A stretch of DNA of 64,000 nucleotides from a virus (taxonomy: Duplodnaviria; Caudoviricetes): positions 2,079-66,078 of IMG/VR virus record IMGVR_UViG_3300030419_007201. The stretch is one strand, 5' to 3'. This document shows positions 1 to 64,000 of the stretch, in pieces; the stretch's first letter is position 1, and every line of letters begins with the position of its first letter. Below the pieces are notes generated by a model. That model saw only the letters and a program-made list of their open reading frames with translations, ran no database searches and was not told the DNA's origin. Both the position numbers and the translations under genes were made by a program.

Positions 1-2
1 AA

Positions 3-965
3 TTAGTTAGTATGATTGTATCTGCTATTAATATATCTGCCTGAAGACTGTTCCAAGTAGTTCATTTTGAAAAACTCTAACATGTACCTGTTCATATCTA
101 GGGAAAAGTTCGTAACAGTAGTATGAAATATATCTTCGGCGGCGCCGGCGAGCTGTGCTTTTTCGCTTATAAAATCACGTTCGGCTAGAAACTTAGTTAT
201 ATGTGTATGTTCAGCTAGCTGTCGATTGTATTCCATCTGATATGATAACATAGATTTAACTATTCCATTAAGCTCTCCTACTGACTTTGCTAATGCCTCT
301 AGGGCGGCCTTCAAGTTTCTTCCTTTGGGAATCGGCTGCATACTTCCTCTACCTCGATTTCCGGCGTTCAAATCGATTCCATTAATCGCTCTAGTAACAG
401 ACCCAGCAGCGTTTAGATTATCAGTCCTGGTAACTAGTTTAATTCCGTTTCGCGCGATGATTCGCACACCGTCTGCTTTGATAGCTACAGCAGATCTAGC
501 TTCTGTATTTCCCACTTTGCCATTCTTAAGTCCAAAAAGCTTGTCGACCTTGCACCTTTGGCTTAAATATACTCTAGCCGCGTCAGCTTTTGGATGAGTT
601 ATTGTAGCTTCGGGATTTTGTCTAACGTTCACCTCAGAAGGATTTGCGCTGTTCACGCCTACAACAAGGTCTATCATGCCTGACTGTGTAGAGCCTAGCG
701 GCCCATAACATAGCTTTTCTTTTTTAGCATCTAGTGGGTCACCAATTAGATCCCTACCAAGTCTTATTACTGCATTGTTATAGCCAATATAATGTTTTTC
801 ACATTCTGGTCTGACCACAGTAGGTACTGCTTCTACAAGATGTCGACAAAATTTGCCATCAGCTACATTTTTAGTCTCATCGCTGCCTTTATCGTATCCC
901 TGTTTGCGATCGTATGCTGTGCCTTTACGTTCTACATGTGGTTTAAAATCGTCACCTAATCCCAT
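3..965 (-). CDS. Putative baseplate hub/spike-associated protein (gp5-like)
   Basis: 320-aa ORF with RBS GAGG; beta-rich IKADGVRIIARNGIKLV segment followed by a coiled coil, as in large-phage hub proteins; follows a virion peptidase gene. Confidence 0.45.
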   Translation of the reverse strand: MGLGDDFKPHVERKGTAYDRKQGYDKGSDETKNVADGKFCRHLVEAVPTVVRPECEKHYIGYNNAVIRLGRDLIGDPLDAKKEKLCYGPLGSTQSGMIDLVVGVNSANPSEVNVRQNPEATITHPKADAARVYLSQRCKVDKLFGLKNGKVGNTEARSAVAIKADGVRIIARNGIKLVTRTDNLNAAGSVTRAINGIDLNAGNRGRGSMQPIPKGRNLKAALEALAKSVGELNGIVKSMLSYQMEYNRQLAEHTHITKFLAERDFISEKAQLAGAAEDIFHTTVTNFSLDMNRYMLEFFKMNYLEQSSGRYINSRYNHTN

Positions 966-987
966 TTTTTACCTCTTTTATTATATT

Positions 988-3900
988 TTATGTGAAATCA
1001 ACATCCGGATAGTTGGCCGGGTCTAATGGATTGCTGCTAGCATCCGACCGAGCTTGGGCTGATGACATCAAAGGACTGCTTGGATCTCGCGGAAAATTAC
1101 CTATACCATGAATATATATATATTCACTGTCATAAGTTTCATCCCAACTTGGATGCCATGCTGTTCCGTCTTTAATTGGAAGCAATGTTTTAGACGGATT
1201 AATAGTTTTGCTTGAATCTTTTAAGTCCATCAGCGGTACCGGCTCATAATTTGCGCAACCACTATCATTATAAAAAGGAAATTCTGGGCGGGCGCCCTTT
1301 CCAGCGATTGCACGCCTTTGGTGGTCAAATAATATTTTTCTTGAAAAATGGTGGTCATCCTTAAACGGACCACTCCAGGCGCCTCCCCAAGACCAACCTG
1401 CTCGAATAAATGTCTGCCAGAACGCCGGATGCATTCGCACTCCTGACAGAGGAACGCTTCTTTTTACTACCCATATGTCAGCGTTGGGAGATGGAGATGA
1501 AGCAAAAAATACATATCCCAAGCCTGATGACATAGACCATTCATTTAGTTGCTGAACTAGATTCTCTGAATAGGGGTTTTCTGGATTGATTCCTTTGCCG
1601 TTGTTAGTAAATTCCTTATAAGTAGGAGCCCCTTCGGCGCCCTTTAATAATTCCTTTACTAAACTCTTGACTTTGCTTTTCTGTGTTAAGCCATATCCGC
1701 CCACAAGGCCCGGGCCGGTCTTACCAGTAAAAATCTTAAATATGTTATCGCTTCCTGTTCTAATATTTGTACCCGCTCCTGAAGCTTTTTTAAAAGCTGT
1801 CTTGTTTTTATATTTGTCATGATATTTAGAATTTTGATGATAATAGTACTTGGCTTTTGTCATATAGCCACCAGTCATATCCCATATAGCTGGGCTTACA
1901 AATTTATTATGTAATGCTTTGGCGCTTGATCCGCCGAGCCAGTTTTCGCCGGGGCAGAGGTCAAATGCGCATCCTGTTGCATGCATGCTGAATGAAAATC
2001 CCCATCTTTTGGGCACTCTTTTGCCTCCTTCTTCTCTATAATGTTCTTGCACATAACGCGCGCGGGCGCTTTCGAATTTGGATCTGAATTCACCGATTGT
2101 ATTTTCTGTGCTTAGGCCAAGGGCTTTGGTCTTTTTCCCGCTCATACCAAATTCTTCCAAAGTCATAAATTGATTATTTGGATCTGCGTCGATACCTTGT
2201 TTAATGCTATAATATTGACTTCGCAAATTTCGAAGCTTGGAAGGAAAGAAGGTTCCTTGCATTTTTCCCTTCGGAACAAAAGCAGCAATACGTCGAGGGT
2301 CTCCCTCGGGGTCTGTTTCTGAAATTAAATCTCCAGGCGTGTATCCTGAAACACGACAAGCAATCTCAAAAATAACTCGAAATTCATGAATAAAATTTGC
2401 ATTTGCGGCGCCAACATAGCAACCTCCATACATTTCTAATGGATTGGCATAGCGACTTTTTGAACTTTCCGCATCAGAAGTCGAATTCTCGCTAGAGGCA
2501 GCAAAATCAGATTTTTTCTTTCCCAAATTTCGTGCAAATCGCTTTTCAACGCCTCTGTGGTAAATAATATTTCTCTTGGTCCAGGCGCTGAGACCTCCCC
2601 AGCGGCCGTCCTTGCCAAGCTCTTCGCCGGCGCTGCCGCGTGATAAGCCAGGACTACCTGACCAATAGTGCCTCTCTCCGTACGCATTTGCGCCGGGGGC
2701 TTCGCCATTTTTAGTTGGCCACTTGGTAGGCACCGGAGGGTATCCAGTACTTGAATAACGCGCGAAGGGCCCGGGCTTGCCAGCAACTGCTTGGGTATAA
2801 TTTTCTCCTTCTATTGGTTGTATTGTTCCGCGCTCTGCAGTCGGCATTGCAAATCTGCCCATCTTGTTTTTATTTCGTATAGCAGGAAACAAATATTTAG
2901 ATGGATCTACAAGAGCGTTAGGACAAGATGTAGTTGACTCCAACTCGGCGCCAACGGCGCTAGGATCGTGGCCTTCTTCTGGAACAGCATTGCTGCCAGT
3001 TTCACCATCAGCTGCTGCTGTGTCTTGGTTGTCTGCCTCTTCGGCCGGCTGGAGGGAGTCGGGCTCATTTTTGTATGTTTCTTTTGGCGGAGGCTTTGGT
3101 CCTCCGAATTCTACTAATGAGCCAGTTAATATAGCTGCCGGTCTGGTGAAACCAGTTGGACTAGAAAGTGGTTTTATAGGAGGTAAATATACTAGTGGGC
3201 CATCTGGAGACATATACGCTGGAAGATTTCTTTCTCTTGCTTCTGCTTCTGTCTTGGGATATACATCAGTAATAGGTATCTCTTTTATAACATCCCATCT
3301 GTTTGTTGACCAATTATAGCTTCCAAAATCACCCGGCATACCTTGATCCAGGTTTGCCCAGTCCATTATGCCTATAGGGGTATTGGAATTTTTAGCAATA
3401 GTATCATAGAACATTTTAAAATATTCTGGTGGCATACTCTGGCCGGGTGCCATATTAGATTTTGGTTCGTTTCCAGGGCCGTTAGGATGGGGTACCTGTT
3501 CAAAGCCCGGGCCGTATGCCGGGAAGACTGGAAATATAGCCTCATAACCAAGCTCTGCCCACTGCTCAGAAGCGCCGTCGAAGACCATGCTAATAATGTC
3601 TGGATTTGTCAAAGAAGGCTGCGGAGCGATATTTGCCATGACATAGTTAACTGATTCTTTAATCTTGAGAATAGGTTCTTCCAACTCCGGAAACTGTGCC
3701 GGGTGCCCAGGGCCCAGGAGGCCTATTGATACATTGTTCTTAAATGATGCGTCTAGCAGATGTTCTGCATGGGACTCGGCCGATTCTGCGGTCCACCCTG
3801 GGTTGTTTGTTGACATAGATCTAATTCTTGTTATAATGCCAGACGCTCCAGTGTCGTTAGCTAGACCGATGAGATCATCCACCATTTGTTGACTTTTTTC

Positions 3901-4857
3901 GGCTGCGGCACCACCGAACAGCTCGCCCATCAGAAATGGGCGGATGCGCCATCGAACCAATTCCTTAATATACGGCTCTAAGAAGTCTTTCGAAGCGGGC
4001 CCTGAAGTGGCACTAGAGCCATAAAACACCACGCCAAATATCACATAGGTGAAGCCATGCTTCTGTAGTCTCTTGCGTAGTGATTTGGGCGTTCCAAGAT
4101 CTGTATAGCCAGTGTCTTCTTCAGAGGCAAATTGCTCCACAATGACCCCTCTGCCTTTTGGTATTTGAAAGGCGTTATATTTTGAACAATTTACAACTGC
4201 TTTCTGTAACAAGCCTGACTGAGGACTGCCAGTGGCTGCCGCATATCCCCAAGCTGTACCTTGTGTGTTTATTGGATCTCCCGAGGCTGGTTTGCAATGA
4301 AAATTCGGCGGACATGCCTTGAAAGAATCCATCGGGCTCTTTACTGGTTCTATGAAAGGTGCAGATGGCTTATCATCAAGTACGGCCTTATACCAATAGG
4401 TTCTTGACTCGCCTATTCCATCAACAGATACTCGTACTGTAGAGCCAATTGGGGGTGCCGGTAGCTCAGGGGCAACGGCGTGTGCAACAGGAAGATTTTG
4501 CTCCCATATATTAAAATAACCCGATCTTTCTTTGCCGCCGGCTTGAGGCACTTCTGGCAAAATCATGTGAGTCGGGTAGTCCAATGGACGAACTCGAATC
4601 GCGACGCGGCCGAGAGCGGGGCTGTGTTCCGCCCTACCTCTGAAGCTAGGATGAGCTGGCGATGATGACATGCCATTATCATTAACAATTGCTATAACTT
4701 CGGCGGTGAATTCATTACCCAAGCCGTCCATTATATCTGGAGTAGCTGCTGCTTCTGCTGCTGCTCTTAATTTGTCAATACCTTTGGTGGTAGTACTGTA
4801 TTCTCGCCCGCCCGGGCTCTTAAGTATATTACCAGCGCGGCCTTGGTCGTATCTCAT
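988..4857 (-). CDS. Large virion-associated protein with C-terminal M15-family (D-Ala-D-Ala / L-Ala-D-Glu) peptidase motifs
   Basis: SMHATGCAFD (SxHxxGxAxD) and WGGAW...DDHHF motifs; N-terminus resembles a gp5-type OB segment (AEVIAI...RVAIRVR...PPIGSTVRV). Confidence 0.6.
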   Translation of the reverse strand: MRYDQGRAGNILKSPGGREYSTTTKGIDKLRAAAEAAATPDIMDGLGNEFTAEVIAIVNDNGMSSSPAHPSFRGRAEHSPALGRVAIRVRPLDYPTHMILPEVPQAGGKERSGYFNIWEQNLPVAHAVAPELPAPPIGSTVRVSVDGIGESRTYWYKAVLDDKPSAPFIEPVKSPMDSFKACPPNFHCKPASGDPINTQGTAWGYAAATGSPQSGLLQKAVVNCSKYNAFQIPKGRGVIVEQFASEEDTGYTDLGTPKSLRKRLQKHGFTYVIFGVVFYGSSATSGPASKDFLEPYIKELVRWRIRPFLMGELFGGAAAEKSQQMVDDLIGLANDTGASGIITRIRSMSTNNPGWTAESAESHAEHLLDASFKNNVSIGLLGPGHPAQFPELEEPILKIKESVNYVMANIAPQPSLTNPDIISMVFDGASEQWAELGYEAIFPVFPAYGPGFEQVPHPNGPGNEPKSNMAPGQSMPPEYFKMFYDTIAKNSNTPIGIMDWANLDQGMPGDFGSYNWSTNRWDVIKEIPITDVYPKTEAEARERNLPAYMSPDGPLVYLPPIKPLSSPTGFTRPAAILTGSLVEFGGPKPPPKETYKNEPDSLQPAEEADNQDTAAADGETGSNAVPEEGHDPSAVGAELESTTSCPNALVDPSKYLFPAIRNKNKMGRFAMPTAERGTIQPIEGENYTQAVAGKPGPFARYSSTGYPPVPTKWPTKNGEAPGANAYGERHYWSGSPGLSRGSAGEELGKDGRWGGLSAWTKRNIIYHRGVEKRFARNLGKKKSDFAASSENSTSDAESSKSRYANPLEMYGGCYVGAANANFIHEFRVIFEIACRVSGYTPGDLISETDPEGDPRRIAAFVPKGKMQGTFFPSKLRNLRSQYYSIKQGIDADPNNQFMTLEEFGMSGKKTKALGLSTENTIGEFRSKFESARARYVQEHYREEGGKRVPKRWGFSFSMHATGCAFDLCPGENWLGGSSAKALHNKFVSPAIWDMTGGYMTKAKYYYHQNSKYHDKYKNKTAFKKASGAGTNIRTGSDNIFKIFTGKTGPGLVGGYGLTQKSKVKSLVKELLKGAEGAPTYKEFTNNGKGINPENPYSENLVQQLNEWSMSSGLGYVFFASSPSPNADIWVVKRSVPLSGVRMHPAFWQTFIRAGWSWGGAWSGPFKDDHHFSRKILFDHQRRAIAGKGARPEFPFYNDSGCANYEPVPLMDLKDSSKTINPSKTLLPIKDGTAWHPSWDETYDSEYIYIHGIGNFPRDPSSPLMSSAQARSDASSNPLDPANYPDVDFT

Positions 4858-5162
4858 TGTTCCTCGCCCTCTTCATTTATCATATCATAGATTTCGCTTT
4901 TATCTATTTCTGATAAAGCATTAGGCCCGGAATTCTTCTTATGTATAAGAGTTGATATTTTGACTAGCTGCTCGTTTGATCTTTGGAGTGTTTCTAAATA
5001 TTTTGCAGCTATTAATCCTAAATCTTTGTGATCGTGAGCCGAATTCATATCTTTCATCATCTTCGTTAAAAGACTTAAAGCCATGGCCCTATCGTTAGTT
5101 ACATTTTCTGTAGCATCTTCGATATAAGATTCAAGATTTTTTATAGTTTTCCTTCTTCCCAT
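4854..5162 (-). CDS. Hypothetical helical phage protein
   Basis: 102-aa ORF overlapping both neighbours. Confidence 0.7.
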   Translation of the reverse strand: MGRRKTIKNLESYIEDATENVTNDRAMALSLLTKMMKDMNSAHDHKDLGLIAAKYLETLQRSNEQLVKISTLIHKKNSGPNALSEIDKSEIYDMINEEGEEQ

Positions 5163-5827
5163 TTCTTTTTGAACACGCGGTATCTAGCTCTCATCTTGTT
5201 TAAATTATTAACAATCTGTTTTGTGTTGAGCCCTGTGATCTCCCTCATATACAAATAAATAGCTTTTTTGTTAAAAATCTCTAGTTCTTCTTTGCGACTA
5301 AATAATATTTTAACTGCTTCAAGAACTTTTTTCTCATTATCTTTGAGCTTCATCTGCTCCCAAGATAAAATCTCATGCCAGAAATGCTGCCAAAATTCAA
5401 AATCCTCCCTATCGTTTAAATAAGGATGGTGCGTAGTAAGCTTCTCCTCTGTGTCCCCATGGGCAAGATCCTCGTAGCTAACTTCCTTTTGGACACTTCT
5501 AGAATTTTTCTTTACTTTGTGAATGAACCAATTTTTAGTAATCACAGAGAAATAAGAAAACGCTTTTGACCCCTTGGAAGGTTCAAATTTATCTAAAATA
5601 GTAGTTAGCCATATTTTACATTCGTCTTTTAAAGAATCGATATTTGGCAAATTATTGAATTTATAAGTATAAACAATCTTATCTACCATTTCGTCGAAAA
5701 CAGGACCAATATATTTGATATACAGCTCTGTACGTATTTTTTTGTCATCTGTCTTGGCGTATTCCACAATTGCATCTTCATGCTCTTGTGTAAAATATCT
5801 ATTAGATTTCTTCTTCTTCCTCGACAT
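5141..5827 (-). CDS. Phage late-transcription sigma factor (T4 gp55-like)
   Basis: NRYFT...KFEPSKGSKAFSYFSVITKNWFI resembles sigma region 2 of gp55-type factors; start moved to MSRKKK, which follows GGAGG. Confidence 0.7.
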   Translation of the reverse strand: MSRKKKKSNRYFTQEHEDAIVEYAKTDDKKIRTELYIKYIGPVFDEMVDKIVYTYKFNNLPNIDSLKDECKIWLTTILDKFEPSKGSKAFSYFSVITKNWFIHKVKKNSRSVQKEVSYEDLAHGDTEEKLTTHHPYLNDREDFEFWQHFWHEILSWEQMKLKDNEKKVLEAVKILFSRKEELEIFNKKAIYLYMREITGLNTKQIVNNLNKMRARYRVFKKKWEEGKL

Positions 5828-6185
5828 CACCATCCTCCGTAATTGATATTTCTTTTGTTTCAAGAGAGTGTTTATAAGAAAAATCTAATATAGAATTGAC
5901 AGTATCTCGTGAATGGTCAATCAAATTCATCAAAGTCTGATCGCCATAATACATTTCCAATCCGTAAAGGCGCTCAAGGTGTTGTCTAAATTCATTATTA
6001 CTTTCAAGTAAGTCATCTAAATCTACTTCTATTTCTCTCAGCGAGTATAGCATCTTAGTAGCCCACCAAAGCAGCCCTATATTCGCCAGTACAGATATAT
6101 ACAATAGAAAAGGCACAACGCCAAGAACTGCCATCAGTAATATTGCGTTAATTATTAATGATATAGCTAGTATGTAGACGTTCAT
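5802..6185 (-). CDS. Membrane protein with two N-terminal hydrophobic segments and a coiled coil
   Basis: Hydrophobic residues 1-45, then a heptad-rich acidic region. Confidence 0.65.
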   Translation of the reverse strand: MNVYILAISLIINAILLMAVLGVVPFLLYISVLANIGLLWWATKMLYSLREIEVDLDDLLESNNEFRQHLERLYGLEMYYGDQTLMNLIDHSRDTVNSILDFSYKHSLETKEISITEDGDVEEEEEI

Positions 6186-6442
6186 GCTTCGTAAAACTCT
6201 TCTTTTATTCTCTTTTTCTCATCATTCAGGTCTTTTCGAAAATCTTCTATACTTGATTTAACAAGCTCTCCGACCTTGTTTTGAGTCTCTTCCTTGGTTT
6301 CGGTCGTTCTAAAAGTTGCCGGTATTCTAGTAAGGGATCCATTTGTCTCACATGCAGCACAATCATGCATGCGGCTTGACATAGAATGCCAAATTTCTAT
6401 TTCGCCCAGACACACCCCGCACTTATATAAGTATTTAGGCAC
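6182..6442 (-). CDS. FmdB-family zinc-ribbon protein
   Basis: MPKYLYKCGVC...CAAC...LTRI pattern. Confidence 0.75.
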   Translation of the reverse strand: MPKYLYKCGVCLGEIEIWHSMSSRMHDCAACETNGSLTRIPATFRTTETKEETQNKVGELVKSSIEDFRKDLNDEKKRIKEEFYEA

Positions 6443-6778
6443 TTAACTAGTTCTCCCATAATCATCCTCAATGCGCACGACATCATCTAAGTGAGGCGTG
6501 CTGACCTCTATCAAAACCACATCATTTCTATCAGCACAAAATCTGTGAACAGTTCCTGGCTTAATGTGGTGTGACTCACCAAGTATCATTAGCCTTGCAT
6601 GCTCTTCGAACTGAAGTCTCAAGTTTCCTTCTACAACGTAGATAGTCTCCTCTTTGACTCTGTGGTATTGTTTAGACAATTTGTTGCCTGACTTTATAAA
6701 AATCTTTTTAGCAACGTAAGACTCTGTTTCTGCCCAGATCTCTTCATAGCCCCATGGCTTTTCAACTATCCTGCTCAT
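6443..6778 (-). CDS. Cupin protein (mannose-6-P isomerase C-terminal-like)
   Basis: VEKPWGYE...LSKQYH..KEET...HRF...EVSTP..DDVVRIEDDYGR; start moved to follow AGGAG. Confidence 0.8.
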   Translation of the reverse strand: MSRIVEKPWGYEEIWAETESYVAKKIFIKSGNKLSKQYHRVKEETIYVVEGNLRLQFEEHARLMILGESHHIKPGTVHRFCADRNDVVLIEVSTPHLDDVVRIEDDYGRTS

Positions 6779-6974
6779 CATCATACTCCTGATCACCGAA
6801 CTTAACAACCGGGGGGTTGAGAACAAATAACTCACCTTCGACATTTGTAAAACGCAAGTTTTTCAAAACAGGAACTATATCACTCTGCTCCAACAAGCTT
6901 TTCTGCAAACACATCATTAGCGATCCCAAAGCCTCATCAGATAGCGTTGCTTCATTTAAATTAACATTACTCAT
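6762..6974 (-). CDS. Hypothetical protein
   Basis: 70-aa ORF overlapping both neighbours. Confidence 0.6.
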   Translation of the reverse strand: MSNVNLNEATLSDEALGSLMMCLQKSLLEQSDIVPVLKNLRFTNVEGELFVLNPPVVKFGDQEYDDEQDS

Positions 6975-7975
6975 TTTTTCTCCTTTTTGAGTAGCTGTAG
7001 ATCTTCATCATACATCAATTCAGCTAATTTTTTAACATTATATTTTGGACTCCATTGCAACTTTTTTCGCGCTTTGGATGAGTCACCCATCAAATATGGA
7101 ACTTCGTGTGGTCTATAAAACTTAGAGTCAATAATAACATAATCTTCTGATTTGCCTAAACCGGCATATTCAAAAACATGATTCAAAAACTCTTCCACGG
7201 TCGCGACTTCTCCTGTAGAAATCACATAATCATCCGGATCATCTTGCTGTAACATTAACCACATTGCTTCTACGAAGTCGCCGGCGAAACCCCAGTCTCT
7301 AACAGCATATAAATTACCCAACCTAAGCTCGCTTTGTAGCCCCATCTTAATTTTGGCGGCGGCCATTGTTATTTTTCTAGTAACAAATGTTTCTCCACGG
7401 CGTGGAGATTCATGATTAAACAATATCCCGGAAGAAGCATGCAGGCCATATGATTGTCTGTAGTTCCTTACCAGATTATGAGCAAATACTTTTGCGCAAG
7501 CATATGGAGATGCCGGCATCAAGGTTGACTCTTCGTTGAAGGGAAACTCAGGATTATCTCCAAACATTTCTGATGAAGATGCTTGATAAAATCTAGCTTC
7601 TGGTACTATCTCCTTCATAGCATTGAGCATGCGCAAAGTACCCATGGCAATGCCCTCCACAGTGTGTTCGGGAATATCAAACGACACTCGCACATGTGAT
7701 TGTGCTGCCAAATTGTATATCTCATCTGGCTTATATTTCATAAAAAGTTGCCAGATTCTACCAGAATCATTTAAATCATAATATTCCAGAATAAACCTGG
7801 GGTTGCTAAAGATATGATCGATCCTGTCTGTTCTGATTTCAGAAGTTCTTCTCTTTAATCCAACAACTTCATAACCTTTATGTAGCAATAGTTCTGCCAA
7901 ATATGACCCATCTTGACCTGTGATGCCAGTTATTAATGCTACTTTTCTCTTAGCGGGCTCCTTTATACCATTCAT
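6971..7975 (-). CDS. gmd: GDP-mannose 4,6-dehydratase
   Basis: ALITGITGQDGSYLAELLL, NLAAQSHV, SPYACAK, FNHESPRRGETFVTRKIT. Confidence 0.95.
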   Translation of the reverse strand: MNGIKEPAKRKVALITGITGQDGSYLAELLLHKGYEVVGLKRRTSEIRTDRIDHIFSNPRFILEYYDLNDSGRIWQLFMKYKPDEIYNLAAQSHVRVSFDIPEHTVEGIAMGTLRMLNAMKEIVPEARFYQASSSEMFGDNPEFPFNEESTLMPASPYACAKVFAHNLVRNYRQSYGLHASSGILFNHESPRRGETFVTRKITMAAAKIKMGLQSELRLGNLYAVRDWGFAGDFVEAMWLMLQQDDPDDYVISTGEVATVEEFLNHVFEYAGLGKSEDYVIIDSKFYRPHEVPYLMGDSSKARKKLQWSPKYNVKKLAELMYDEDLQLLKKEKK

Positions 7976-8849
7976 ACGTTTTCCTTAAACCATTTTCAAA
8001 AGATGTAAACTTGTAATCACCAATTAAATTTAATAATTTTCTATTGCTACCATCTTTTCTAACTTGACCTTCGTGCTCTCCATTGAAACTATATTCTACA
8101 CTTTTTCCAGAAATTTTTAAACATATATCAATCATTTCTTTGATTGTTAGATTTTCATCTGGAGCTACAATAATAGGTTCAGAGCTATTATGTTTGTTCA
8201 GCAACATAGGAATCAACATAGCCAGATCTTCTACAAATAGCTGCTGGCGTAGGGGACGGCCTGTGCCCCAAAACTCTATATTGTCACCGTCTCTGGACTG
8301 ATAGATTTTTCTTATCATAGCGGCTACGAAATGCGACGACTCTAAGTCAAAATTATCTCCAGGGCCATATAAATTTGATGGAGTAAATGTTGAATAGTTA
8401 ACGCCATATTGCTGCCTGTAGGCGCTAGTCATAACCTGCAAACACCTCTTAGCATAACCATACGAAAAATTACTAATTGGAGGTGGGCCATCATGCATAT
8501 CCTCCTCAACAAAAGGAAAGTTTTTTATATTCTCTGGGAATATACAAGTACTTAAAGATGATAACACTCTCGGCACATTTTCACAGTATGCTTCATGTAT
8601 GATATTTGTATTAATCAACAAATTTTGCTGTATAAATTCAGCTTGATTTAGCGCATTTTCTTTTACTCCGCCGACGCGGCCTGCTAGGTGTACTATGGCA
8701 TCTAAATTTCGATGGTCTCGAATCGCGCCCCGGGCTTGATAAGCACTTGTCAAATCGTAGTCCCTAGAACTAATATAATGCCAATCAGGTCTGATTCTTT
8801 TTAGCGCGGTGCCGACGAATCCAGATCCTCCAGTTACTAAAACTTTCAT
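7950..8849 (-). CDS. fcl: GDP-L-fucose synthase-like epimerase/reductase
   Basis: TGGSGFVG, HLAGRVGG, YGYAKR, NLYGPGDNF, WGTGRPLRQ; adjacent to gmd. Confidence 0.85.
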   Translation of the reverse strand: MKVLVTGGSGFVGTALKRIRPDWHYISSRDYDLTSAYQARGAIRDHRNLDAIVHLAGRVGGVKENALNQAEFIQQNLLINTNIIHEAYCENVPRVLSSLSTCIFPENIKNFPFVEEDMHDGPPPISNFSYGYAKRCLQVMTSAYRQQYGVNYSTFTPSNLYGPGDNFDLESSHFVAAMIRKIYQSRDGDNIEFWGTGRPLRQQLFVEDLAMLIPMLLNKHNSSEPIIVAPDENLTIKEMIDICLKISGKSVEYSFNGEHEGQVRKDGSNRKLLNLIGDYKFTSFENGLRKTYEWYKGAR

Positions 8850-9943
8850 TATATTTTGTACCTCTTCTCAAAAAAGTCACCAGTGTCGCACTCTTCTTTG
8901 AAAAACTTTTTAGTCTCATCATTAAATTGATTATCAATCCAGTCATTTACAGTATTTTCAAATTCTTGATCACCCATTTCAGAGAATCCGCCGCCGTAAT
9001 GCCAAAGTTTTACTTGTTTTTCCGCTATAAAAGAATCAAAAAAATCATTTCCAAATTTACTTCTTATCGCAGATTCGTGAGTTTTTAAATATTCATTTCT
9101 CCACGGCGCATAAAGCTTTTTATCTTTAACACGAAATTCTCTTACTTGATCGTTATTCTTAGTTTCTTGCCCTGTGACGCCCACAGTATTGAGGCGTGCG
9201 CGGACGTTATACACCACCGAAGAAAATGCATAAGGAAATTCTACAGCGCGAATAGTATAGTTGTATGCATTGTCGCTGGGGTGGGCTGATCTTGCACATA
9301 ATATGTTCAATCCACCTTGCTCATGATAGTAATCTGCTTCTTCTTTTATGACCCCGTGTTCTCTTCCTAGTACATAATCTTCTTTATATTTTGCAGCTAT
9401 GTCTATTATGTCACGAAGTACAGCAACATTGTTAATGCATATCACGTCAGCGTTATAGTGCCTAAAATCAAATAATGTCATATCTGAACGGTTTAAAAGA
9501 TCTGCACCATCCCCAGTATAATCTACAAATTTCATATTTGATGGCTCAACACCATTAATGTAGAGCAAGCTTGTAAAGACAGTATATAATTCACCTTCGC
9601 TATAGAATGGATATAGTCCTTGATAGGGGTAATCTAATGTCGTTAAAATATCTATTTTGTTTTCATCAAGAAACTCATCCAATCTGGAGCAAGTTATTGT
9701 ATCGGCTCCAAGTATAATCATTTTATCATACTTTTTCTCTGACATAATTTCATGTGCTAAAGCATATTTAAAAATTCCGCCATCATTGGGATCATACTTG
9801 CTTGTTGCTTTGTAGGCGTCTCTATTATCTTCGTTAACAAGATGAAGTGTTACGTCAGGATGATGCTTCTTAAAACTACGGCTGGCTACTTCTCCAAGTC
9901 TATCATACTTGCCATAATAGTATATCAGACACCCCGCCTTCAC
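8849..9943 (-). CDS. Putative GT-A-fold glycosyltransferase
   Basis: ILGADTI, YNAD and HEQGGLN motifs; located in a sugar cluster. Confidence 0.55.
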   Translation of the reverse strand: MKAGCLIYYYGKYDRLGEVASRSFKKHHPDVTLHLVNEDNRDAYKATSKYDPNDGGIFKYALAHEIMSEKKYDKMIILGADTITCSRLDEFLDENKIDILTTLDYPYQGLYPFYSEGELYTVFTSLLYINGVEPSNMKFVDYTGDGADLLNRSDMTLFDFRHYNADVICINNVAVLRDIIDIAAKYKEDYVLGREHGVIKEEADYYHEQGGLNILCARSAHPSDNAYNYTIRAVEFPYAFSSVVYNVRARLNTVGVTGQETKNNDQVREFRVKDKKLYAPWRNEYLKTHESAIRSKFGNDFFDSFIAEKQVKLWHYGGGFSEMGDQEFENTVNDWIDNQFNDETKKFFKEECDTGDFFEKRYKI

Positions 9944-10524
9944 TCGACACTCCTAAGAGGTGAGTCTTTCATTCTGTTCTTTTCTCCTCGAATGGAAGGG
10001 CAGCGATTCCCTGTACAATGTATTAACTCGTAAAACACCATCATACATAGCACTTCAACTGTATGAAAGTAATCGCACTCGAAACTCATCTCGTCTACAT
10101 CGTCGTTAAGCGCTTCCGATTTTTGGCCAGATATCATGTATGTATCAAAATGCCTATCTTTAGCCCAATGTAAAGCATTGATTACGTTAGATGAATTTCC
10201 GGAACACGACATACCAACAACCAAGCAATCGCCTGGGTCTTCGACTAGGGCTGTTGTCTCCAACCAGCGTACAAAAAGCTGTTCATATCCGTGATCATTA
10301 GCATTTGAGGTTATAAAACCCACACTATCAAACGAATATACAGTTTTGTCTGGAATCAATCTAGTAAGATCAGTAGCCATGTGGCTAGCTACGTAATGCA
10401 GGCCTCCATTCCCTAGCAAGAAAATCTTCTTTGCTTTGTTGATCTTCTCGGCTAAATTATTAAATTCGCTTGTCTCGCAAGCATCTCTGCATCTTTGTTC
10501 AATGTTTTCAAAATCAATTAACAT
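9940..10524 (-). CDS. SIS-domain phosphosugar isomerase (GmhA-like)
   Basis: LGNGG..VASHMATD, ANDHGYEQLF, GMSCSGNSSNVINA. Confidence 0.85.
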   Translation of the reverse strand: MLIDFENIEQRCRDACETSEFNNLAEKINKAKKIFLLGNGGLHYVASHMATDLTRLIPDKTVYSFDSVGFITSNANDHGYEQLFVRWLETTALVEDPGDCLVVGMSCSGNSSNVINALHWAKDRHFDTYMISGQKSEALNDDVDEMSFECDYFHTVEVLCMMVFYELIHCTGNRCPSIRGEKNRMKDSPLRSVE

Positions 10525-11681
10525 TTGTTTCCTCTTATTTTCTCTATAGCTAACTCGGCTTCTTGCATTGTTAAGCTCAAGCTTGGTCTAATTCTGATCG
10601 ATCTTTTTCCTGTTGGGTTACATAAAACGCCATCTAGAAAAAGATTGTTTACAAAATTATTTCGTTTTTCGGTGTCTGGCAAGTCAAAAGCGATAATCAA
10701 GCCGTTGTTTCTTACGTTGCTTAGTTTCTCATCTGTTGATAAGGATTGTGTTAAATAATCACCCATCTTACTAACATTATCTAATATATTGTATTTCTGA
10801 TAGGCTTTCATTATATATTTGCATCGTATCATATCAGTAACATCGGCATTCCAAGTAACATCTAGGCGGGTGATTTCGCCTTTTTTGAATGTTTGGCTAT
10901 GCTGTTCATTTACCATTATACCAGATAATTGAGTCTTTTTACCAAAAATAATGATATCAGGCTCATAATCTAGATGTTCGTGATACCACACTTTGCCTGT
11001 GCCACCAAAACCAACTTGAATCTCATCGAACACAAGAGGTACGTTATATTTATCTGACAATTCCTTAAGGCCATTCATAAAGTCCTTGTCTAAATGCACA
11101 TCACCGACACTACATTGGATAGGCTCGACCAATATACAGGTTACTTGTCCGCCTGCTAACTGGAATTCTACTTGCTCTAAATCTAAATCTACTTTACACG
11201 AATAAACATTTGGCATGCCAACTAATTTTGGCTCAACCGCTTCGAATCGAGACGTTACAAAATTTCCAAAACTGTTGATGCCGTGAAAGCTATTGTTAAA
11301 CGACAAGACTCGTGGTGTGTGAAAATTCTTGTACCTCAAGCAAGTTTTTATTGCTGCTTCAACAGCTAGCGCGCCTGTGCAACAATAATGAAAATACTTA
11401 TAATTTCCTTGGCCAGCATACTCAGTAAACATCTCATCGAATTCTAAAGTTTCATCAGAGACAAACTCACAATTATTTACTTTGAAACTAGACACCGACA
11501 TAAACTCTTTCTTGAATTCATCAGTTTGAAATATTTCATGATTGTATCCCAACGGCAATGATGCGTACATTCCAAAGAAATCTAAGTATTCGCGCTCTGT
11601 TCTTTTGTCGTATAAGTAAGAATCATGAGATTTATCAAAATCGATCTTTATGTTAAATTTACTATTTGTAGCTATGCTCAT
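10518..11681 (-). CDS. Class III PLP aminotransferase (lysine-6-transaminase-like)
   Basis: TGALAVEAAIK, SFHG, VEPIQ, FDEIQVGFG, FGKKTQ. Confidence 0.85.
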   Translation of the reverse strand: MSIATNSKFNIKIDFDKSHDSYLYDKRTEREYLDFFGMYASLPLGYNHEIFQTDEFKKEFMSVSSFKVNNCEFVSDETLEFDEMFTEYAGQGNYKYFHYCCTGALAVEAAIKTCLRYKNFHTPRVLSFNNSFHGINSFGNFVTSRFEAVEPKLVGMPNVYSCKVDLDLEQVEFQLAGGQVTCILVEPIQCSVGDVHLDKDFMNGLKELSDKYNVPLVFDEIQVGFGGTGKVWYHEHLDYEPDIIIFGKKTQLSGIMVNEQHSQTFKKGEITRLDVTWNADVTDMIRCKYIMKAYQKYNILDNVSKMGDYLTQSLSTDEKLSNVRNNGLIIAFDLPDTEKRNNFVNNLFLDGVLCNPTGKRSIRIRPSLSLTMQEAELAIEKIRGNKC

Positions 11682-12739
11682 TTTTCCTCCACAGCTATTT
11701 TAAAATATTCAGATATGTATTTTTTTATTTTATCTTTATTGGATATCTTTTTTACCTTGATCTTATCACCTTCAGGTAAAATGCATACGATACTGTCGTC
11801 GATATTTTTCTTATCTTTTGATAGCAAGCTCATGTACTCTTTTAGTTGATCAGGCTGAATATTGAAATCAGGAATGTTTTTTCTTATTATTTGATGTAAC
11901 TTATCATATTTTTGATAATTGATATAATCTAGTTTATAGGATAAAAAATTTGCTATATCCATGCCTAATGTAACAGCTTGGCCATGAGGTACTTTATATT
12001 TAGACAATGACTCAATCGCATGTCCGAAAGTATGGCCGTAATTATACACTCTTCTTTCGGAATTATCAAATTCGTCTGTCTCTACAAGGTGTTTTTTCAT
12101 TTTTAGGCTTTGCTTGATGTAAAATTCTAAACGACCATAGTCTCCTTGAATTATCTGATCATAATCGGACATCAATAGTTCCGCTATAGAAGTATCATAT
12201 ATTAAAAAATAATGTAGCATTTCGCCTATACCAGATTTAATATCGCTTGTTTCTAAACTGTCAATAAACCTTGGACAAGAAATAATTTCTCGTGGAGGAT
12301 GAAACGTTCCTAGTAAATTCTTAGCAGTGCTGAAATTGATCGACGTTTTACTACCAATACAACTATCAGCCTGAGCTAGTAGTGTTGTCGGTACAAACAT
12401 CCATTCAACCCCTCTATAGATTATAGATGCTAAAAACCCTACCACATCTTGTGTAATACCGCCGCCAATAGCTACAAGCCTATGATTCTTTTTAAACCCC
12501 TTTTCTATTATTGTGGAAGCCAGTATCTCTACCTGTAGCAAAGTTTTCGAGCTTTCATCTGCTTCTAGTTCATATACTTCGTTATCAAAAGAATTTCTAA
12601 TTTCTGGATATAAGTTACTGATGTTTTTATCAATCACAAGATAATCATTCTTTCTGATGAAATTGCTAAGTTCTAGTGTTTCTATATATTTAACAAAATA
12701 TTCACCTGTGTATGATCTAATTGTCAATGTATCAGACAT
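11678..12739 (-). CDS. 3-dehydroquinate-synthase-like sugar-phosphate cyclase
   Basis: GGGITQD, PTTLLAQADSCIGSKTSIN, KNLLGTF, NYGHTFGHAIE, HGQAV. Confidence 0.85.
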   Translation of the reverse strand: MSDTLTIRSYTGEYFVKYIETLELSNFIRKNDYLVIDKNISNLYPEIRNSFDNEVYELEADESSKTLLQVEILASTIIEKGFKKNHRLVAIGGGITQDVVGFLASIIYRGVEWMFVPTTLLAQADSCIGSKTSINFSTAKNLLGTFHPPREIISCPRFIDSLETSDIKSGIGEMLHYFLIYDTSIAELLMSDYDQIIQGDYGRLEFYIKQSLKMKKHLVETDEFDNSERRVYNYGHTFGHAIESLSKYKVPHGQAVTLGMDIANFLSYKLDYINYQKYDKLHQIIRKNIPDFNIQPDQLKEYMSLLSKDKKNIDDSIVCILPEGDKIKVKKISNKDKIKKYISEYFKIAVEEK

Positions 12740-13418
12740 TTACAAATCCCCCATCAACAATTATATTCTGCCCTGTAAGATATGAATTGTTATCACTGGC
12801 CAGAAACATAACTACGTCTGCAATTTCTCTCGGCTGCGCCAAGCGTTTCATTGGTATCTGTTCTGATACCTCGTCCATTCCTGCTTGACCTAGGACTTGT
12901 CTCGTTAAATCTGTTTCTGTGAAACCAGGAGCAACTGAATTTACCATAATGTTATGAGGAGCTAGTTCTACGGACATTGTTTTTGTCATACCTGATAATG
13001 CATATTTAGATGTAGTATAGCTCATTCTTTGCTCTTTGGTACAGTGACCAAATATTGAAGTAATGTTTATTATTCTACCAGACTTGTTTTTTATCATCCT
13101 GGGTATGACCGCTTGAGATAACAAAAATGGCGCCTCAACATTGACTCTCATTACATTGTCATAGTCACTTAAAGAAATGTCTTCTATAACATTAATCTTG
13201 TTTATACCAGCATTGTTAATTAATATATCAACTTTGGGAAGACCTGCTAAGTGAAGTGCCAAACTTTTTATGTCTTCTCTACTGCTCAAATCATAATCTT
13301 TGCTACTTAACCCCAACACTTGGGCTCCTTCAGATTGGAACTTAAGCATTAGTGACTTGCCAATTCCTCGACTAGCTCCTGTGATTACAACAACTTTATT
13401 TTGAAAATCAAGATTCAT
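12732..13418 (-). CDS. Short-chain dehydrogenase/reductase
   Basis: TGASRGIG, NNAG, YTTSK, VAPGF; start moved to MNLDFQ. Confidence 0.9.
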   Translation of the reverse strand: MNLDFQNKVVVITGASRGIGKSLMLKFQSEGAQVLGLSSKDYDLSSREDIKSLALHLAGLPKVDILINNAGINKINVIEDISLSDYDNVMRVNVEAPFLLSQAVIPRMIKNKSGRIINITSIFGHCTKEQRMSYTTSKYALSGMTKTMSVELAPHNIMVNSVAPGFTETDLTRQVLGQAGMDEVSEQIPMKRLAQPREIADVVMFLASDNNSYLTGQNIIVDGGFVNV

Positions 13419-14544
13419 CGGCACCTGTATACACATGTGCAACATCAGATCGACTTACTGCCAGTCTAATTGCTGGCTTGTTTCCTACCGCCGTAATATG
13501 ATGAAATTTGCCTTTTGGTATGAACACAATGTCATCTTTCTCTACAATAATTTTTTTGCCTTCAATATTCCACTCCCATTGACCATCGATTATAAACCAC
13601 CACTCATTCCAATCTGGATGATAATGATTTCTATTTCCCTCTCCCGGGAGTTGATGTATCAACGTTGCACTGTTGTTTTCAGTGTCGACCAATCTTTTAC
13701 TCCACGAAATTGTGCTGTCAAAAGATGTCCTAACATCATTAATATTAACTGGCTCTTCGCTGTTAGAGGCATGTAGATCGTTATTAATAACACCATCTTT
13801 CTTTAAGATACTAGGAACATCTACTTCAGTATGTTCTTTGTGGTCATAATATTGTGGTTCATATTTCTTTCTTAAACCTAATGATCTTGCTACAACTTCT
13901 GCAAGTTGAAAGTCTTCTTCATTGTCGACATCAATGGTTGAGTATCCCTTCAATTGACTAAAGCCTATTTTTCCATCACCACCGTGATACCCGCAATTAT
14001 ATTTTTCCATATTTTGCTTATAGTTGTCGGTCTTCCAAGCCATCAAGCTGCATGCATATGCCTGCACAGGCTTAAGGTGCTGCGAAGGCGGAGATTGTTT
14101 TTTTTGATCGAAGTTAATTGGCCTTTCATCATATACACATTCTATCTGTTGGTTGTTTGTTGATATAAGAGTGTCATACTTCTGATCAATCATTTCAGAA
14201 GTAAAGCTTTCTATCTCCTCGGCTGTAATGAAAGGCGATGTTGGTAATATCTGAACCAATATATCGCAAGGATTAGACATCATGAAGTCCATCGTAAAAT
14301 CATCATTAGTCGCGCTATCGCTTGACAAAGATTCCGGACGCTTGTAAAACCTAACCCCCTCGTTGATAGCTAGATTTCCTATTGTATCCGACTCTGAATT
14401 GACATATATCTCATCAAAAATATTTGCTGCTTTTACAGCTCGAATAACATAACTAATCAACGGAATACCATTGAGCAGTCTTATATTCTTCATTGGAATT
14501 CTTTTACTACCCAGTCTAGCTGGAATCATCGCTACAACTTTCAT
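13408..14544 (-). CDS. Acylneuraminate cytidylyltransferase-like domain fused to a C-terminal cupin
   Basis: IPARLGSKRIPMKN, PTSPF, IDVDNEEDF; C-terminal HYHPDWNEWW...H cupin. Confidence 0.85.
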   Translation of the reverse strand: MKVVAMIPARLGSKRIPMKNIRLLNGIPLISYVIRAVKAANIFDEIYVNSESDTIGNLAINEGVRFYKRPESLSSDSATNDDFTMDFMMSNPCDILVQILPTSPFITAEEIESFTSEMIDQKYDTLISTNNQQIECVYDERPINFDQKKQSPPSQHLKPVQAYACSLMAWKTDNYKQNMEKYNCGYHGGDGKIGFSQLKGYSTIDVDNEEDFQLAEVVARSLGLRKKYEPQYYDHKEHTEVDVPSILKKDGVINNDLHASNSEEPVNINDVRTSFDSTISWSKRLVDTENNSATLIHQLPGEGNRNHYHPDWNEWWFIIDGQWEWNIEGKKIIVEKDDIVFIPKGKFHHITAVGNKPAIRLAVSRSDVAHVYTGADES

Positions 14545-14545
14545 A

Positions 14546-15391
14546 TTAGCCTCGCTTTACAAAATTTTCTGTCAAATATTCGTCCAAAGTCAGCACTGAA
14601 TCATGATAATGGTTTACTATTTTACGAAAATAGTCAATCTGCGGCTGTTGTTGGTGTATATCAATTCTTAAATCTGAAATATCGGGTTCTCTATTTGCTG
14701 TGCTGGTAAAGTTTTTATTCTTCGCCGCCTCATCATGATATTTGTCGTAATAAACGTTTCCGAAAGTATTCATGTTGAAAAACGTCATCCCTGTCACAAA
14801 CAGTTCTTCAATATCATAATTCAGCAACGTTATGATTCCTGTCAAGCCAGTATTGCAGGTTGTGCCTACCTCTTTAAAAACTTTAAACAAATAACCATCG
14901 CACACATTATGCCATGGCCGGCCTATGCTATCTAAAAAATCCTCTACTCGTTTAATATCCCACATAGATACCATAGGACAAACAACGTATTTCAAGGAAC
15001 GAGCAAAATCCATATTTTTATGCAAAGCATTAATTTTGTGAACATTTAAACAATTCATTAGTATATCAGTTCTCTTGCCATAATCATCCCACAGATCTTC
15101 TGGCATATGGTAAGCTTGATTAATTCTAACAACGACATCATATGAATCTATCAACAAGCCTAGTCCTTTGCCTTTTAGATGTGGCGAAGGGCATACATAT
15201 GCCACTCTTTTGCCAGAGAGATATTCTGATAAATCTTTATCAAAATTATAATCACGAAACCCATCAACAAACGGAGAGCCCGGGCCGATCATTTCACCCA
15301 GATTTTTTAATTGAACTTCTGGCTCTGGAGTTGACGATTGCCAGGATGGGGGGCTTCCGGAAAGAGGAATATCAATAATACTGTTCTTCAT
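14546..15391 (-). CDS. GT29 (sialyltransferase)-like protein
   Basis: RVAYVCPS..LKGKGLG..IDSYDVVVRIN...DYGKRTD (sialylmotif L-like); TG...GMTF (motif S-like). Confidence 0.65.
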   Translation of the reverse strand: MKNSIIDIPLSGSPPSWQSSTPEPEVQLKNLGEMIGPGSPFVDGFRDYNFDKDLSEYLSGKRVAYVCPSPHLKGKGLGLLIDSYDVVVRINQAYHMPEDLWDDYGKRTDILMNCLNVHKINALHKNMDFARSLKYVVCPMVSMWDIKRVEDFLDSIGRPWHNVCDGYLFKVFKEVGTTCNTGLTGIITLLNYDIEELFVTGMTFFNMNTFGNVYYDKYHDEAAKNKNFTSTANREPDISDLRIDIHQQQPQIDYFRKIVNHYHDSVLTLDEYLTENFVKRG

Positions 15392-15394
15392 TGT

Positions 15395-16345
15395 TTACCA
15401 TATAAAATTTTTCTTGTAATACTGAACTATAGATGCTATCTCGTTATCAAATATTTTCTTAGGAGACCATCCTAGACTTTTTAGTTTACTGTCATCTAAA
15501 GAATACCTTACGTCTTGCCCTTCTCTATCATAAGAGAAGTCAACATACTTAAGCCACTCTGCGGATTTTCCGTGATATTCTACAATGATCTTTTCAACTG
15601 TATCAATATTTGCTTGTTCGAAGTCGCCGGCTACATTATAAATTTCGTTTACTATTCCCGAATCGATTATAGTCATAACTGCTTCTGCTGTATCATCAGC
15701 ATGTAGCCAGTTTCTAACCGGGGTTCCATCATTGTGAAGGCGAATCTTTTTGCCTGAATTTAATTTTTTAACAGATAACGGAATGAGCTTCTCTGGATAT
15801 TGATATATGCCATAGTTATTAGTTGGCCTGATTATAATGTATTCTAAATTATATGTCCTGGACCATGCTAAGATTAGCATATCAGCTGCAGCTTTAGCTG
15901 CTGAGTATGGGTTACTAGGCTTTAATAAATCCTTTTCGGTATGATCACCTACTGCAATGTCGCCATAGACCTCATCCGTGCTAAAATGAAAGAAGATAGG
16001 CCTTTTTGATACATTTTCTGGCTTGTGCCTTATAAGCTCTAATAAATTTTTTGTACCAATTATATTAGTATTAATAAATTCATGGCTATCAATTATGCTG
16101 TTGCCAACATGAGATTCGGCCGCAGTATTAATAATATAATCACAATCATATAAATGGCTTATATCTTTGATATCGATCTTTTCAAAACGAAAGTTCTTGT
16201 ATTTCTGGAACTCTGTCAATAAGTCCGTATTTGATACGTATGTACACTTATCGACCCCGTAAACATGCCATCCTCTTTCTAGACACTTTCTAGTAACATA
16301 TGAACCGATGAAACCCAAACAACCTGTTACATAAACGGTCTTCAT
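15395..16345 (-). CDS. rmlB: dTDP-glucose 4,6-dehydratase-like
   Basis: TGCLGFIG, AAESHV, STDEVYG, NPYSAAKA, NNYG..QYPEKLIP. Confidence 0.85.
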   Translation of the reverse strand: MKTVYVTGCLGFIGSYVTRKCLERGWHVYGVDKCTYVSNTDLLTEFQKYKNFRFEKIDIKDISHLYDCDYIINTAAESHVGNSIIDSHEFINTNIIGTKNLLELIRHKPENVSKRPIFFHFSTDEVYGDIAVGDHTEKDLLKPSNPYSAAKAAADMLILAWSRTYNLEYIIIRPTNNYGIYQYPEKLIPLSVKKLNSGKKIRLHNDGTPVRNWLHADDTAEAVMTIIDSGIVNEIYNVAGDFEQANIDTVEKIIVEYHGKSAEWLKYVDFSYDREGQDVRYSLDDSKLKSLGWSPKKIFDNEIASIVQYYKKNFIW

Positions 16346-17709
16346 TCAGCCTCCTCACACACCCCAATTCTTGTCCTAAAGAACTCGTCAACACTATCTT
16401 TAATATAATTCAGCTTTTCGTCCGTCAGCCCAATGAATGTGCCTAGAAAAAATGAATTGTAAGTCGCTAAGTGTGCATTCGGAAATTCTTTCTTGAGGTC
16501 TTCGTATTCTGAAGCCATGTGATTGTACCCTGGATGATATAGAATATTTCCAGAAAAATAAGATCTTGTCTGGATCTTGTCCTTTTCTAGGTGGGAAACA
16601 ATATCATGTCTAGAAAACGGGGCGCCTTCTTTAATAGTCAATAAAAATGCGAACCAACTTGGATCTGATTTATCAGTTGCTTTCGGAAGGTGTAGGTGCT
16701 TTTCATAAGGCTTGAAAATGTCGTAAAGCTTTGCAAAATTTTTCTTTCTTGCATCGTGCATTTCTTCAAGTTTACTAATCTGCTCTAAGCCCATCGCAGC
16801 TTGCAGGTCCAAAGGTTTCAAATTGTACCCTATTTCATCAAAAACATATCTATGATCATACGAAGTGCTCGGAGCACCTGGGAGCCAATTCTTAAACCTA
16901 TCTCCACAAGCTGTTCCGGAAGTTACATTACCCGGTTTCTTAGTATTGCAGTAGCAGGCGCGGCCCCAGTCTCGAAAACTAGAAATAATTCGCCTTAACA
17001 TAGAGTTATCGGTGGCTACAAAGCCTCCCTCGCCTATAGTCATATGATGGGCAGGAAAAAAAGAACAAGTCGATATGGCCCCAAAAGAACCTAGTTTGCG
17101 GCCATCATAAGTAGATCCAAGCGCATCGCATGCATCCTCTAAGAATATCAGCGAATACTCATCAACAAGAGACATGAGTCTGTCCATGTCTGGTGGATTT
17201 CCGAGTACGTGTGCAAAAGCTATAGCTTTAATCTCTTTATCAGTGTCGGCTTTTAACAGAGCCTCGACGTGATCTAAATTCAAGTTAAGACTTGGAATAT
17301 CTACTCCAACGAAGACTGGAGTTAATCCATTCTGTATAATTGGATTCAAGGTAGTTGGAAAACACACGATGGGAGTGATAATTTTATCACCCGGCTTGAG
17401 TTGGAACTTTCCGGCGCGCCGCGAAGTCAGCGCTGACATCATTAACAAATTTGCCGAACTGCCGGAGTTTGTCAGCATTCCATGCTTCTTGCCCAATTCT
17501 TTGGAGAACTTGAATTCAAACTCTCTTGCTTTTTCACCAAAAATCATCCAGCCGTCTAAAAGACGGCTGACTGCTGCAGTATACTCTTTGCTATCAAAAT
17601 ATGGGCCTGAGTATGAAACCCAATCCTCTCCCGGAGTCCAAGATTCAGATTCATGTTTTTCGTTAATAAACTTCTCAACTAGTTCTAATATATCTTGCTT
17701 TGTTGTCAT
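16342..17709 (-). CDS. rfbH: RfbH/DdhC-type NDP-4-keto-6-deoxyglucose 3-dehydratase (E1)
   Basis: SFFPAHHMTIGEGG (His at the PLP-Lys position), RDWGRACYC Fe-S motif, YDHRY..GYNLK. Confidence 0.85.
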   Translation of the reverse strand: MTTKQDILELVEKFINEKHESESWTPGEDWVSYSGPYFDSKEYTAAVSRLLDGWMIFGEKAREFEFKFSKELGKKHGMLTNSGSSANLLMMSALTSRRAGKFQLKPGDKIITPIVCFPTTLNPIIQNGLTPVFVGVDIPSLNLNLDHVEALLKADTDKEIKAIAFAHVLGNPPDMDRLMSLVDEYSLIFLEDACDALGSTYDGRKLGSFGAISTCSFFPAHHMTIGEGGFVATDNSMLRRIISSFRDWGRACYCNTKKPGNVTSGTACGDRFKNWLPGAPSTSYDHRYVFDEIGYNLKPLDLQAAMGLEQISKLEEMHDARKKNFAKLYDIFKPYEKHLHLPKATDKSDPSWFAFLLTIKEGAPFSRHDIVSHLEKDKIQTRSYFSGNILYHPGYNHMASEYEDLKKEFPNAHLATYNSFFLGTFIGLTDEKLNYIKDSVDEFFRTRIGVCEEAE

Positions 17710-18494
17710 TTTATTCCTCGCCGTTCTTTAAGCGTTGCGATCGTTTCTTCTATTCTAGAAACTGTGTCGCTTGATACGATATTGTTTAAATAATCTGTAT
17801 TTACTCCCCAATAGTTCTCGTATCCTCTATTCAGGACCTTTATATCTATTTTGGGGTTGCATTTGTCTCTGATTATACTACCAATCTCTTTTAAAGTTAA
17901 GCTAGTTTTATAGCTACAATCTACGTTTTTTTCTAAATTATTATCTTTAATATAGTGATGAACCAAAGTCATTAAATCTTTCATATGAAAAAAGTCCATT
18001 CTCCTGTCCTTATGTATGATAATATCTTGTCCATTCAAAGCACGAGTAACGCTGGCTTTAATAAAGCGTGTATCAATCTCGTTTTCGTCAAAGAGTCCAT
18101 ATATCCTTATATTATAAAAGAAGTCTAATCTGTCGATAACTGTACCTATCGCTTTTTTACTGATACCATAAAAAGTATTAGGATTTATTTGTGCTCCAGA
18201 TCCAAAATGAATGAATTTGTTATATTTTGTTCGATGTCTCAACAGATTACAAAACATTTCTAAATTATCTGAAATGATTGACTCTTCTTCTTGTTTAAGG
18301 CGGCTCCCGCCGACAACAGCTGTGTGTATGACAACATCGCAAGTAAAATTTTCAAAATATTTATCAACCTGTTTTTTATCTAATAAGTCGCATACAGCTC
18401 TGTTAAGTTCATATACTTCATAGCCCTTGCTTTTCAGATACTTGCTCATTGAAGATCCGATATAGCCATTAGATCCTGTAACTAGTATTCTCAT
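17706..18494 (-). CDS. NAD-dependent epimerase/reductase
   Basis: TGSNGYIG, YGISK. Confidence 0.85.
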   Translation of the reverse strand: MRILVTGSNGYIGSSMSKYLKSKGYEVYELNRAVCDLLDKKQVDKYFENFTCDVVIHTAVVGGSRLKQEEESIISDNLEMFCNLLRHRTKYNKFIHFGSGAQINPNTFYGISKKAIGTVIDRLDFFYNIRIYGLFDENEIDTRFIKASVTRALNGQDIIIHKDRRMDFFHMKDLMTLVHHYIKDNNLEKNVDCSYKTSLTLKEIGSIIRDKCNPKIDIKVLNRGYENYWGVNTDYLNNIVSSDTVSRIEETIATLKERRGIK

Positions 18495-18495
18495 C

Positions 18496-18972
18496 TTACC
18501 TTTTTAAGTTTAGATATCCAGGGCGTTTTTTGTATATAAAAGAAGAAAATATCATCTCCATTTCATCTACATTTGCTGGGTGGTGTACATCGATGTTGTC
18601 AAAAGCTGACATGATTTTTCTATCGTCTTCTGCCCAGTGAGAGAACCCCAAATAACCATAATCTTTATCTCGTCCGCCGCCGACAAGCTTTACTGGTATC
18701 CCTTCATGATCTAAATAATTTCTGATCAATTCAAATGGCCTGTATAAAAGAAATGGTGTTATCGAATATACAATTGGAATCTTCCCTTCCATGGCCATTC
18801 CAGTAGCCATGCCCATCATAAGCTGCTCAGACGAGCCTACATTATAAAACCGACTAGGATAGTCAATCTTAATCTTATCCCATAGCCCATAACCTAAATC
18901 TCCTGTTATTAAAACAAGCCTAGGCTCGACGGCCATCTCATCGTGTAATAATTTGCTGAAGTCTTTTCTCAT
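18496..18972 (-). CDS. Transketolase-like, pyrimidine-binding subunit
   Basis: TGDLGY, NVGSSEQ.MMG.A.G.A..G, GFSHWAEDD. Confidence 0.85.
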   Translation of the reverse strand: MRKDFSKLLHDEMAVEPRLVLITGDLGYGLWDKIKIDYPSRFYNVGSSEQLMMGMATGMAMEGKIPIVYSITPFLLYRPFELIRNYLDHEGIPVKLVGGGRDKDYGYLGFSHWAEDDRKIMSAFDNIDVHHPANVDEMEMIFSSFIYKKRPGYLNLKR

Positions 18973-19600
18973 TTTTACATTCCTCTAGAGCTAAGTTATA
19001 ATCCTCTTCGCTCATAATATGATAATGTGCATTGAGGCCTTTTAAAAATGAAAAATGATTCACCGTAGTATATTCTAGATTGATATCCGGATAAAAAGCT
19101 TTTAATCTATCAGCTAGATATTTTTCATCAACAGCATCATATGCAGCATATCCGTTTATATTAACATACACTTTGATATTTTTAATATTGTTTTCCTGTA
19201 TATAGCGCAAAGATTCCCATATTGAACCCTCTGCGCACTCACCGTCACTAATAAGACAGTAAACATCTCTATTTTTGTCTGCTAAAGCTCGGCCTACCGC
19301 GACGGTTAATCCAAGACCCAAACTACCAGTTGAACAGTATATTTTGTTGTCTTCATCTCTATGCGGATGGCCGCCGTGCTTTTTAAACAGATCGTCAGCA
19401 AAGATACCATAATACTTCTCTATCACAGCATACAACGCAATGGCGGCATGTCCTGACGACAAAATAAAGATATCTTCTTCTGACATTTGAGCGTAGATTT
19501 TATCAATAATATCAAGCGCAGAAAAATAGCTGCCCAAGTGAGACAAATTGTTTTTAAAGCCTATTTCTAATACTCTACGCTTCAGATCTAAATCTTCCAC
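18938..19600 (-). CDS. Transketolase-like, ThDP-binding subunit
   Basis: SHLGS, LSSGH, STGSLG.G, SDGECAEGSIWE...N. Confidence 0.85.
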   Translation of the reverse strand: MEDLDLKRRVLEIGFKNNLSHLGSYFSALDIIDKIYAQMSEEDIFILSSGHAAIALYAVIEKYYGIFADDLFKKHGGHPHRDEDNKIYCSTGSLGLGLTVAVGRALADKNRDVYCLISDGECAEGSIWESLRYIQENNIKNIKVYVNINGYAAYDAVDEKYLADRLKAFYPDINLEYTTVNHFSFLKGLNAHYHIMSEEDYNLALEECKNEKRLQQIITR

Positions 19601-20319
19601 ATTTCACCCCAGTAAGTTTGTATCATTTTATCATAGTTGATACCTTCTTGCTGGACATTCCATGTTGCTTGATCGGCATGCCAGCGGTAACAGTAGCCTA
19701 AGAAATTATTAATTGGCCATATCAACACGCCCTTGTCTGCTAGGCGGCAATATAAATCATAATCTGCGGCGCCGCCGAATACTTCTGGAAATGTTTCTAA
19801 ATGGCCACTATCATATAGTTTTCTATTATATATAACTGTTGGGCTGTTAACGGGACAACGCTGAAGGCATTGTTTTTTGAATTCATCAATCGACATGTAA
19901 GAGTGTGCTATGTGCCCTCGTCCGTCACCCAATTCTGTGACATTTAGTATGGGGCTCTGCATGGCATATATTTTATCTGGATGGATAGAAATATACTTCA
20001 TACAATTCGCAACGTAGTCTTTCTGTAAAAAATCGTCGGATGCCAACGTAAACAAGTAATCGCCAGTAGAAAGCGAAAAGCCCTTCTCACGGGCTTCGTC
20101 CCAACAGTTAGGGTATATATTTGGCTCTGTATCTATAATAAGTTTGTCATATTTTTTTTGCAATTCTAATAGTTTATCACGAGTATTATCCGTGCTTTCA
20201 TTATCGACAACAATTACTTCTACATTTTCATAAGTTTGGTTTAAGGCCGATTCGACACATATTGTTATCCATTTTTCAGCGTTATAGCAAGGTATGATTA
20301 TGCTTGCAGTAAAGCTCAT
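19588..20319 (-). CDS. GT2 glycosyltransferase
   Basis: SIIIPCYN, VVDNESTD, LASDD, DYDL. Confidence 0.9.
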   Translation of the reverse strand: MSFTASIIIPCYNAEKWITICVESALNQTYENVEVIVVDNESTDNTRDKLLELQKKYDKLIIDTEPNIYPNCWDEAREKGFSLSTGDYLFTLASDDFLQKDYVANCMKYISIHPDKIYAMQSPILNVTELGDGRGHIAHSYMSIDEFKKQCLQRCPVNSPTVIYNRKLYDSGHLETFPEVFGGAADYDLYCRLADKGVLIWPINNFLGYCYRWHADQATWNVQQEGINYDKMIQTYWGEMWKI

Positions 20320-21203
20320 AGCTCTAATAACTCCTTTACTCTATTACTATAAGTGTGGTTTTCTAAAATTAATTGCCTATTCTCTTCTTTTAAAGAAGTT
20401 AGATCTTTCTTGGCTAGCTCTTGTACTAACTGGCTCATTTCTTCTGGAGATTCGGCCAGAGGTACTTGTGGGAGTAACTTCTCCAACACAGAAATCTTAT
20501 CGCTTACTAGGACTCCTGTAAGGCCTAAAGATTTAAATGTTCTTTCACTAGTATCCAAGCCGAGTACTCTCTGATAAGCGTCGTGTACATTTACAGCCAG
20601 TTTACTATTATACAATATCTTGTTTTCCACATCGTGTGAAATCGCTTTATTAATGAATATGCCACATTTTAAGTCTGTCTTCAACAGCGGCTTGAAGTGA
20701 TCAATCATTATTTGTCTTTTCTCATTGAACCCATTATTTGCCCAGCCACCGATGAAACACACATCAAATTTATATCTCTCGTCTTCTAAAGGCTGATAGT
20801 TAATGTCATCATATGCCAAGTGTACAGTGTGGACTTTTTTCCATTTATAGTGGTAGTCCTCAATCTCGGTGAAAGACCACAAACGCACGTTATCCATTTC
20901 ATTTAATTGTGTAATTACATGATCTGGGCAGTTGGAAACGAAGTTGGGATGTGAGCCCCAAGGCTCTGGAAACTTATTTGGCTGTGCGTAGACATAAACC
21001 CTATCCGCAAGATTTAAATTAAAAATATCCTCATTTTTTATATCTGAATCTAGCGCCATGATCTGATGACGATCATTTGGCCTTATCTCGCTTAAAGAGT
21101 TATAATACTCTGTCTCATAACCTAGTTTTTCCCAAGCCGACTTATAGCCTTTATATATCCATCTTCCAGCATGTGAATTATGTCTTTTAATATAAATTTT
21201 CAT
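20316..21203 (-). CDS. GT-B (CgeB-like) glycosyltransferase
   Basis: DVCFIG, SERTFK, C-terminal ENHTYSNRV. Confidence 0.75.
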   Translation of the reverse strand: MKIYIKRHNSHAGRWIYKGYKSAWEKLGYETEYYNSLSEIRPNDRHQIMALDSDIKNEDIFNLNLADRVYVYAQPNKFPEPWGSHPNFVSNCPDHVITQLNEMDNVRLWSFTEIEDYHYKWKKVHTVHLAYDDINYQPLEDERYKFDVCFIGGWANNGFNEKRQIMIDHFKPLLKTDLKCGIFINKAISHDVENKILYNSKLAVNVHDAYQRVLGLDTSERTFKSLGLTGVLVSDKISVLEKLLPQVPLAESPEEMSQLVQELAKKDLTSLKEENRQLILENHTYSNRVKELLEL

Positions 21204-22120
21204 AAAGATACAATCTCCTTCAATAGCTTGGTCAATCTAATCTTTGATTCATGATCTTTGATAAAGCGATTATAGCCATTCTGTGCTATCATATTGGACA
21301 CCTCTGGTCTCTCTAACAACATTTTAGCTTTTATCATCATCTCTTTTGGGCTTTTGAAAGTAACGATCTCTTTGTCTATCTCGTAACACTCCTCCAATCC
21401 CGGAGCATATTCTGTAAACAATAGTGTCTTAGCGGCCGGCACTTCAAACATTCTGCCTTTAATCTGTAAAGTTGGCTTAGAGCCGTTATGGTTTTTACTA
21501 AAATTAATACCTATTCTGCTTTGCGCTATTGTTTTTAACATCTCCTTGTGTTGCAAGCCGTGAAAATGCTGTACATTCACTCCATTGCTTTTTAAATAAT
21601 CAACATAGGAAACTCTGTCTTGATTTAAATGCCCACAAAAGCTAATATCATGCTTTTTGTGTTGTTCTTCCTTTGGAAAAAGATCTATATTGGAATGCCA
21701 AAGGCCTAAAAGAATATTTTCGTACCCTGCTTCTTTTTTAAATTTCTCTAGATATGAAGCTTCTGGTGTTGAGCAAACATTGAAATAGTGACAAGCTTGT
21801 TTGGAAAAGTTCTCGAACCTCCACGTCTCATCACAAAACCAATTAAATGTCACAATCTCGCTAGATTCTGTATATTTCTTTACTTGACGCCATGGCTCTC
21901 TTGGGGCTATACTAGGATCGTTAGTAAAACAACAGTATATGAGATCCGGCTCAAAAGCGCTTACAACGCTGTCGTAGTCAGTTTCTTCAGCGACTGTATC
22001 ATACAGATATACATCATGTCCTAGTTCTACCAAGGGCAAGTATACATTCCAATAGCCTCCATCTATCCAAGTGTTCTTGCCGGAAGATAGAGTTTTGTTA
22101 AGCGTTAATAAAATCTTCAT
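21200..22120 (-). CDS. GT-B (CgeB-like) glycosyltransferase
   Basis: DISFCG, QIKGRMFEVP, IAQNGYNR..KDH...R. Confidence 0.8.
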   Translation of the reverse strand: MKILLTLNKTLSSGKNTWIDGGYWNVYLPLVELGHDVYLYDTVAEETDYDSVVSAFEPDLIYCCFTNDPSIAPREPWRQVKKYTESSEIVTFNWFCDETWRFENFSKQACHYFNVCSTPEASYLEKFKKEAGYENILLGLWHSNIDLFPKEEQHKKHDISFCGHLNQDRVSYVDYLKSNGVNVQHFHGLQHKEMLKTIAQSRIGINFSKNHNGSKPTLQIKGRMFEVPAAKTLLFTEYAPGLEECYEIDKEIVTFKSPKEMMIKAKMLLERPEVSNMIAQNGYNRFIKDHESKIRLTKLLKEIVSL

Positions 22121-22121
22121 T

Positions 22122-22967
22122 TTATAAAAATTTTGTCAATACCATCTCTGGTATTGTATCCCTCATACTACGTACTTTATCTATCAGCTCTTTGCCCTTA
22201 AGGCTGAACCATTCTTCTTCGGTAGCAGATACGTTGTCGTTGGTGATAACCTTGCATCCTAACATTCTAGCCTCGACGACGACGCGACATAAAGTCTCTA
22301 TTGTTTTTGGAAAAAAAACAAATGTTTCATTTTTTGACAATCTAACAATGAACTCTTCATACGCACATGGAGGTATCATCTCATATTTTAAATCTTTAGC
22401 CTTGCAGTAGATCAAAGCATCTCTAGTGTTCTTGTGATCTATAGGAGAATTCATAACAGAGTGGCATTCTGTTTTTTTATGGGCTGATAGTTCTTCTATT
22501 TTATTCAGTATCGATTCCGGCCATAGATTGCCGCCCACGCTTATAATATTGTCTAAATCTAAATTTTCTCTTGCTATATTAGCATGCTTTTCTGATTGGC
22601 AAAAGACTGCTAAAGCTGTCTCATATAAATCTTTATTAATGACATCTTCTGGTGGTGCCTTGTAGTTGTCGTATACTGCTGGGTTTCTTGACTTCAAATA
22701 CTTGTGATCATGTTCATACACGACATATTTAGCTTTATCCATCAAACAAATAGCCGAGTCTTCTTTTAGATTAATAAAATTTGATACCACAAAGCCAGCA
22801 TCTAGATTTTCTAATATATGTCCAGGTGTGAGAAGGTGGGAGTTGATTTTCAATACTTCGTGCCCTGAAGCCACGAATATATTCATTAATTCATGATTAT
22901 TTAACTCTCCGCCTCCCAAAACTCCATCGTCTACGAAAGCGTCTGCTATAAAAATAAATTTCATCAA
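22122..22967 (-). CDS. GT-B glycosyltransferase
   Basis: GGGE, ETLCRVVVEARMLGC. Confidence 0.75.
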   Translation of the reverse strand: MMKFIFIADAFVDDGVLGGGELNNHELMNIFVASGHEVLKINSHLLTPGHILENLDAGFVVSNFINLKEDSAICLMDKAKYVVYEHDHKYLKSRNPAVYDNYKAPPEDVINKDLYETALAVFCQSEKHANIARENLDLDNIISVGGNLWPESILNKIEELSAHKKTECHSVMNSPIDHKNTRDALIYCKAKDLKYEMIPPCAYEEFIVRLSKNETFVFFPKTIETLCRVVVEARMLGCKVITNDNVSATEEEWFSLKGKELIDKVRSMRDTIPEMVLTKFL

Positions 22968-24229
22968 TCAAATACCTTCTCATCTAAGTTTTCCAGCCAA
23001 GCGCCAACACTAAAATCTTCCTCTTCCCAGACAGCATCACAGAATTTACTGTATTGCTTTTCAGGCGTAAACTCTTCAAGTATGTGCTCTTTTAGCTTTT
23101 CAGCTTGTTTATTGAAGCGACCGATGTCTTTAAACATTTCACGCAATTTCATCTTATATGAACCCTGCTCAGCAAAACACCATTGTGAATCTTCCTGGAT
23201 CACTCCATCCCAAACAGCCTCTTTCTGAACTGGACCCAAGGTATAATCTACCTTAGCAAACATTGCTTTGTTTTTTGTTTTCCCTTTCTTATCTTTAACA
23301 GGTGCAAAAAGAAAGTCACAATGGCCGCTCCAATCTGGAGCTAATACAGGCAAATTATTGTAAGCTGCCTCAAACATAGGAAGCCCATAGCCTTCACCAT
23401 GTGTCAAGCTTACCATGGCCTTGATTTTAGGATGACTATAGAGCCCAGCCATCTCTTCGTTGGTCATATGCCCGTGTAAAAGATGCACACTGCACTTTCT
23501 TTGTGGGTATCTAGATAAAAGCTCAGTAATCGCTCTTTCAGTTAGGTGCTTGTCTCTAACACCATTTCGTCCCAGAAAGCCTTTAATAACCAAGCCCACT
23601 GGCTGGTCAATAAACTCTTCGACAAACCACTGAATCGTATTGGCGACATTCTTTCTTGGACCCAGTTGAGATACTAAAAGAAAATTAAAATCATGCTTCA
23701 GATCTAGATCTAGATTTTCTGGCTCAAAATCCCTGAAACAATAATTTACAACATCGATTGGTGTCTCTACCTTCCAATTTCGCACTATTTCACCAGTGTC
23801 TCTGTTGGTAATATCGTACCAAGTCGACTCATAAACTTGCTTTGCATGGTTAGAGACAACAATAATTTTATCCATCAAAAACGATTTTTCAATCCACTGA
23901 GGTGCTACCTTAGTTGTTTCTATACCTGCCGTATAGCCAATGTTAATTGGAGCTATTTTTTCCCACTCATTGGGAATTGTCACCTGCAACGATATATCGT
24001 ACTGTCCGCCAGATTGTCTATAGTTAATAGTCTTCTTAAAGATACTATCTAGCCATGCTCTCTCTTCGTCGTCTTCTTGAATCCAACCAGTGTTTCCCCA
24101 GCTAATATTTTCTATATAAATATCAAACAAGTCTTCTTTGTGTCTCAAAGCTCGGAGTGCGAAACGACATTGCTCACCATATCCAGATCGTGACATGGCC
24201 GGTCCTTTGACCAATATCTTTTTTCTCAT
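22964..24229 (-). CDS. GT4-like glycosyltransferase
   Basis: SGYG, RKN, GEGYGLPMFEA. Confidence 0.85.
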   Translation of the reverse strand: MRKKILVKGPAMSRSGYGEQCRFALRALRHKEDLFDIYIENISWGNTGWIQEDDEERAWLDSIFKKTINYRQSGGQYDISLQVTIPNEWEKIAPINIGYTAGIETTKVAPQWIEKSFLMDKIIVVSNHAKQVYESTWYDITNRDTGEIVRNWKVETPIDVVNYCFRDFEPENLDLDLKHDFNFLLVSQLGPRKNVANTIQWFVEEFIDQPVGLVIKGFLGRNGVRDKHLTERAITELLSRYPQRKCSVHLLHGHMTNEEMAGLYSHPKIKAMVSLTHGEGYGLPMFEAAYNNLPVLAPDWSGHCDFLFAPVKDKKGKTKNKAMFAKVDYTLGPVQKEAVWDGVIQEDSQWCFAEQGSYKMKLREMFKDIGRFNKQAEKLKEHILEEFTPEKQYSKFCDAVWEEEDFSVGAWLENLDEKVFD

Positions 24230-25485
24230 GTTACCTCTTTTAATGTCCAGGTTTGGTAGTTCTTACGTGTATCCCAAGAGCCACTCTTTTCATGAATTTG
24301 TGTTAATAGCTCATCCCATTTACTACCAAATTCTTCAAAACTATAGTTTTTTTGCAGGTGGGCTCGGCCCTTTTTGCCCATACTCTGGTGTTTCTTTTTA
24401 GTCATTTTATACATCTTTTCCAAAGCATCGACAAAATCTTGCTCATTGAGTCTATCCTCGTAAATGTAAGGAATATCCTGCGACCCAATAATGGCCTTGG
24501 AGGCCGGCTCGATTCCAATTCCAAACCAGTCCTTTCCATTGGTCACCTGCTCTTGCAAGCCCCCAGTCATGCAGACAATGATTGGTGTTTCGCATGAGAG
24601 CGACTCTAAAGTTGCCAATCCAAATCCCTCTGCATCAGAGATATTGACCGTGCAATGAGCTACATTGTATAGCATTGATAACTGTTGTGGCGGCAGTTTT
24701 TGTGTTGAAAAGACAACCTCTCCATTTGTCATCCCTAACTTATCTAAAATGGCTTGCAAATCTTGACCATATGGATCCTTTGGATCTGTGTGCATCATTA
24801 GCATGGCCTTGTCGCTTCCTACTCTCTCTAAGAACTTTTTCCACCAAAAAATCAAAGTTCCACTCTGCTTTCTTCTGGCATTTCTGTTGTTCCAAAAAAA
24901 TATTTTTTTACCTTTATGAGCCTGTAAAAATTCATCTCTAAATTTTTGTACATCCTCGTCTGGAAGCTTTTTAAAAATATCCGGATTAACAGCATGCGGA
25001 AGATAGTGTGCTTCAACATTTTGTGTCACGTTTTGTACAATATCGTGTGTAACTTTTGAAATGCTCACTATAACATCATTGCTTTCATAAGCGAATTTAT
25101 TAAAATCGGGATATGGATAGTTATCCCAAACATGATAATAGACCATGGGCATGTGGCAACGAATCTCGTCCTCCATCTCCCACAGCCATCCCCAGAAGCG
25201 AGGATCGGTCATAAACCACAGCATGTCTGGTCGCTCAGTTCTCATGAGTGAGCGAACTAGATCTTGTGTGCCGTATCCATCGACGGGATACATAACCCAG
25301 TCATCGCCCCATTCTTCAGTTTTTATTGGTTCGTAGCTTTCATGTTTAACGGCGCCGCCAACAGAAACAACTTTGTATTTCCCTGTTTTTAGCAAACACT
25401 CAATCATGTATCTTGTTTGAGTTCCAACCCCAGATGGGGATAAAGGATGATCACTTAGAGTAAGGATCTTAATTTTATCTGACAC
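24226..25485 (-). CDS. GT4-like glycosyltransferase
   Basis: SGVG, NRNARRKQ, EGFGLATLES. Confidence 0.85.
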   Translation of the reverse strand: MSDKIKILTLSDHPLSPSGVGTQTRYMIECLLKTGKYKVVSVGGAVKHESYEPIKTEEWGDDWVMYPVDGYGTQDLVRSLMRTERPDMLWFMTDPRFWGWLWEMEDEIRCHMPMVYYHVWDNYPYPDFNKFAYESNDVIVSISKVTHDIVQNVTQNVEAHYLPHAVNPDIFKKLPDEDVQKFRDEFLQAHKGKKIFFWNNRNARRKQSGTLIFWWKKFLERVGSDKAMLMMHTDPKDPYGQDLQAILDKLGMTNGEVVFSTQKLPPQQLSMLYNVAHCTVNISDAEGFGLATLESLSCETPIIVCMTGGLQEQVTNGKDWFGIGIEPASKAIIGSQDIPYIYEDRLNEQDFVDALEKMYKMTKKKHQSMGKKGRAHLQKNYSFEEFGSKWDELLTQIHEKSGSWDTRKNYQTWTLKEVT

Positions 25486-25499
25486 TGTTACCTCTCGTA

Positions 25500-26288
25500 T
25501 TATTTACATAACTCTGTCTTATATAGTGGACAGCCAAATCCTGATTGGCAGGACATTCTGTTCTTTATATAATTTTTTCTTTGAATATTGTATACCGCCT
25601 TATTCAAAAGTTTAAGGGCATTTTCAATTTTTTTCTTGCCACTCGACACCTTGAAGATTTCAATATTATTTTTTTTAGCAGTTCTCTTGACGAGAGCAAA
25701 GTATGTGTCAATTTTTGATGGATCGATATTGTGCTTTTTAGCATAATAATTTTTGTATAAAGTTAACTGATACGTGATCATTGTGTCGGCTTTCTTTCGA
25801 GCATCCCAGCCCCAAGAACAAGTCTTCCAATCAATAATAATATAGCGATCATCTTTTTTAAGTACAACATCAATAAATCCTTTAAAATATAAATCTTCTT
25901 GGTTATCTATTTCCAGAGGTACATATAGTTCTTCTTCCGAAGAAACCACTTCAAAATTACCAAACTTCTCTTTAAGAGCTGGATATGATAGAGACGACAA
26001 CATTTTACCTTGCTCATACATATCAGCAATCAAATCCGGATTTGTCTTTACGTTGCTTAAGCTCAATTCTCCTAGTTCTTGGATAAAAGCATGCTGGAAA
26101 ACGTTTTCATACTTTAGATGCTTTCCTTCCTCTAGCAAGGATTTTTCATAGGTAGTATGAATTGCAGTTCCGAATGCAGTATATTCATTGCCTTTAAAGG
26201 GCCTAAGCTTATCGATATGAGATACCTTATGATAATAAGGGCAAAACTTCCAATCTTTTAACGCGGAGTAAGAAATATGACTCTTCAT
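25500..26288 (-). CDS. PD-(D/E)XK nuclease (RecB/Cas4-like)
   Basis: SYS...CP, GTAIH, GFID...IIDWKT, QLTLY, C-terminal C..CP...C. Confidence 0.85.
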   Translation of the reverse strand: MKSHISYSALKDWKFCPYYHKVSHIDKLRPFKGNEYTAFGTAIHTTYEKSLLEEGKHLKYENVFQHAFIQELGELSLSNVKTNPDLIADMYEQGKMLSSLSYPALKEKFGNFEVVSSEEELYVPLEIDNQEDLYFKGFIDVVLKKDDRYIIIDWKTCSWGWDARKKADTMITYQLTLYKNYYAKKHNIDPSKIDTYFALVKRTAKKNNIEIFKVSSGKKKIENALKLLNKAVYNIQRKNYIKNRMSCQSGFGCPLYKTELCK

Positions 26289-26301
26289 TCAATCCTCTTT
26301 A

Positions 26302-26997
26302 TTATTCTTCTATAGAATGTAGTAACTGCAACTTGCCGAATAAAACAGGGCTAGTCTGCATTACGTATTTTGGGTTTCCTAGATAAAAATGTTCAAAACC
26401 ATTTGCAAAATATTCTTTTAGCGATGTGGCGCCATAAGGAGAAGAATAGAGGCCACTTGTTAAATTGTTCAACCTACTGTAGCCAACCTCTTGATGTAGG
26501 AACTCGTCGAATTCTTTTGAATACTCAACATTAAAAAAATCGTATTTTTCTACATTGTATCTCTGGTGTTTCAGTATACGTCTCATTTTTGATCTTTTTC
26601 CTAAGAACTCTTGTTCCAGTATGCCGTCACCATAGATCTCATATCCATAGGTTGTTTCTACTGCATGAGCTATCTCATGTACTATATCATCAAGCATATC
26701 CATGTTATTATCTTGCAGATTGGTAACGTATATTGCGCCGTTATCATATACTGCGTTGACTGATCGATCGATCAAATCTTGAAACTGACCAACATAGACT
26801 GCATCGACGCCATAGACCATGTGAGATGGGATTATTCTTTCTAAATCATCTAGCACGGCCTGTACCTGTATGTTTTCAGGTGGCTTGTCTTTAACAAATA
26901 CATTAATAGAGCCATAAAGCGGATACTGCTTTCTTTCGCTCATCACTCTCATATGAGAGCGTGCAATGTATGTTATTATTTTATTCCTTGTCTTCAT
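26302..26997 (-). CDS. Zincin-like metallopeptidase domain protein
   Basis: HEIAH plus downstream YGATSLKEYFA. Confidence 0.65.
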   Translation of the reverse strand: MKTRNKIITYIARSHMRVMSERKQYPLYGSINVFVKDKPPENIQVQAVLDDLERIIPSHMVYGVDAVYVGQFQDLIDRSVNAVYDNGAIYVTNLQDNNMDMLDDIVHEIAHAVETTYGYEIYGDGILEQEFLGKRSKMRRILKHQRYNVEKYDFFNVEYSKEFDEFLHQEVGYSRLNNLTSGLYSSPYGATSLKEYFANGFEHFYLGNPKYVMQTSPVLFGKLQLLHSIEE

Positions 26998-27298
26998 CGT
27001 CAGTAACTAGTTCTAGTTGCTGCTTATCTGACTCCGAATTGTCATTGTTGTAAAAGTTTTTAGCATCATCTAATGCTTGCTCATAGCCACGAAAATAATT
27101 CTCTTCAGCCACAGCCAAGACAAATTCTGGAAACTCTGTTGCCATAATATCCACGATCATGGCCACGGTAACATTGCCGTCAGGAGGATCATATGTTTGA
27201 CCTACATACTGTAGAATCATTTCTTTCATAGGGCTATCCTTGTGGACAATTTCTTGCAGAATTGGATTTTGTACTGTTTCTTGTTCTAAGTTGGACAT
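26981..27298 (-). CDS. Hypothetical protein
   Basis: 105-aa ORF with RBS GAGG. Confidence 0.7.
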   Translation of the reverse strand: MSNLEQETVQNPILQEIVHKDSPMKEMILQYVGQTYDPPDGNVTVAMIVDIMATEFPEFVLAVAEENYFRGYEQALDDAKNFYNNDNSESDKQQLELVTDDEDKE

Positions 27299-27410
27299 TC
27301 TTCCTCACATACAAATTGCATATGCATTTGTTAATATCATTATTACACAGTTAATGCTCATTTGTTTCTCCTTAATTAATAATATAGCAACTATAATTAG
27401 TCTTGTTAAA

Positions 27411-28715
27411 TTAAAGTATCTTAGCAGCCAATGTCGCTATTTTCGAGCGCTCTCCCTTGACCAATGTTATGTGTCCTGATAAATCATGTTCCTTAAGCTT
27501 CTCGATAGCATATGACAATCCATTAGTCGTAGCATCTAAATATGTATCATCTATTTGCTCTATGTCTCCAGTTAGAATAATTTTAGTACCTTCGCCAACA
27601 CGAGTAACGATCGTTTTAAGTTCGTGAACCGATAGGTTCTGCGCTTCGTCAATAATAATGTATGAATTAGATATGGATCTTCCTCTTATGTATGTTAATG
27701 CCTCAATCTGGATCGTCCCGTCTTCAAAGAATAAATCCATACTATTCTTCTTACCATTCATGAGAAAATCTAAATTATCTTGAATCGGCATCAGCCATGG
27801 CCTCATCTTTTCTTCCAATGTCCCTGGAAGATATCCTATATCCTTGCCTAATGGCTGTACTGGTCTTGAAACTATTAAACGACTGTATTCTTCTTTTTCT
27901 AATACTTGTTCTAACCCTGCGGCCATGGCCAGCAATGTTTTTCCACACCCTGCCTTGCCAATAATAGTAACAATTGGAATACTTGGATCTAGTAACATAT
28001 CGAGCGCGAATGACTGTTCTTTGTTTCGCGGTGTCAATCCCCAAATATTTTTATAATCTCTTACTTTTTTCAGAGGAGTGTTATAATTTATAAACCTAGC
28101 TAGTGCGGTTTTTTTATCATTAGAATTTGATATTAACATAACAAATTGATTTGGATCGATCTTTATCTCTTCTTCTTCCAACCTAATATCTTCATTAGCA
28201 TAAAATTGATCAACGATCTGATCGTCGACAAGGTGTGTTTTAAATCCAGTATATAATTCACTAGTATCGCTAACGACCTGATCTGAAATATAATCTTCGC
28301 AGATTATTGACAAAGCATCGCACTTTACTCTCATATTAATATCGCGAGAAACAACAATAACTTTTCTCTTGGGATTGCTTTGTTTTTCTGTAATTGCAGT
28401 AGCTATAATCTGATTATCCGGATGGTTTAAGTCAAGGCCTTCCGGGATTACATCTGGATCATAGTTTCTAATAGATAGTATGCCTTTGCCCTTTTCTATC
28501 CTGACTCCTTTATACAGATTTCCCTTTTCTCTCAGGGAGTCCAATATTCGAATCGAAACTCGGGCATTCGAGCCAACACCATCTTGTCTTTTTTTGTGTT
28601 TGTCAATTTCTTCTAACACTGTCAGTGGAACTATAATGTCATTATTCTTATATGTATATAATGATTTCCAATTTGTTAAAAGAACGTTGGTATCTAAAAC
28701 ATAAGTTTTCTTCAT
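27411..28715 (-). CDS. phoH: PIN-domain PhoH-family ATPase (PhoH2 type)
   Basis: VLDTNV PIN domain; GKAGCGKT, IGYLPG, YIRGRS, IIDEAQN, GDIEQID. Confidence 0.92.
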   Translation of the reverse strand: MKKTYVLDTNVLLTNWKSLYTYKNNDIIVPLTVLEEIDKHKKRQDGVGSNARVSIRILDSLREKGNLYKGVRIEKGKGILSIRNYDPDVIPEGLDLNHPDNQIIATAITEKQSNPKRKVIVVSRDINMRVKCDALSIICEDYISDQVVSDTSELYTGFKTHLVDDQIVDQFYANEDIRLEEEEIKIDPNQFVMLISNSNDKKTALARFINYNTPLKKVRDYKNIWGLTPRNKEQSFALDMLLDPSIPIVTIIGKAGCGKTLLAMAAGLEQVLEKEEYSRLIVSRPVQPLGKDIGYLPGTLEEKMRPWLMPIQDNLDFLMNGKKNSMDLFFEDGTIQIEALTYIRGRSISNSYIIIDEAQNLSVHELKTIVTRVGEGTKIILTGDIEQIDDTYLDATTNGLSYAIEKLKEHDLSGHITLVKGERSKIATLAAKIL

Positions 28716-28810
28716 GTAGCATCTCGCTTATAATAAATAGTGTTCTAATCCAATAAAATAAGTTAATTTACTTGATTCACCCTAGTTAATTATATGAGGT
28801 TAATCTTCAC

Positions 28811-29641
28811 ATGAAATATAATAGCAAAGTTTTTTTTCTAATTTTAGCATTTTTTATGCTTAGCTTTGCTGGCTGCTCTGGTACAACAGCAAATTCAATA
28901 AAAAAAGTACATTTTCCAATAAAGTCTTTTGTGAAATTTGAATCTAAACTCTATCGATTGAAATGTACTCCGAGAGACCCAGAAGATATGAATTCAGCTT
29001 GTCGAGAACAAATTGATGGAGCAACTGGATCTGGGTCTGTAGTAGGAGAGTCAGTTGATGGTGTTTATATCCTGACTGCTGGTCATATGTGTGATAGAAA
29101 AGGCGATTTGCTTAATTTCAACAACATGTTAGGAAGAGAGATAGAAGAACCAATTGAAGAAAAGTATTACGTACATGATATCGATCTTTTTCAATACAAT
29201 GTCAAAGTATTAGAATTTGATAAAGAGGATGACGTATGTTTAGCTTTTGCTTGGGGGTTGTTTGCGCCGTCACTCAAACTTTCCAAGAAGGGTCCAGAAA
29301 TTGGTGAAAAAGTATATAATATGGCTGCGCCGGCTGGCTACATGTCTGCACGAGCTGTACCACTTTTTGAAGGAAGATATTTTGGACAGGGTAAAGATAT
29401 GGATCTCTATACAGTTCCAGCTGTAGGGGGTAGCTCTGGGTCACCTATCTTCAACAAAGATTCTGAAGTTGTTGGGATGATTTACGCTAGGCACTCTCAT
29501 TTTCATGAGATTACTATCTCTCCAAGACACAAGCGCTTGATTCAGTTTGTTATGGAAGGTATAAAAAAAGACGTGGCGATCAGGAATAAGTCCCATTCGG
29601 TACCACGTCTCAAAGGATTAAAAATCAAAATTAGTGATTAA
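28811..29641 (+). CDS. Trypsin-like serine protease, predicted lipoprotein
   Basis: Lipobox FAGC; TAGH, D and GGSSGSP catalytic motifs. Confidence 0.85.
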   Translation: MKYNSKVFFLILAFFMLSFAGCSGTTANSIKKVHFPIKSFVKFESKLYRLKCTPRDPEDMNSACREQIDGATGSGSVVGESVDGVYILTAGHMCDRKGDLLNFNNMLGREIEEPIEEKYYVHDIDLFQYNVKVLEFDKEDDVCLAFAWGLFAPSLKLSKKGPEIGEKVYNMAAPAGYMSARAVPLFEGRYFGQGKDMDLYTVPAVGGSSGSPIFNKDSEVVGMIYARHSHFHEITISPRHKRLIQFVMEGIKKDVAIRNKSHSVPRLKGLKIKISD

Positions 29642-29862
29642 CTATCTTGATTTTGCGAAATAATATACTTCTGTAATACTAACAAGCTTTCTTCTGCTTG
29701 AGACAGCTTATTAGTCCAATTCTTCAACTCGCCTAGGATATCAGAATGTTCAGCTACCGGGGTGGGATTATTTAGATATAAACCCAGCATAGCCAGCGCT
29801 TCGTTTTTCTCTGATTCATAGTGAGCTATTAATGAATTAAGTAATGTATTTGGTATATTCAT
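29638..29862 (-). CDS. Hypothetical helical protein
   Basis: 74-aa ORF with RBS AGGA. Confidence 0.65.
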   Translation of the reverse strand: MNIPNTLLNSLIAHYESEKNEALAMLGLYLNNPTPVAEHSDILGELKNWTNKLSQAEESLLVLQKYIISQNQDS

Positions 29863-29870
29863 TTTATCCT

Positions 29871-30290
29871 TTATTCGATCTTAATACTAAGCGGCCTTGC
29901 CTCTTCTTTTCGCGGCAAGACCAGCGTTAACAAACCATTATTAAATTGAGCAGTAGTATTGCTTAGATCTAAATTATTGTCATAGTTTACATATGTCTTA
30001 GTAAAACTACGACGAGCGATTCGACGCTTATCATCTCCTCCCTCTGATCTATTAGCGCTAACCGTAATCGTGTTTTTTTCTGGCTTAATCTCTACATTAA
30101 GATCATCCTTGGTAAACCCGGCTAAGGCAAACTCCATTATTGTCTCTCCGCTCTCGTTTTGATACATATCAGCCACAGGATATCCCTGTGTAGTTCGATT
30201 CATCAATGTAGGAATGTCCATGGCATTAAATAAATCATCGAATACGCTCCTACCAAGTAGGCTAGGTCTGTAAGTTGTTAAAGTGGTCAT
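29871..30290 (-). CDS. Small heat-shock protein (Hsp20/IbpA family)
   Basis: YP, ALAGF, IARRSF, NGLLT, C-terminal IKI motif. Confidence 0.92.
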   Translation of the reverse strand: MTTLTTYRPSLLGRSVFDDLFNAMDIPTLMNRTTQGYPVADMYQNESGETIMEFALAGFTKDDLNVEIKPEKNTITVSANRSEGGDDKRRIARRSFTKTYVNYDNNLDLSNTTAQFNNGLLTLVLPRKEEARPLSIKIE

Positions 30291-30353
30291 AATTATTTTC
30301 TCCTTATTATAAGCAAGTTAAATTTAGCAACCCATAAGGCGTTGCTTAAGGTA

Positions 30354-30381
30354 AGATTAAGCACCTTATCTTGCTAGTCAA
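30354..30381 (-). promoter_or_regulatory. Promoter upstream of hsp20 (TTGACT-N16-TAATCT)
   Basis: Same architecture as the repeated promoters at 60.1-63.8 kb, including GGTGCT immediately before the -10. Confidence 0.6.
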
Positions 30382-30395
30382 GAAAAAAATATTTT

Positions 30396-30587
30396 TTATT
30401 CACGAATTTCTGCAGTATCTAATTCATCTGCTACATCTGTATCTGCTTCTTCATCAGAATCCAATACTTCCACTACATCAGTCGCGGATGTAGCATCAGC
30501 GTCAGTAGTTTCGATATCTTCACTGGAGGTGCATGCAAAAAACATACACGACATAACAAACATTAAAATAACACTATAAATTTTCAT
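30396..30587 (-). CDS. Small acidic lipoprotein
   Basis: Signal peptide ending FFAC; D/E/T-rich tail; RBS AGGAG. Confidence 0.65.
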   Translation of the reverse strand: MKIYSVILMFVMSCMFFACTSSEDIETTDADATSATDVVEVLDSDEEADTDVADELDTAEIRE

Positions 30588-30600
30588 AATTTTCTCCTTT

Positions 30601-30678
30601 TGGTACGCCCGACAGGATTCGAACCTGTGACCTACGGCTTAGAAGGCCGTTGCTTCTATCCAGCTGAGCTACGGGCGC
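30601..30678 (-). tRNA. tRNA-Arg (anticodon UCU) with encoded CCA
   Basis: GCGCCCG acceptor stem, ACGGC-CTTCTAA-GCCGT anticodon arm, GGTTCGAATCC T-arm, 3' ACCA. Confidence 0.95.
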
Positions 30679-30686
30679 ATGTTTTA

Positions 30687-30920
30687 TTAAGGTAACCGGC
30701 GGTTTTTGTCTACAAAGAAAGACTTGTCTAAAACAGAAACGATTTTCCAATCATCACCAGTTGCCTTGCTAATATTGTGTCTCTGCACGTAAGCGTCAGC
30801 CATTGCCTCTGGAAAGGATCTACTATCCGTACCGAATATAGCAGACTGGCCACTTTCTTTATTTACGATCTCGATCAAAAATTCAGTTGTATCGTTTTCG
30901 TTCTCTCTGATATCTTCCAT
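30687..30920 (-). CDS. Hypothetical protein
   Basis: 77-aa ORF. Confidence 0.6.
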   Translation of the reverse strand: MEDIRENENDTTEFLIEIVNKESGQSAIFGTDSRSFPEAMADAYVQRHNISKATGDDWKIVSVLDKSFFVDKNRRLP

Positions 30921-30923
30921 TTT

Positions 30924-31136
30924 TTAATCCAATAAGAGCTTTTTGCCTCTTTTAATTTCTTCTTTAAATTCTGAAATGTCTACTTCTTCGCCTTGTTGTT
31001 CCTTGTAGTACATCTCACCAAGTAAAGGATAACGTTCAAACACTTGTCTCGGAGAGGCTAGTTTTTCGTTTATTTGAATCTCCCTTACGAGATTTTCTAT
31101 TTTTTTTGCCATTCTTTTTTTCCTTCTTGACTTCAT
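30924..31136 (-). CDS. Hypothetical protein (start may be MAKKIEN)
   Basis: ORF packed in the gene run. Confidence 0.5.
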   Translation of the reverse strand: MKSRRKKRMAKKIENLVREIQINEKLASPRQVFERYPLLGEMYYKEQQGEEVDISEFKEEIKRGKKLLLD

Positions 31137-31344
31137 AATCTGGATGTAAACGCGTTTTTACTACAAATTGATTTCTAGAATGTACACGCTTGACTTTTAC
31201 TTGCATTCCTTTGTGTTTATCGTCGCTTTCCCATATATTAATAAGCTTTTTACGCAAGGTATCAGCTGATTGATAGGTATCGTGATATGAGTCATTCTTC
31301 CATGGTTTTCCTGGCCTAATGATTTCTTTTTCTTGTTCTAACAT
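31036..31344 (-). CDS. Hypothetical basic protein
   Basis: Start moved to MLEQEK, just after the upstream stop. Confidence 0.55.
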   Translation of the reverse strand: MLEQEKEIIRPGKPWKNDSYHDTYQSADTLRKKLINIWESDDKHKGMQVKVKRVHSRNQFVVKTRLHPDYEVKKEKKNGKKNRKSRKGDSNKRKTSLSETSV

Positions 31345-31348
31345 GCTA

Positions 31349-31519
31349 TTAAGTCTTAACTCTAACCTGCTCAACAAGTCGCTGCATATCTTCAGCAACT
31401 CTATTTTGAGTAACCCTCAAGTCGTTTTCTAATACAGCTATCTGATCAGTCAAAGAGCTGACCCTGTTTTGCAATTTAGCAACCTGTTGTGTTAATTCGT
31501 TTGTCTTGCTGTCTTCCAT
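31349..31519 (-). CDS. Small coiled-coil protein (56 aa, not in ORF track)
   Basis: Hand-translated MEDSKTNELTQQVAKLQNRVSSLTDQIAVLENDLR...; RBS AGGAGG. Confidence 0.7.
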   Translation of the reverse strand: MEDSKTNELTQQVAKLQNRVSSLTDQIAVLENDLRVTQNRVAEDMQRLVEQVRVKT

Positions 31520-31578
31520 GTCTTCCTCCTATGAAGATATATACACACTAACATATAAAATTTTATTAGTTAAGAAAA

Positions 31579-31604
31579 AAATGGTGGAGATTTAAACCCA
31601 GGTT
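31579..31604 (-). repeat. Degenerate duplicate of the tmRNA 3' end (att-like scar)
   Basis: AAATGGTGGAGAT at 31579-31591 equals 32888-32900; followed by aacccaggt, versus aacccgggt in the tmRNA T-arm. Confidence 0.6.
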
Positions 31605-31608
31605 AAGT

Positions 31609-32850
31609 TTATCTTCTTTCCCAAGTCGGGTAGGCCGTGGTGTCTCCAGAGATGGCAGCAAAAGTTCCGTGGTTGCCATTTCCTGAGTAGTCTTTAACAG
31701 TAGTCCCTCTGCCTTCATCAAATTTCCAATACCCTACTAAACCACTTTGACCCCTGTGGTCATATTTAGTTGAAGCGTTATATACATCTGCAACCCAATC
31801 AGCATCTTTTGCTGTATCAAAAATAGCTACTTCATCAAGACCGCAAGCCCATCCGTTGTTGTAACTATCAGCTATATTACGAGTACCAAAATAGATACCA
31901 CCAGTTGAACCACCTGTAGAACTCCAATTGATGGTGCCTGTATGTCGTAAAACACCATTTACATATACCTTACGGTCAGCACCAGAAGATGTATCTGTAC
32001 GGTCATCATAAGTTACTACAAAATGATACCAAGTACCGTCTGTTTTTAGATTCCAGTACTCACCATCTTGAACTAACAATGATTCTTCAACGGGAGTATC
32101 CATATTAACCCATGCGGGTGCTAGTTTATTTGAACCAACGGCAAAGTATCCTTGACGTTTTCTATTAATACCAAATGTAAATCTTTCATTATTACTATGC
32201 TTTCTACCAAATGCAAACATAGTATTTCCTACTTCATCTGGCCTAACCCAGTAAGAAACAGTAAATCCTAAATTAAGATCATAATCATCAGGATTAAAAT
32301 CAGTTGTTACATAATCATAGGCTCTTGTCGCTACGTCAGAATTTCCAGTGAATGTTAGACTATAGTTTGTCGACATTGCGCTGCGTAGCTTGCCGCCGCG
32401 ACGGCGGCGCGCCATCAGATTATCGCGCTTAAATAATTCCATCGCGTGGTCGTAATCTAAATCAGCTAGTCTTTGATTAAGAGGGTCGGATAGCCACATA
32501 TTCCAATCAAGCTCTTGAAGAGAGGGTTCGCGAGTGTGGACTATGATCCTTATTTCTTCAAGCCTTTTGTCCTCTCGCTTTTGGTAATCTATTTCACCTA
32601 GCAAAGTATCAAGCTGAGCCATCAGCTTATCTTCAGCTAATTTTTCTTTTGCTTGGGTATGCTTTTGACGGACACGTTCAGTTTCCTGTTGTTCTAAAAG
32701 AAGTTTTTCGCGCGCTTCGATCTCTTTTTGCTTGCGTGCTTCTTCTTCTATTATAGCAGCTTGCTCCGCTTCTTTTTTAGCTTCCAACTCTGCTTCGTGG
32801 CGCCATTTCTTTTCCCACTGCTTTTGCCGTCGTTTCATATACTCTAACAT
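31609..32850 (-). CDS. Coiled-coil + LamG (concanavalin-like) domain protein
   Basis: FTVSYWVR, WYHFVVTYD, VYVNG, LDEVAIF, LVGYWKFDEG...DYSGNGNHG. Confidence 0.85.
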   Translation of the reverse strand: MLEYMKRRQKQWEKKWRHEAELEAKKEAEQAAIIEEEARKQKEIEAREKLLLEQQETERVRQKHTQAKEKLAEDKLMAQLDTLLGEIDYQKREDKRLEEIRIIVHTREPSLQELDWNMWLSDPLNQRLADLDYDHAMELFKRDNLMARRRRGGKLRSAMSTNYSLTFTGNSDVATRAYDYVTTDFNPDDYDLNLGFTVSYWVRPDEVGNTMFAFGRKHSNNERFTFGINRKRQGYFAVGSNKLAPAWVNMDTPVEESLLVQDGEYWNLKTDGTWYHFVVTYDDRTDTSSGADRKVYVNGVLRHTGTINWSSTGGSTGGIYFGTRNIADSYNNGWACGLDEVAIFDTAKDADWVADVYNASTKYDHRGQSGLVGYWKFDEGRGTTVKDYSGNGNHGTFAAISGDTTAYPTWERR

Positions 32851-32890
32851 TTGTATTTTTAAACTCCTGTTAATATAAGTAGTATATAAA

Positions 32891-33217
32891 TGGTGGAGAT
32901 GCCGGGAGTCGAACCCGGGTCCTAAATAGTCATCATTATTTGTCGTTCACAAGGTTAGAAAAATGACCCGCCGCATTATTCAAGCCCGCCTCGCATGAGA
33001 CACTCCAATACTAACAAATGCTTTTTTAGGATAAAAGCCATCCTTAATATGCAACTTTTGTTAACAAGGCAGTTACCGCCCCGTGATTATGCCGCTAAAG
33101 CGTAATCAAAAGCAACGTTATCGTTGGCGTTTAAAGGTTTGAGTGTTTTTACTGTGCCACACTCACACAGCCTTGCACAAACAATAAATTATACCTAGTC
33201 GATACCAGTTCATCCCC
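32891..33217 (-). ncRNA. ssrA: tmRNA; tag peptide ANDNVAFDYALAA*
   Basis: 5' GGGGATG pairs with 3' CATCTCC-ACCA including G3:U70; T-arm GGTTCGACTCC; tag ORF 33128-33087. Confidence 0.95.
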
Positions 33218-33323
33218 AAATTTTTAAAGAACTCTATACTAAGATAGTAACATATAATTATACGTTAAGTCAAATAAAAAATTTTTATTTTTCATATTGT
33301 TTAATCGTCGCTATAATTATATT

Positions 33324-33545
33324 ATGGGCAGCGAAATAAATGTAGGTTCTCTTGTGCATGTATCAGATGGTACAAAATTATTCAAATTTGATTCTGATAA
33401 AAAATGGATTGCCAAATATCTAGATTTGAAAGAAACGCATCTCCTAGTGATTGAAAGCCTTAACAAAGAAAACGATAAGCTTTACAAAGTCTTATACGGT
33501 GGCTCTGAGTGGTTTATCTCATCTAAAGATGTTACGATTATTTAA
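33324..33545 (+). CDS. Small SH3/KOW-like hypothetical protein
   Basis: VGSLVHV...YKVLY...WF pattern; start moved to MGSE. Confidence 0.55.
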   Translation: MGSEINVGSLVHVSDGTKLFKFDSDKKWIAKYLDLKETHLLVIESLNKENDKLYKVLYGGSEWFISSKDVTII

Positions 33546-34048
33546 TTAATCTGCCATCCATGTTGTTCGGCTAGTTGCTCAAGATCCTGCTTGTCGACCT
33601 GGAAAGCTATATTTCCCGGGAGACCTGGGACGGAGAATGGCTGGCTTAGTTCTTCAGGGCGCAATAGCATTTCTCCAGCACCGGTCATAGTAGTGTTGGG
33701 TCGCACTTGGCCGCGAGGAAGGCCTTGTAGAACCTGTAGAGTTAAGGTGACCGGGCGTGAACTGGCGCCTCCTTGTGCCATAGAAAGATAGGTAGGCTTT
33801 CCAGCCCTCATAGATGCATCGACATCGGGCCCAGGAGAATCTGCAACAGTGTGGTCTTGTACTTCAATATCGACAGTAGAACGACCTCCCTGCATCGCGT
33901 CCATAGCTAAATTAGTTAATTCATATAGATCGATCGAGATGGAGCCGTCTCTTCTTATTGCCGATACCTCATCCAAGGTATTGGCTTGGTCTTCGGTAAC
34001 ATACTTGCGCCAATTTTCAAATAAGTTTTTCATGTCTCTAGTACTCAT
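33542..34048 (-). CDS. FENW-leader protein, unknown domain
   Basis: MSTRDMKNLFENWRKYVTE; RBS GAGG; ACTATTTA upstream. Confidence 0.8.
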   Translation of the reverse strand: MSTRDMKNLFENWRKYVTEDQANTLDEVSAIRRDGSISIDLYELTNLAMDAMQGGRSTVDIEVQDHTVADSPGPDVDASMRAGKPTYLSMAQGGASSRPVTLTLQVLQGLPRGQVRPNTTMTGAGEMLLRPEELSQPFSVPGLPGNIAFQVDKQDLEQLAEQHGWQIN

Positions 34049-34063
34049 AATTACACCTCTTTA

Positions 34064-34429
34064 TTAAATAGTGTTTTTTTTGTTAAAAAAGCTTTTAATA
34101 TCAAACTTCTTTAAATACTTATTTAAGTCACTTCTTGTAATCCCTAAAAAAGAAGCAGCCTCGCCTTTTGTTCTGGCCGCTGAATATGCATACTTCAAAA
34201 CCGCATCTCTAGCTATTTGTGGAATTTTTTGCCAAAGTTTAAATCCATATAATTTGTGATTAACTGACTTGGCAGCCAACTCTAGTCGCAAGGCTATAAT
34301 ATCTTCTAGGGTCAGACTGCACAACATTATTTCAAACTCCTCAGTGATTTTATTCTCTGATCTGAGTTTGTTTGAAAGAGAGTAGTATTCCTGATCCAGC
34401 TTTGTATATCTCGGTCTTTTTTGCTGCAT
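34064..34429 (-). CDS. Protein with C-terminal Fis-type HTH
   Basis: TKGEAASFLGITRSDLNKYLKK. Confidence 0.6.
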   Translation of the reverse strand: MQQKRPRYTKLDQEYYSLSNKLRSENKITEEFEIMLCSLTLEDIIALRLELAAKSVNHKLYGFKLWQKIPQIARDAVLKYAYSAARTKGEAASFLGITRSDLNKYLKKFDIKSFFNKKNTI

Positions 34430-34430
34430 A

Positions 34431-35279
34431 CTACGGCATGCCGGGAGCACTATCTACTTCAGTCTGACCTGTAAGCTCTCCGCCTTTTGGAAGCTCTGTG
34501 ATAGGATCTGTATAAGCTGGCTCTTGTCCTAGCTGCTCTGCCAGTTCCTTTTCATATTTGACAAACCAAAGATCTAAATTGTGAATTAAATACGATTCGT
34601 ATTCTTTCTTGTCGTCCGGATTATCTAGGATCTTGTATGCTTTTTGAATTTCATCAAAGAAATTCGAATTATTTAATGCATTAAAAGCCATACGAGCGCC
34701 TGTGCCTTCCGAGCCTTGAATGGCGAAACCGCCAAAATCCTCTTCTTCCTCTTCCTCTTTAGATTTCTTCTTAGGCTTTTCTTTATCAGGAGTAATCAAA
34801 TTTTCGGCATCGTCAGGAGTGAGATCTAAATCAATGTTTATATCCTCCTCGTCGAGGCGCGCCAGGACCTCCTCTAAGGGCTGTTCTGCGGCTTCTGCGC
34901 CTGGGGACGACATAGACTTCAGTGTATCAAAGAAAGTGTCTACAGAGCTTAATACGTTGTCTCTGAAGGACTTTCTCTGTTCCTTATAATTCTTCTCCGA
35001 AGTTAGCTGGCGATAATTTGGCTTTATGATTGGCAACAACACATTTAAAACATCAGCCAATAAATTAATGGCTGTAGATCTATAAGGCGCCGGATCCGTA
35101 TCAGCATCAACATCTGAAGCCTCCTTCATCAACTTTCGTACAATCGATCTAAACTTCTTTTCTTCTTCTAAAATCTCATTATGTGCCAATGCTTTCTTTT
35201 TGGCTACCATGTTAATTGCTTTACGTACAAAACGACGAAGCTTTAGTTCTTGTAAGAACTCTTCTCGATCGATCTTCAT
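34431..35279 (-). CDS. Acidic protein with repeated (L/I/M)xE sites, putative head-internal protein
   Basis: MKIDREEF...LRRFVRKAI...RSIVRKLMKE; RBS GAGG; ACTAATTA upstream. Confidence 0.7.
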   Translation of the reverse strand: MKIDREEFLQELKLRRFVRKAINMVAKKKALAHNEILEEEKKFRSIVRKLMKEASDVDADTDPAPYRSTAINLLADVLNVLLPIIKPNYRQLTSEKNYKEQRKSFRDNVLSSVDTFFDTLKSMSSPGAEAAEQPLEEVLARLDEEDINIDLDLTPDDAENLITPDKEKPKKKSKEEEEEEDFGGFAIQGSEGTGARMAFNALNNSNFFDEIQKAYKILDNPDDKKEYESYLIHNLDLWFVKYEKELAEQLGQEPAYTDPITELPKGGELTGQTEVDSAPGMP

Positions 35280-35311
35280 AAGGCGCACCTCGCTTAATAA
35301 ACTTTCTCTTA

Positions 35312-38128
35312 CTAATTAGTGCGAATTATACTGTTTCGCTTTATCTTTTTACCAGCGCCGGCTTCGACGGCGCCACCACCGACTGCAGATACTTCGTCTA
35401 ATTCTTCTTCTTCCATTCTTGCACCGCCAGTATGACCATAGAGACTCATCACTCTCTCCAAATCAGAATCTTCTGCCTTATCAAAAACAGCATATAGAGG
35501 ATGTTTGGTGCCTAACGTACGCCAGGATCGTTTTGTAACCATATCCAAAACTGTACTTACCAAGTCTGCGGCGCCTTCTTCAATACCCATCTCTTTTCGC
35601 TTTTTTGCCTTTCGAGCAGCTCTTTCGGCTTCTTTCTTCTTTTGAATTTCTTGTGATCTCTCATCTTTCGCTTTTTTTTCTAGTTCTGCTGGTGTTGGCT
35701 CTCTCTCTGGTTGTTTTCGTCGGGTACCATATGGATCATAAGGTTTTCGTACGTAAGGAGCTTTGTCCTCTTCATCTGATAAACTCTTGATCACCCTTTC
35801 CAGCCAAGATGAATCATCTAGCATGTCTTCGGGCTTGGCGTAGGGCCAGAAATTCTTTTTGGTGTCTGGTGGAGGAGGAGGCATGCTTGGATATCCTGTG
35901 ACGTCACTACCCCAATTTACATTAACCTTGACTTTTGGCAACCATTTCGGCCAATTAATTTCATTTACAATTTGTTCAAGCTCAGCTTCGTCAAACTCCA
36001 ACTCTTCAGTCTTAGATACTTTTGTCTTATTTTCAAGCATTGTCATGCCTTCCATTATTACTGTCGGATTTGGCTGTAGCTCATCGAAGATATCTTCAAC
36101 CAATGAAAATAGTTGGGAAACTTCCAAAGTTTTTTTTTCTTTCATATACGTTGCATCTCCCGAAAGTAAATTCCAGATTTCGTCTGCTCTCTTGCGACTA
36201 CTATCTGGTATCATTTGCTTGAATTTGTCTAAATCATTTTGTTCTATCAAATTACGCATTATAGAGGCACTAGCCTCTCCAATTCCAGGAATCACATAAG
36301 CTGGAAACTCTTCAACCTCTAGATTAATGATTGGATGTCCTGATTCATCTTTCGGAACATATTTTTCTGCTGTTCCTTTGAAGCGGCCGGCATCTTTGCT
36401 GCTAGCTCCCATAATAACAGTTTGCTTGGGGTGAGTATCGAGTTGCATAATATCATAAGCTATTTGCATAGGAGAAGCTTTTTTATCAGATACGCGCGAA
36501 ACCTCTCCGTTTTCTACTTCTATTATTGCATAGTTGCCTATTCCGGCGTCCTCTAAGTACATTTCCCATATTGCACTAGAATCTTCAAATGTCACAGTCT
36601 TGTCGTTGATCTTTCTAGGCGAGGCGCCGCCGGATCCCATTATAATAAAAACCATATCTGCTTTGCTAGCGAATTCTTTAACCATCTCAAAATGACCGAT
36701 ATGAGGAGGCTTAAAACCACCAGGAACGAGAGCAACTGTGGAATAACCTTCTAGATCTGCTTTAGGAAGTTTATCCATTTCATCTTCTAATTCGCTTTCT
36801 ACAATATAAATTGGTTTTCCAGTAATGTCTTCTCTTTCTTTAATTAACGTGGTGATGGTTCTTTTCTGCTCTATAGTTAATGATTTGCCAATATGAGTTA
36901 TATCCACGTCATCGTAACCCATTATTTTTCTTAACACTAGTTTTTCCTGTTCTTCAGGTAATGTGACATTTTCTCGAATGATGCTAATTGCCCGGGCAAC
37001 GATTTTATCAACAGATTCTCTGAAAGTGGTTCCCAAGCCTTGGACAATGAAGTCGCCAGTTACTTTAACAGGTCTAGATTCTAATCCACGTATAACAAGC
37101 CCTTCGTGATCTACTGTATTGCCAAACCTAGTTTCCATCGCAGTTTTTATAGAATTGCCTAATAGCCTAGTTGCATGATTAAAAACTGCTCCAGAAATGG
37201 CTGTCTGCAAATCTTCTTCAGGAGATAGAAGAAATTCATCTAAAGGTATTTTATTTAACACTGTTACATAAACTTCTTTACTGATTGCCCAAATAGACTT
37301 ACCAGCAGTAGTAGCCACTGTTTCATGTCCTCCAGGGCCGTGTACTGGATTCACAGCGCTATCTAGCCATTGTTGTAGTGTCCTATCTTCTATGTTGCCA
37401 CGACTAATAGCTATTGGAAATGTAGTATTTAAAGCTTGTGAAAAATCAACATCAGAAATTAAATTTGCTGAAACATCTCCTACTAAAGTGAAACCATGCT
37501 TCGAAGCTATAGGCTCCACTTTTTCGATTAATGAAGCCAATATTTGTTTGTTATATGGTATTTCTGTGCTACCAGCGTCGACGCCCGAAGGGCGGGGAAG
37601 ACCAGGGCGATCCATGGATTGTCCTCTTGCAACTCTCCACGCTTGTGCCTTCTTCTCATAAAATTGATTTATACCATGAATAGCTAAAATAGGCTCTTTA
37701 TACTCAACAACATTAGTTACGCCTTTTTTCATGTACTCGGTGTTAAAAAATTTAGTAGGATCATCCCACATACCTAATTGTTTCAATTCTGTAGTGATCT
37801 GAGGCATTGCTTCATTAAATATTTTAAGCAATACTTCAATCGCAGGAGGCATACCATGACCAGAGGGCCATTTTTCATAAGCATCTGCAGCTGTCATCCC
37901 AGCAACAGATTCTGTATGAGATGTTCCACGATCCATCCTGAAATCTTTTCCATTCGGCTTTGTTTCATCGTCTACTAGCTTAAAACTTACATTAATGCCA
38001 TCAAACTTAAGACTTGGTGCATTTGCTTTAATATGATTTGCAATTTTTTCAAAATATTGTATTAAATCATACCCAGTCTTAACTTCTGGAATATCAAACG
38101 GATGCTGCATGTGCCCTGGCGTGCCCAT
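35312..38128 (-). CDS. Multidomain protein: ligase-type nucleotidyltransferase domain + HIGH cytidyltransferase domain + acidic tail
   Basis: KFDG, NTEY, HEGLVIR, PVKV; PGGFKPPHIGH and SASIMR. Confidence 0.7.
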   Translation of the reverse strand: MGTPGHMQHPFDIPEVKTGYDLIQYFEKIANHIKANAPSLKFDGINVSFKLVDDETKPNGKDFRMDRGTSHTESVAGMTAADAYEKWPSGHGMPPAIEVLLKIFNEAMPQITTELKQLGMWDDPTKFFNTEYMKKGVTNVVEYKEPILAIHGINQFYEKKAQAWRVARGQSMDRPGLPRPSGVDAGSTEIPYNKQILASLIEKVEPIASKHGFTLVGDVSANLISDVDFSQALNTTFPIAISRGNIEDRTLQQWLDSAVNPVHGPGGHETVATTAGKSIWAISKEVYVTVLNKIPLDEFLLSPEEDLQTAISGAVFNHATRLLGNSIKTAMETRFGNTVDHEGLVIRGLESRPVKVTGDFIVQGLGTTFRESVDKIVARAISIIRENVTLPEEQEKLVLRKIMGYDDVDITHIGKSLTIEQKRTITTLIKEREDITGKPIYIVESELEDEMDKLPKADLEGYSTVALVPGGFKPPHIGHFEMVKEFASKADMVFIIMGSGGASPRKINDKTVTFEDSSAIWEMYLEDAGIGNYAIIEVENGEVSRVSDKKASPMQIAYDIMQLDTHPKQTVIMGASSKDAGRFKGTAEKYVPKDESGHPIINLEVEEFPAYVIPGIGEASASIMRNLIEQNDLDKFKQMIPDSSRKRADEIWNLLSGDATYMKEKKTLEVSQLFSLVEDIFDELQPNPTVIMEGMTMLENKTKVSKTEELEFDEAELEQIVNEINWPKWLPKVKVNVNWGSDVTGYPSMPPPPPDTKKNFWPYAKPEDMLDDSSWLERVIKSLSDEEDKAPYVRKPYDPYGTRRKQPEREPTPAELEKKAKDERSQEIQKKKEAERAARKAKKRKEMGIEEGAADLVSTVLDMVTKRSWRTLGTKHPLYAVFDKAEDSDLERVMSLYGHTGGARMEEEELDEVSAVGGGAVEAGAGKKIKRNSIIRTN

Positions 38129-38131
38129 GTA

Positions 38132-38308
38132 CTATTCCTCTTTTTGCTTTGCTTTCTTTGCTGGCTTTGCTTTTGTAGTCGGCTTTGGTGTTGGAACGAC
38201 CGCTTCAACTACCTTCTCAACAGTTTCAACAACTGCCTGGACTGTCTCGGCCGCTCTCTTTCTCAAAACTCTTAACTTTCTAATTCTTCTTCTTCTTGGT
38301 GATCCCAT
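38132..38308 (-). CDS. Small Arg/Lys-rich basic protein (58 aa, not in ORF track)
   Basis: Hand-translated MGSPRRRRIRKLRVLRKRAAETV...KPAKKAKQKEE; RBS AGGAGG. Confidence 0.75.
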   Translation of the reverse strand: MGSPRRRRIRKLRVLRKRAAETVQAVVETVEKVVEAVVPTPKPTTKAKPAKKAKQKEE

Positions 38309-38320
38309 GGTTTACCTCCT

Positions 38321-38602
38321 TTATCCTTTGAAAACCTTATATCTTGACCCATCTGTTGTGGCATCTGTATTAGCTTGGCTAGATGCATCTTGGTTGCTTT
38401 CTGGGCGTCTAATATTACTAACTGTTTTAGCTGATAGGCCAAACGGCACATAGGATCCAGAGGCGTTTGTGCCTCGACCAGAATCTCCTGCTAGGCCGTG
38501 AGTACTATACTCGCTTGATACATTTTGATGTCTTTTGACAGTAAAATCATGTTTATGATTCTTGTCAAAATAATCTAAAAAATTTTCTTCTCTAGCGGAC
38601 AT
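38321..38602 (-). CDS. Hypothetical protein
   Basis: 93-aa ORF abutting its upstream neighbour. Confidence 0.65.
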   Translation of the reverse strand: MSAREENFLDYFDKNHKHDFTVKRHQNVSSEYSTHGLAGDSGRGTNASGSYVPFGLSAKTVSNIRRPESNQDASSQANTDATTDGSRYKVFKG

Positions 38603-40153
38603 TTACTTGCACCATTCTTTTGATAGTTTCTCAAAAAGTGCTTTATCCTTGCCGCCATTAACAAACTTCTTAAAATCTGCCTGTTTCTTAACAACATCTT
38701 CTACTGCTGGTTTCTGTGTCTTTTTGTTATTGTCCATTTTATTCTCCAAATGTTCTGTTAGACTTTGTATTACTTGTTCTCTCTCGTTCCAACTAGGAGG
38801 CTTGTTCCAGATAGTATCTCCAAACGTACGAACTAATCTTCCATTACCTACTAAATAGGCTTCATCTTCGCATTCTTTCCCAACTTTATCTTTTTGAGCA
38901 TACCCTTCGCCGGTATATTGTATTTGAGCTAGTTTTCCATTGCAATTTTGATTATGGTGAACCAACTCGTGAGATAATGATCTCAGTATATCTTTAGGAT
39001 GGCGTCCGTCAACATAAACTGTTACAGTATTAGTATTTGGCTGATAGTGCCCTGTTGTTCCCATGGGATCTTTTGCATTTTCTGAGTCGGAAACAAAATG
39101 AATACTTACAGGTTTGCCAAACCCAAGCTGATCTTTTGCCCATGGCAAAAACTTCTTCAATACCGGCATCAAAGTCTCTAGGCCGTGGTCAGATTTATTC
39201 TGCAAGTCAAACATTTCCATGTCGTTTCCTTTTTGTACTGTAATTTCGTTAATTATAGATTGTATAATTGAATGTGTCACAGGGTGAACGTATATTGTTT
39301 GTTTTGATTCCTTAATAAGATTATCAAACTCTCCATTAAGAATCTTAGATATTTCATCCTTGATTTTTTCAATCACTGGAAGATCATTTTCGCGAAACTT
39401 TCTTCCAATAGCGCCGGCGCCTAACATTCTAGCATTTTTCTCTATCTTGTTAACCCCATCGTCAATCATTTTTGAAATCTTGTCCGCAGAAACACCCATA
39501 TTTCTTAGCTGATTGATGGCGGCGCGTGCCTTGCCAACATCTAACTTCTTTAGAGAAATTCCAGTATCTTTTTCATCTGGCTTTTCTTCTGGTGTTCCTG
39601 GATCCTCAGTTTCTTCTGGTGTTCCTGGATCCTCAGTTTGTTTACCTAATGATTTGTTGATCAAATCTAACATCGCAGGTGGATTTTTAACCACTTGCTC
39701 AATAAAATTACCCACTTTTATAATAATTTTTGGATCTGTAATAATAAGGCCTGCGCGGGCGACATCATCAGCATTATAATCTTTTATTTCCTTTCCACCC
39801 TCTACCCAGCGCGTCGTTATATATTCTATGACGCTGTTCATACCATCTGGACCGAGTTGTTCTGGTAGTCTAGCGGGATGTTTAAGTAAAAGACGATAAA
39901 GATCCTTCATTTTTAATGATTCGAAGTCTTTTACATCTGGCGAAGGATCACTTGTTGGAGCACCGACAATTCCAGGAAGATCTGGGATGGTCAGAGGGGT
40001 AGTAGGAGGATCAGAATTTGTGAGAGTCTTCCAGTCTTCGCTAAAGTTGTTCGCGGGGATACCAAAAAGCTCGTTTAGCTGATTTTCACATCTTTTAATA
40101 GAGTCTAGCTCAGATACGAGCATTTTTTGAACCTTTTCTTCTAAAATGCTCAT
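38603..40153 (-). CDS. Protein with C-terminal zincin (HExxH) domain
   Basis: GRHPKDILRSLSHELVHH...E..AY. Confidence 0.75.
   Translation of the reverse strand: MSILEEKVQKMLVSELDSIKRCENQLNELFGIPANNFSEDWKTLTNSDPPTTPLTIPDLPGIVGAPTSDPSPDVKDFESLKMKDLYRLLLKHPARLPEQLGPDGMNSVIEYITTRWVEGGKEIKDYNADDVARAGLIITDPKIIIKVGNFIEQVVKNPPAMLDLINKSLGKQTEDPGTPEETEDPGTPEEKPDEKDTGISLKKLDVGKARAAINQLRNMGVSADKISKMIDDGVNKIEKNARMLGAGAIGRKFRENDLPVIEKIKDEISKILNGEFDNLIKESKQTIYVHPVTHSIIQSIINEITVQKGNDMEMFDLQNKSDHGLETLMPVLKKFLPWAKDQLGFGKPVSIHFVSDSENAKDPMGTTGHYQPNTNTVTVYVDGRHPKDILRSLSHELVHHNQNCNGKLAQIQYTGEGYAQKDKVGKECEDEAYLVGNGRLVRTFGDTIWNKPPSWNEREQVIQSLTEHLENKMDNNKKTQKPAVEDVVKKQADFKKFVNGGKDKALFEKLSKEWCK
39584..39637. repeat. 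Exact 27-bp tandem duplication encoding TEDPGTPEE twice
   Basis: ttcttctggtgttcctggatcctcagt at 39584-39610 and 39611-39637. Confidence 0.95.
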
Positions 40154-40161
40154 GATATCTC

Positions 40162-40830
40162 CTAGCTTCCAAGCAATCTAGCTACCTCATTGGCGATTCT
40201 CTCTTCTAAGCTACCGGCTGCGGGAACTCTAGCCTGTAACGGGGCTGCAGCGGTTCCAGTATCCATCATCCCTGCTGCACCAGGAGCCGTAACGCGCTTA
40301 TCTCCTTGCGCGGTGAGACCTGTCATGTCGGCACCACCTGCTTCAGGGCTTACTCTAGCGCCTTTCATCATAGATTGCAGTTCACGAAGAGCCGTTTCCG
40401 CCTCAGTAACAGCTGTGGTGATGGCATTATCAATTTTAGCTAAATTGTCTTTAATACCAGGAAATGCTTCTAAAGCATTCTGATCACCGGTAGAAAGCAT
40501 GAAGTTCATCTCATCAGTAAAGTCTAGCATAACGTCATTTAAGCGTGAGACGAATCCATTGACGACCTTAGCAGCTCCAGAGGCAGCTCTTTTGCCTTCT
40601 GCATCAAAAGGAGATACTTCACCTCGGATCACAGCGTCGACATCATCCATTTGGTTAAGGGTTGCAGCATCCCAATTACTTCGAAGCTTTTTTGCCAGAT
40701 CACTAGAGGATACTGCACGCTGCATTCTTCGCAACCAGCCAACTTCATCTAAAAGTTCGGGATTTTCCTTGATAAGAGCAGCTGTCTCCTCAAGAATGAT
40801 GTCTTTAAGTTCTTCTCTTGTGATCTTCAT
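40162..40830 (-). CDS. KIT/IIxEE-leader protein
   Basis: MKITREELKDIILEE; RBS GGAGG. Confidence 0.8.
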   Translation of the reverse strand: MKITREELKDIILEETAALIKENPELLDEVGWLRRMQRAVSSSDLAKKLRSNWDAATLNQMDDVDAVIRGEVSPFDAEGKRAASGAAKVVNGFVSRLNDVMLDFTDEMNFMLSTGDQNALEAFPGIKDNLAKIDNAITTAVTEAETALRELQSMMKGARVSPEAGGADMTGLTAQGDKRVTAPGAAGMMDTGTAAAPLQARVPAAGSLEERIANEVARLLGS

Positions 40831-40941
40831 GATATATCATACCTCCAGTAAAGAATCTGATCAGTTAAAACAAAAAATAGCTATTTTCTATCCTTCTACT
40901 CTATAATTATCACTTAAATCACAAAAAAGCTAATATTTTTT

Positions 40942-41709
40942 TTAAGTTCCGCCGGCTCCGGGAGGGGCTGATTTAGCCCTTTTATAACTAGGATTTTTGT
41001 TATATGGAGGCTTTTTTGCCCCTTTTCCACGCCCTAGGAGGCGAATTTTCATAGTTTTATGGCGTTTTTTTACGTTTTTTTGAAAATTTTGCTCTTTTTC
41101 TTGCAATTTTAGCTCACCTTGCGTCAAAAATTCCACTTTTTCAATGTTTACAGTAGCTTTGCTAGCTACTTCTGGCTGGTTTGCCATGTTTTGGACCGCA
41201 GAAATGTATCTATCTGAGTTTTCATAGTAATATATCTCACTAAAACCATGGTTAATCTGTGATTTTATCCAATTTGCCTTCTTTTCGGCGTCATCTGCGC
41301 CCAAATGGTTGTATTTGGGGTGAGAAACCGCTACAACAGGTAAGATTATGCCATGTTCCTGGTACATATAGTTACGTACAGGCCCAGGTTCCATTCTTCC
41401 CGTCAAAATAGCAACAGGAAAACGTGACGATATCGCATGTTTGATCTTATGTAGGATATCTTCATTCGCTTCAGCGGTCACAAAGCCATCAGTTTGTGCA
41501 AAATCGAAGTCTGCATCGGTAGTTTCCGGATTGGCTATCTTATAATGTTCATAATCTGCCGTTGTTAGCTCTTCACCTGTTGATTTGACTACAATTTTAC
41601 CACCTGTGGTGGCAATTGTATCGTCAAAATCAAATAAATAGAGTCTCTTAGACTGTTCTAAGTTAGATTCGGCTAAATACCGCTTCCATATTGTTGTTAT
41701 ATCACTCAT
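40942..41709 (-). CDS. HAD-superfamily phosphatase with a leader variant
   Basis: MSDITTIWKRYLAE; FDFDDT, ILTGR, K, YEN. Confidence 0.75.
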   Translation of the reverse strand: MSDITTIWKRYLAESNLEQSKRLYLFDFDDTIATTGGKIVVKSTGEELTTADYEHYKIANPETTDADFDFAQTDGFVTAEANEDILHKIKHAISSRFPVAILTGRMEPGPVRNYMYQEHGIILPVVAVSHPKYNHLGADDAEKKANWIKSQINHGFSEIYYYENSDRYISAVQNMANQPEVASKATVNIEKVEFLTQGELKLQEKEQNFQKNVKKRHKTMKIRLLGRGKGAKKPPYNKNPSYKRAKSAPPGAGGT

Positions 41710-41779
41710 TGTCTATAAATAGTCTAAATTTTATCGCAATAATAATATAACAACAAAATTCTATAAGTAAAACATTATA

Positions 41780-42586
41780 TTATTCTGAATTTGCAAAATT
41801 TATCCAACTTTTGGTGAAGTCGCCACTTATAGACATCATTTGATCATATGATTGAAGCATAATATTGGACAATCTCTCTAGTTGGCCGCTTCTTCGTAAC
41901 ATTTTAAACGCTAGATTCTCAATCGAATACTCACCACCATGTTCGAGACCACATCTTCGAAATTTTCTTATCTTTTCTTTGATTTTGTTAGCGAAAGCAT
42001 ATGCCTCGTCGTATCTAGCCGTAGCAAATAAGGTTTCAACATCATCAATGAGCTTGGTAAGCATAGAATATTTCATCTCAACGCTCTTCCAATCCAAATC
42101 TATCTCTTGTTTAAATGGAGTTATTAACCATCTATCTCTCATAATTGAATATACGCCCGAAGATACATGTTTTTCTTTATCATCCTGTACATATATCTCT
42201 ACTTCGTGGTCAAAAATGCGGATATCGTGCATTCTATTCCAAATTCCTATCTTTCCACGGAAAAATTCCCTTACTAAATCAATATTTTCGTCCACTTGTG
42301 CATAATCGACCATGATGTGTAGATCAATATCAGAGTAATCAGACCAATTATAGTTGGCCAAAGAACCAGTAAACGTTATATCAGAGATAATAATTGATTC
42401 CAAGCCTACATCTTCTAGGAAATTCCTAGCTATTTTGGCTAATTTTTCTGATATTTCTGGTTTTAATTGATTGGGAGTCTTCCAAATCTTAGTGTTTAAG
42501 CTATCTTTTGGAATAAAATCTGTTAAATTGACAGATTTTTGTGTTTCTTGTAAGAAATCAGCCCAATTTTCAAAAAATTTTTGCAT
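41780..42586 (-). CDS. Pol-beta-type nucleotidyltransferase with FENW leader
   Basis: MQKFFENWADFLQE; TGS.ANYNW..YSDIDLH, EVEIYVQD, ENLAFK.LRR. Confidence 0.85.
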   Translation of the reverse strand: MQKFFENWADFLQETQKSVNLTDFIPKDSLNTKIWKTPNQLKPEISEKLAKIARNFLEDVGLESIIISDITFTGSLANYNWSDYSDIDLHIMVDYAQVDENIDLVREFFRGKIGIWNRMHDIRIFDHEVEIYVQDDKEKHVSSGVYSIMRDRWLITPFKQEIDLDWKSVEMKYSMLTKLIDDVETLFATARYDEAYAFANKIKEKIRKFRRCGLEHGGEYSIENLAFKMLRRSGQLERLSNIMLQSYDQMMSISGDFTKSWINFANSE

Positions 42587-42700
42587 TTTATAGACATCCT
42601 TGATCCATTGCTATATAAATAGCTGTCATGATGCTTAATAATATAACATTTATTTTAAAAATTTTTAAAGCTGGAGCGAATGGCTCTAAATCTTTCATGC

Positions 42701-44641
42701 TTAGTTGCCACCTTGGCATATATCATCAAGAATCTCCATTAAACTCGCATACATCTCAGTAGGATTATTAGTTAGCTTATACCAGTCGCCATTTCCTATA
42801 TTAGCAAGCTCTTCCCAGGAAATTTTATGACTAGTGCGCGAAAAAGTATACAATTTCAGTTGCGGCACTCCTGAAACCGCTGACTTTACATCTTCCAGGG
42901 CCAATTCAGGCTCCAAATAGCTCTGAGGGTGTTCATCTGTAAAGACAATTATAATTCTATCAGCACCAGGGCGCCAACTTATGTTAAAATTCTGGATCGG
43001 AGGTACTGATTGAACAACATCTTTAGGGTATGTACCTACAACACCTGTCCATTGTAATTCTGGGATGGAATACGGCAATATAGATGTGATATTGTGAACC
43101 GATAAGTAAATTGCATCTAATATCATCTCATATGATGTCTGCATTGTATCTGCGCTGGAGTCCATCGATGCCAAAGACAACAAATATTCTGAAAACCCTA
43201 CCAAATCTTGCTGTAGTTCCAGTCTTTCATAATATGATGGAGTGCCTATAGATACGGGGCCCCTCAAGAAAGACCATTTAATGACCTCTTCATCACTAAA
43301 ATTCTGAGCAAACTGATTTAGCGCGATCATCACAGCATCCATCTCATCGCCCATAGATCCTGACCAATCAACTATAAAAAGCACATCAGTAGGCTTCATT
43401 TCTTCGCCCCAGTCTGTTATGCCGTCACAGTTGTCATCAATGCCATTACAGATTTCTTCTTGAGGTACAATCTCATCTTTGCAGTAATACGCAATGAAGT
43501 CCTCGTCGTCATTATAATTACCCCAGGTGCCGGCATCACACGTCATGATTCCTGGTTCACATATGCCAACTAGAAGAGTGCCTTCTGGTCCGGTATAACA
43601 AGCTGAATATAAATCTTCGTCGATCAGTTGATTGCAATTCTCGTCAAAGTTGTTACACTTCTCTTGCTCAACTATCATACCAACAAGCGGATCGCATATA
43701 TCAGCAGGGTCTGTTGGTGGTATCCACTGACACAAGGCATAGCACTCTGTCATCGTAAGAGTTGTGCAGCCTGGATCAACGCATTCACATGTTTTATAAC
43801 CCTGGCCACATAACAGAGGATCTTCTTGGCATGGAAATAGCACCCCTACATCCTGTATTGTACATACGCACTCTAGCCCTTCATCGATTTGATTATCGCA
43901 ATCGTTGTCTAGGCCATCACATATTTCGTCATTTACCGGGGGTGCCGTACAAGATATCCAATTACCACTGTCGCACATTTCGTAACCAGAGCCACATGCA
44001 GTACTGCAAGGCTGAATTAGATCTTCATCAGTAATACCGTTGCAGTTATCATCAATATTGTTGCAAGTTTCTGATGGTAATATGCCACAATCGTTGCATG
44101 CATTAAGCTGTCCTTCATCAATCTGGCCATCGCAGTCGTCATCTTCATAATTACACGCCTCTTCTTCACAATCTGTTACACAGTCTGTATACTGTATTTT
44201 TCCCTTATTACAAACTTTTTCTTGCTGACCAGGAAACCCTTCGGGAGTTGTACATTGTAGGTATTCTAAATGATATTGTGTAGGGTCACACTCTAGATAT
44301 TCTTCGCATTCACTCTCATATACTAAAATCGGAGGATCTTTACATATATCATGACAAATTTGTTTTTGCCAAACTGAATCGAGTGGTGGACAAAAATACC
44401 ACTTACATTCCCAACAACTATCTCTGTAAGCCTTAAGGATGGCCTCTGTGACAGCTGGATCGTATGGAGCTAGTAGAGGTGGGATTACATTAATTAATGG
44501 CGTTTCTGATCCTGCTTCTTCTTGAGTCGTATCCGAGCATGATATTACTTGAGCTACCAAGATCATAATCGTTATACATACAGGCGCGTATTTTTTTAAA
44601 ATTTTTTTAAAACGCGAAGCTGTATGTAATATTAATTTCAT
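42701..44641 (-). CDS. Predicted lipoprotein with Cys/Asp-rich MopE-type repeats and a C-terminal vWA domain
   Basis: VISC lipobox; 5 repeats of the E.C(N/D)..D..C type (e.g. EICNGIDDNCDG); MIDAS DWSGSM, FTDE. Confidence 0.8.
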   Translation of the reverse strand: MKLILHTASRFKKILKKYAPVCITIMILVAQVISCSDTTQEEAGSETPLINVIPPLLAPYDPAVTEAILKAYRDSCWECKWYFCPPLDSVWQKQICHDICKDPPILVYESECEEYLECDPTQYHLEYLQCTTPEGFPGQQEKVCNKGKIQYTDCVTDCEEEACNYEDDDCDGQIDEGQLNACNDCGILPSETCNNIDDNCNGITDEDLIQPCSTACGSGYEMCDSGNWISCTAPPVNDEICDGLDNDCDNQIDEGLECVCTIQDVGVLFPCQEDPLLCGQGYKTCECVDPGCTTLTMTECYALCQWIPPTDPADICDPLVGMIVEQEKCNNFDENCNQLIDEDLYSACYTGPEGTLLVGICEPGIMTCDAGTWGNYNDDEDFIAYYCKDEIVPQEEICNGIDDNCDGITDWGEEMKPTDVLFIVDWSGSMGDEMDAVMIALNQFAQNFSDEEVIKWSFLRGPVSIGTPSYYERLELQQDLVGFSEYLLSLASMDSSADTMQTSYEMILDAIYLSVHNITSILPYSIPELQWTGVVGTYPKDVVQSVPPIQNFNISWRPGADRIIIVFTDEHPQSYLEPELALEDVKSAVSGVPQLKLYTFSRTSHKISWEELANIGNGDWYKLTNNPTEMYASLMEILDDICQGGN

Positions 44642-45021
44642 CTCTTTATAAGCATTAGATCCTGTTTTAAGCTTGGGACAATATTATATTTTTTTAGCTC
44701 TTCAAACCCTACCCACGCGAAATCAGTATTCTCGCAGAGATCTAGTGTCTCTTTAGTAACTATGCCGCTGTAAGTAAAAGTTTTAAATAAATAATTTTTT
44801 TTGCGGCGCCGGACAAATTCTAATTCAGCAATCGTTATACCAGTCTCTTCATTGACTTCACGTATAGCTGCCTCTTCTTCTGTCTCGCCTACTACAGCAT
44901 GGCCGCCAGGAAAACTCCACTTTCCTGGTTCCCACTCACAATTTTCTGCTCGCTTCAGTAACAATACTTGATCTGATTCATTGTATATTGCTACGATAGC
45001 TGTTACGTCTGTATCTTCCAT
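44638..45021 (-). CDS. NUDIX hydrolase
   Basis: PGG....GET.EEAAIREVNEETG. Confidence 0.92.
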   Translation of the reverse strand: MEDTDVTAIVAIYNESDQVLLLKRAENCEWEPGKWSFPGGHAVVGETEEEAAIREVNEETGITIAELEFVRRRKKNYLFKTFTYSGIVTKETLDLCENTDFAWVGFEELKKYNIVPSLKQDLMLIKR

Positions 45022-45036
45022 GCATATATTATAGGA

Positions 45037-45258
45037 TCACTTTTGGCTAAGTTTAAATTTTTTTCTATTTGGAAGATCGATTATAAGAAAGGTGCGCCCT
45101 GTATATGTCTTGTGCATGCCAACGTGGCCAGCGTTTTTTGTACAAAAATATTTGACATCATCATATGTTAGCTCAGCGAGGCACTGTGTGTTTTGTAGAA
45201 CTTCAGGGTACCCTCTCATTCTTTTATATAGCTTACATAATTTCTCAAATATTTTCAT
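45037..45258 (-). CDS. Small Cys/His protein
   Basis: C...C....GH.G.H pattern. Confidence 0.55.
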   Translation of the reverse strand: MKIFEKLCKLYKRMRGYPEVLQNTQCLAELTYDDVKYFCTKNAGHVGMHKTYTGRTFLIIDLPNRKKFKLSQK

Positions 45259-45272
45259 TTACATAATATTTG

Positions 45273-45587
45273 CTACATTGCAGGATCTTCGGCGCCGGCG
45301 TCGGGGGCTTGTGAAGGAGCCCCTTGTAATCTTTCTAACTCTTGAAAAACTTTTTGTAACAGAGTACCAATATTACCACTACGAATATTCGAAGCTTTAG
45401 CAGCAGCAAGAAGATCTTGAGCCAGCTTTGTCACAACAGCTCTTTCTTTTGGATCGGCACCTTGGGATTTTCCCAAATCTCTAGTCTGTGTTGTAAATTC
45501 GCCGGCTCCCATTCCCTGAGCGCCTTGAACGTCTTCAACAAGAACTTGCTTGATTATTTCTTTCAACCTGTCGTGTGTGAGTCTCAT
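45273..45587 (-). CDS. KIT-type leader protein
   Basis: MRLTHDRLKEIIKQVLVE; RBS AGGAG. Confidence 0.75.
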   Translation of the reverse strand: MRLTHDRLKEIIKQVLVEDVQGAQGMGAGEFTTQTRDLGKSQGADPKERAVVTKLAQDLLAAAKASNIRSGNIGTLLQKVFQELERLQGAPSQAPDAGAEDPAM

Positions 45588-45613
45588 ATTTTATCTCCTG
45601 TATAATATAATTA

Positions 45614-46087
45614 TTACTTAAATGACCATTTAACCTTGTTAAAGTCATTAAATTTTTCAAAAAAAGTATTAATGATTTCTCTATCGCTATCTAGAACATT
45701 TCCGCCAGGAGCGACAATCATTTTATCATTTCCTTTTTTTTGCGGTGCCTTTTCTCCATTATATTCAACTACCCCAATAATTTTTAAATTTTGAGGAGGT
45801 TGGGCGTTGCCAGAAGCGCTTGGTACAACAACCATATCCCATCCCATATCATCTGCAGGATTAATTAATTCTGGCCACTCTCCATAGTCAAATGGTAACT
45901 GGTGTAATGTTTCAGATCCAAATTTTTTATAACTATCGATTGGGCTATCAATATTGATTGTAAAATTTTCTTCTGGGTTTTGTTCTAGATATTTCTTAAG
46001 CTCTTCTTTAGTAGAAATAGTAATGCTTTCTCTTGGGGAATAGATCTCTCTAATGTACTTCCGCCAATTTTCAAATAGGAGTTTCAT
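45614..46087 (-). CDS. FENW-leader protein with inorganic-pyrophosphatase-like domain
   Basis: MKLLFENWRKYIRE; PFDYG...ADDMGWD...NDKMI. Confidence 0.7.
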   Translation of the reverse strand: MKLLFENWRKYIREIYSPRESITISTKEELKKYLEQNPEENFTINIDSPIDSYKKFGSETLHQLPFDYGEWPELINPADDMGWDMVVVPSASGNAQPPQNLKIIGVVEYNGEKAPQKKGNDKMIVAPGGNVLDSDREIINTFFEKFNDFNKVKWSFK

Positions 46088-46515
46088 ATTTTTACATACC
46101 ACACTTCAGGAGTTATTCCATAAGCCGCTGCAGCAACTAAACGCGTGTTGCCGGCAACAAGCCATGGGCTTTCGCCCTCTTTTTCAACAACTATAGGCGC
46201 ATTAAATTGAGATCCAGCTTCTATACCTTGTTTTATCCCTTCAAAATCTTTATTATTTTCTTTCCCAATTCTATCTAAATCTTCTACACTGTTTACTTCT
46301 CGCATTTGAGTATTCTGTAATGTATCATATAGTTCTCTAGACATTGGTATTAGCTGGCCATTGCTCTTAACATACTCTTCAAGTTCTTCTGCGGATAATT
46401 CAAAGCGAGGAGCGTGACGTCTAAATTCTCCAATTTCAGCAGATATATCTGGATGTTTCCATCTTACTTGAGCCTCAGTCAAATATTTCCGCCAATTTTC
46501 AAATAGGAGTTTCAT
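46084..46515 (-). CDS. FENW-leader protein with ParB/Srx-like domain
   Basis: MKLLFENWRKYLTE; APIVV...LVAGNTRL. Confidence 0.7.
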   Translation of the reverse strand: MKLLFENWRKYLTEAQVRWKHPDISAEIGEFRRHAPRFELSAEELEEYVKSNGQLIPMSRELYDTLQNTQMREVNSVEDLDRIGKENNKDFEGIKQGIEAGSQFNAPIVVEKEGESPWLVAGNTRLVAAAAYGITPEVWYVKI

Positions 46516-46649
46516 TTTAAATTAATTCCTATCTTTTTCGCTTCAATAATAGCCAGTACAGGAATTCCTGGATTTTTTGAATTGGTATACTTATCCCAAG
46601 CTTGTTTCATTCTGTCATATGAGACAAAATTACAAATTAACTCACCCAT
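46512..46649 (-). CDS. 45-aa ORF (not in track) containing leader-like MKQAWDKYTN
   Basis: Hand-translated; its stop is the TGA inside the next gene's ATGA. Confidence 0.45.
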   Translation of the reverse strand: MGELICNFVSYDRMKQAWDKYTNSKNPGIPVLAIIEAKKIGINLK

Positions 46650-46656
46650 TAAGAAT

Positions 46657-47556
46657 CTACGCCAAGTCATCCTTACGTTCCTCCAAGAACAACGGGAACA
46701 GCCCGACTAAACACCCTATTATAATGCCAATAACACTAGCTTGTTTGTCTAAAAACCTCATCCACACAGGGCCGGCTGCTACTTGCTCATCAGTTACCGA
46801 TTCAGGATCCAAACCCATTTTGTCCAGAGCACCTTCAATTGTGTTACTAGCTAATTCTCCAACCGCGTCGGAGACAGTGTTACCAAAGCCGGCCGCTAAC
46901 ATTGGCGCGGCAGTGGAGCCTACCATAGCACCTGCTACGCCACCAAACTGAGCGTCGATATGTGATCCTGCAATAACCATAATAAAGTTATCAATAAAGC
47001 CGAAAACAAACGATCCTATAAAGTTAGAGACAAACCTAATTAACCAATCTTTAACTTTTGGAGGTGCGACCTTACCAATAACATCCTCTGCCGCTTCTAT
47101 AAGTGCCTCGGCACCATTATCAGAAACAGTGTGAGCTACTAATTCAATAGTTTCTTGACCTACTCCCATTTTTGCCAAGTCTTCTAAAGAAAATTGTTTT
47201 GTATCTGGCGAATCAACGAACTTTTCCATCAAGGCTGTAGTGTCTTTGTTTTGAGAAACCTTATCAGCAATATCTCTTCCAATTTCTTGCATGTCCTCAG
47301 ATTGAGCTAAAGATTCTAATCTTTCTTTAAATTTTATCTCAAATTTTGCTTTAGTATCTTCAATCATCCGATCGAATTCTTCAGGAGCATTTATTAATTT
47401 GCTAAAACCAGTTTTAATATATTCTAATGGCCCTTCGGTACCTAAAGCTTTTCTCATTTTATAAGCAGAAGATCCCGGGATATATTCCGTAACATCTTCG
47501 TTAACATCTTCTACTTCTTTTAAATATTTTCTCCAATTTTCAAATAATTCTTTCAT
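46657..47556 (-). CDS. FENW-leader protein with C-terminal TMEM65-like membrane domain
   Basis: MKELFENWRKYLKE; FVFGFIDNFIMVIAGSHID...AAGFGNTVSDAVG...GIIIGCLVGLFPL. Confidence 0.75.
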   Translation of the reverse strand: MKELFENWRKYLKEVEDVNEDVTEYIPGSSAYKMRKALGTEGPLEYIKTGFSKLINAPEEFDRMIEDTKAKFEIKFKERLESLAQSEDMQEIGRDIADKVSQNKDTTALMEKFVDSPDTKQFSLEDLAKMGVGQETIELVAHTVSDNGAEALIEAAEDVIGKVAPPKVKDWLIRFVSNFIGSFVFGFIDNFIMVIAGSHIDAQFGGVAGAMVGSTAAPMLAAGFGNTVSDAVGELASNTIEGALDKMGLDPESVTDEQVAAGPVWMRFLDKQASVIGIIIGCLVGLFPLFLEERKDDLA

Positions 47557-48032
47557 GCGCCAGCCCACCTTTTTAGTTCTTCATAATCAGACTTAGAGCT
47601 TTTCTCAGAGGCAACATTAGCACCTGGATTGGGTGTTCCATGATACCACACGTAGTCTCCAGCTTCTATCAGCGTATCAATCCAATTATCAAACGGGGCG
47701 CCCTCCAGACTCACGTCGTAGAGGTCCGCTACCTGATTAACTATCTCAATGGCGTGATCTTCTATAGAATTTGCGATAAGGTACGGAGCATCATCGAAGG
47801 GAATTTCACCAGAAATATAACCATCGAGTCGAGAAATATATGTTTTAACCGCCTCTAAAATTTCATCAAAGATTCGAAGCATATCCATGTTACCAGTCAT
47901 TTCTGCTAGCTGCTTAGCTTGCACTCCGCTTCCCCAAAATATAGCTAAGAGCTTTTCGTTATCACTGTCTCCTAGTTCAAATTGTTGTGACTCATTAATA
48001 TAATATCGCCAGTTTTCAAATAGGGATTTCAT
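47553..48032 (-). CDS. FENW-leader protein, unknown domain
   Basis: MKSLFENWRYYINE. Confidence 0.8.
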   Translation of the reverse strand: MKSLFENWRYYINESQQFELGDSDNEKLLAIFWGSGVQAKQLAEMTGNMDMLRIFDEILEAVKTYISRLDGYISGEIPFDDAPYLIANSIEDHAIEIVNQVADLYDVSLEGAPFDNWIDTLIEAGDYVWYHGTPNPGANVASEKSSKSDYEELKRWAGA

Positions 48033-49239
48033 ATTTCATTACTCCCATCATTGTTTGTCCATATTCTGCTTTTGGATTGTCTGAATTTTTGACTGACATG
48101 ATTATTTTTCTAGCTTCGTCTTCATTAGGAAGATTAGCTATATTGTTCGCCAATTCTTTTTTTGTGTCAGCGTCGACTCCGAGAGCTGGGTCGTTTGTTT
48201 GCAAGACCAACAAAGCGCGCAGGACCTCCTGTGTTGGAGGAGAAAATGAGCCAACAATCCTCTTGTATGTCTGTTGTATTGTCTGCGTATCGACTTGTAC
48301 AAAAACATCAATTGGCTTATCTCCCTTCTCCTCATCATCAGCTACACTCTGTTTAGCTAGCTCGTCTCGTACTCGATCATCAGTTGGAAGCTTCTCTGAG
48401 GAAGTCTTCACAGTGACCTCTGCTTCATCACTATATATCTCTTTTCCTGCTTCAATTGCATTATAAGCATCAACAATAGCTGTGCTTGAATCGCGGCCTC
48501 CGTCTTGACCCATTATCATTCTGCCAGCATTTTGCAATAAATTGACAACCACACTTGAAGGATGTACCAAAATTGTATCAGTTAAGTACCCCATTTTATG
48601 TAAGCGAGTTATTCTATCAACCATCTTTTCTGGCTCATCTCCTACTTCATCGTAAGTAATATCCTGCTTTTGTGTGGCGGCTGATGCACTCTGGGATAAC
48701 TGAAGATGTCGTATAACACGCTTATGATCATGATAATAATGCAAGTTAGACGCTATGTCTTCTTCTTTTCCTCTTATGGTAGTTATAAAATCTTGTAAGT
48801 CTGCTTTCTGATTATTAACAAGTATATCACTATCATCTGCAGAATACTGCACACCAGCTGCCTGTAGAATTAAATTTGACAGTTTCCCATTCCAAAGCTT
48901 CTTGATATCATCAAACCATTTAGCAAAATTGGGATTCTCTTGTGAAAAGTCTTTAAGCGAATAAAAAGCCTTAAAAAACTCTGGCAGCCTTTCGCTAGCT
49001 GGTGCCTTTAAGAATTCATCTCTAATAACATCAACAGTTAAATTAGATCCTGTATCTGATGCTTGTTGAAATCTAGCTGCCAGTTTTCCAATTAAATCTT
49101 TAGTATAAGACTTTCCTGCTGCGGGGGCGCCCAAAACAGATATTGCCAAAGGATCAGCTTCTTCAACATATCTCGCTATTTCTTCTTCTATTGAAGATTC
49201 TTTTAGATATTTTCGCCAATTTTCAAACAGTAGTTTCAT
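48016..49239 (-). CDS. FENW-leader P-loop kinase (zeta-toxin-like)
   Basis: MKLLFENWRKYLKE; VLGAPAAGKS, ITYDEVG, NAGR...GGR. Confidence 0.65.
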   Translation of the reverse strand: MKLLFENWRKYLKESSIEEEIARYVEEADPLAISVLGAPAAGKSYTKDLIGKLAARFQQASDTGSNLTVDVIRDEFLKAPASERLPEFFKAFYSLKDFSQENPNFAKWFDDIKKLWNGKLSNLILQAAGVQYSADDSDILVNNQKADLQDFITTIRGKEEDIASNLHYYHDHKRVIRHLQLSQSASAATQKQDITYDEVGDEPEKMVDRITRLHKMGYLTDTILVHPSSVVVNLLQNAGRMIMGQDGGRDSSTAIVDAYNAIEAGKEIYSDEAEVTVKTSSEKLPTDDRVRDELAKQSVADDEEKGDKPIDVFVQVDTQTIQQTYKRIVGSFSPPTQEVLRALLVLQTNDPALGVDADTKKELANNIANLPNEDEARKIIMSVKNSDNPKAEYGQTMMGVMKYEIPI

Positions 49240-49756
49240 TATTATTTACCCCATGTTCTGAAAATATTGCGTTAATCTCTTCTGCTTCTATATCGCCTAG
49301 TTCGCCCATTGTGATACCCAAACTACGTCTTTTTGTATTTCGCGAGCGCGCTAACTGACGTCTTAAACTTTCTCCTTGTTGTGCCATCGGAGAGCGTGAT
49401 AATGCTTTGGCTACCGCTCCTAATTCGGAATCTGGGTGTGGATATTTATCCTCATGTTTGATAATCCACTGTTTGTCAAGATCTATTCCATATGTTGGAA
49501 ACCACATTCCAGCCGTGTGCTCAGTATCTGCTATGCTTGATCCGCCAGATCTATAAAATCCAACTTTTTTAGTTTTTTCGTGAGATTGATATTCTACAAC
49601 AACAAATAAACTATGATTCCAAAACAATGGCCCTTCCACAACTCTAACAGTTGAGGGGTCTACAGGCATAAAGCTGCCTCCGCGAGACCAAGGAGTGCCG
49701 GAGCCTGGATATCCTTTATCCAGATATTGGCGCCAATTTTCGAACAATAGTTCCAT
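49223..49756 (-). CDS. FENW-leader protein, unknown domain
   Basis: MELLFENWRQYL; FYRSGG.S...GMWFPTYG. Confidence 0.8.
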   Translation of the reverse strand: MELLFENWRQYLDKGYPGSGTPWSRGGSFMPVDPSTVRVVEGPLFWNHSLFVVVEYQSHEKTKKVGFYRSGGSSIADTEHTAGMWFPTYGIDLDKQWIIKHEDKYPHPDSELGAVAKALSRSPMAQQGESLRRQLARSRNTKRRSLGITMGELGDIEAEEINAIFSEHGVNNNETTV

Positions 49757-49758
49757 CT

Positions 49759-49944
49759 TTATTCATTTTCCTCGTGGAGAGTTGGCATGCCATTTTTTTC
49801 CAAAAATTTCATAATTCTCATTTGTAATTCTTTTGGTAGGCTCGCGGCTTCGGGTGCATATGCAATATCACTTAAAATTTCTATTGCTTCATCTTTAACA
49901 GTATTCCCTTCAAATTCTCTCCAGTTTTCAAGTATCGTTTTCAT
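49759..49944 (-). CDS. Small FENW-leader protein
   Basis: MKTILENWREF; RBS AGGAG; ACTAATTA upstream. Confidence 0.75.
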   Translation of the reverse strand: MKTILENWREFEGNTVKDEAIEILSDIAYAPEAASLPKELQMRIMKFLEKNGMPTLHEENE

Positions 49945-50338
49945 TATAGTTTATCTCCTTAAACTTATTCTTAATTAGTTCGTCGATTGGTACTGGCTCC
50001 CCATCTCCGTCAATTCTTACAAATGTCATGTCAGTTGTGCATACTGTTTTTTGTGATCCGTTGTATGGGCTATGCCTTCTAGCTTCTAATCTAATCGTTA
50101 CTGATGTATTTCCAAGATTAACAAGTTGGCCATAAATCTTTATTATTTGCCCAGGACGAACTGGTTTTTGAAACGTAACTTCAGAAATTTTAACTGTAAC
50201 CATTCTGGGTGTACTGCACGTCTGTGAAGAAAAAGCGGCGCCGGCCTCGTCAAGCCACGACATCATTGTCCCTCCAAACAAGTTTCCATGGACTCCCACA
50301 TCTTTTGTCATGCATACATGTGTCGCTATTAGATTCAT
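49928..50338 (-). CDS. Hot-dog-fold acyl-CoA thioesterase
   Basis: HGNLFGG.MMSWLDEAG, F.KPV..G, G.TS, TFVRID..G.P. Confidence 0.9.
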   Translation of the reverse strand: MNLIATHVCMTKDVGVHGNLFGGTMMSWLDEAGAAFSSQTCSTPRMVTVKISEVTFQKPVRPGQIIKIYGQLVNLGNTSVTIRLEARRHSPYNGSQKTVCTTDMTFVRIDGDGEPVPIDELIKNKFKEINYNENDT

Positions 50339-50417
50339 ATTAACCTCGTATAATATTATTCATCCTGCCATACAGCATATAACAGACATATAATTATACA
50401 CCCTCCGAATATTAATT

Positions 50418-50876
50418 TTAGTTCCATTTGTAGGTTTCCCTAAATATTTCTGCGCCTACAACGCCATAATCTCCGGGTCCATATTGCACCAAAAAATCTC
50501 CTACCTCTCCTTGTAATAGATCGGGAGACCAAGAGACCTTTACTTGAAATGGCTGCTGCATTTCTTTGGCAAATACTGGAATATCTTTCTTTGATGCCAG
50601 CCCGGGCATTATAATATCATAAGTCTGGGAAAAGCTTTCAGCAGGGATCGGCCATTGTTCGCCTTTTGTGCCGGTCATAATAGCATCCCCGGGATTAGCG
50701 TTTACCGGGCCTTCTTTTGTTTCAATTGTCTCAGCGCCTGAAGCATATCTAAATTGAAGAGGAATGGGTTTTTTAGCAGTTTGAAAAGCTTCAGGATCTT
50801 GAGATAGATCTGGGTTATCGTCTGCCCCGATGGCTTCATTTATATACTTGCGCCAATTTTCAAATAGAAGTTTCAT
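50418..50876 (-). CDS. FENW-leader PGDYG-type protein
   Basis: MKLLFENWRKYINE; ETKEG...GD...G..GEQWP...F..TY; YGPGDYGVV. Confidence 0.8.
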   Translation of the reverse strand: MKLLFENWRKYINEAIGADDNPDLSQDPEAFQTAKKPIPLQFRYASGAETIETKEGPVNANPGDAIMTGTKGEQWPIPAESFSQTYDIIMPGLASKKDIPVFAKEMQQPFQVKVSWSPDLLQGEVGDFLVQYGPGDYGVVGAEIFRETYKWN

Positions 50877-51733
50877 GACAGGGAGCCCATATCCGGATCT
50901 GTAGCATACTGAAACTCGTAACTTGATTCCTCCCAGCCGGCTTCAATAGCATCAATAATTTGATCTGGGGTAGGATTATGATTATTATACAATAAACTTT
51001 TTATGTGTGATAGCGCATATGCTACATTAGACATCGCTTCTGGATCTTTGCTATCTGGATCATATAATTCATATTCTTCTTCATGTCCTGCTGCTTGTTT
51101 CCATAGTATGTTATATAGATCTGCGGCAGCTGTTGCTCCAGCTGGGCCATATGCGTTTGAAAAGCCTTCCATTAGATTTTTTGTCAATGAAATTCCTCGC
51201 GCTTTCCTATCTTTTGTGTCAATATACACTTTATAACCCATCTTTTCTAGTTTTAGACATTCGTCTGAGTGAGCCCAGCGATTCTGTACCAATCTAGTAA
51301 ATTCTGGTGCATGTTCTCTAGAGTCTGTATTTAATTGTACAGTAATGTGTTTACCATCCACATACATGCTATTAATTGGTATTTCTAGTACATTTTGAGC
51401 AGATTCTTCAATTGTTTTAATAATTTCTGGATCTAATGCTAAATTTAATTGAATTGGATCTTTTGTACGAGACAAGAAGGCTTCTAAGTCTTCTCCTGGT
51501 TCTGAGGCTCGCGTCGGCCAAAGATCTGCATTTTCTGTACCATCTGGAAAGGTTATTGTGTACACTCGTCCGCCGGAAGTGTCGTGATAATCAACTATAG
51601 GTTGCCCTGGGCTCCATCGATGGTGTGAGGTTTTAGCAGAATTATAGCTATATTTATCGGTTATTATATCTTCTAAAGATGATGATTCATTAAGTTTATG
51701 ATACTTTCGCCAATTTTCAAATATATCTTTCAT
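50873..51733 (-). CDS. FENW-leader protein, unknown domains
   Basis: MKDIFENWRKYHKLNE. Confidence 0.8.
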   Translation of the reverse strand: MKDIFENWRKYHKLNESSSLEDIITDKYSYNSAKTSHHRWSPGQPIVDYHDTSGGRVYTITFPDGTENADLWPTRASEPGEDLEAFLSRTKDPIQLNLALDPEIIKTIEESAQNVLEIPINSMYVDGKHITVQLNTDSREHAPEFTRLVQNRWAHSDECLKLEKMGYKVYIDTKDRKARGISLTKNLMEGFSNAYGPAGATAAADLYNILWKQAAGHEEEYELYDPDSKDPEAMSNVAYALSHIKSLLYNNHNPTPDQIIDAIEAGWEESSYEFQYATDPDMGSLS

Positions 51734-51741
51734 AATAATAA

Positions 51742-52929
51742 TTACCTGTCAAAAATGATTACTTCCCCAGTTTGATAAGAAATTCCAAAATTACCTAAAT
51801 GCACATCACGAGTAAGATTTCCGTAAATAAATTGATCACCTACCGAGACAGCTAAATCATACATCGCTGTTAAAAAATCTTTTAAAAGCTTTGCGCCGGT
51901 ACCGGATTGCAGAACGGGTGGTATGGCCGGCAAATCTATAGGATCGACGCCATCGTCGCGATACTCTGGTTCTTGAGCCCAGCCATACTTCTGTATAAAC
52001 GCGCTATTGTTTTCCAATCCTTTCTTTTGAATCCATTCAAGAACATATTTAACATATTCGTCTGCGCCCCCTGCGACCATAGTGAAAGGCTTGATATGAT
52101 GTTTTTCTAGTTCACGATCATTCGCGATGTTATACATTGAGTTATTAGCTGCATCTTGCATGCCGTTAAAAAGATCTGTATCGAAAAATGTTTCAATAAT
52201 GCGACCACCTTGTACATCTTCGTATTCGTCTAACCAGTTTTCAAATGGAATAACTTTTCCAATTTCAGCATAGCCGGCATATTTTACGGGATTGACCATA
52301 TCTCTCTCTGCATTCGGTACATACATCGGCATTGTACCATATTCGTATACAGCTAGATCATGTGATCTTGCGGCTCCTCCAACTTGGGAATTTAAAAGCT
52401 TAGCATAGGTTTCAAGCTCTTTCTGCAAGCCGTAAACCCCACTTTTAAAAATTTTAACTACATGATCATTGCTGAACAATATCGCGATGCCAAAGCCACC
52501 TTCTCCAAGTACTTTTACAAATTTATGATCTTTAAAAATATTACTTGGGGTGCCGGCGCCTTCGGTTGTACCTTGTGTTGCACCTTCTAATGAATTACAT
52601 GAAAATGTTCCCGCATTTCTCCATTCATAACCTTTGATCCATTTTTTTAATTCAGCACAATTAAAAGCAATATTTTCTAAAGACTTTGGGGGCCGTTGAG
52701 CCTGAGCCTGTTCGAATTCTTCAGGAGATGATTTGCGATGTTGGCTTACTTCATCATCGGCTTTCCATTGTTTAAATTTTTCCCAGTCAGCCTCAGTAGA
52801 TGAAGGGCTCTCCTTCCACTTGGCAGCTAATTTTGTACGCTCCGCAGGTGGCTGGCGGTTGTCTAAAGCAGAGATAACATCGTCAACATACGCCTCTCGA
52901 ATAAATTTTTGCCAATTTTTTATTTTCAT
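51742..52929 (-). CDS. Protein-kinase-like protein with a leader variant
   Basis: MKIKNWQKFIRE; LGEGGFG, VVKIF, E, RDVHLGN, IIFD. Confidence 0.8.
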   Translation of the reverse strand: MKIKNWQKFIREAYVDDVISALDNRQPPAERTKLAAKWKESPSSTEADWEKFKQWKADDEVSQHRKSSPEEFEQAQAQRPPKSLENIAFNCAELKKWIKGYEWRNAGTFSCNSLEGATQGTTEGAGTPSNIFKDHKFVKVLGEGGFGIAILFSNDHVVKIFKSGVYGLQKELETYAKLLNSQVGGAARSHDLAVYEYGTMPMYVPNAERDMVNPVKYAGYAEIGKVIPFENWLDEYEDVQGGRIIETFFDTDLFNGMQDAANNSMYNIANDRELEKHHIKPFTMVAGGADEYVKYVLEWIQKKGLENNSAFIQKYGWAQEPEYRDDGVDPIDLPAIPPVLQSGTGAKLLKDFLTAMYDLAVSVGDQFIYGNLTRDVHLGNFGISYQTGEVIIFDR

Positions 52930-52931
52930 GG

Positions 52932-53654
52932 TTAAAGGTCATCATCATCCGGTAATGTTCCTGGCCCAGAGGGATCGAAGCCCTGTGCATTTTCTGTCCA
53001 GCCATCAGTACGCTGAAAATCTGTCTCGTTCTTAGTATCAGGTACCCACCTATCAAGAAACTTATTCATCTTTTTAACTAGGGCCCTGCTTGCTTTTGTT
53101 GGATCCTTGTCTTGTTGTCTGGCGACTGCTTCTTTTATGGGCCCTACTTCATCATCAAACTTATCTTCAATTTGTTTTAAAATTCTACAAATTTGCATTT
53201 CAGCATTTTGTTCGCACCCTGCTCTTTGGTTTGGAAGAGTTTCAGTCCAAAAAGTATCAACTGCTGCGTAGACTTCATCCCATGCTACTAATGTGTCTTC
53301 TTGGAGCCCAGTACTGTCCCATGCGCCTTCGTGGAGCCAGTGAGTAGATCGAGGTCCAATATACTTTTCCATCTTATTTGCAAGTTCTGGAAGGGTCTTT
53401 ACACTAGCAGCTGCTTGAGTAGATGTTATTCCATAAGCAGCTGCACTAGGCTCAGCTTGAGCGGTTGCTACTTGAGAAGTGGTCGAAGGCGGTGCTGCTT
53501 GAGCAGGTGTGGGCGCGCCTAAAGAGGATAAACCCATGGCTGCAGCAATAGCAGCATCCTTCCAACCTTCTTCAATTGGAGTATCGACTCGATTTTCAGC
53601 TTTAATAATCTCTTCTTTAATTATTTGTTGTAATCTTTGTTTTGTAATTTTCAT
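52932..53654 (-). CDS. KIT/IIKEE-leader protein with an internal signal-peptide-like segment
   Basis: MKITKQRLQQIIKEE...IEE|GWKDAAIAAAMGLSSLGAPTPAQA. Confidence 0.8.
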   Translation of the reverse strand: MKITKQRLQQIIKEEIIKAENRVDTPIEEGWKDAAIAAAMGLSSLGAPTPAQAAPPSTTSQVATAQAEPSAAAYGITSTQAAASVKTLPELANKMEKYIGPRSTHWLHEGAWDSTGLQEDTLVAWDEVYAAVDTFWTETLPNQRAGCEQNAEMQICRILKQIEDKFDDEVGPIKEAVARQQDKDPTKASRALVKKMNKFLDRWVPDTKNETDFQRTDGWTENAQGFDPSGPGTLPDDDDL

Positions 53655-54394
53655 TATGAAATTTCCTTGTTTTCTCTAAGACCTAAATCAGTGGCTAAGT
53701 CATCAGTAAATTGTGGTCGCTGGCTAAAAAAGTCTGGATCCTTAGCATAAAACTCAGCCATATCTGTTAAATATTGATAAACATTAGCTTCTTCGCCAAA
53801 CTCTTGTTGAAGAAGAGGAATAATTTTTTTTAACAATCCTGGAAATTTAGCCATATCCGTAGCAGCTAGTCTGGGCCAGCCCTCTTGAAGCATCTCGCGT
53901 CCTGATTTGTCGAAAAATGATTCTGCTAGCCAGCGATCTAAATCATCCATTTGCCTATCATATTCAGCTGCTCTTGGGTGATCTGGGCGATGACCTCCTC
54001 TTGAAGGAGCAGGGGGTGGCATTTTTGCTATTTTTGCTGTCTTGCCGGGAACTGCTTCTTGCTCATAGCCCGGCACATCTTCAAACCTTCCGTACATCCA
54101 TTCGTCGTCGTCGATGTTTTCTTCAAGATCACCCTCTTCTAACTGGCCAGATTCCTTATCTTGCAAATATCTCTTCGCACCTGTTGCGTTACGGAATCCA
54201 TCGTCATAAGGGTCTATATAACCTAGTCTTTCTGCCTCTTCTGCCTCTTCGCGGGTTAGCGGTCGACCATGTGGATCTGGTTCAGAATAATCGTGAGAAT
54301 GGCCTTCCGTTAAGGTATTTTGTTCTTCTCGTGTTATTGTTTCATTTAAAAAGTATCTTGGGTCAATACGTTTCTTGTTCTTAGTTGGTTTCAC
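53654..54394 (-). CDS. Acidic protein with multiple LxE sites
   Basis: MKPTKNKKRIDPRYFLNE; LTE, LEE x2, LAE, LQE, LRE. Confidence 0.75.
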   Translation of the reverse strand: MKPTKNKKRIDPRYFLNETITREEQNTLTEGHSHDYSEPDPHGRPLTREEAEEAERLGYIDPYDDGFRNATGAKRYLQDKESGQLEEGDLEENIDDDEWMYGRFEDVPGYEQEAVPGKTAKIAKMPPPAPSRGGHRPDHPRAAEYDRQMDDLDRWLAESFFDKSGREMLQEGWPRLAATDMAKFPGLLKKIIPLLQQEFGEEANVYQYLTDMAEFYAKDPDFFSQRPQFTDDLATDLGLRENKEIS

Positions 54395-55428
54395 TTCTTA
54401 ATACCTCCCATAAGCAATATAGCAACCAATCCTGGGACGTTATCTCTAATATAGACCCCAGAGAATAAAGTCTCGGTTCGTCCGCCGACATATGAAATAG
54501 CAGCATCCATATGTTGACTAATATTAGGATCATCTGCCATTTCTGGAGATACTACCAATAATAGCGCACCTGTCTTTGATTTTTCTTGTGAACTTGGGCA
54601 AGGAGATCTCTTAAGACAATTTTGATATATCATTGCTCCTAAGTTATCAACATTAGGGTCTCGAATTACCGTAGTACCAACAAGCATACGATTTTGTTGC
54701 TTTAAACAACGTTCCAAGTCCTTAGAATCAAAAGATTGAATAGCTGACTTTTCTGATGCTAGTTTAAAAGTTTGAGTTAGTAACTTAGCAAACGCTGAGT
54801 TGGCAGTTGGGAACAGCTTTGACATACCAACCTTGCCTCTGAGAATTTTAACCTGTCTTTCATTATCTAATATAATGTGAGGTGAAGACTTGACATCATT
54901 TGATAGAGATAGCGCATTTTTAGCTATTGTAGAGTTAAGCAACTCTTGAGAAGTAGGCCATGTAACTATATAGAATACTTTACCTTCTGCCCCAACAGAC
55001 TTTAAATATCTTTTAAATACATCGTCTAAAGCATGACATGCGCTACCAGTACCTCCGCCGCCGCCAGCAAGGACAAAAATCCAATCAACTTTTCCTAACT
55101 TTGTACGAAGCGCGTCTTCTACAACGGCACTATTCTGACCAAATACATCTTTTCCAAATTCTACGTTTTTTGCCACGCCGTCTGCGTCTGGAATCAGTAC
55201 TAAGTGTTTTGGATCTACATTGTCAGGCTGATCTTTTGCTGTTGTATTAATAAGGAGTGTTTTGTTGAACCCAATATCTAAGAAGGCTTTTGCTAGCTTG
55301 CCACCTCCTCCTCCGACTCCTATAAATGCGCAATTTAAAGCGCACTCAACTTCATTCTGTGGTAATTCGTTAGTTTGTGCTACTTCGTCTGCATCTCCAT
55401 AGTGGTCGACAAAATCAAATTCTTCCAT
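54391..55428 (-). CDS. Tubulin/FtsZ-family GTPase (PhuZ/TubZ-like)
   Basis: FIGVGGGGG, INT, GGGGGTGS, LDN, SFDSKD (T7-loop-like); RBS AGGAG. Confidence 0.85.
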   Translation of the reverse strand: MEEFDFVDHYGDADEVAQTNELPQNEVECALNCAFIGVGGGGGKLAKAFLDIGFNKTLLINTTAKDQPDNVDPKHLVLIPDADGVAKNVEFGKDVFGQNSAVVEDALRTKLGKVDWIFVLAGGGGGTGSACHALDDVFKRYLKSVGAEGKVFYIVTWPTSQELLNSTIAKNALSLSNDVKSSPHIILDNERQVKILRGKVGMSKLFPTANSAFAKLLTQTFKLASEKSAIQSFDSKDLERCLKQQNRMLVGTTVIRDPNVDNLGAMIYQNCLKRSPCPSSQEKSKTGALLLVVSPEMADDPNISQHMDAAISYVGGRTETLFSGVYIRDNVPGLVAILLMGGIKK

Positions 55429-55438
55429 TTCCCTCTCC

Positions 55439-55609
55439 TTATTTTAAAGTACGTATCTGTTTGTTAATTCTTTTAATTTGTTTACTCATTGATGCAACAT
55501 CATCTTCAAGCGAATCAATTCTTGACTGTGTTGTGTAATAAAAGCCACCTAAAGTTGCAGCAATTGTTAATAAAGTAATTAGTGTCTTAATGTCCAATTT
55601 AAGATCCAT
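55439..55609 (-). CDS. Small membrane-anchored coiled-coil protein (56 aa, not in track)
   Basis: Hand-translated MDLKLDIKTLITLLTIAATLGGFYY...RIDSLEDDVASMSKQIKR. Confidence 0.65.
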   Translation of the reverse strand: MDLKLDIKTLITLLTIAATLGGFYYTTQSRIDSLEDDVASMSKQIKRINKQIRTLK

Positions 55610-55814
55610 TTTTTATTCTCTCCCTGGTGTGATCATTCCATGTTTGTAATTTATGACATGTGTGCTCTAAGTTGTACACCCTGGGGATGTCACATATTGG
55701 TAATATTGCATGCATGATAAAAATTATGCCTCTAAAAATCAGCGAAACACCAATCGTAGAAGCAAATACAAAATGACTTAAATAAGTCTCATTATTTTCC
55801 TTCAGGTGTTTCAA
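55599..55814 (-). CDS. Small membrane protein (DUF6356-like)
   Basis: HLKENNETYLSHF.FA...HAILP pattern. Confidence 0.6.
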   Translation of the reverse strand: MKHLKENNETYLSHFVFASTIGVSLIFRGIIFIMHAILPICDIPRVYNLEHTCHKLQTWNDHTRERIKNGS

Positions 55815-56058
55815 TATTTTCCGTCACTCGTATATCAGCCATGGCTTTTTCAACACCAGCAGAGGCCAGATCTTTTGCTGGAGTCATATGATGATTAAGG
55901 ATCTTCAGCTGAGATAAGATTTCTTCTAAAAGAAACACCATCTGATGATCTGTGCTCATATCGTCTCTTTCGTATTCTGAAAAATCTTTAGATCTAGTGT
56001 ATTCCGGATCCTTAGCCTCGTTCATGAATTGCTTCCATGTGTTTTTTGAAAATTTCAT
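55792..56058 (-). CDS. Leader-variant protein
   Basis: MKFSKNTWKQFMNE. Confidence 0.75.
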   Translation of the reverse strand: MKFSKNTWKQFMNEAKDPEYTRSKDFSEYERDDMSTDHQMVFLLEEILSQLKILNHHMTPAKDLASAGVEKAMADIRVTENIETPEGK

Positions 56059-56064
56059 TTTTGT

Positions 56065-56667
56065 TTAATTGCTCCTGGGAGTTAACAAGCCATTACGTTC
56101 CAATGCAGTGTAGGCATAGCCAAACAACTGACTAAGAAATCCTTCGTTAACAGCTTGGATATCGCTTATTTTTTGTTGTAATCGCTCCGGTTGGCCACGA
56201 AGCTGGCCAAAAGCTTGCAAAAGCTGTAATCTGACTTCAACCAGCGAACTCATTAGTTTATCAATCGACTCTAATGCTGCAGCGATGTTTGGATCTGCAC
56301 CTCTGTTTGAGTGTAAAACATTGCGTACTCTATGAGCAATTCGAGTTGCGTTTTCTATTGCGCCTATAGTAACACCTTCATCATTAACGATACCTTGTCT
56401 CCATGCAGACAGCATTCCATCGTTGGCGTCGCCATGGCCATACAAAGCTCCTTGAAGCCATTGCCATTCTTTGTCAATCTGACTTCGAATATCATCAATA
56501 TCATCATTTGCACCCCCCGGAGGTGCATCACCGGTCGGGTTATCACGAGCGCGCTCATAATCACCGGGGATTGTTGGGTCGTATGGGCGCCCACCGTATT
56601 CCTTCATGATATCTCTAGACCGGTTACTGCTAGCCCATTTACGAAAATTTTCAAATAATTCTTTCAT
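56065..56667 (-). CDS. FENF-leader helical protein
   Basis: MKELFENFRKW...IMKE. Confidence 0.8.
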   Translation of the reverse strand: MKELFENFRKWASSNRSRDIMKEYGGRPYDPTIPGDYERARDNPTGDAPPGGANDDIDDIRSQIDKEWQWLQGALYGHGDANDGMLSAWRQGIVNDEGVTIGAIENATRIAHRVRNVLHSNRGADPNIAAALESIDKLMSSLVEVRLQLLQAFGQLRGQPERLQQKISDIQAVNEGFLSQLFGYAYTALERNGLLTPRSN

Positions 56668-56829
56668 TAATTTTCCTCTAAGTCTTTACTTTGTTCAGAC
56701 TGTATATAATATATAATTTGTTCTAGTATATTTAAAGCTTGCAAATCCATAGTAAACACATTAGAATACAATCTTCTTTCTTTAATTAGTTTTTTACCTT
56801 GTAAAACCAATTTATTTAGCTCATCACTA

Positions 56830-57039
56830 TCATGCATCAGCTACTTTCTTTGTAATCATCAGTGATCTACTGACTACATCAGCTTTTAACTCTTCCATTA
56901 TATGAGACCAATTTTCAATATCTGATTTAGTCATTTCATCTAGCATAGCCCAGAGAGAATCTACTTCATCTTGCAACTGTTTGTTCTCTTGTTTCAGTCT
57001 AGCAATCTGCCTATCTTTATTCTTGTTGCTCTTTTTCAT
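56830..57039 (-). CDS. Small coiled-coil protein
   Basis: 69-aa heptad-rich ORF. Confidence 0.65.
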   Translation of the reverse strand: MKKSNKNKDRQIARLKQENKQLQDEVDSLWAMLDEMTKSDIENWSHIMEELKADVVSRSLMITKKVADA

Positions 57040-57287
57040 TTAAAAACCCGCTCCTTTGCAGTGTCAAATAACTTATCCATGAAACTTTTCTTCAGTCGTA
57101 AGAGACGCTCAAACTTGACGCGCTCTCTAGCATCAGTATACAGTGTCGTTGGCCTTTTAAGCTCCCCGTTAATGATTTGGTCGGAAAAATCATAAAACTT
57201 TGACTTTTTGGGCTGCTTTCCAGCAGCCGTTGAGGCCAGCATCATCAAAATCGCCAGACCTACGAAAATTTTTACCCACTTTTTCAC
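57036..57287 (-). CDS. Secreted CglF/GltF-like (myxobacterial gliding) small protein
   Basis: Signal peptide, then YDFSDQIINGELKRP...FERLLRLKKSF, matching the DF.D..I.GEL..P...F..L..R..F pattern. Confidence 0.65.
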   Translation of the reverse strand: MKKWVKIFVGLAILMMLASTAAGKQPKKSKFYDFSDQIINGELKRPTTLYTDARERVKFERLLRLKKSFMDKLFDTAKERVFK

Positions 57288-57475
57288 TTCATGGTACCCT
57301 CCTTTTCTTGTTCGTTAGCCATTTCTAGTACTGTATGGCAAAGGTTGGCTATGATTTGATGATGATCACGAAATATATTTATTTCTAAGCATTGTGCCTG
57401 CTTAAGCAGATTCTTAACTTCAGTTGTAGTATAGACTTTTTTGTCGTAAACAGGCGACATGTTTCGTTTCCCCAA
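57284..57475 (-). CDS. Hypothetical protein
   Basis: 63-aa ORF packed in the gene run. Confidence 0.5.
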   Translation of the reverse strand: MGKRNMSPVYDKKVYTTTEVKNLLKQAQCLEINIFRDHHQIIANLCHTVLEMANEQEKEGTMK

Positions 57476-57478
57476 TTA

Positions 57479-57937
57479 TCAGGCTTTAATGTTGATCATC
57501 TTGCCAGTACCACCTCCAGGACCTTCCTCCATCTCTTCTAACTTTTCAAAGGTGCTTTGTAACAATTTTAAAGCTAGACTAGAATCGGACGTCTTCTCAA
57601 CCATCTCAGCCATCATCTCTATAGCTTCTCCAATGGCTTCTATATTTTCTTTCATTTCTTTTATGGTATCGTCCAGAATGTCGTATTGACCTTCCTTCTC
57701 ACTTAAACCACGTAAGTAGAGAAAGTCTTGAGTGCTTGTACTAGATTGACTAGCATAAACAGCATTTTCACTCTCTCTATATTCTTCACTAGACTTCGAA
57801 TCAACGCGCCCCACATTATTTGTCTCTTCTTGGGGTTTAGATTCGCTAGCAGGGCTAGCTGAGGCCTCGTTAACGGCCTTTGTATCTAAAAGCGACTCTA
57901 CCCCTGCGTTGACCGAGCCTATGCTTCCTACGCTCAT
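57479..57937 (-). CDS. Ser-rich protein with YjfB-like C-terminus
   Basis: Start MSVGSIGS after AGGAGG; ends ALKLLQ...GTGKMINIKA. Confidence 0.6.
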   Translation of the reverse strand: MSVGSIGSVNAGVESLLDTKAVNEASASPASESKPQEETNNVGRVDSKSSEEYRESENAVYASQSSTSTQDFLYLRGLSEKEGQYDILDDTIKEMKENIEAIGEAIEMMAEMVEKTSDSSLALKLLQSTFEKLEEMEEGPGGGTGKMINIKA

Positions 57938-58057
57938 TTTCGACCTCCTACGTGTCTTTTCTGTTGTATTATATGAGTAAGATAAAGCAAACAATTTAAG
58001 CTCCTCTATGAAATAAATAGATGTTAACATCATATCATACGTGATTATATTTTTAAT

Positions 58058-58285
58058 ATGAAAAATATCGATATTAACATTGGTGATTTAGTGCGTCTTA
58101 AGGGCTTTAAATTATCAGATCCAAGCGAGGTACCATATGGATTAGTAGAACATGCCGGCTTTCCGAATGCTAAGCACTGCAGGGTGCAATGGTTAAACAA
58201 AGATATAGCAAATAGGTTTGCTCTAACGAAATTAGTAGAGAAAATCAAGCTGGAAATCATACATAAAGCTAGTCAGAGCCCGTGA
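58058..58285 (+). CDS. Small SH3/KOW-like protein
   Basis: IGDLVRL...YGLV...RVQWL. Confidence 0.55.
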   Translation: MKNIDINIGDLVRLKGFKLSDPSEVPYGLVEHAGFPNAKHCRVQWLNKDIANRFALTKLVEKIKLEIIHKASQSP

Positions 58286-58586
58286 AGGGCATAATATCGC
58301 CAAAATACGTCTCTTCTAAACGTCTTTCTTCATCTAGTATTTTGCGACGTCCTTCAAGCTTCATATAAATTTGGGCTAAAACTCTTCCAGCTTCGATATC
58401 ATCTTCAAATTCACGTTCATACAACCTAGGATCTAAGCCATATGTTGCAAACCATGGCTGAATAGTCCACTTGAATCCGCGTTTGCCTAATATTCGCTTA
58501 CAAACTCCAATTGGATATCCAGAATTTTCTCCTTCCAGGAGAATGTATGTCTCAGAATCGCCTTGTGGTTGCCATTTAATCTTCAT
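58269..58586 (-). CDS. Hypothetical protein
   Basis: Start moved to MKIKWQP. Confidence 0.6.
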   Translation of the reverse strand: MKIKWQPQGDSETYILLEGENSGYPIGVCKRILGKRGFKWTIQPWFATYGLDPRLYEREFEDDIEAGRVLAQIYMKLEGRRKILDEERRLEETYFGDIMPFTGSD

Positions 58587-58806
58587 TGTTGTACCATACT
58601 CGTGATAAAAGACAGATATCACTGTCCTTATGGAAATAACTAGCATTAAGTGGCCACCAAAAGATTTTATAATTCGAATATTTTCGACTGTGGCCATAGC
58701 CAATGACCATACCATGGGCACAGTGCTTGAATTTATCAAATTTCAAGTCACTAAATGTCCGTGATAGCTCCACTAGGTCGCCAATTTTGTATGGTCCGTC
58801 TAACAT
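58576..58806 (-). CDS. Small SH3/KOW-like protein
   Basis: YKIGDLVEL...GMVI...YKIFW; CTATTTA directly upstream. Confidence 0.6.
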   Translation of the reverse strand: MLDGPYKIGDLVELSRTFSDLKFDKFKHCAHGMVIGYGHSRKYSNYKIFWWPLNASYFHKDSDICLLSRVWYNNED

Positions 58807-58832
58807 GCTAATAAATAGCAGTTAGCCGACCT

Positions 58833-59423
58833 TTAAGCTGGATGAATATCCGGATTGTTATCCAAAAACTTTCGCAATGCACGAGAAGTTACGCCATGAA
58901 TACCAATTAATCTGGCTAATTCTTCTTTTTGGCCTGGAGAAGTACGATCAGAAGCCAGTAGATCCATGACTTCTTCCTTTTCTTGGGGGCTAAGAGGCGT
59001 TGAGCTACCAAGTTTAGGTCCACTTAGCTTTGAAGGCATGCCCCATGTACCGCCAGGATTGGCCTCTTTCCACGACTGTGGGGGTTTTGCTGCAGACACA
59101 GGCCCACCTATGGACCTAGGCTCTCGAACGCGAAATGCGCCCGTTCTGCCCATCATACGGCCACTCTCTGCCATACGCTCTTCGCTTAAATCGACCTCCT
59201 CCCCGGCTTCTAGCCTTCGAAGTTCATCTTTAGTAACCCAATATCCCTCACCGGTTTCTGGATCCTTCCAATAAAGGCTTCTTTCTGGCGCCCTAGGCGG
59301 CCATGGTTCTTCTTCACGTCCGATTAATCGATTAAACCAACTCTCGTTAGTACTAACCTCTTCGCTTATGGTCTTCTTGATTAAAGATTTAAGTAAGTTC
59401 TGTGTTAATTTGGTTTTTTTCAT
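58833..59423 (-). CDS. KIT-type leader protein
   Basis: MKKTKLTQNLLKSLIKKTISEE; RBS GGAGG; ACTATTTA upstream. Confidence 0.75.
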   Translation of the reverse strand: MKKTKLTQNLLKSLIKKTISEEVSTNESWFNRLIGREEEPWPPRAPERSLYWKDPETGEGYWVTKDELRRLEAGEEVDLSEERMAESGRMMGRTGAFRVREPRSIGGPVSAAKPPQSWKEANPGGTWGMPSKLSGPKLGSSTPLSPQEKEEVMDLLASDRTSPGQKEELARLIGIHGVTSRALRKFLDNNPDIHPA

Positions 59424-59485
59424 AGAAAAGTAACCCTCCACATATAAATAGTCTTTAAATCTGGAAAACTATTTTATGATTTTTG

Positions 59486-59638
59486 CTAGCGCATGCTCCA
59501 TGGAAGACCTCTTCTTCCCATAGCAGCTACTTTGAGCAAATCATTGTTTCTGGCCTTAAGCCTCTCTACTCTTTTCTCAAGCTCCTTCACCTTTTGCTTA
59601 AGCATCTCGTTTTCTTCAGTTAGTTCTTTCTTAGTCAT
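59486..59638 (-). CDS. Small coiled-coil protein (50 aa, not in track)
   Basis: Hand-translated MTKKELTEENEMLKQKVKELEKRVERLK... Confidence 0.65.
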   Translation of the reverse strand: MTKKELTEENEMLKQKVKELEKRVERLKARNNDLLKVAAMGRRGLPWSMR

Positions 59639-59957
59639 GGTTAGTTCCTATATTAATACTATGATAAAGCAGATAAAATCCAAAATCTCAAAAATTACCC
59701 GCGCATTGCAAACGTATATGGCCGGCTCTGGCACTCTCGGGATTTCCCGGGCGACATACTTTCCCCCCGGGGGAGGGGGGGTACCTAAGCTAGTGTTTTT
59801 ACTAAGCTATATTGTCAAGAAAAAAATGCAGGCAAGAGCAAATACTTTGCAACTTTCCCCCTTGCGCTTTCCACTTGACAAAAAAACCAAGCAATCACGG
59901 CAGCTTAGCCGTTCTTACGTGAGTTTAGCACGTTTTTGTGTGTTCGTTAACGCATTT

Positions 59958-60050
59958 TTACACTTCCTCGTCGATTTTGTAATCTTCCGTAATCATTCCG
60001 ATAATCAGGCCGATGATTATGCCAATCAGGCCAGCGTTCAGATAAATCAT
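59958..60050 (-). CDS. 30-aa single-pass membrane peptide (not in track)
   Basis: MIYLNAGLIGIIIGLIIGMITEDYKIDEEV; RBS GGAGG; promoter at 60106-60133. Confidence 0.55.
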   Translation of the reverse strand: MIYLNAGLIGIIIGLIIGMITEDYKIDEEV

Positions 60051-60105
60051 GTTCGCGGTCCTCCGTTTTCTCTAACGGTTTCAGGGGTTTCGCGTTGTCC
60101 TATAT

Positions 60106-60133
60106 AACATAGGAACGGCTAGGGATAAGTCTA
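60106..60133 (-). promoter_or_regulatory. Repeated promoter TAGACT-N16-TATGTT
   Basis: Member of the 16-bp-spacer family. Confidence 0.55.
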
Positions 60134-60285
60134 CCCTAGATTATGCGAATCGCGGGGGTATAATATTGGAAGGGGTTTGTGACTCTCTCTTGTCACTTTG
60201 CTTATTGCATACGCGGGGAGTGCAATAATATTCCGGGGTCATCCTCTCACCCTTCCCCATGTGGGTGGAATGACTAGGTTTTTAT

Positions 60286-61161
60286 CTACCCAGCCAGCAT
60301 GTCAGGGATGGCATCACCGAACTCGCGCACAAAGTGAGCGCGGAGATTCTTCTTTAGCCGGCTCTCAAGCTGAGAAACGCGCTGCTTAGTGACGCCGTGA
60401 GTCTCTGCAATATCAGCAGCGGGCACAACGTCAGAGCCAGTAACTTCATTGATAACGCGGCCTTGAAAAATATCAAGGTCACGGGCGTCGAGAGTCTCGG
60501 CAAAAGTCGAGAGTGACAGGACGATTGCCTCGCTCGTACGAGTGCGGTCGAGTCGGCTCTCAGGTGTCAGGGTGTCGTCCTCGATGAGGTCACCGAAACA
60601 TCCACCGTCTTGGCTCAGAGGGGCGTTTAGAGACGCTGCACGGGCTCCAAGGAGCGGAAGGGTAGACGTGACGTCATCAACGTCGAGGTCAAGCTCACGG
60701 GCGACTAGCTCAGGCGTGAGGGCATCGCCAAATTGACGACGGAGACGCGGGAGCGAAGCAAATAGCTTTTTGCCGGTGCGCGTGCCGATTCGGATGGTGC
60801 CACAGTTCTCCTGCACGAACGCCTGCACGTTGGCACGAATCCATTGAGCGGCGTAAGAGGTGAACGATGCGCCTTTGGAGCCGTCGAAGGTCTCAGCGGC
60901 GCGTACGATGCCGGTCATGGCTTCGGCGGTGAGGTCTTCGAGGTCAATGCTGTTTCGCTGGTGCTTACGGGCGATAGAGATAGCGAGGCGCATGTTCGAG
61001 CGCACGAGCTTGTCAAGAGCGCTGTCAGCTTCGGGTGTCGTTGTCCGCGTGCCGTCCTCGTTGAGGGTGAGGCCAGACTGATAGATGGTGGCCTGTTCAG
61101 CTTGCTCCGACTTGGAGAGGATGAGGATTGTGGCGGCGACATTGAAAAGCGTGTAGGGCAC
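60286..61161 (-). CDS. Sigma-70-family sigma factor, RpoH/SigB-like
   Basis: LVRSNMRLAISIA, DL..E...G...A...FD...G.SF.SYA.QWIR, RpoH-box-like IRIGT...KKLF, region 4 GVTKQRVSQLE; start moved to GTG after GGAGG. Confidence 0.85.
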   Translation of the reverse strand: MPYTLFNVAATILILSKSEQAEQATIYQSGLTLNEDGTRTTTPEADSALDKLVRSNMRLAISIARKHQRNSIDLEDLTAEAMTGIVRAAETFDGSKGASFTSYAAQWIRANVQAFVQENCGTIRIGTRTGKKLFASLPRLRRQFGDALTPELVARELDLDVDDVTSTLPLLGARAASLNAPLSQDGGCFGDLIEDDTLTPESRLDRTRTSEAIVLSLSTFAETLDARDLDIFQGRVINEVTGSDVVPAADIAETHGVTKQRVSQLESRLKKNLRAHFVREFGDAIPDMLAG

Positions 61162-61210
61162 TGAAGACCTCCGTGGTCTGTTCTTGATGGGGTTTCCTTC
61201 CGACACCTAA

Positions 61211-61238
61211 ACAATAAGAACCGTAGAGGGCCAGACAA
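61211..61238 (-). promoter_or_regulatory. Repeated promoter TTGTCT-N16-TATTGT upstream of the sigma gene
   Basis: Followed by the shared leader TTAGGTGTC. Confidence 0.7.
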
Positions 61239-61296
61239 GGGGGCAAGGGTGTTTTTTTTCGTTTTTAGGTCTTTTTTTTATAGACCCTCGGAATCA

Positions 61297-61503
61297 TTAG
61301 GCTTTTTTCTTCTGAAGCCTCCGACGCTTCCTAGCACGTCGTAGACAGCCCTTACAAGTGGCTAAGACAGGCGACCAGTAGCCAGTTGCAGCTTGTGCCC
61401 AGTACACGGTGAGCTTGCGGCGCACTCCAGGGGTCACACAGTGGTCATCACTGTCGCACACGCCAATCTCGACGCGCTCAGACGGATGGATATCGCCATA
61501 CAT
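61297..61503 (-). CDS. Small Cys-containing basic protein
   Basis: RBS AGGAG. Confidence 0.55.
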   Translation of the reverse strand: MYGDIHPSERVEIGVCDSDDHCVTPGVRRKLTVYWAQAATGYWSPVLATCKGCLRRARKRRRLQKKKA

Positions 61504-61524
61504 GGGCGAAGCTCCTTGACTAGC

Positions 61525-61797
61525 CTAGAGGCGAGCCATGCGATGGGCGTAGTTCACGGCCTGAGTGGCCGCATGACCTCCGGTGAACCGGCTAGCGGTG
61601 CCCACAGGGCGCTCAGAGGCGTCGAACCGCTGAACGATATACAGGTCGTTGATACGGGCGACGGCGACCTGATTGCCATCGGGCAGCCATGCACGGTGAA
61701 CAATCTTGTGAGGCATCACGCGATGGTCGGGGCGCTGCTGGAAGCTGCGACGGGTGTGCTGGGTACGGCGGCGGTTGTTCTTGCACTTGCTAGGCAT
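61525..61797 (-). CDS. Small basic protein
   Basis: RBS GGAG; own promoter. Confidence 0.65.
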   Translation of the reverse strand: MPSKCKNNRRRTQHTRRSFQQRPDHRVMPHKIVHRAWLPDGNQVAVARINDLYIVQRFDASERPVGTASRFTGGHAATQAVNYAHRMARL

Positions 61798-61833
61798 GGG
61801 TTCTCCGTGGTGTCTGTTCCTGCCAACACCCTA

Positions 61834-61861
61834 ACAGTAAGAACCGAATCCCGTGAGTAAA
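61834..61861 (-). promoter_or_regulatory. Repeated promoter TTTACT-N16-TACTGT
   Basis: Followed by TAGGGTGTT. Confidence 0.7.
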
Positions 61862-62131
61862 GGGCGCGAGCAAAAAAAATCGTATACGTGGGCAAAATAT
61901 TATAAGCCCTCGAAATGATTAAAGATTTTGCTCCTGCAAACCAGTGCGAAGCCAGAAAGAAAGCGCGCCGGTCACGTAGGCGAGCAAAAAATAATCGAAC
62001 GGTGTCATGCGTCTGTCCTCCAGCGCAGGTGTTTAGCGCGTTGCCGCTTCGGCTTGCGTCGTCTTCCCGTAGCTTCGTCACGGGTACGAGTGTGATGCTT
62101 TCCGGCCTTGCCAGCGTGCATCACACGCGCG

Positions 62132-62308
62132 TCAATAGTTGAGTGTTTCTTCACGTTGCACCGTCAGCACTATCGTGCCCTCTGTTGAGCCGTAGCACTC
62201 GCGGAGCTTGTTTCGCCGGATGCTAGCGGCAACGTCTTCGATGGAGAGCCGTCGAATACGAGTCTGAAACCGCTCATATTCATCGGGGACGTGGAAAATG
62301 ATTTTCAC
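62132..62308 (-). CDS. Hypothetical small protein
   Basis: Probable GTG start immediately after the upstream stop. Confidence 0.4.
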   Translation of the reverse strand: MKIIFHVPDEYERFQTRIRRLSIEDVAASIRRNKLRECYGSTEGTIVLTVQREETLNY

Positions 62309-62309
62309 G

Positions 62310-62549
62310 CTAGCCCTCGCAGCTATCGGGGTGAGACCAGTTGGCATACTGCCAATCACTAATCTCGCCACTCTTGCACAGAGAATCAGTCCAGTTATTC
62401 CAAGTCTCGGAACGATGGCACTCATCGACGTGCTGCCACTCACCGCCTTGCCACTCAGTCTCTTCGATGATGAGCAGGGGGATGATGTTATTGTCGAAGT
62501 ATTCAACCGCTTCGTCGCGGGTCATTACTGTGTCTAGGTCTCGGGCCAT
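62310..62549 (-). CDS. Small acidic Trp-rich protein
   Basis: Start moved to MARD after AGGAGG; WNNWTD.LCK.G.ISDWQY.NW. Confidence 0.75.
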   Translation of the reverse strand: MARDLDTVMTRDEAVEYFDNNIIPLLIIEETEWQGGEWQHVDECHRSETWNNWTDSLCKSGEISDWQYANWSHPDSCEG

Positions 62550-62574
62550 GTCGTTGTCCTCCTGTGACACCTAA

Positions 62575-62602
62575 ACAATAGGCACGGGTAGAGGCGAGTA
62601 AA
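62575..62602 (-). promoter_or_regulatory. Repeated promoter TTTACT-N16-TATTGT
   Basis: Followed by TTAGGTGTCACAGGAG. Confidence 0.7.
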
Positions 62603-62771
62603 ATATTTTCTCGCTTTTCTTCTAAGCCCTCGGAATGATTGAGGTTATCGTGCCCAGAGAAACTTCGGGCGCGCAGCCTCCGCGACAGCTTGCCACGTAT
62701 CAACAGCGAAGGCTAGAGCTTGGTCACCCCACAGGTAACCGGCTACGAAAATAGCCAGCAATGTCAGGACT

Positions 62772-62963
62772 TTACTCATCACCTAGCCTCACTAGGTGGC
62801 TGTAACGGGCGAGGCCGGTCACGCCATTGGGCCAAAAGACTTTGAGGGTTGTACCGCCTTCGGTGACCTCAAGAACGACGCCAAGGTCACCGGCCTTGTT
62901 CTCTCTGAAGTTGAGTGCTGGCTTTGAGTAAACAATGTCACCGGGTTGTGCGTTGAGGACCAT
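62772..62963 (-). CDS. Small SH3/KOW-like protein
   Basis: PGDIV...GVVLEV...KVFW. Confidence 0.6.
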   Translation of the reverse strand: MVLNAQPGDIVYSKPALNFRENKAGDLGVVLEVTEGGTTLKVFWPNGVTGLARYSHLVRLGDE

Positions 62964-63164
62964 CTAGGTCATCCTGTCGGTGGCTTCTGCAACGTCCATC
63001 ATGGTCGCCTTCGCATTGCACGCCTCGACGAAGCGCACAAGGTTAAAGCGGTCGTTGGTTCGGCGCAGCAGCACCCCGAAGTTGAGCGCGGTCGCTTGCC
63101 GCGTTTGCTCGTCGTCGATGGTCTTGACGACGTTGGCAATGAGTTGGAAATCTTTGCGGGTCAT
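62964..63164 (-). CDS. Small phage protein (MTRKDFQLIA...RF..AC type)
   Basis: RBS AGGAG; own promoter. Confidence 0.75.
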   Translation of the reverse strand: MTRKDFQLIANVVKTIDDEQTRQATALNFGVLLRRTNDRFNLVRFVEACNAKATMMDVAEATDRMT

Positions 63165-63193
63165 GTCCGTCTCCTTCGTCTTGGGACACCCTA

Positions 63194-63221
63194 ACAGTAG
63201 GCACCCAAAATAGAGAGTTAA
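63194..63221 (-). promoter_or_regulatory. Repeated promoter TTAACT-N16-TACTGT
   Basis: Followed by TAGGGTGTC. Confidence 0.7.
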
Positions 63222-63231
63222 GCGATATATG

Positions 63232-63266
63232 AAAAAAAGTTGGTGGGCTCACCCAACATGCCCACC
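63232..63266 (-). terminator. Intrinsic terminator
   Basis: GGTGGGC-N11-GCCCACC, then AAC and T7 on the minus strand. Confidence 0.6.
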
Positions 63267-63371
63267 GTGACACAGCCTAAAACGGGAATCACTCCCACGC
63301 TTACGCAACCACGAAGACAGCATCGGTCATCAACCCTCATCTACTGTCATGCTCTGGTCTGTGTCTCCCAC
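63232..63371 (-). ncRNA. Candidate ~140-nt structured small RNA
   Basis: Own promoter and terminator, no credible ORF, nested stems. Confidence 0.5.
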
Positions 63372-63377
63372 GTACTA

Positions 63378-63405
63378 AAGATAGGCACCGGAAAAAGAGA
63401 GTTAA
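63378..63405 (-). promoter_or_regulatory. Repeated promoter TTAACT-N16-TATCTT
   Basis: Close copy of the 63194-63221 promoter. Confidence 0.7.
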
Positions 63406-63409
63406 GCGA

Positions 63410-63772
63410 TTAAATCAAATCTTTCGCGGTGAGGAGGGTGGAGCCCGCTGACGGGATGCACTTCATAAAGCCCTGATTTCCGTCATGCCACTTGAGTTTG
63501 AGCAGGCTACCCGTGGGAGTTTCCACAACGATATGGAGGACTTTCATGCCATCAAACCAGCCATCATTGGCTAGCTTACCCTCACCATGAGTTTCCAGGT
63601 CGAAGGTGGCAACCAGCCGCTTGAGTTCGGTGCGCGCTAGTTTGGCGTGCCACTTGGCATAAGGCGCGATTGAGCCAAAGCCTAGCCGCCACATCTGATG
63701 CGCTTGTGCGACATCGGCGGGCATCGGAAGCCTCTCGGATTGAACTTTTGCCTCGCGGGCTACCATCGTCAT
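63410..63772 (-). CDS. Hypothetical protein
   Basis: Start moved to MTMVARE after CAGGAG; own promoter. Confidence 0.7.
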   Translation of the reverse strand: MTMVAREAKVQSERLPMPADVAQAHQMWRLGFGSIAPYAKWHAKLARTELKRLVATFDLETHGEGKLANDGWFDGMKVLHIVVETPTGSLLKLKWHDGNQGFMKCIPSAGSTLLTAKDLI

Positions 63773-63794
63773 TGTTGTCTCCTGTGACACCCTA

Positions 63795-63822
63795 AGAGTA
63801 GTCACCAAATAGTTAGGGTAAA
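63795..63822 (-). promoter_or_regulatory. Repeated promoter TTTACC-N16-TACTCT
   Basis: Followed by TAGGGTGTCACAGGAG. Confidence 0.7.
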
Positions 63823-64000
63823 GAAATCTTTTGTTTTTCTTCTAACCCTTTGAAATGGTTATGCTCTTGGGTTCTTGCGCTGGAGCCAATCCCAAATGTA
63901 AATGACACAAACCGTGCCAATCAAAAGCTCAATCATTGCGCTCTCCTATGCGTGAATGGGCACTCGCGCGAGCAAAAAATAATATGCACGGGCGAGCAAA

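Follow-up and report, generated by a model that had tools for sequence, protein, structure and literature searches.

RESULTS AND DISCUSSION

An array of unrelated genes behind one leader

The DNA analyzed here is a stretch of 64 kb (called the window) from a 66-kb fragment that belongs to an uncultured T4-like phage of the ocean. Nine genes that start with the leader MKLLFENWRKYLxE (type 1) lie between positions 45614 and 51733, and 13 are present in the whole 64-kb window. The array genes are all on the minus strand, and the nine leader genes of this interval start at 51733, 50876, 49944, 49756, 49239, 48032, 47556, 46515, and 46087 (Table 1). The leader core TTYGARAAYTGGMG has 10 copies in the window (allowing at most one mismatch), every one of them on the minus strand; shuffled controls had a mean of 0.52 copies, and none of 100 shuffles reached 10. 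Seven of the nine leader genes are overlapped by the upstream gene, and the other two follow gaps of 8 and 2 nt. The four 4-nt ATGA overlaps and three 17-nt overlaps given in the preliminary description all match the ORF list and the sequence at the coordinates in Table 1, and inspection of the sequence confirmed that the copies at 46059 to 46087 and 46487 to 46515 are identical over 29 nt from the ATG.

Table 1. Features of the leader array and its surroundings, in the direction of transcription
Feature	Position in window	Strand	Evidence or remarks
200-aa gene, type-1-like leader (MKELFENFRKW), outside the interval	56065..56667	-	Cargo 72% identical to an L073 protein with a type-2-like leader
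Conserved upstream flank: tubulin/FtsZ-like gene	54391..55428	-	Found also in L073, which is without a type-1 array
240-aa gene, type-2 leader MKITKQRLQQIIKEE	52932..53654	-	ORF list and type-2 leader comparison
395-aa cargo gene, shortened leader (MKIKNWQKFIRE)	51742..52929	-	Kinase-like glycine-loop motif
286-aa leader gene (MKDIFENWRKYHKLNE)	50873..51733	-	8-nt gap to upstream gene; stop in next leader (ATGA 50873-76)
152-aa leader gene, PGDYG-domain cargo	50418..50876	-	Pfam PGDYG, E 7e-19
79-nt spacer, sole long intergenic gap within the array	50339..50417	.	ORF list and sequence
136-aa 4HBT thioesterase gene, without leader	49928..50338	-	Ends on TGA at nt 15-17 of next leader (17-nt overlap 49928-44)
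61-aa leader gene (MKTILENWREFEG)	49759..49944	-	Codon 5 is Leu CTT; hidden TGA retained
177-aa leader gene (MELLFENWRQYLDK)	49223..49756	-	2-nt gap upstream; stop in next leader (17-nt overlap 49223-39)
407-aa leader gene, Walker-A-like N-terminal part	48016..49239	-	Stop in next leader (17-nt overlap 48016-32)
159-aa leader gene	47553..48032	-	Stop in next leader (ATGA 47553-56); L085 homologue at same relative position
299-aa leader gene, TMEM65-like membrane-domain cargo	46657..47556	-	Pfam TMEM65, E 5.5e-22; G006 homologue 57% identical
52-aa ORF, without leader	46512..46670	-	Stop in next leader (ATGA 46512-15)
143-aa leader gene	46084..46515	-	First 29 nt are those of next leader gene; ATGA 46084-87
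157-aa leader gene, last in type-1 array	45614..46087	-	L085 homologue 78% identical (DNA), from 3 nt before ATG
104-aa gene, second distinct leader type (MRLTHDRLKEIIKQVLVE)	45273..45587	-	Conserved flank of array
Conserved downstream flank	42701..45021	-	NUDIX gene (44638-45021, leaderless here) and 646-aa Cys-rich VWA protein
268-aa gene, diverged type-1 leader (MQKFFENWADFLQE)	41780..42586	-	phrog_36119
163-aa type-1 leader gene, distant from array	33542..34033	-	Leader core match

The 395-aa product matched no family in a Pfam search, and homologues of its gene in G006 (37% identity) and L074 have a full leader. The 407-aa product has a Zeta_toxin match that is below the cutoff, and no close relative of its cargo was found in IMG/VR. 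For the 79-nt spacer, the promoter scan gave a result not clearly above that of shuffled sequences. The 646-aa Cys-rich VWA protein served as the anchor for comparisons of the locus.

The leader is conserved as a peptide

We collected 165 distinct leader genes from 52 genome groups, with cargo from at least 85 unrelated families behind the leader. The leader logo reads M-K-L-L-F-E-N-W-R-K-Y-L-n-E, and conservation ends after Glu14: amino-acid identity is 0.67 at residues 2 to 14 versus 0.067 at residues 15 to 28, and the 33-nt leader DNA has 148 distinct spellings among the 165 leaders. This protein-level selection ahead of so many unrelated cargoes upholds the earlier proposal that the leader is a tag. 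A motif of the form [LIVM]-x-E (counted as a motif only) occupies residues 12 to 14 in 125 of the 165 leaders, and these residues were covered by neither the search pattern nor the regular expression used to collect them. Among 31 homologues of the PGDYG family, Glu6 and Glu14 each show at least 90% conservation, Glu14 persisting even in leaders that have otherwise diverged. The AlphaFold model of the PGDYG protein of the window has a mean pLDDT of 89.5, and because residues 1 to 10 fall below 50, its leader is predicted to lie outside the fold.

A second, unrelated leader, MKITKxQLKQIIKEE (type 2), was represented by 78 candidates, with Ile12 in 70 and Glu14 in 73 of these. The leaders are modular: homologous cargo occurs with either leader type, and NUDIX proteins occur with or without a leader. 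Many seawater contigs match the window only over approximately 45 nt at the type-2 leader of gene 52932..53654 and diverge on both sides. Upstream of the leader ATGs, no conservation was found except for a weak Shine-Dalgarno site. When leader proteins were used as tblastn queries, none of 50,697 phage records matched at the leader; thus, no cultured phage with the leader was found at BLAST sensitivity.

Capsid targeting as the probable function of the leader

The consensus site of the T4 head protease gp21 is a hydrophobic residue, any residue, and then Glu. In the sections of the literature cited here, gp21 is described as cleaving after Glu, with LIE in gp21 itself as a conforming site, and the T4 internal proteins are described as being cut once beside the capsid-targeting sequence (CTS) MKTYQEFIAE and encoded in variable loci (PMC8442874, PMC9026906, PMC3012670, PMC2839356, PMC12373910); this sequence is reported there as the only one that they have in common (PMC8442874). 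By analogy with these proteins, and judging from sequence, we estimate a probability of roughly 0.6 that the leader is a capsid-targeting propeptide of the same kind, situated within a hypervariable cargo array. The leader would be a short helix, separate from the fold of the cargo, and would bind the prohead scaffolding core, by which the protein would be enclosed in the capsid; a gp21-type head protease would then cut after Glu14, and the free cargo would be delivered with the DNA, as T4 does with its internal proteins.

The Peptidase_S77 (gp21) and Gp23 capsid families are both present in all five complete leader-bearing genomes, and G001 contains a T4-like head module. The protease also occurs in three of five contigs of the window's own lineage; because those three contain no exact type-1 core, leader and protease are found together only in the more distant complete genomes. 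A search for head genes, including the protease and the capsid protein, found none in the window's own record, which is 36% complete.

The cargo itself speaks against enclosure in a capsid, being mostly acidic (median pI, 4.98; 124 of 164 below pI 6) and often large (40 of 164 of at least 300 aa; largest, 823 aa), with members resembling cytoplasmic housekeeping enzymes (i.e., tRNA nucleotidyltransferase, DnaQ-like exonuclease, and NUDIX) or a membrane protein (TMEM65-like).

Such cargo, as well as the presence of up to 13 tagged genes per 64 kb, far above the three internal proteins of T4, would be accommodated by an address or regulatory tag for a non-capsid target, such as a helix for membrane association or for docking to a phage hub or chaperone, or a signal for timed degradation, in which case the [LIVM]-x-E ending would not be a head-protease site. 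We consider a tag of any of these forms unlikely, as two unrelated leader types have the same [LIV]-x-E at residues 12 to 14, Glu14 is kept where the helix drifts, the protease accompanies the leader in all five complete genomes, and the surroundings of the arrays showed no other sorting machinery.

Hidden stops, gene overlaps, and codon use

In the sequence ATG AAA CTN CTN TTT GAA, frame +1 has a stop at nt 2 to 4, and frame +2 reads GAA-ACT-NCT-NTT-TGA, in which no earlier stop is possible. An upstream ORF that is out of frame at the ATG is therefore forced into a 4- or 17-nt overlap, and the overlaps arise because the Lys2 and Phe5-Glu6 codons make two TGAs where genes are tightly packed. 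The leader of gene 49223..49756 is without the second TGA because its Phe5 codon is TTC. The proportion of overlapped junctions in the interval agrees with an expectation of two thirds (binomial P = 0.73), as does that among the 165 leader genes of many phages, with overlaps at 83 of 112 tight junctions (P = 0.11 versus two thirds); when split into overlap classes, there is no excess over chance. The stop-and-start junction that the preliminary description saw in the leader DNA is real, and 4- or 17-nt overlaps are commoner there than at other genes (62 of 140 versus 84 of 868 junctions), but it is a mechanical result of the codons named above. Nor are the 17-nt overlaps the stronger signal that they had been taken for, since they are the forced frame +2 outcome and are rarer than ATGA overlaps (24 versus 59). 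The overlaps probably couple the translation of adjoining genes; this coupling is a by-product and not the reason for the leader's existence.

Protein sequence does not account for the T at nt 15, which 147 of 152 non-Met codons share. For Phe5, the ratio of TTT to TTC is 119 : 4 (background, 1128 : 357; P = 1.5e-9), and Leu5 is encoded by CTT in 25 of 25 cases from at least 15 loci (background share, 0.23). The 42 nt of the leader might be dual-coded, serving both as a capsid-loading peptide and, at the DNA level, as a frame-independent junction with TGA-AA in both other frames, although we regard this as quite unlikely. Under dual coding, nt 15 would stay T even where Leu or Ile replaces Phe at residue 5, and a cargo gene running into the next leader could be moved before any leader among co-infecting phages while keeping its stop and its translational coupling. 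If true, the phages would have a cassette system for injected effectors that needs no integrase.

The same bias at nt 15, together with the excess of overlaps, would also be expected if the leader DNA were primarily a universal junction (a start and a tag, together with stops in the two alternative frames) and recombination between leaders added, deleted, or shuffled cassettes without an integrase. This seems very doubtful. Among 60 Phe5 leaders free of overlap by an upstream ORF, 57 keep TTT, and the codons for Glu6 (GAA 160 : 5), Leu3 (CTC), Leu4 (CTA), Arg9 (CGA), and Lys10 (AAG) are equally skewed but make no stop. Constraint extends to nt 18 and other non-stop synonymous sites, and type-2 leaders have a skew to A-ending codons without a fixed frame +2 stop.

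Cargo turnover and recombination between leaders

The array is hypervariable, and its content turns over between relatives: cargo differs among them, the flanks remain syntenic, as anticipated in the preliminary description, and neighbors are conserved in 4 of 56 comparisons for leader genes versus 28 of 116 for nearby leaderless genes. This turnover, along with the exchange of leaders on homologous cargo, is the part of the proposed plug-in array that stands. Its other part, gain and loss by recombination within the leader repeats, gained no support from indels: all three that could be resolved in closely similar contigs (flanks 91 to 99% identical) break outside leaders. Two of these concern leaderless genes; in the third, a block made up of three type-2 leader genes, the breakpoints lie 11 and 38 nt ahead of ATGs.

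Identity over 29 nt or more is five times as frequent among leader pairs of one genome (6 of 307) as among pairs from different genomes (51 of 13,071), a difference in favor of a universal junction, but such long identity is rare, synonymous codon identity within genomes (0.634) scarcely exceeds that between genomes (0.593), and the many spellings make leaders mostly too dissimilar for efficient homologous exchange. Also on the side of a junction, short leader-only ORFs are present in other contigs, and a 99%-identical metagenome contig diverges inside the leader of gene 49223..49756, at 49731; however, the sides of such joints in metagenome contigs are only approximately 30 nt long, which is just the repeat itself.

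It is highly improbable that the repeat is a standard RNA-level translation-initiation cassette with an incidental peptide: codon use at several synonymous sites of both leader types departs strongly from the background, but all six Arg and Leu codons are in use at Arg9 and Leu3, where the residues are fixed, the codons for Asn7, Tyr11, Asn13, and Glu14 occur in background proportions, the weak Shine-Dalgarno site is all that is conserved upstream of the ATG, and the RegA-type repressor family was found in none of five genomes (control genomes likewise gave no match).

Comparison with known systems

Comeau and colleagues reportedly described PeSLs in 2014 as mobile regulatory cassettes of T4-type phages. 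These short DNA elements recur at the borders of genes within hyperplastic regions, and integrase-free modular shuffling is proposed for them in the cited part of an earlier study (Arbiol et al. 2010, PMC2839356). The array resembles them in having repeated short DNA at gene boundaries in a hyperplastic region, but PeSLs consist of an intergenic promoter and a stem-loop, whereas the conserved DNA here is coding and starts at the ATG. A scan for PeSL-type elements gave 6 terminator-like sites versus 9.4 in shuffles and 46 promoter-like sites versus 34.4 ± 5.6. With no conserved intergenic promoter and stem-loop, and only the weak Shine-Dalgarno site upstream, the array does not fit a PeSL-type cassette. 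Integron cassette arrays likewise have unrelated cassettes in one orientation and a repeated boundary element; however, attC is a structured site, and the repeat here is a 42-nt coding leader. The array does not fit the integron pattern on this ground, and a scan of 59 of the 91 window ORFs gave no integrase family.

In the giant phages phiKZ, 201phi2-1, and SPN3US, propeptides of head and ejection proteins are cut by gp21-related proteases, and many different head-internal proteins are described as having a short motif whose Glu is followed by the processing site; the relevant part of that account describes no single common leader (PMC9026906), whereas a fixed 14-residue leader is reused here.

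The closest comparison for a capsid-targeting propeptide is with T4. As in its internal proteins, otherwise unrelated proteins have in common only a short N-terminal sequence, here a putative propeptide, which ends in a hydrophobic-x-Glu pattern (at the level of the motif), and the genes lie in hypervariable loci. The gp21-type protease and the T4-like head genes of the more distant complete genomes would extend this resemblance. The T4 CTS has 10 residues versus 14 in the leader, and only Met1, Lys2, and Glu6 coincide with MKTYQEFIAE, with no alignable similarity otherwise. T4 has three tagged proteins, which are small and basic, and a single CTS; here, the putative propeptide precedes at least 85 families of acidic, often large or enzymatic cargo and coexists with a second leader type. 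By this analogy, the leader system would represent a variant on the known tagged internal proteins of T4-type phages.

A leader peptide shared by unrelated proteins

Thirteen genes of the window begin with a version of the peptide MKLLFENWRKYLxE (type-1 leader). The window contains 10 copies of the short DNA core of this leader, TTYGARAAYTGGMG, versus 0.52 expected, and none of 100 shuffles reached 10. An IMG/VR search with a degenerate DNA pattern for residues 1 to 11 led to 55 loci on contigs of up to 204 kb. With further loci that were fetched afterward, the leader set comprised 165 distinct genes (52 genome groups), with at least 40 aa and 60 nt of upstream sequence being required. The logo of these leaders reads M-K-L-L-F-E-N-W-R-K-Y-L-n-E, and the mean pairwise amino acid identity was 0.67 for residues 2 to 14 and 0.067 for residues 15 to 28. 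Stripped of their leaders, the proteins (i.e., the cargo) form 85 families (single-linkage BLASTP, 1e-3). The repeat is not a DNA block copied from gene to gene: the leaders of the 165 genes have 148 distinct 33-nt spellings, and all six codons are used at both Arg9 and Leu3. Selection thus acts mainly on the peptide. DNA conservation stops near nt 42, and sequences upstream of the ATG showed no conservation except for a weak Shine-Dalgarno (SD) site. The proposal in the preliminary description that the leader is a tag is thus upheld by its conservation at the peptide level, its varied spellings, and the diversity of its cargo. In the AlphaFold model of the PGDYG-domain member of the array (mean pLDDT, 89.5), residues 1 to 10 score below 50 and lie outside the fold.

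A literature search with the type-1 leader and a second leader (type-2; see below) returned no match to either string. When IMG/VR was searched for relatives of the 407-aa cargo, the matches covered mostly the leader only. Some loci contain leader-only mini-ORFs, and in genome G002 a spacing of 51 nt separates two leader cores; deletions or out-of-frame joins beside full leader genes may have left these as scars.

Pfam families were assigned (E value of ≤1e-4) to 11 of 71 cargo representatives, all from contigs other than the window. These families were NUDIX, PGDYG, AAA_33, RNase_T, PolyA_pol/CCA-adding, SET, and DUF3293, plus two weak matches; a protein kinase family was found twice, once below the cutoff. 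Cargo domains in the window include TMEM65-like and PGDYG, and a 4HBT thioesterase within the array has no leader. The cargo proteins are acidic (median pI, 4.98; 124 of 164 below pI 6) and often large (40 of 164 with at least 300 aa).

Features of the window and of related loci. A plus sign marks genes with a type-1 leader.
Feature	Position	Description
Array interval	45614..51733	Minus strand; nine type-1 leader genes
Shortened type-1 leader	52929	
Other type-1 leader genes	42586, 34033, 56667	
Type-2 leader genes	52932-53654, 45273-45587, 40162-40830	Starts at 53654, 45587, and 40830
PGDYG-domain member	50418-50876	
Skewed synonymous sites	46087-46046 (example)	Leader nt 9, 12, 15, 18, 27, and 30
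Anchor gene	42701-44641	646 aa, Cys-rich
Window gene order		Kinase-like+, 286+, PGDYG+, thioesterase, 61+, 177+, 407+, 159+, TMEM65+, 52, 143+, 157+, type-2 gene, 73, NUDIX, anchor
L085 gene order		PGDYG+, 613, c7+, 159-homologue+, c7+, 157-homologue+, type-2 gene, NUDIX, anchor
L073 gene order		Tubulin, three other genes, same type-2 gene, NUDIX, anchor; no type-1 array
Homologous cargo with different leaders	56065-56667; L073:2267-2962	Type-1-like in the window, type-2-like in L073
Block indel	L120:1331-2534; L095:7540-7680	1,063 nt, three type-2 leader genes
Region mapped with seawater contigs	40000-59000	
Match of 1,701-nt seawater contig	49731-50814	Ends in leader of gene 49223-49756
Leader-only mini-ORFs	L004:2519, L053:1617, L039:3235	18, 21, and 11 aa
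Paired leader cores	G002: 74927, 74978	
Sugar-nucleotide enzyme and glycosyltransferase cluster	6971-25485	About 18 kb
Tubulin/FtsZ-like gene	54391-55428	
Matches to TATAAATA near gene starts	41714, 42614, 59443	Plus strand
ORF adjoining G001 head protease	L157:8485-8724	79 aa

Gene junctions and codon constraint within the leader

The leader start ATG AAA CTN CTN TTT GAA contains TGA in frame +1 (nt 2 to 4), and frame +2 reads GAA, ACT, NCT, NTT, and TGA, with an earlier stop being impossible. The first TGA is present in 156 of the 165 leaders and the second (nt 15 to 17) in 147. An upstream ORF of at least 40 aa ends as follows: (i) by ATGA at 59 leaders; (ii) by a 17-nt overlap at 24; and (iii) in frame, 0 to 27 nt before the ATG, at 29; the remaining 53 have no such ORF. 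The ORF list and the sequence matched every junction in the preliminary description, as well as its 29-nt identical pair of leaders. Overlaps account for 83 of the 112 tight junctions, consistent with the two-thirds predicted from random frames (P = 0.11), and the 7 overlaps among 9 junctions in the window are ordinary under this model (P = 0.73). The 17-nt overlaps, previously regarded as the stronger signal, are a forced outcome of frame +2 and are rarer than the ATGA class (P = 1.5e-4). Leader genes are more tightly packed than other genes of the same loci: overlaps of 4 or 17 nt were found at 62 of 140 leader junctions versus 84 of 868 other junctions, even with the other genes given the start codon nearest the upstream stop.

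The codon for residue 5 is constrained. Phe5 is encoded by TTT in 119 leaders and by TTC in 4, compared with 1128:357 in the cargo parts (P = 1.5e-9), and this ratio also deviates from that of Phe before GA- codons (224:49; P = 2e-5). Leu at this residue is always CTT (25 of 25; background share, 0.23), although these leaders represent at least 15 loci and vary at their remaining synonymous sites. These two biases indicate that nt 15 is kept as T beyond the need of the protein. Two observations on type-1 leaders argue against selection for the stop itself. First, TTT is used in 57 of 60 Phe5 leaders without an overlapping upstream ORF. Second, sites that form no stop are equally skewed, such as Glu6 (GAA in 160, the alternative in 5), Leu3 (CTC, 0.36 versus 0.08), Leu4 (CTA, 0.53 versus 0.13), Arg9 (CGA, 0.55 versus 0.12), and Lys10 (AAG, 0.55 versus 0.29); Asn7, Tyr11, Asn13, and Glu14 have background ratios. 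The suggestion that the leader DNA acts as a stop-and-start junction therefore holds mechanically and is favored by the constraint on nt 15, but the share of overlaps is only what random frames predict. The constraint at this hidden stop represents a small, testable puzzle concerning overlapping constraints at gene junctions.

An anti-SD role for CTCCT at Leu3-Leu4 was rejected: no more than 38 of 165 leaders contain this string, and they are not enriched for SD-like motifs upstream. The RegA-type translational repressor family, a candidate reader of the leader RNA, was found in none of five genomes, and control genomes likewise gave no match.

Gene content of the window

The source record is a single contig of 66,078 bp with an estimated completeness of 36% (CheckV), and the window has a GC content of 40%. 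Almost all genes lie on the minus strand, including those for a T4 gp55-like late sigma factor, PhoH, Hsp20, a sigma-70-type factor, a tubulin/FtsZ-like protein, a NUDIX hydrolase, and a long sugar and glycosyltransferase cluster, of which the related genome G006 shares only the ends. The tubulin/FtsZ-like gene, here in a T4-like phage, scores 29 bits against Pfam Tubulin (cutoff, 33 bits), is 79% identical in G006, and also occurs in the related locus L073. Searches against cultured phages gave no DNA-level match to the array (blastn) and a single partial match to the leader proteins (tblastn; TMEM65 domain, Vibrio phage). The T4 late promoter consensus, TATAAATA, has four matches in the window versus 6.7 expected, with none on the gene strand; three of them lie 5 to 28 nt upstream of minus-strand gene starts, on the opposite strand, and read TATTTATA on the gene strand.

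Turnover of the array

To compare the array across relatives, we used its conserved downstream flank, the anchor gene, whose product has MopE-like metal-binding repeats and a weak VWA match. It is extremely common in marine metagenomes, with 137 relatives in one scan, and 80 of these loci were fetched. In the two closest relatives of the window, L085 and L073, the anchor protein is 79 to 83% identical. Members common to L085 and the window occur in the same order, with different intervening genes. G006 (68 kb) is syntenic over about 40 kb (35 to 79% protein identity) but has only three array cargo genes in common with the window, and a leader is present on its NUDIX gene. One cargo of the window is 72% identical over 148 residues to a protein of L073 that has the other type of leader; leaders have thus been exchanged on the same cargo. 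Neighbors belonged to the same family in 4 of 56 comparisons for type-1 leader genes versus 28 of 116 for nearby leaderless genes in pattern-chosen loci (P = 0.007; pairs not independent) and in 8 of 56 versus 2497 of 4238 in anchor-chosen loci, where the control is biased by locus choice.

The preliminary description proposed that recombination between leaders could shuffle the cargo genes. Relatives with conserved flanks do differ in the cargo genes that they carry and in their order, but none of the resolved breakpoints falls within a leader. At about 78% DNA identity, homology begins at the gene start. Contig pairs with aligned flanks of 91 to 99% identity resolved three indels, none in a type-1 array: (i) a leaderless gene (L128 versus L131 and L129); (ii) another leaderless gene (L077 versus L078); and (iii) a block of type-2 leader genes (L120 versus L095; flanks 91 to 98.5% identical), which is bounded by breakpoints in spacers, at 11 and 38 nt before ATGs and outside the leaders. 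Few pairs of leaders are identical over 29 nt or more from the ATG (6 of 307 within genomes versus 51 of 13,071 between genomes; P = 0.002). The synonymous codon identity was 0.634 for leaders of the same genome and 0.593 for those of different genomes. Short assembled contigs from four seawater runs provided one hint for recombination, a contig 99% identical to the window whose match ends 26 nt into a leader. Many others have only leaders of about 43 nt in common and diverge on both sides; such joints were not counted as recombination, because their sides of about 30 nt are the repeat itself. Recombination at leaders therefore remains a hypothesis, without support from the few cases that could be resolved.

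A second leader

The fetched loci include 78 candidates for the type-2 leader, MKITKxQLKQIIKEE(L), which is unrelated to type 1. It forms arrays of up to eight genes (L144; further loci, L146 and L129), and some phages of the window lineage seem to carry this leader only. Its A-ending codon skew is similar to that of type 1, without a fixed frame +2 stop, a further point against selection for the hidden stop in type 1. Residues 12 to 14 read [I]-K-E, with Ile12 in 70 and Glu14 in 73 of the 78; therefore, both leaders have the same spacing to the same motif.

Capsid loading as the best reading

We consider it probable (roughly 0.6) that the type-1 leader is a capsid-targeting propeptide, like those of T4 internal proteins, in a hypervariable cargo array; the cargo would then be packaged into the head and the leader cleaved off. 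The motif [LIVM]-x-E occupies residues 12 to 14 in 125 of 165 leaders, at positions outside both the search pattern and the regex, and a triplet of this type ends at residues 13 to 18 in 147. The unrelated type-2 leader has the same motif at the same spacing. Among 31 homologues of the PGDYG member, leaders have diverged to forms such as LSEAYHRVLSE, but Glu6 and Glu14 are still present in at least 90%. All five complete or near-complete leader-bearing genomes (184 to 204 kb) encode a Peptidase_S77 (T4 gp21) protease and a Gp23-family capsid protein. One of them, G001, carries a T4-like module for terminase, portal, protease, and capsid, and the nearest cultured relatives of its capsid protein are Flavobacterium phage immuto (45%), Microcystis phage Mel-JY01, and Rhodothermus phage RM378.

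Other observations count against capsid loading. The cargo is acidic, often large, and in some cases cytoplasmic or membrane-like in appearance, and the leader cannot be aligned with the T4 capsid-targeting sequence except at Met1, Lys2, and Glu6. The record of the window, at its partial completeness, contains no head genes. In its lineage, three of five IMG/VR contigs with the anchor protein have the protease; these three contain no exact type-1 core, and the two less complete contigs contain 3 and 2. Complex prediction for the G001 protease (8-row alignment) with residues 1 to 45 of a leader protein from G001 returned no answer (score, 0.00) and counts neither for nor against this reading.

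The gp21-like proteases (L056-L060 and L171-L173; alignment A1) begin with M(S)K(V)LLREYYEL, and all contain L-T-E near residue 24; this N terminus may be a propeptide of the proteases themselves. Its likeness to the type-1 leader (MKLLREYYEL in one of eight) is weak, ranks outside the top 16 of 249 G001 ORFs by the leader weight matrix, and was taken as chance. An ORF adjoining the G001 protease has a weak ribosomal protein S21 PHROG match (E value, 1.4e-4).

If the leader is a capsid-loading tag, abundant uncultured ocean phages would bring a large, fast-changing set of proteins into the cell with their DNA, including kinases, a SET-domain protein, NUDIX hydrolases, nucleases, and tRNA-repair-like enzymes, a repertoire well beyond the three internal proteins of T4. 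The tag would mark likely first-strike host takeover or antidefense factors from sequence alone and would provide a natural signal by which proteins could be packaged into phage heads.

Comparison with known systems

The array is neither a PeSL-type cassette nor, with no integrase family in a scan of 59 of the 91 window ORFs, an integron. T4 has three internal proteins, which are small and basic. These proteins undergo a single cut beside the capsid-targeting sequence MKTYQEFIAE (about 10 residues), fusion to which leads to the packaging of any protein in T4 (PMC8442874). T4 propeptides are described as core-binding sequences of 10 to 19 residues removed by gp21, which, like its giant-phage relatives, cuts after Glu; LIE in gp21 itself fits the cleavage logo (PMC9026906). 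The internal proteins have only the leader in common and are encoded in polymorphic loci (PMC3012670, PMC2839356, and PMC12373910). The leader described here has no sequence homology to that of T4, and its cargo is not small and basic, but both systems have a propeptide common to different proteins, a site motif ending in Glu, and loci that are hypervariable, features that in the present case are read from the genomes.
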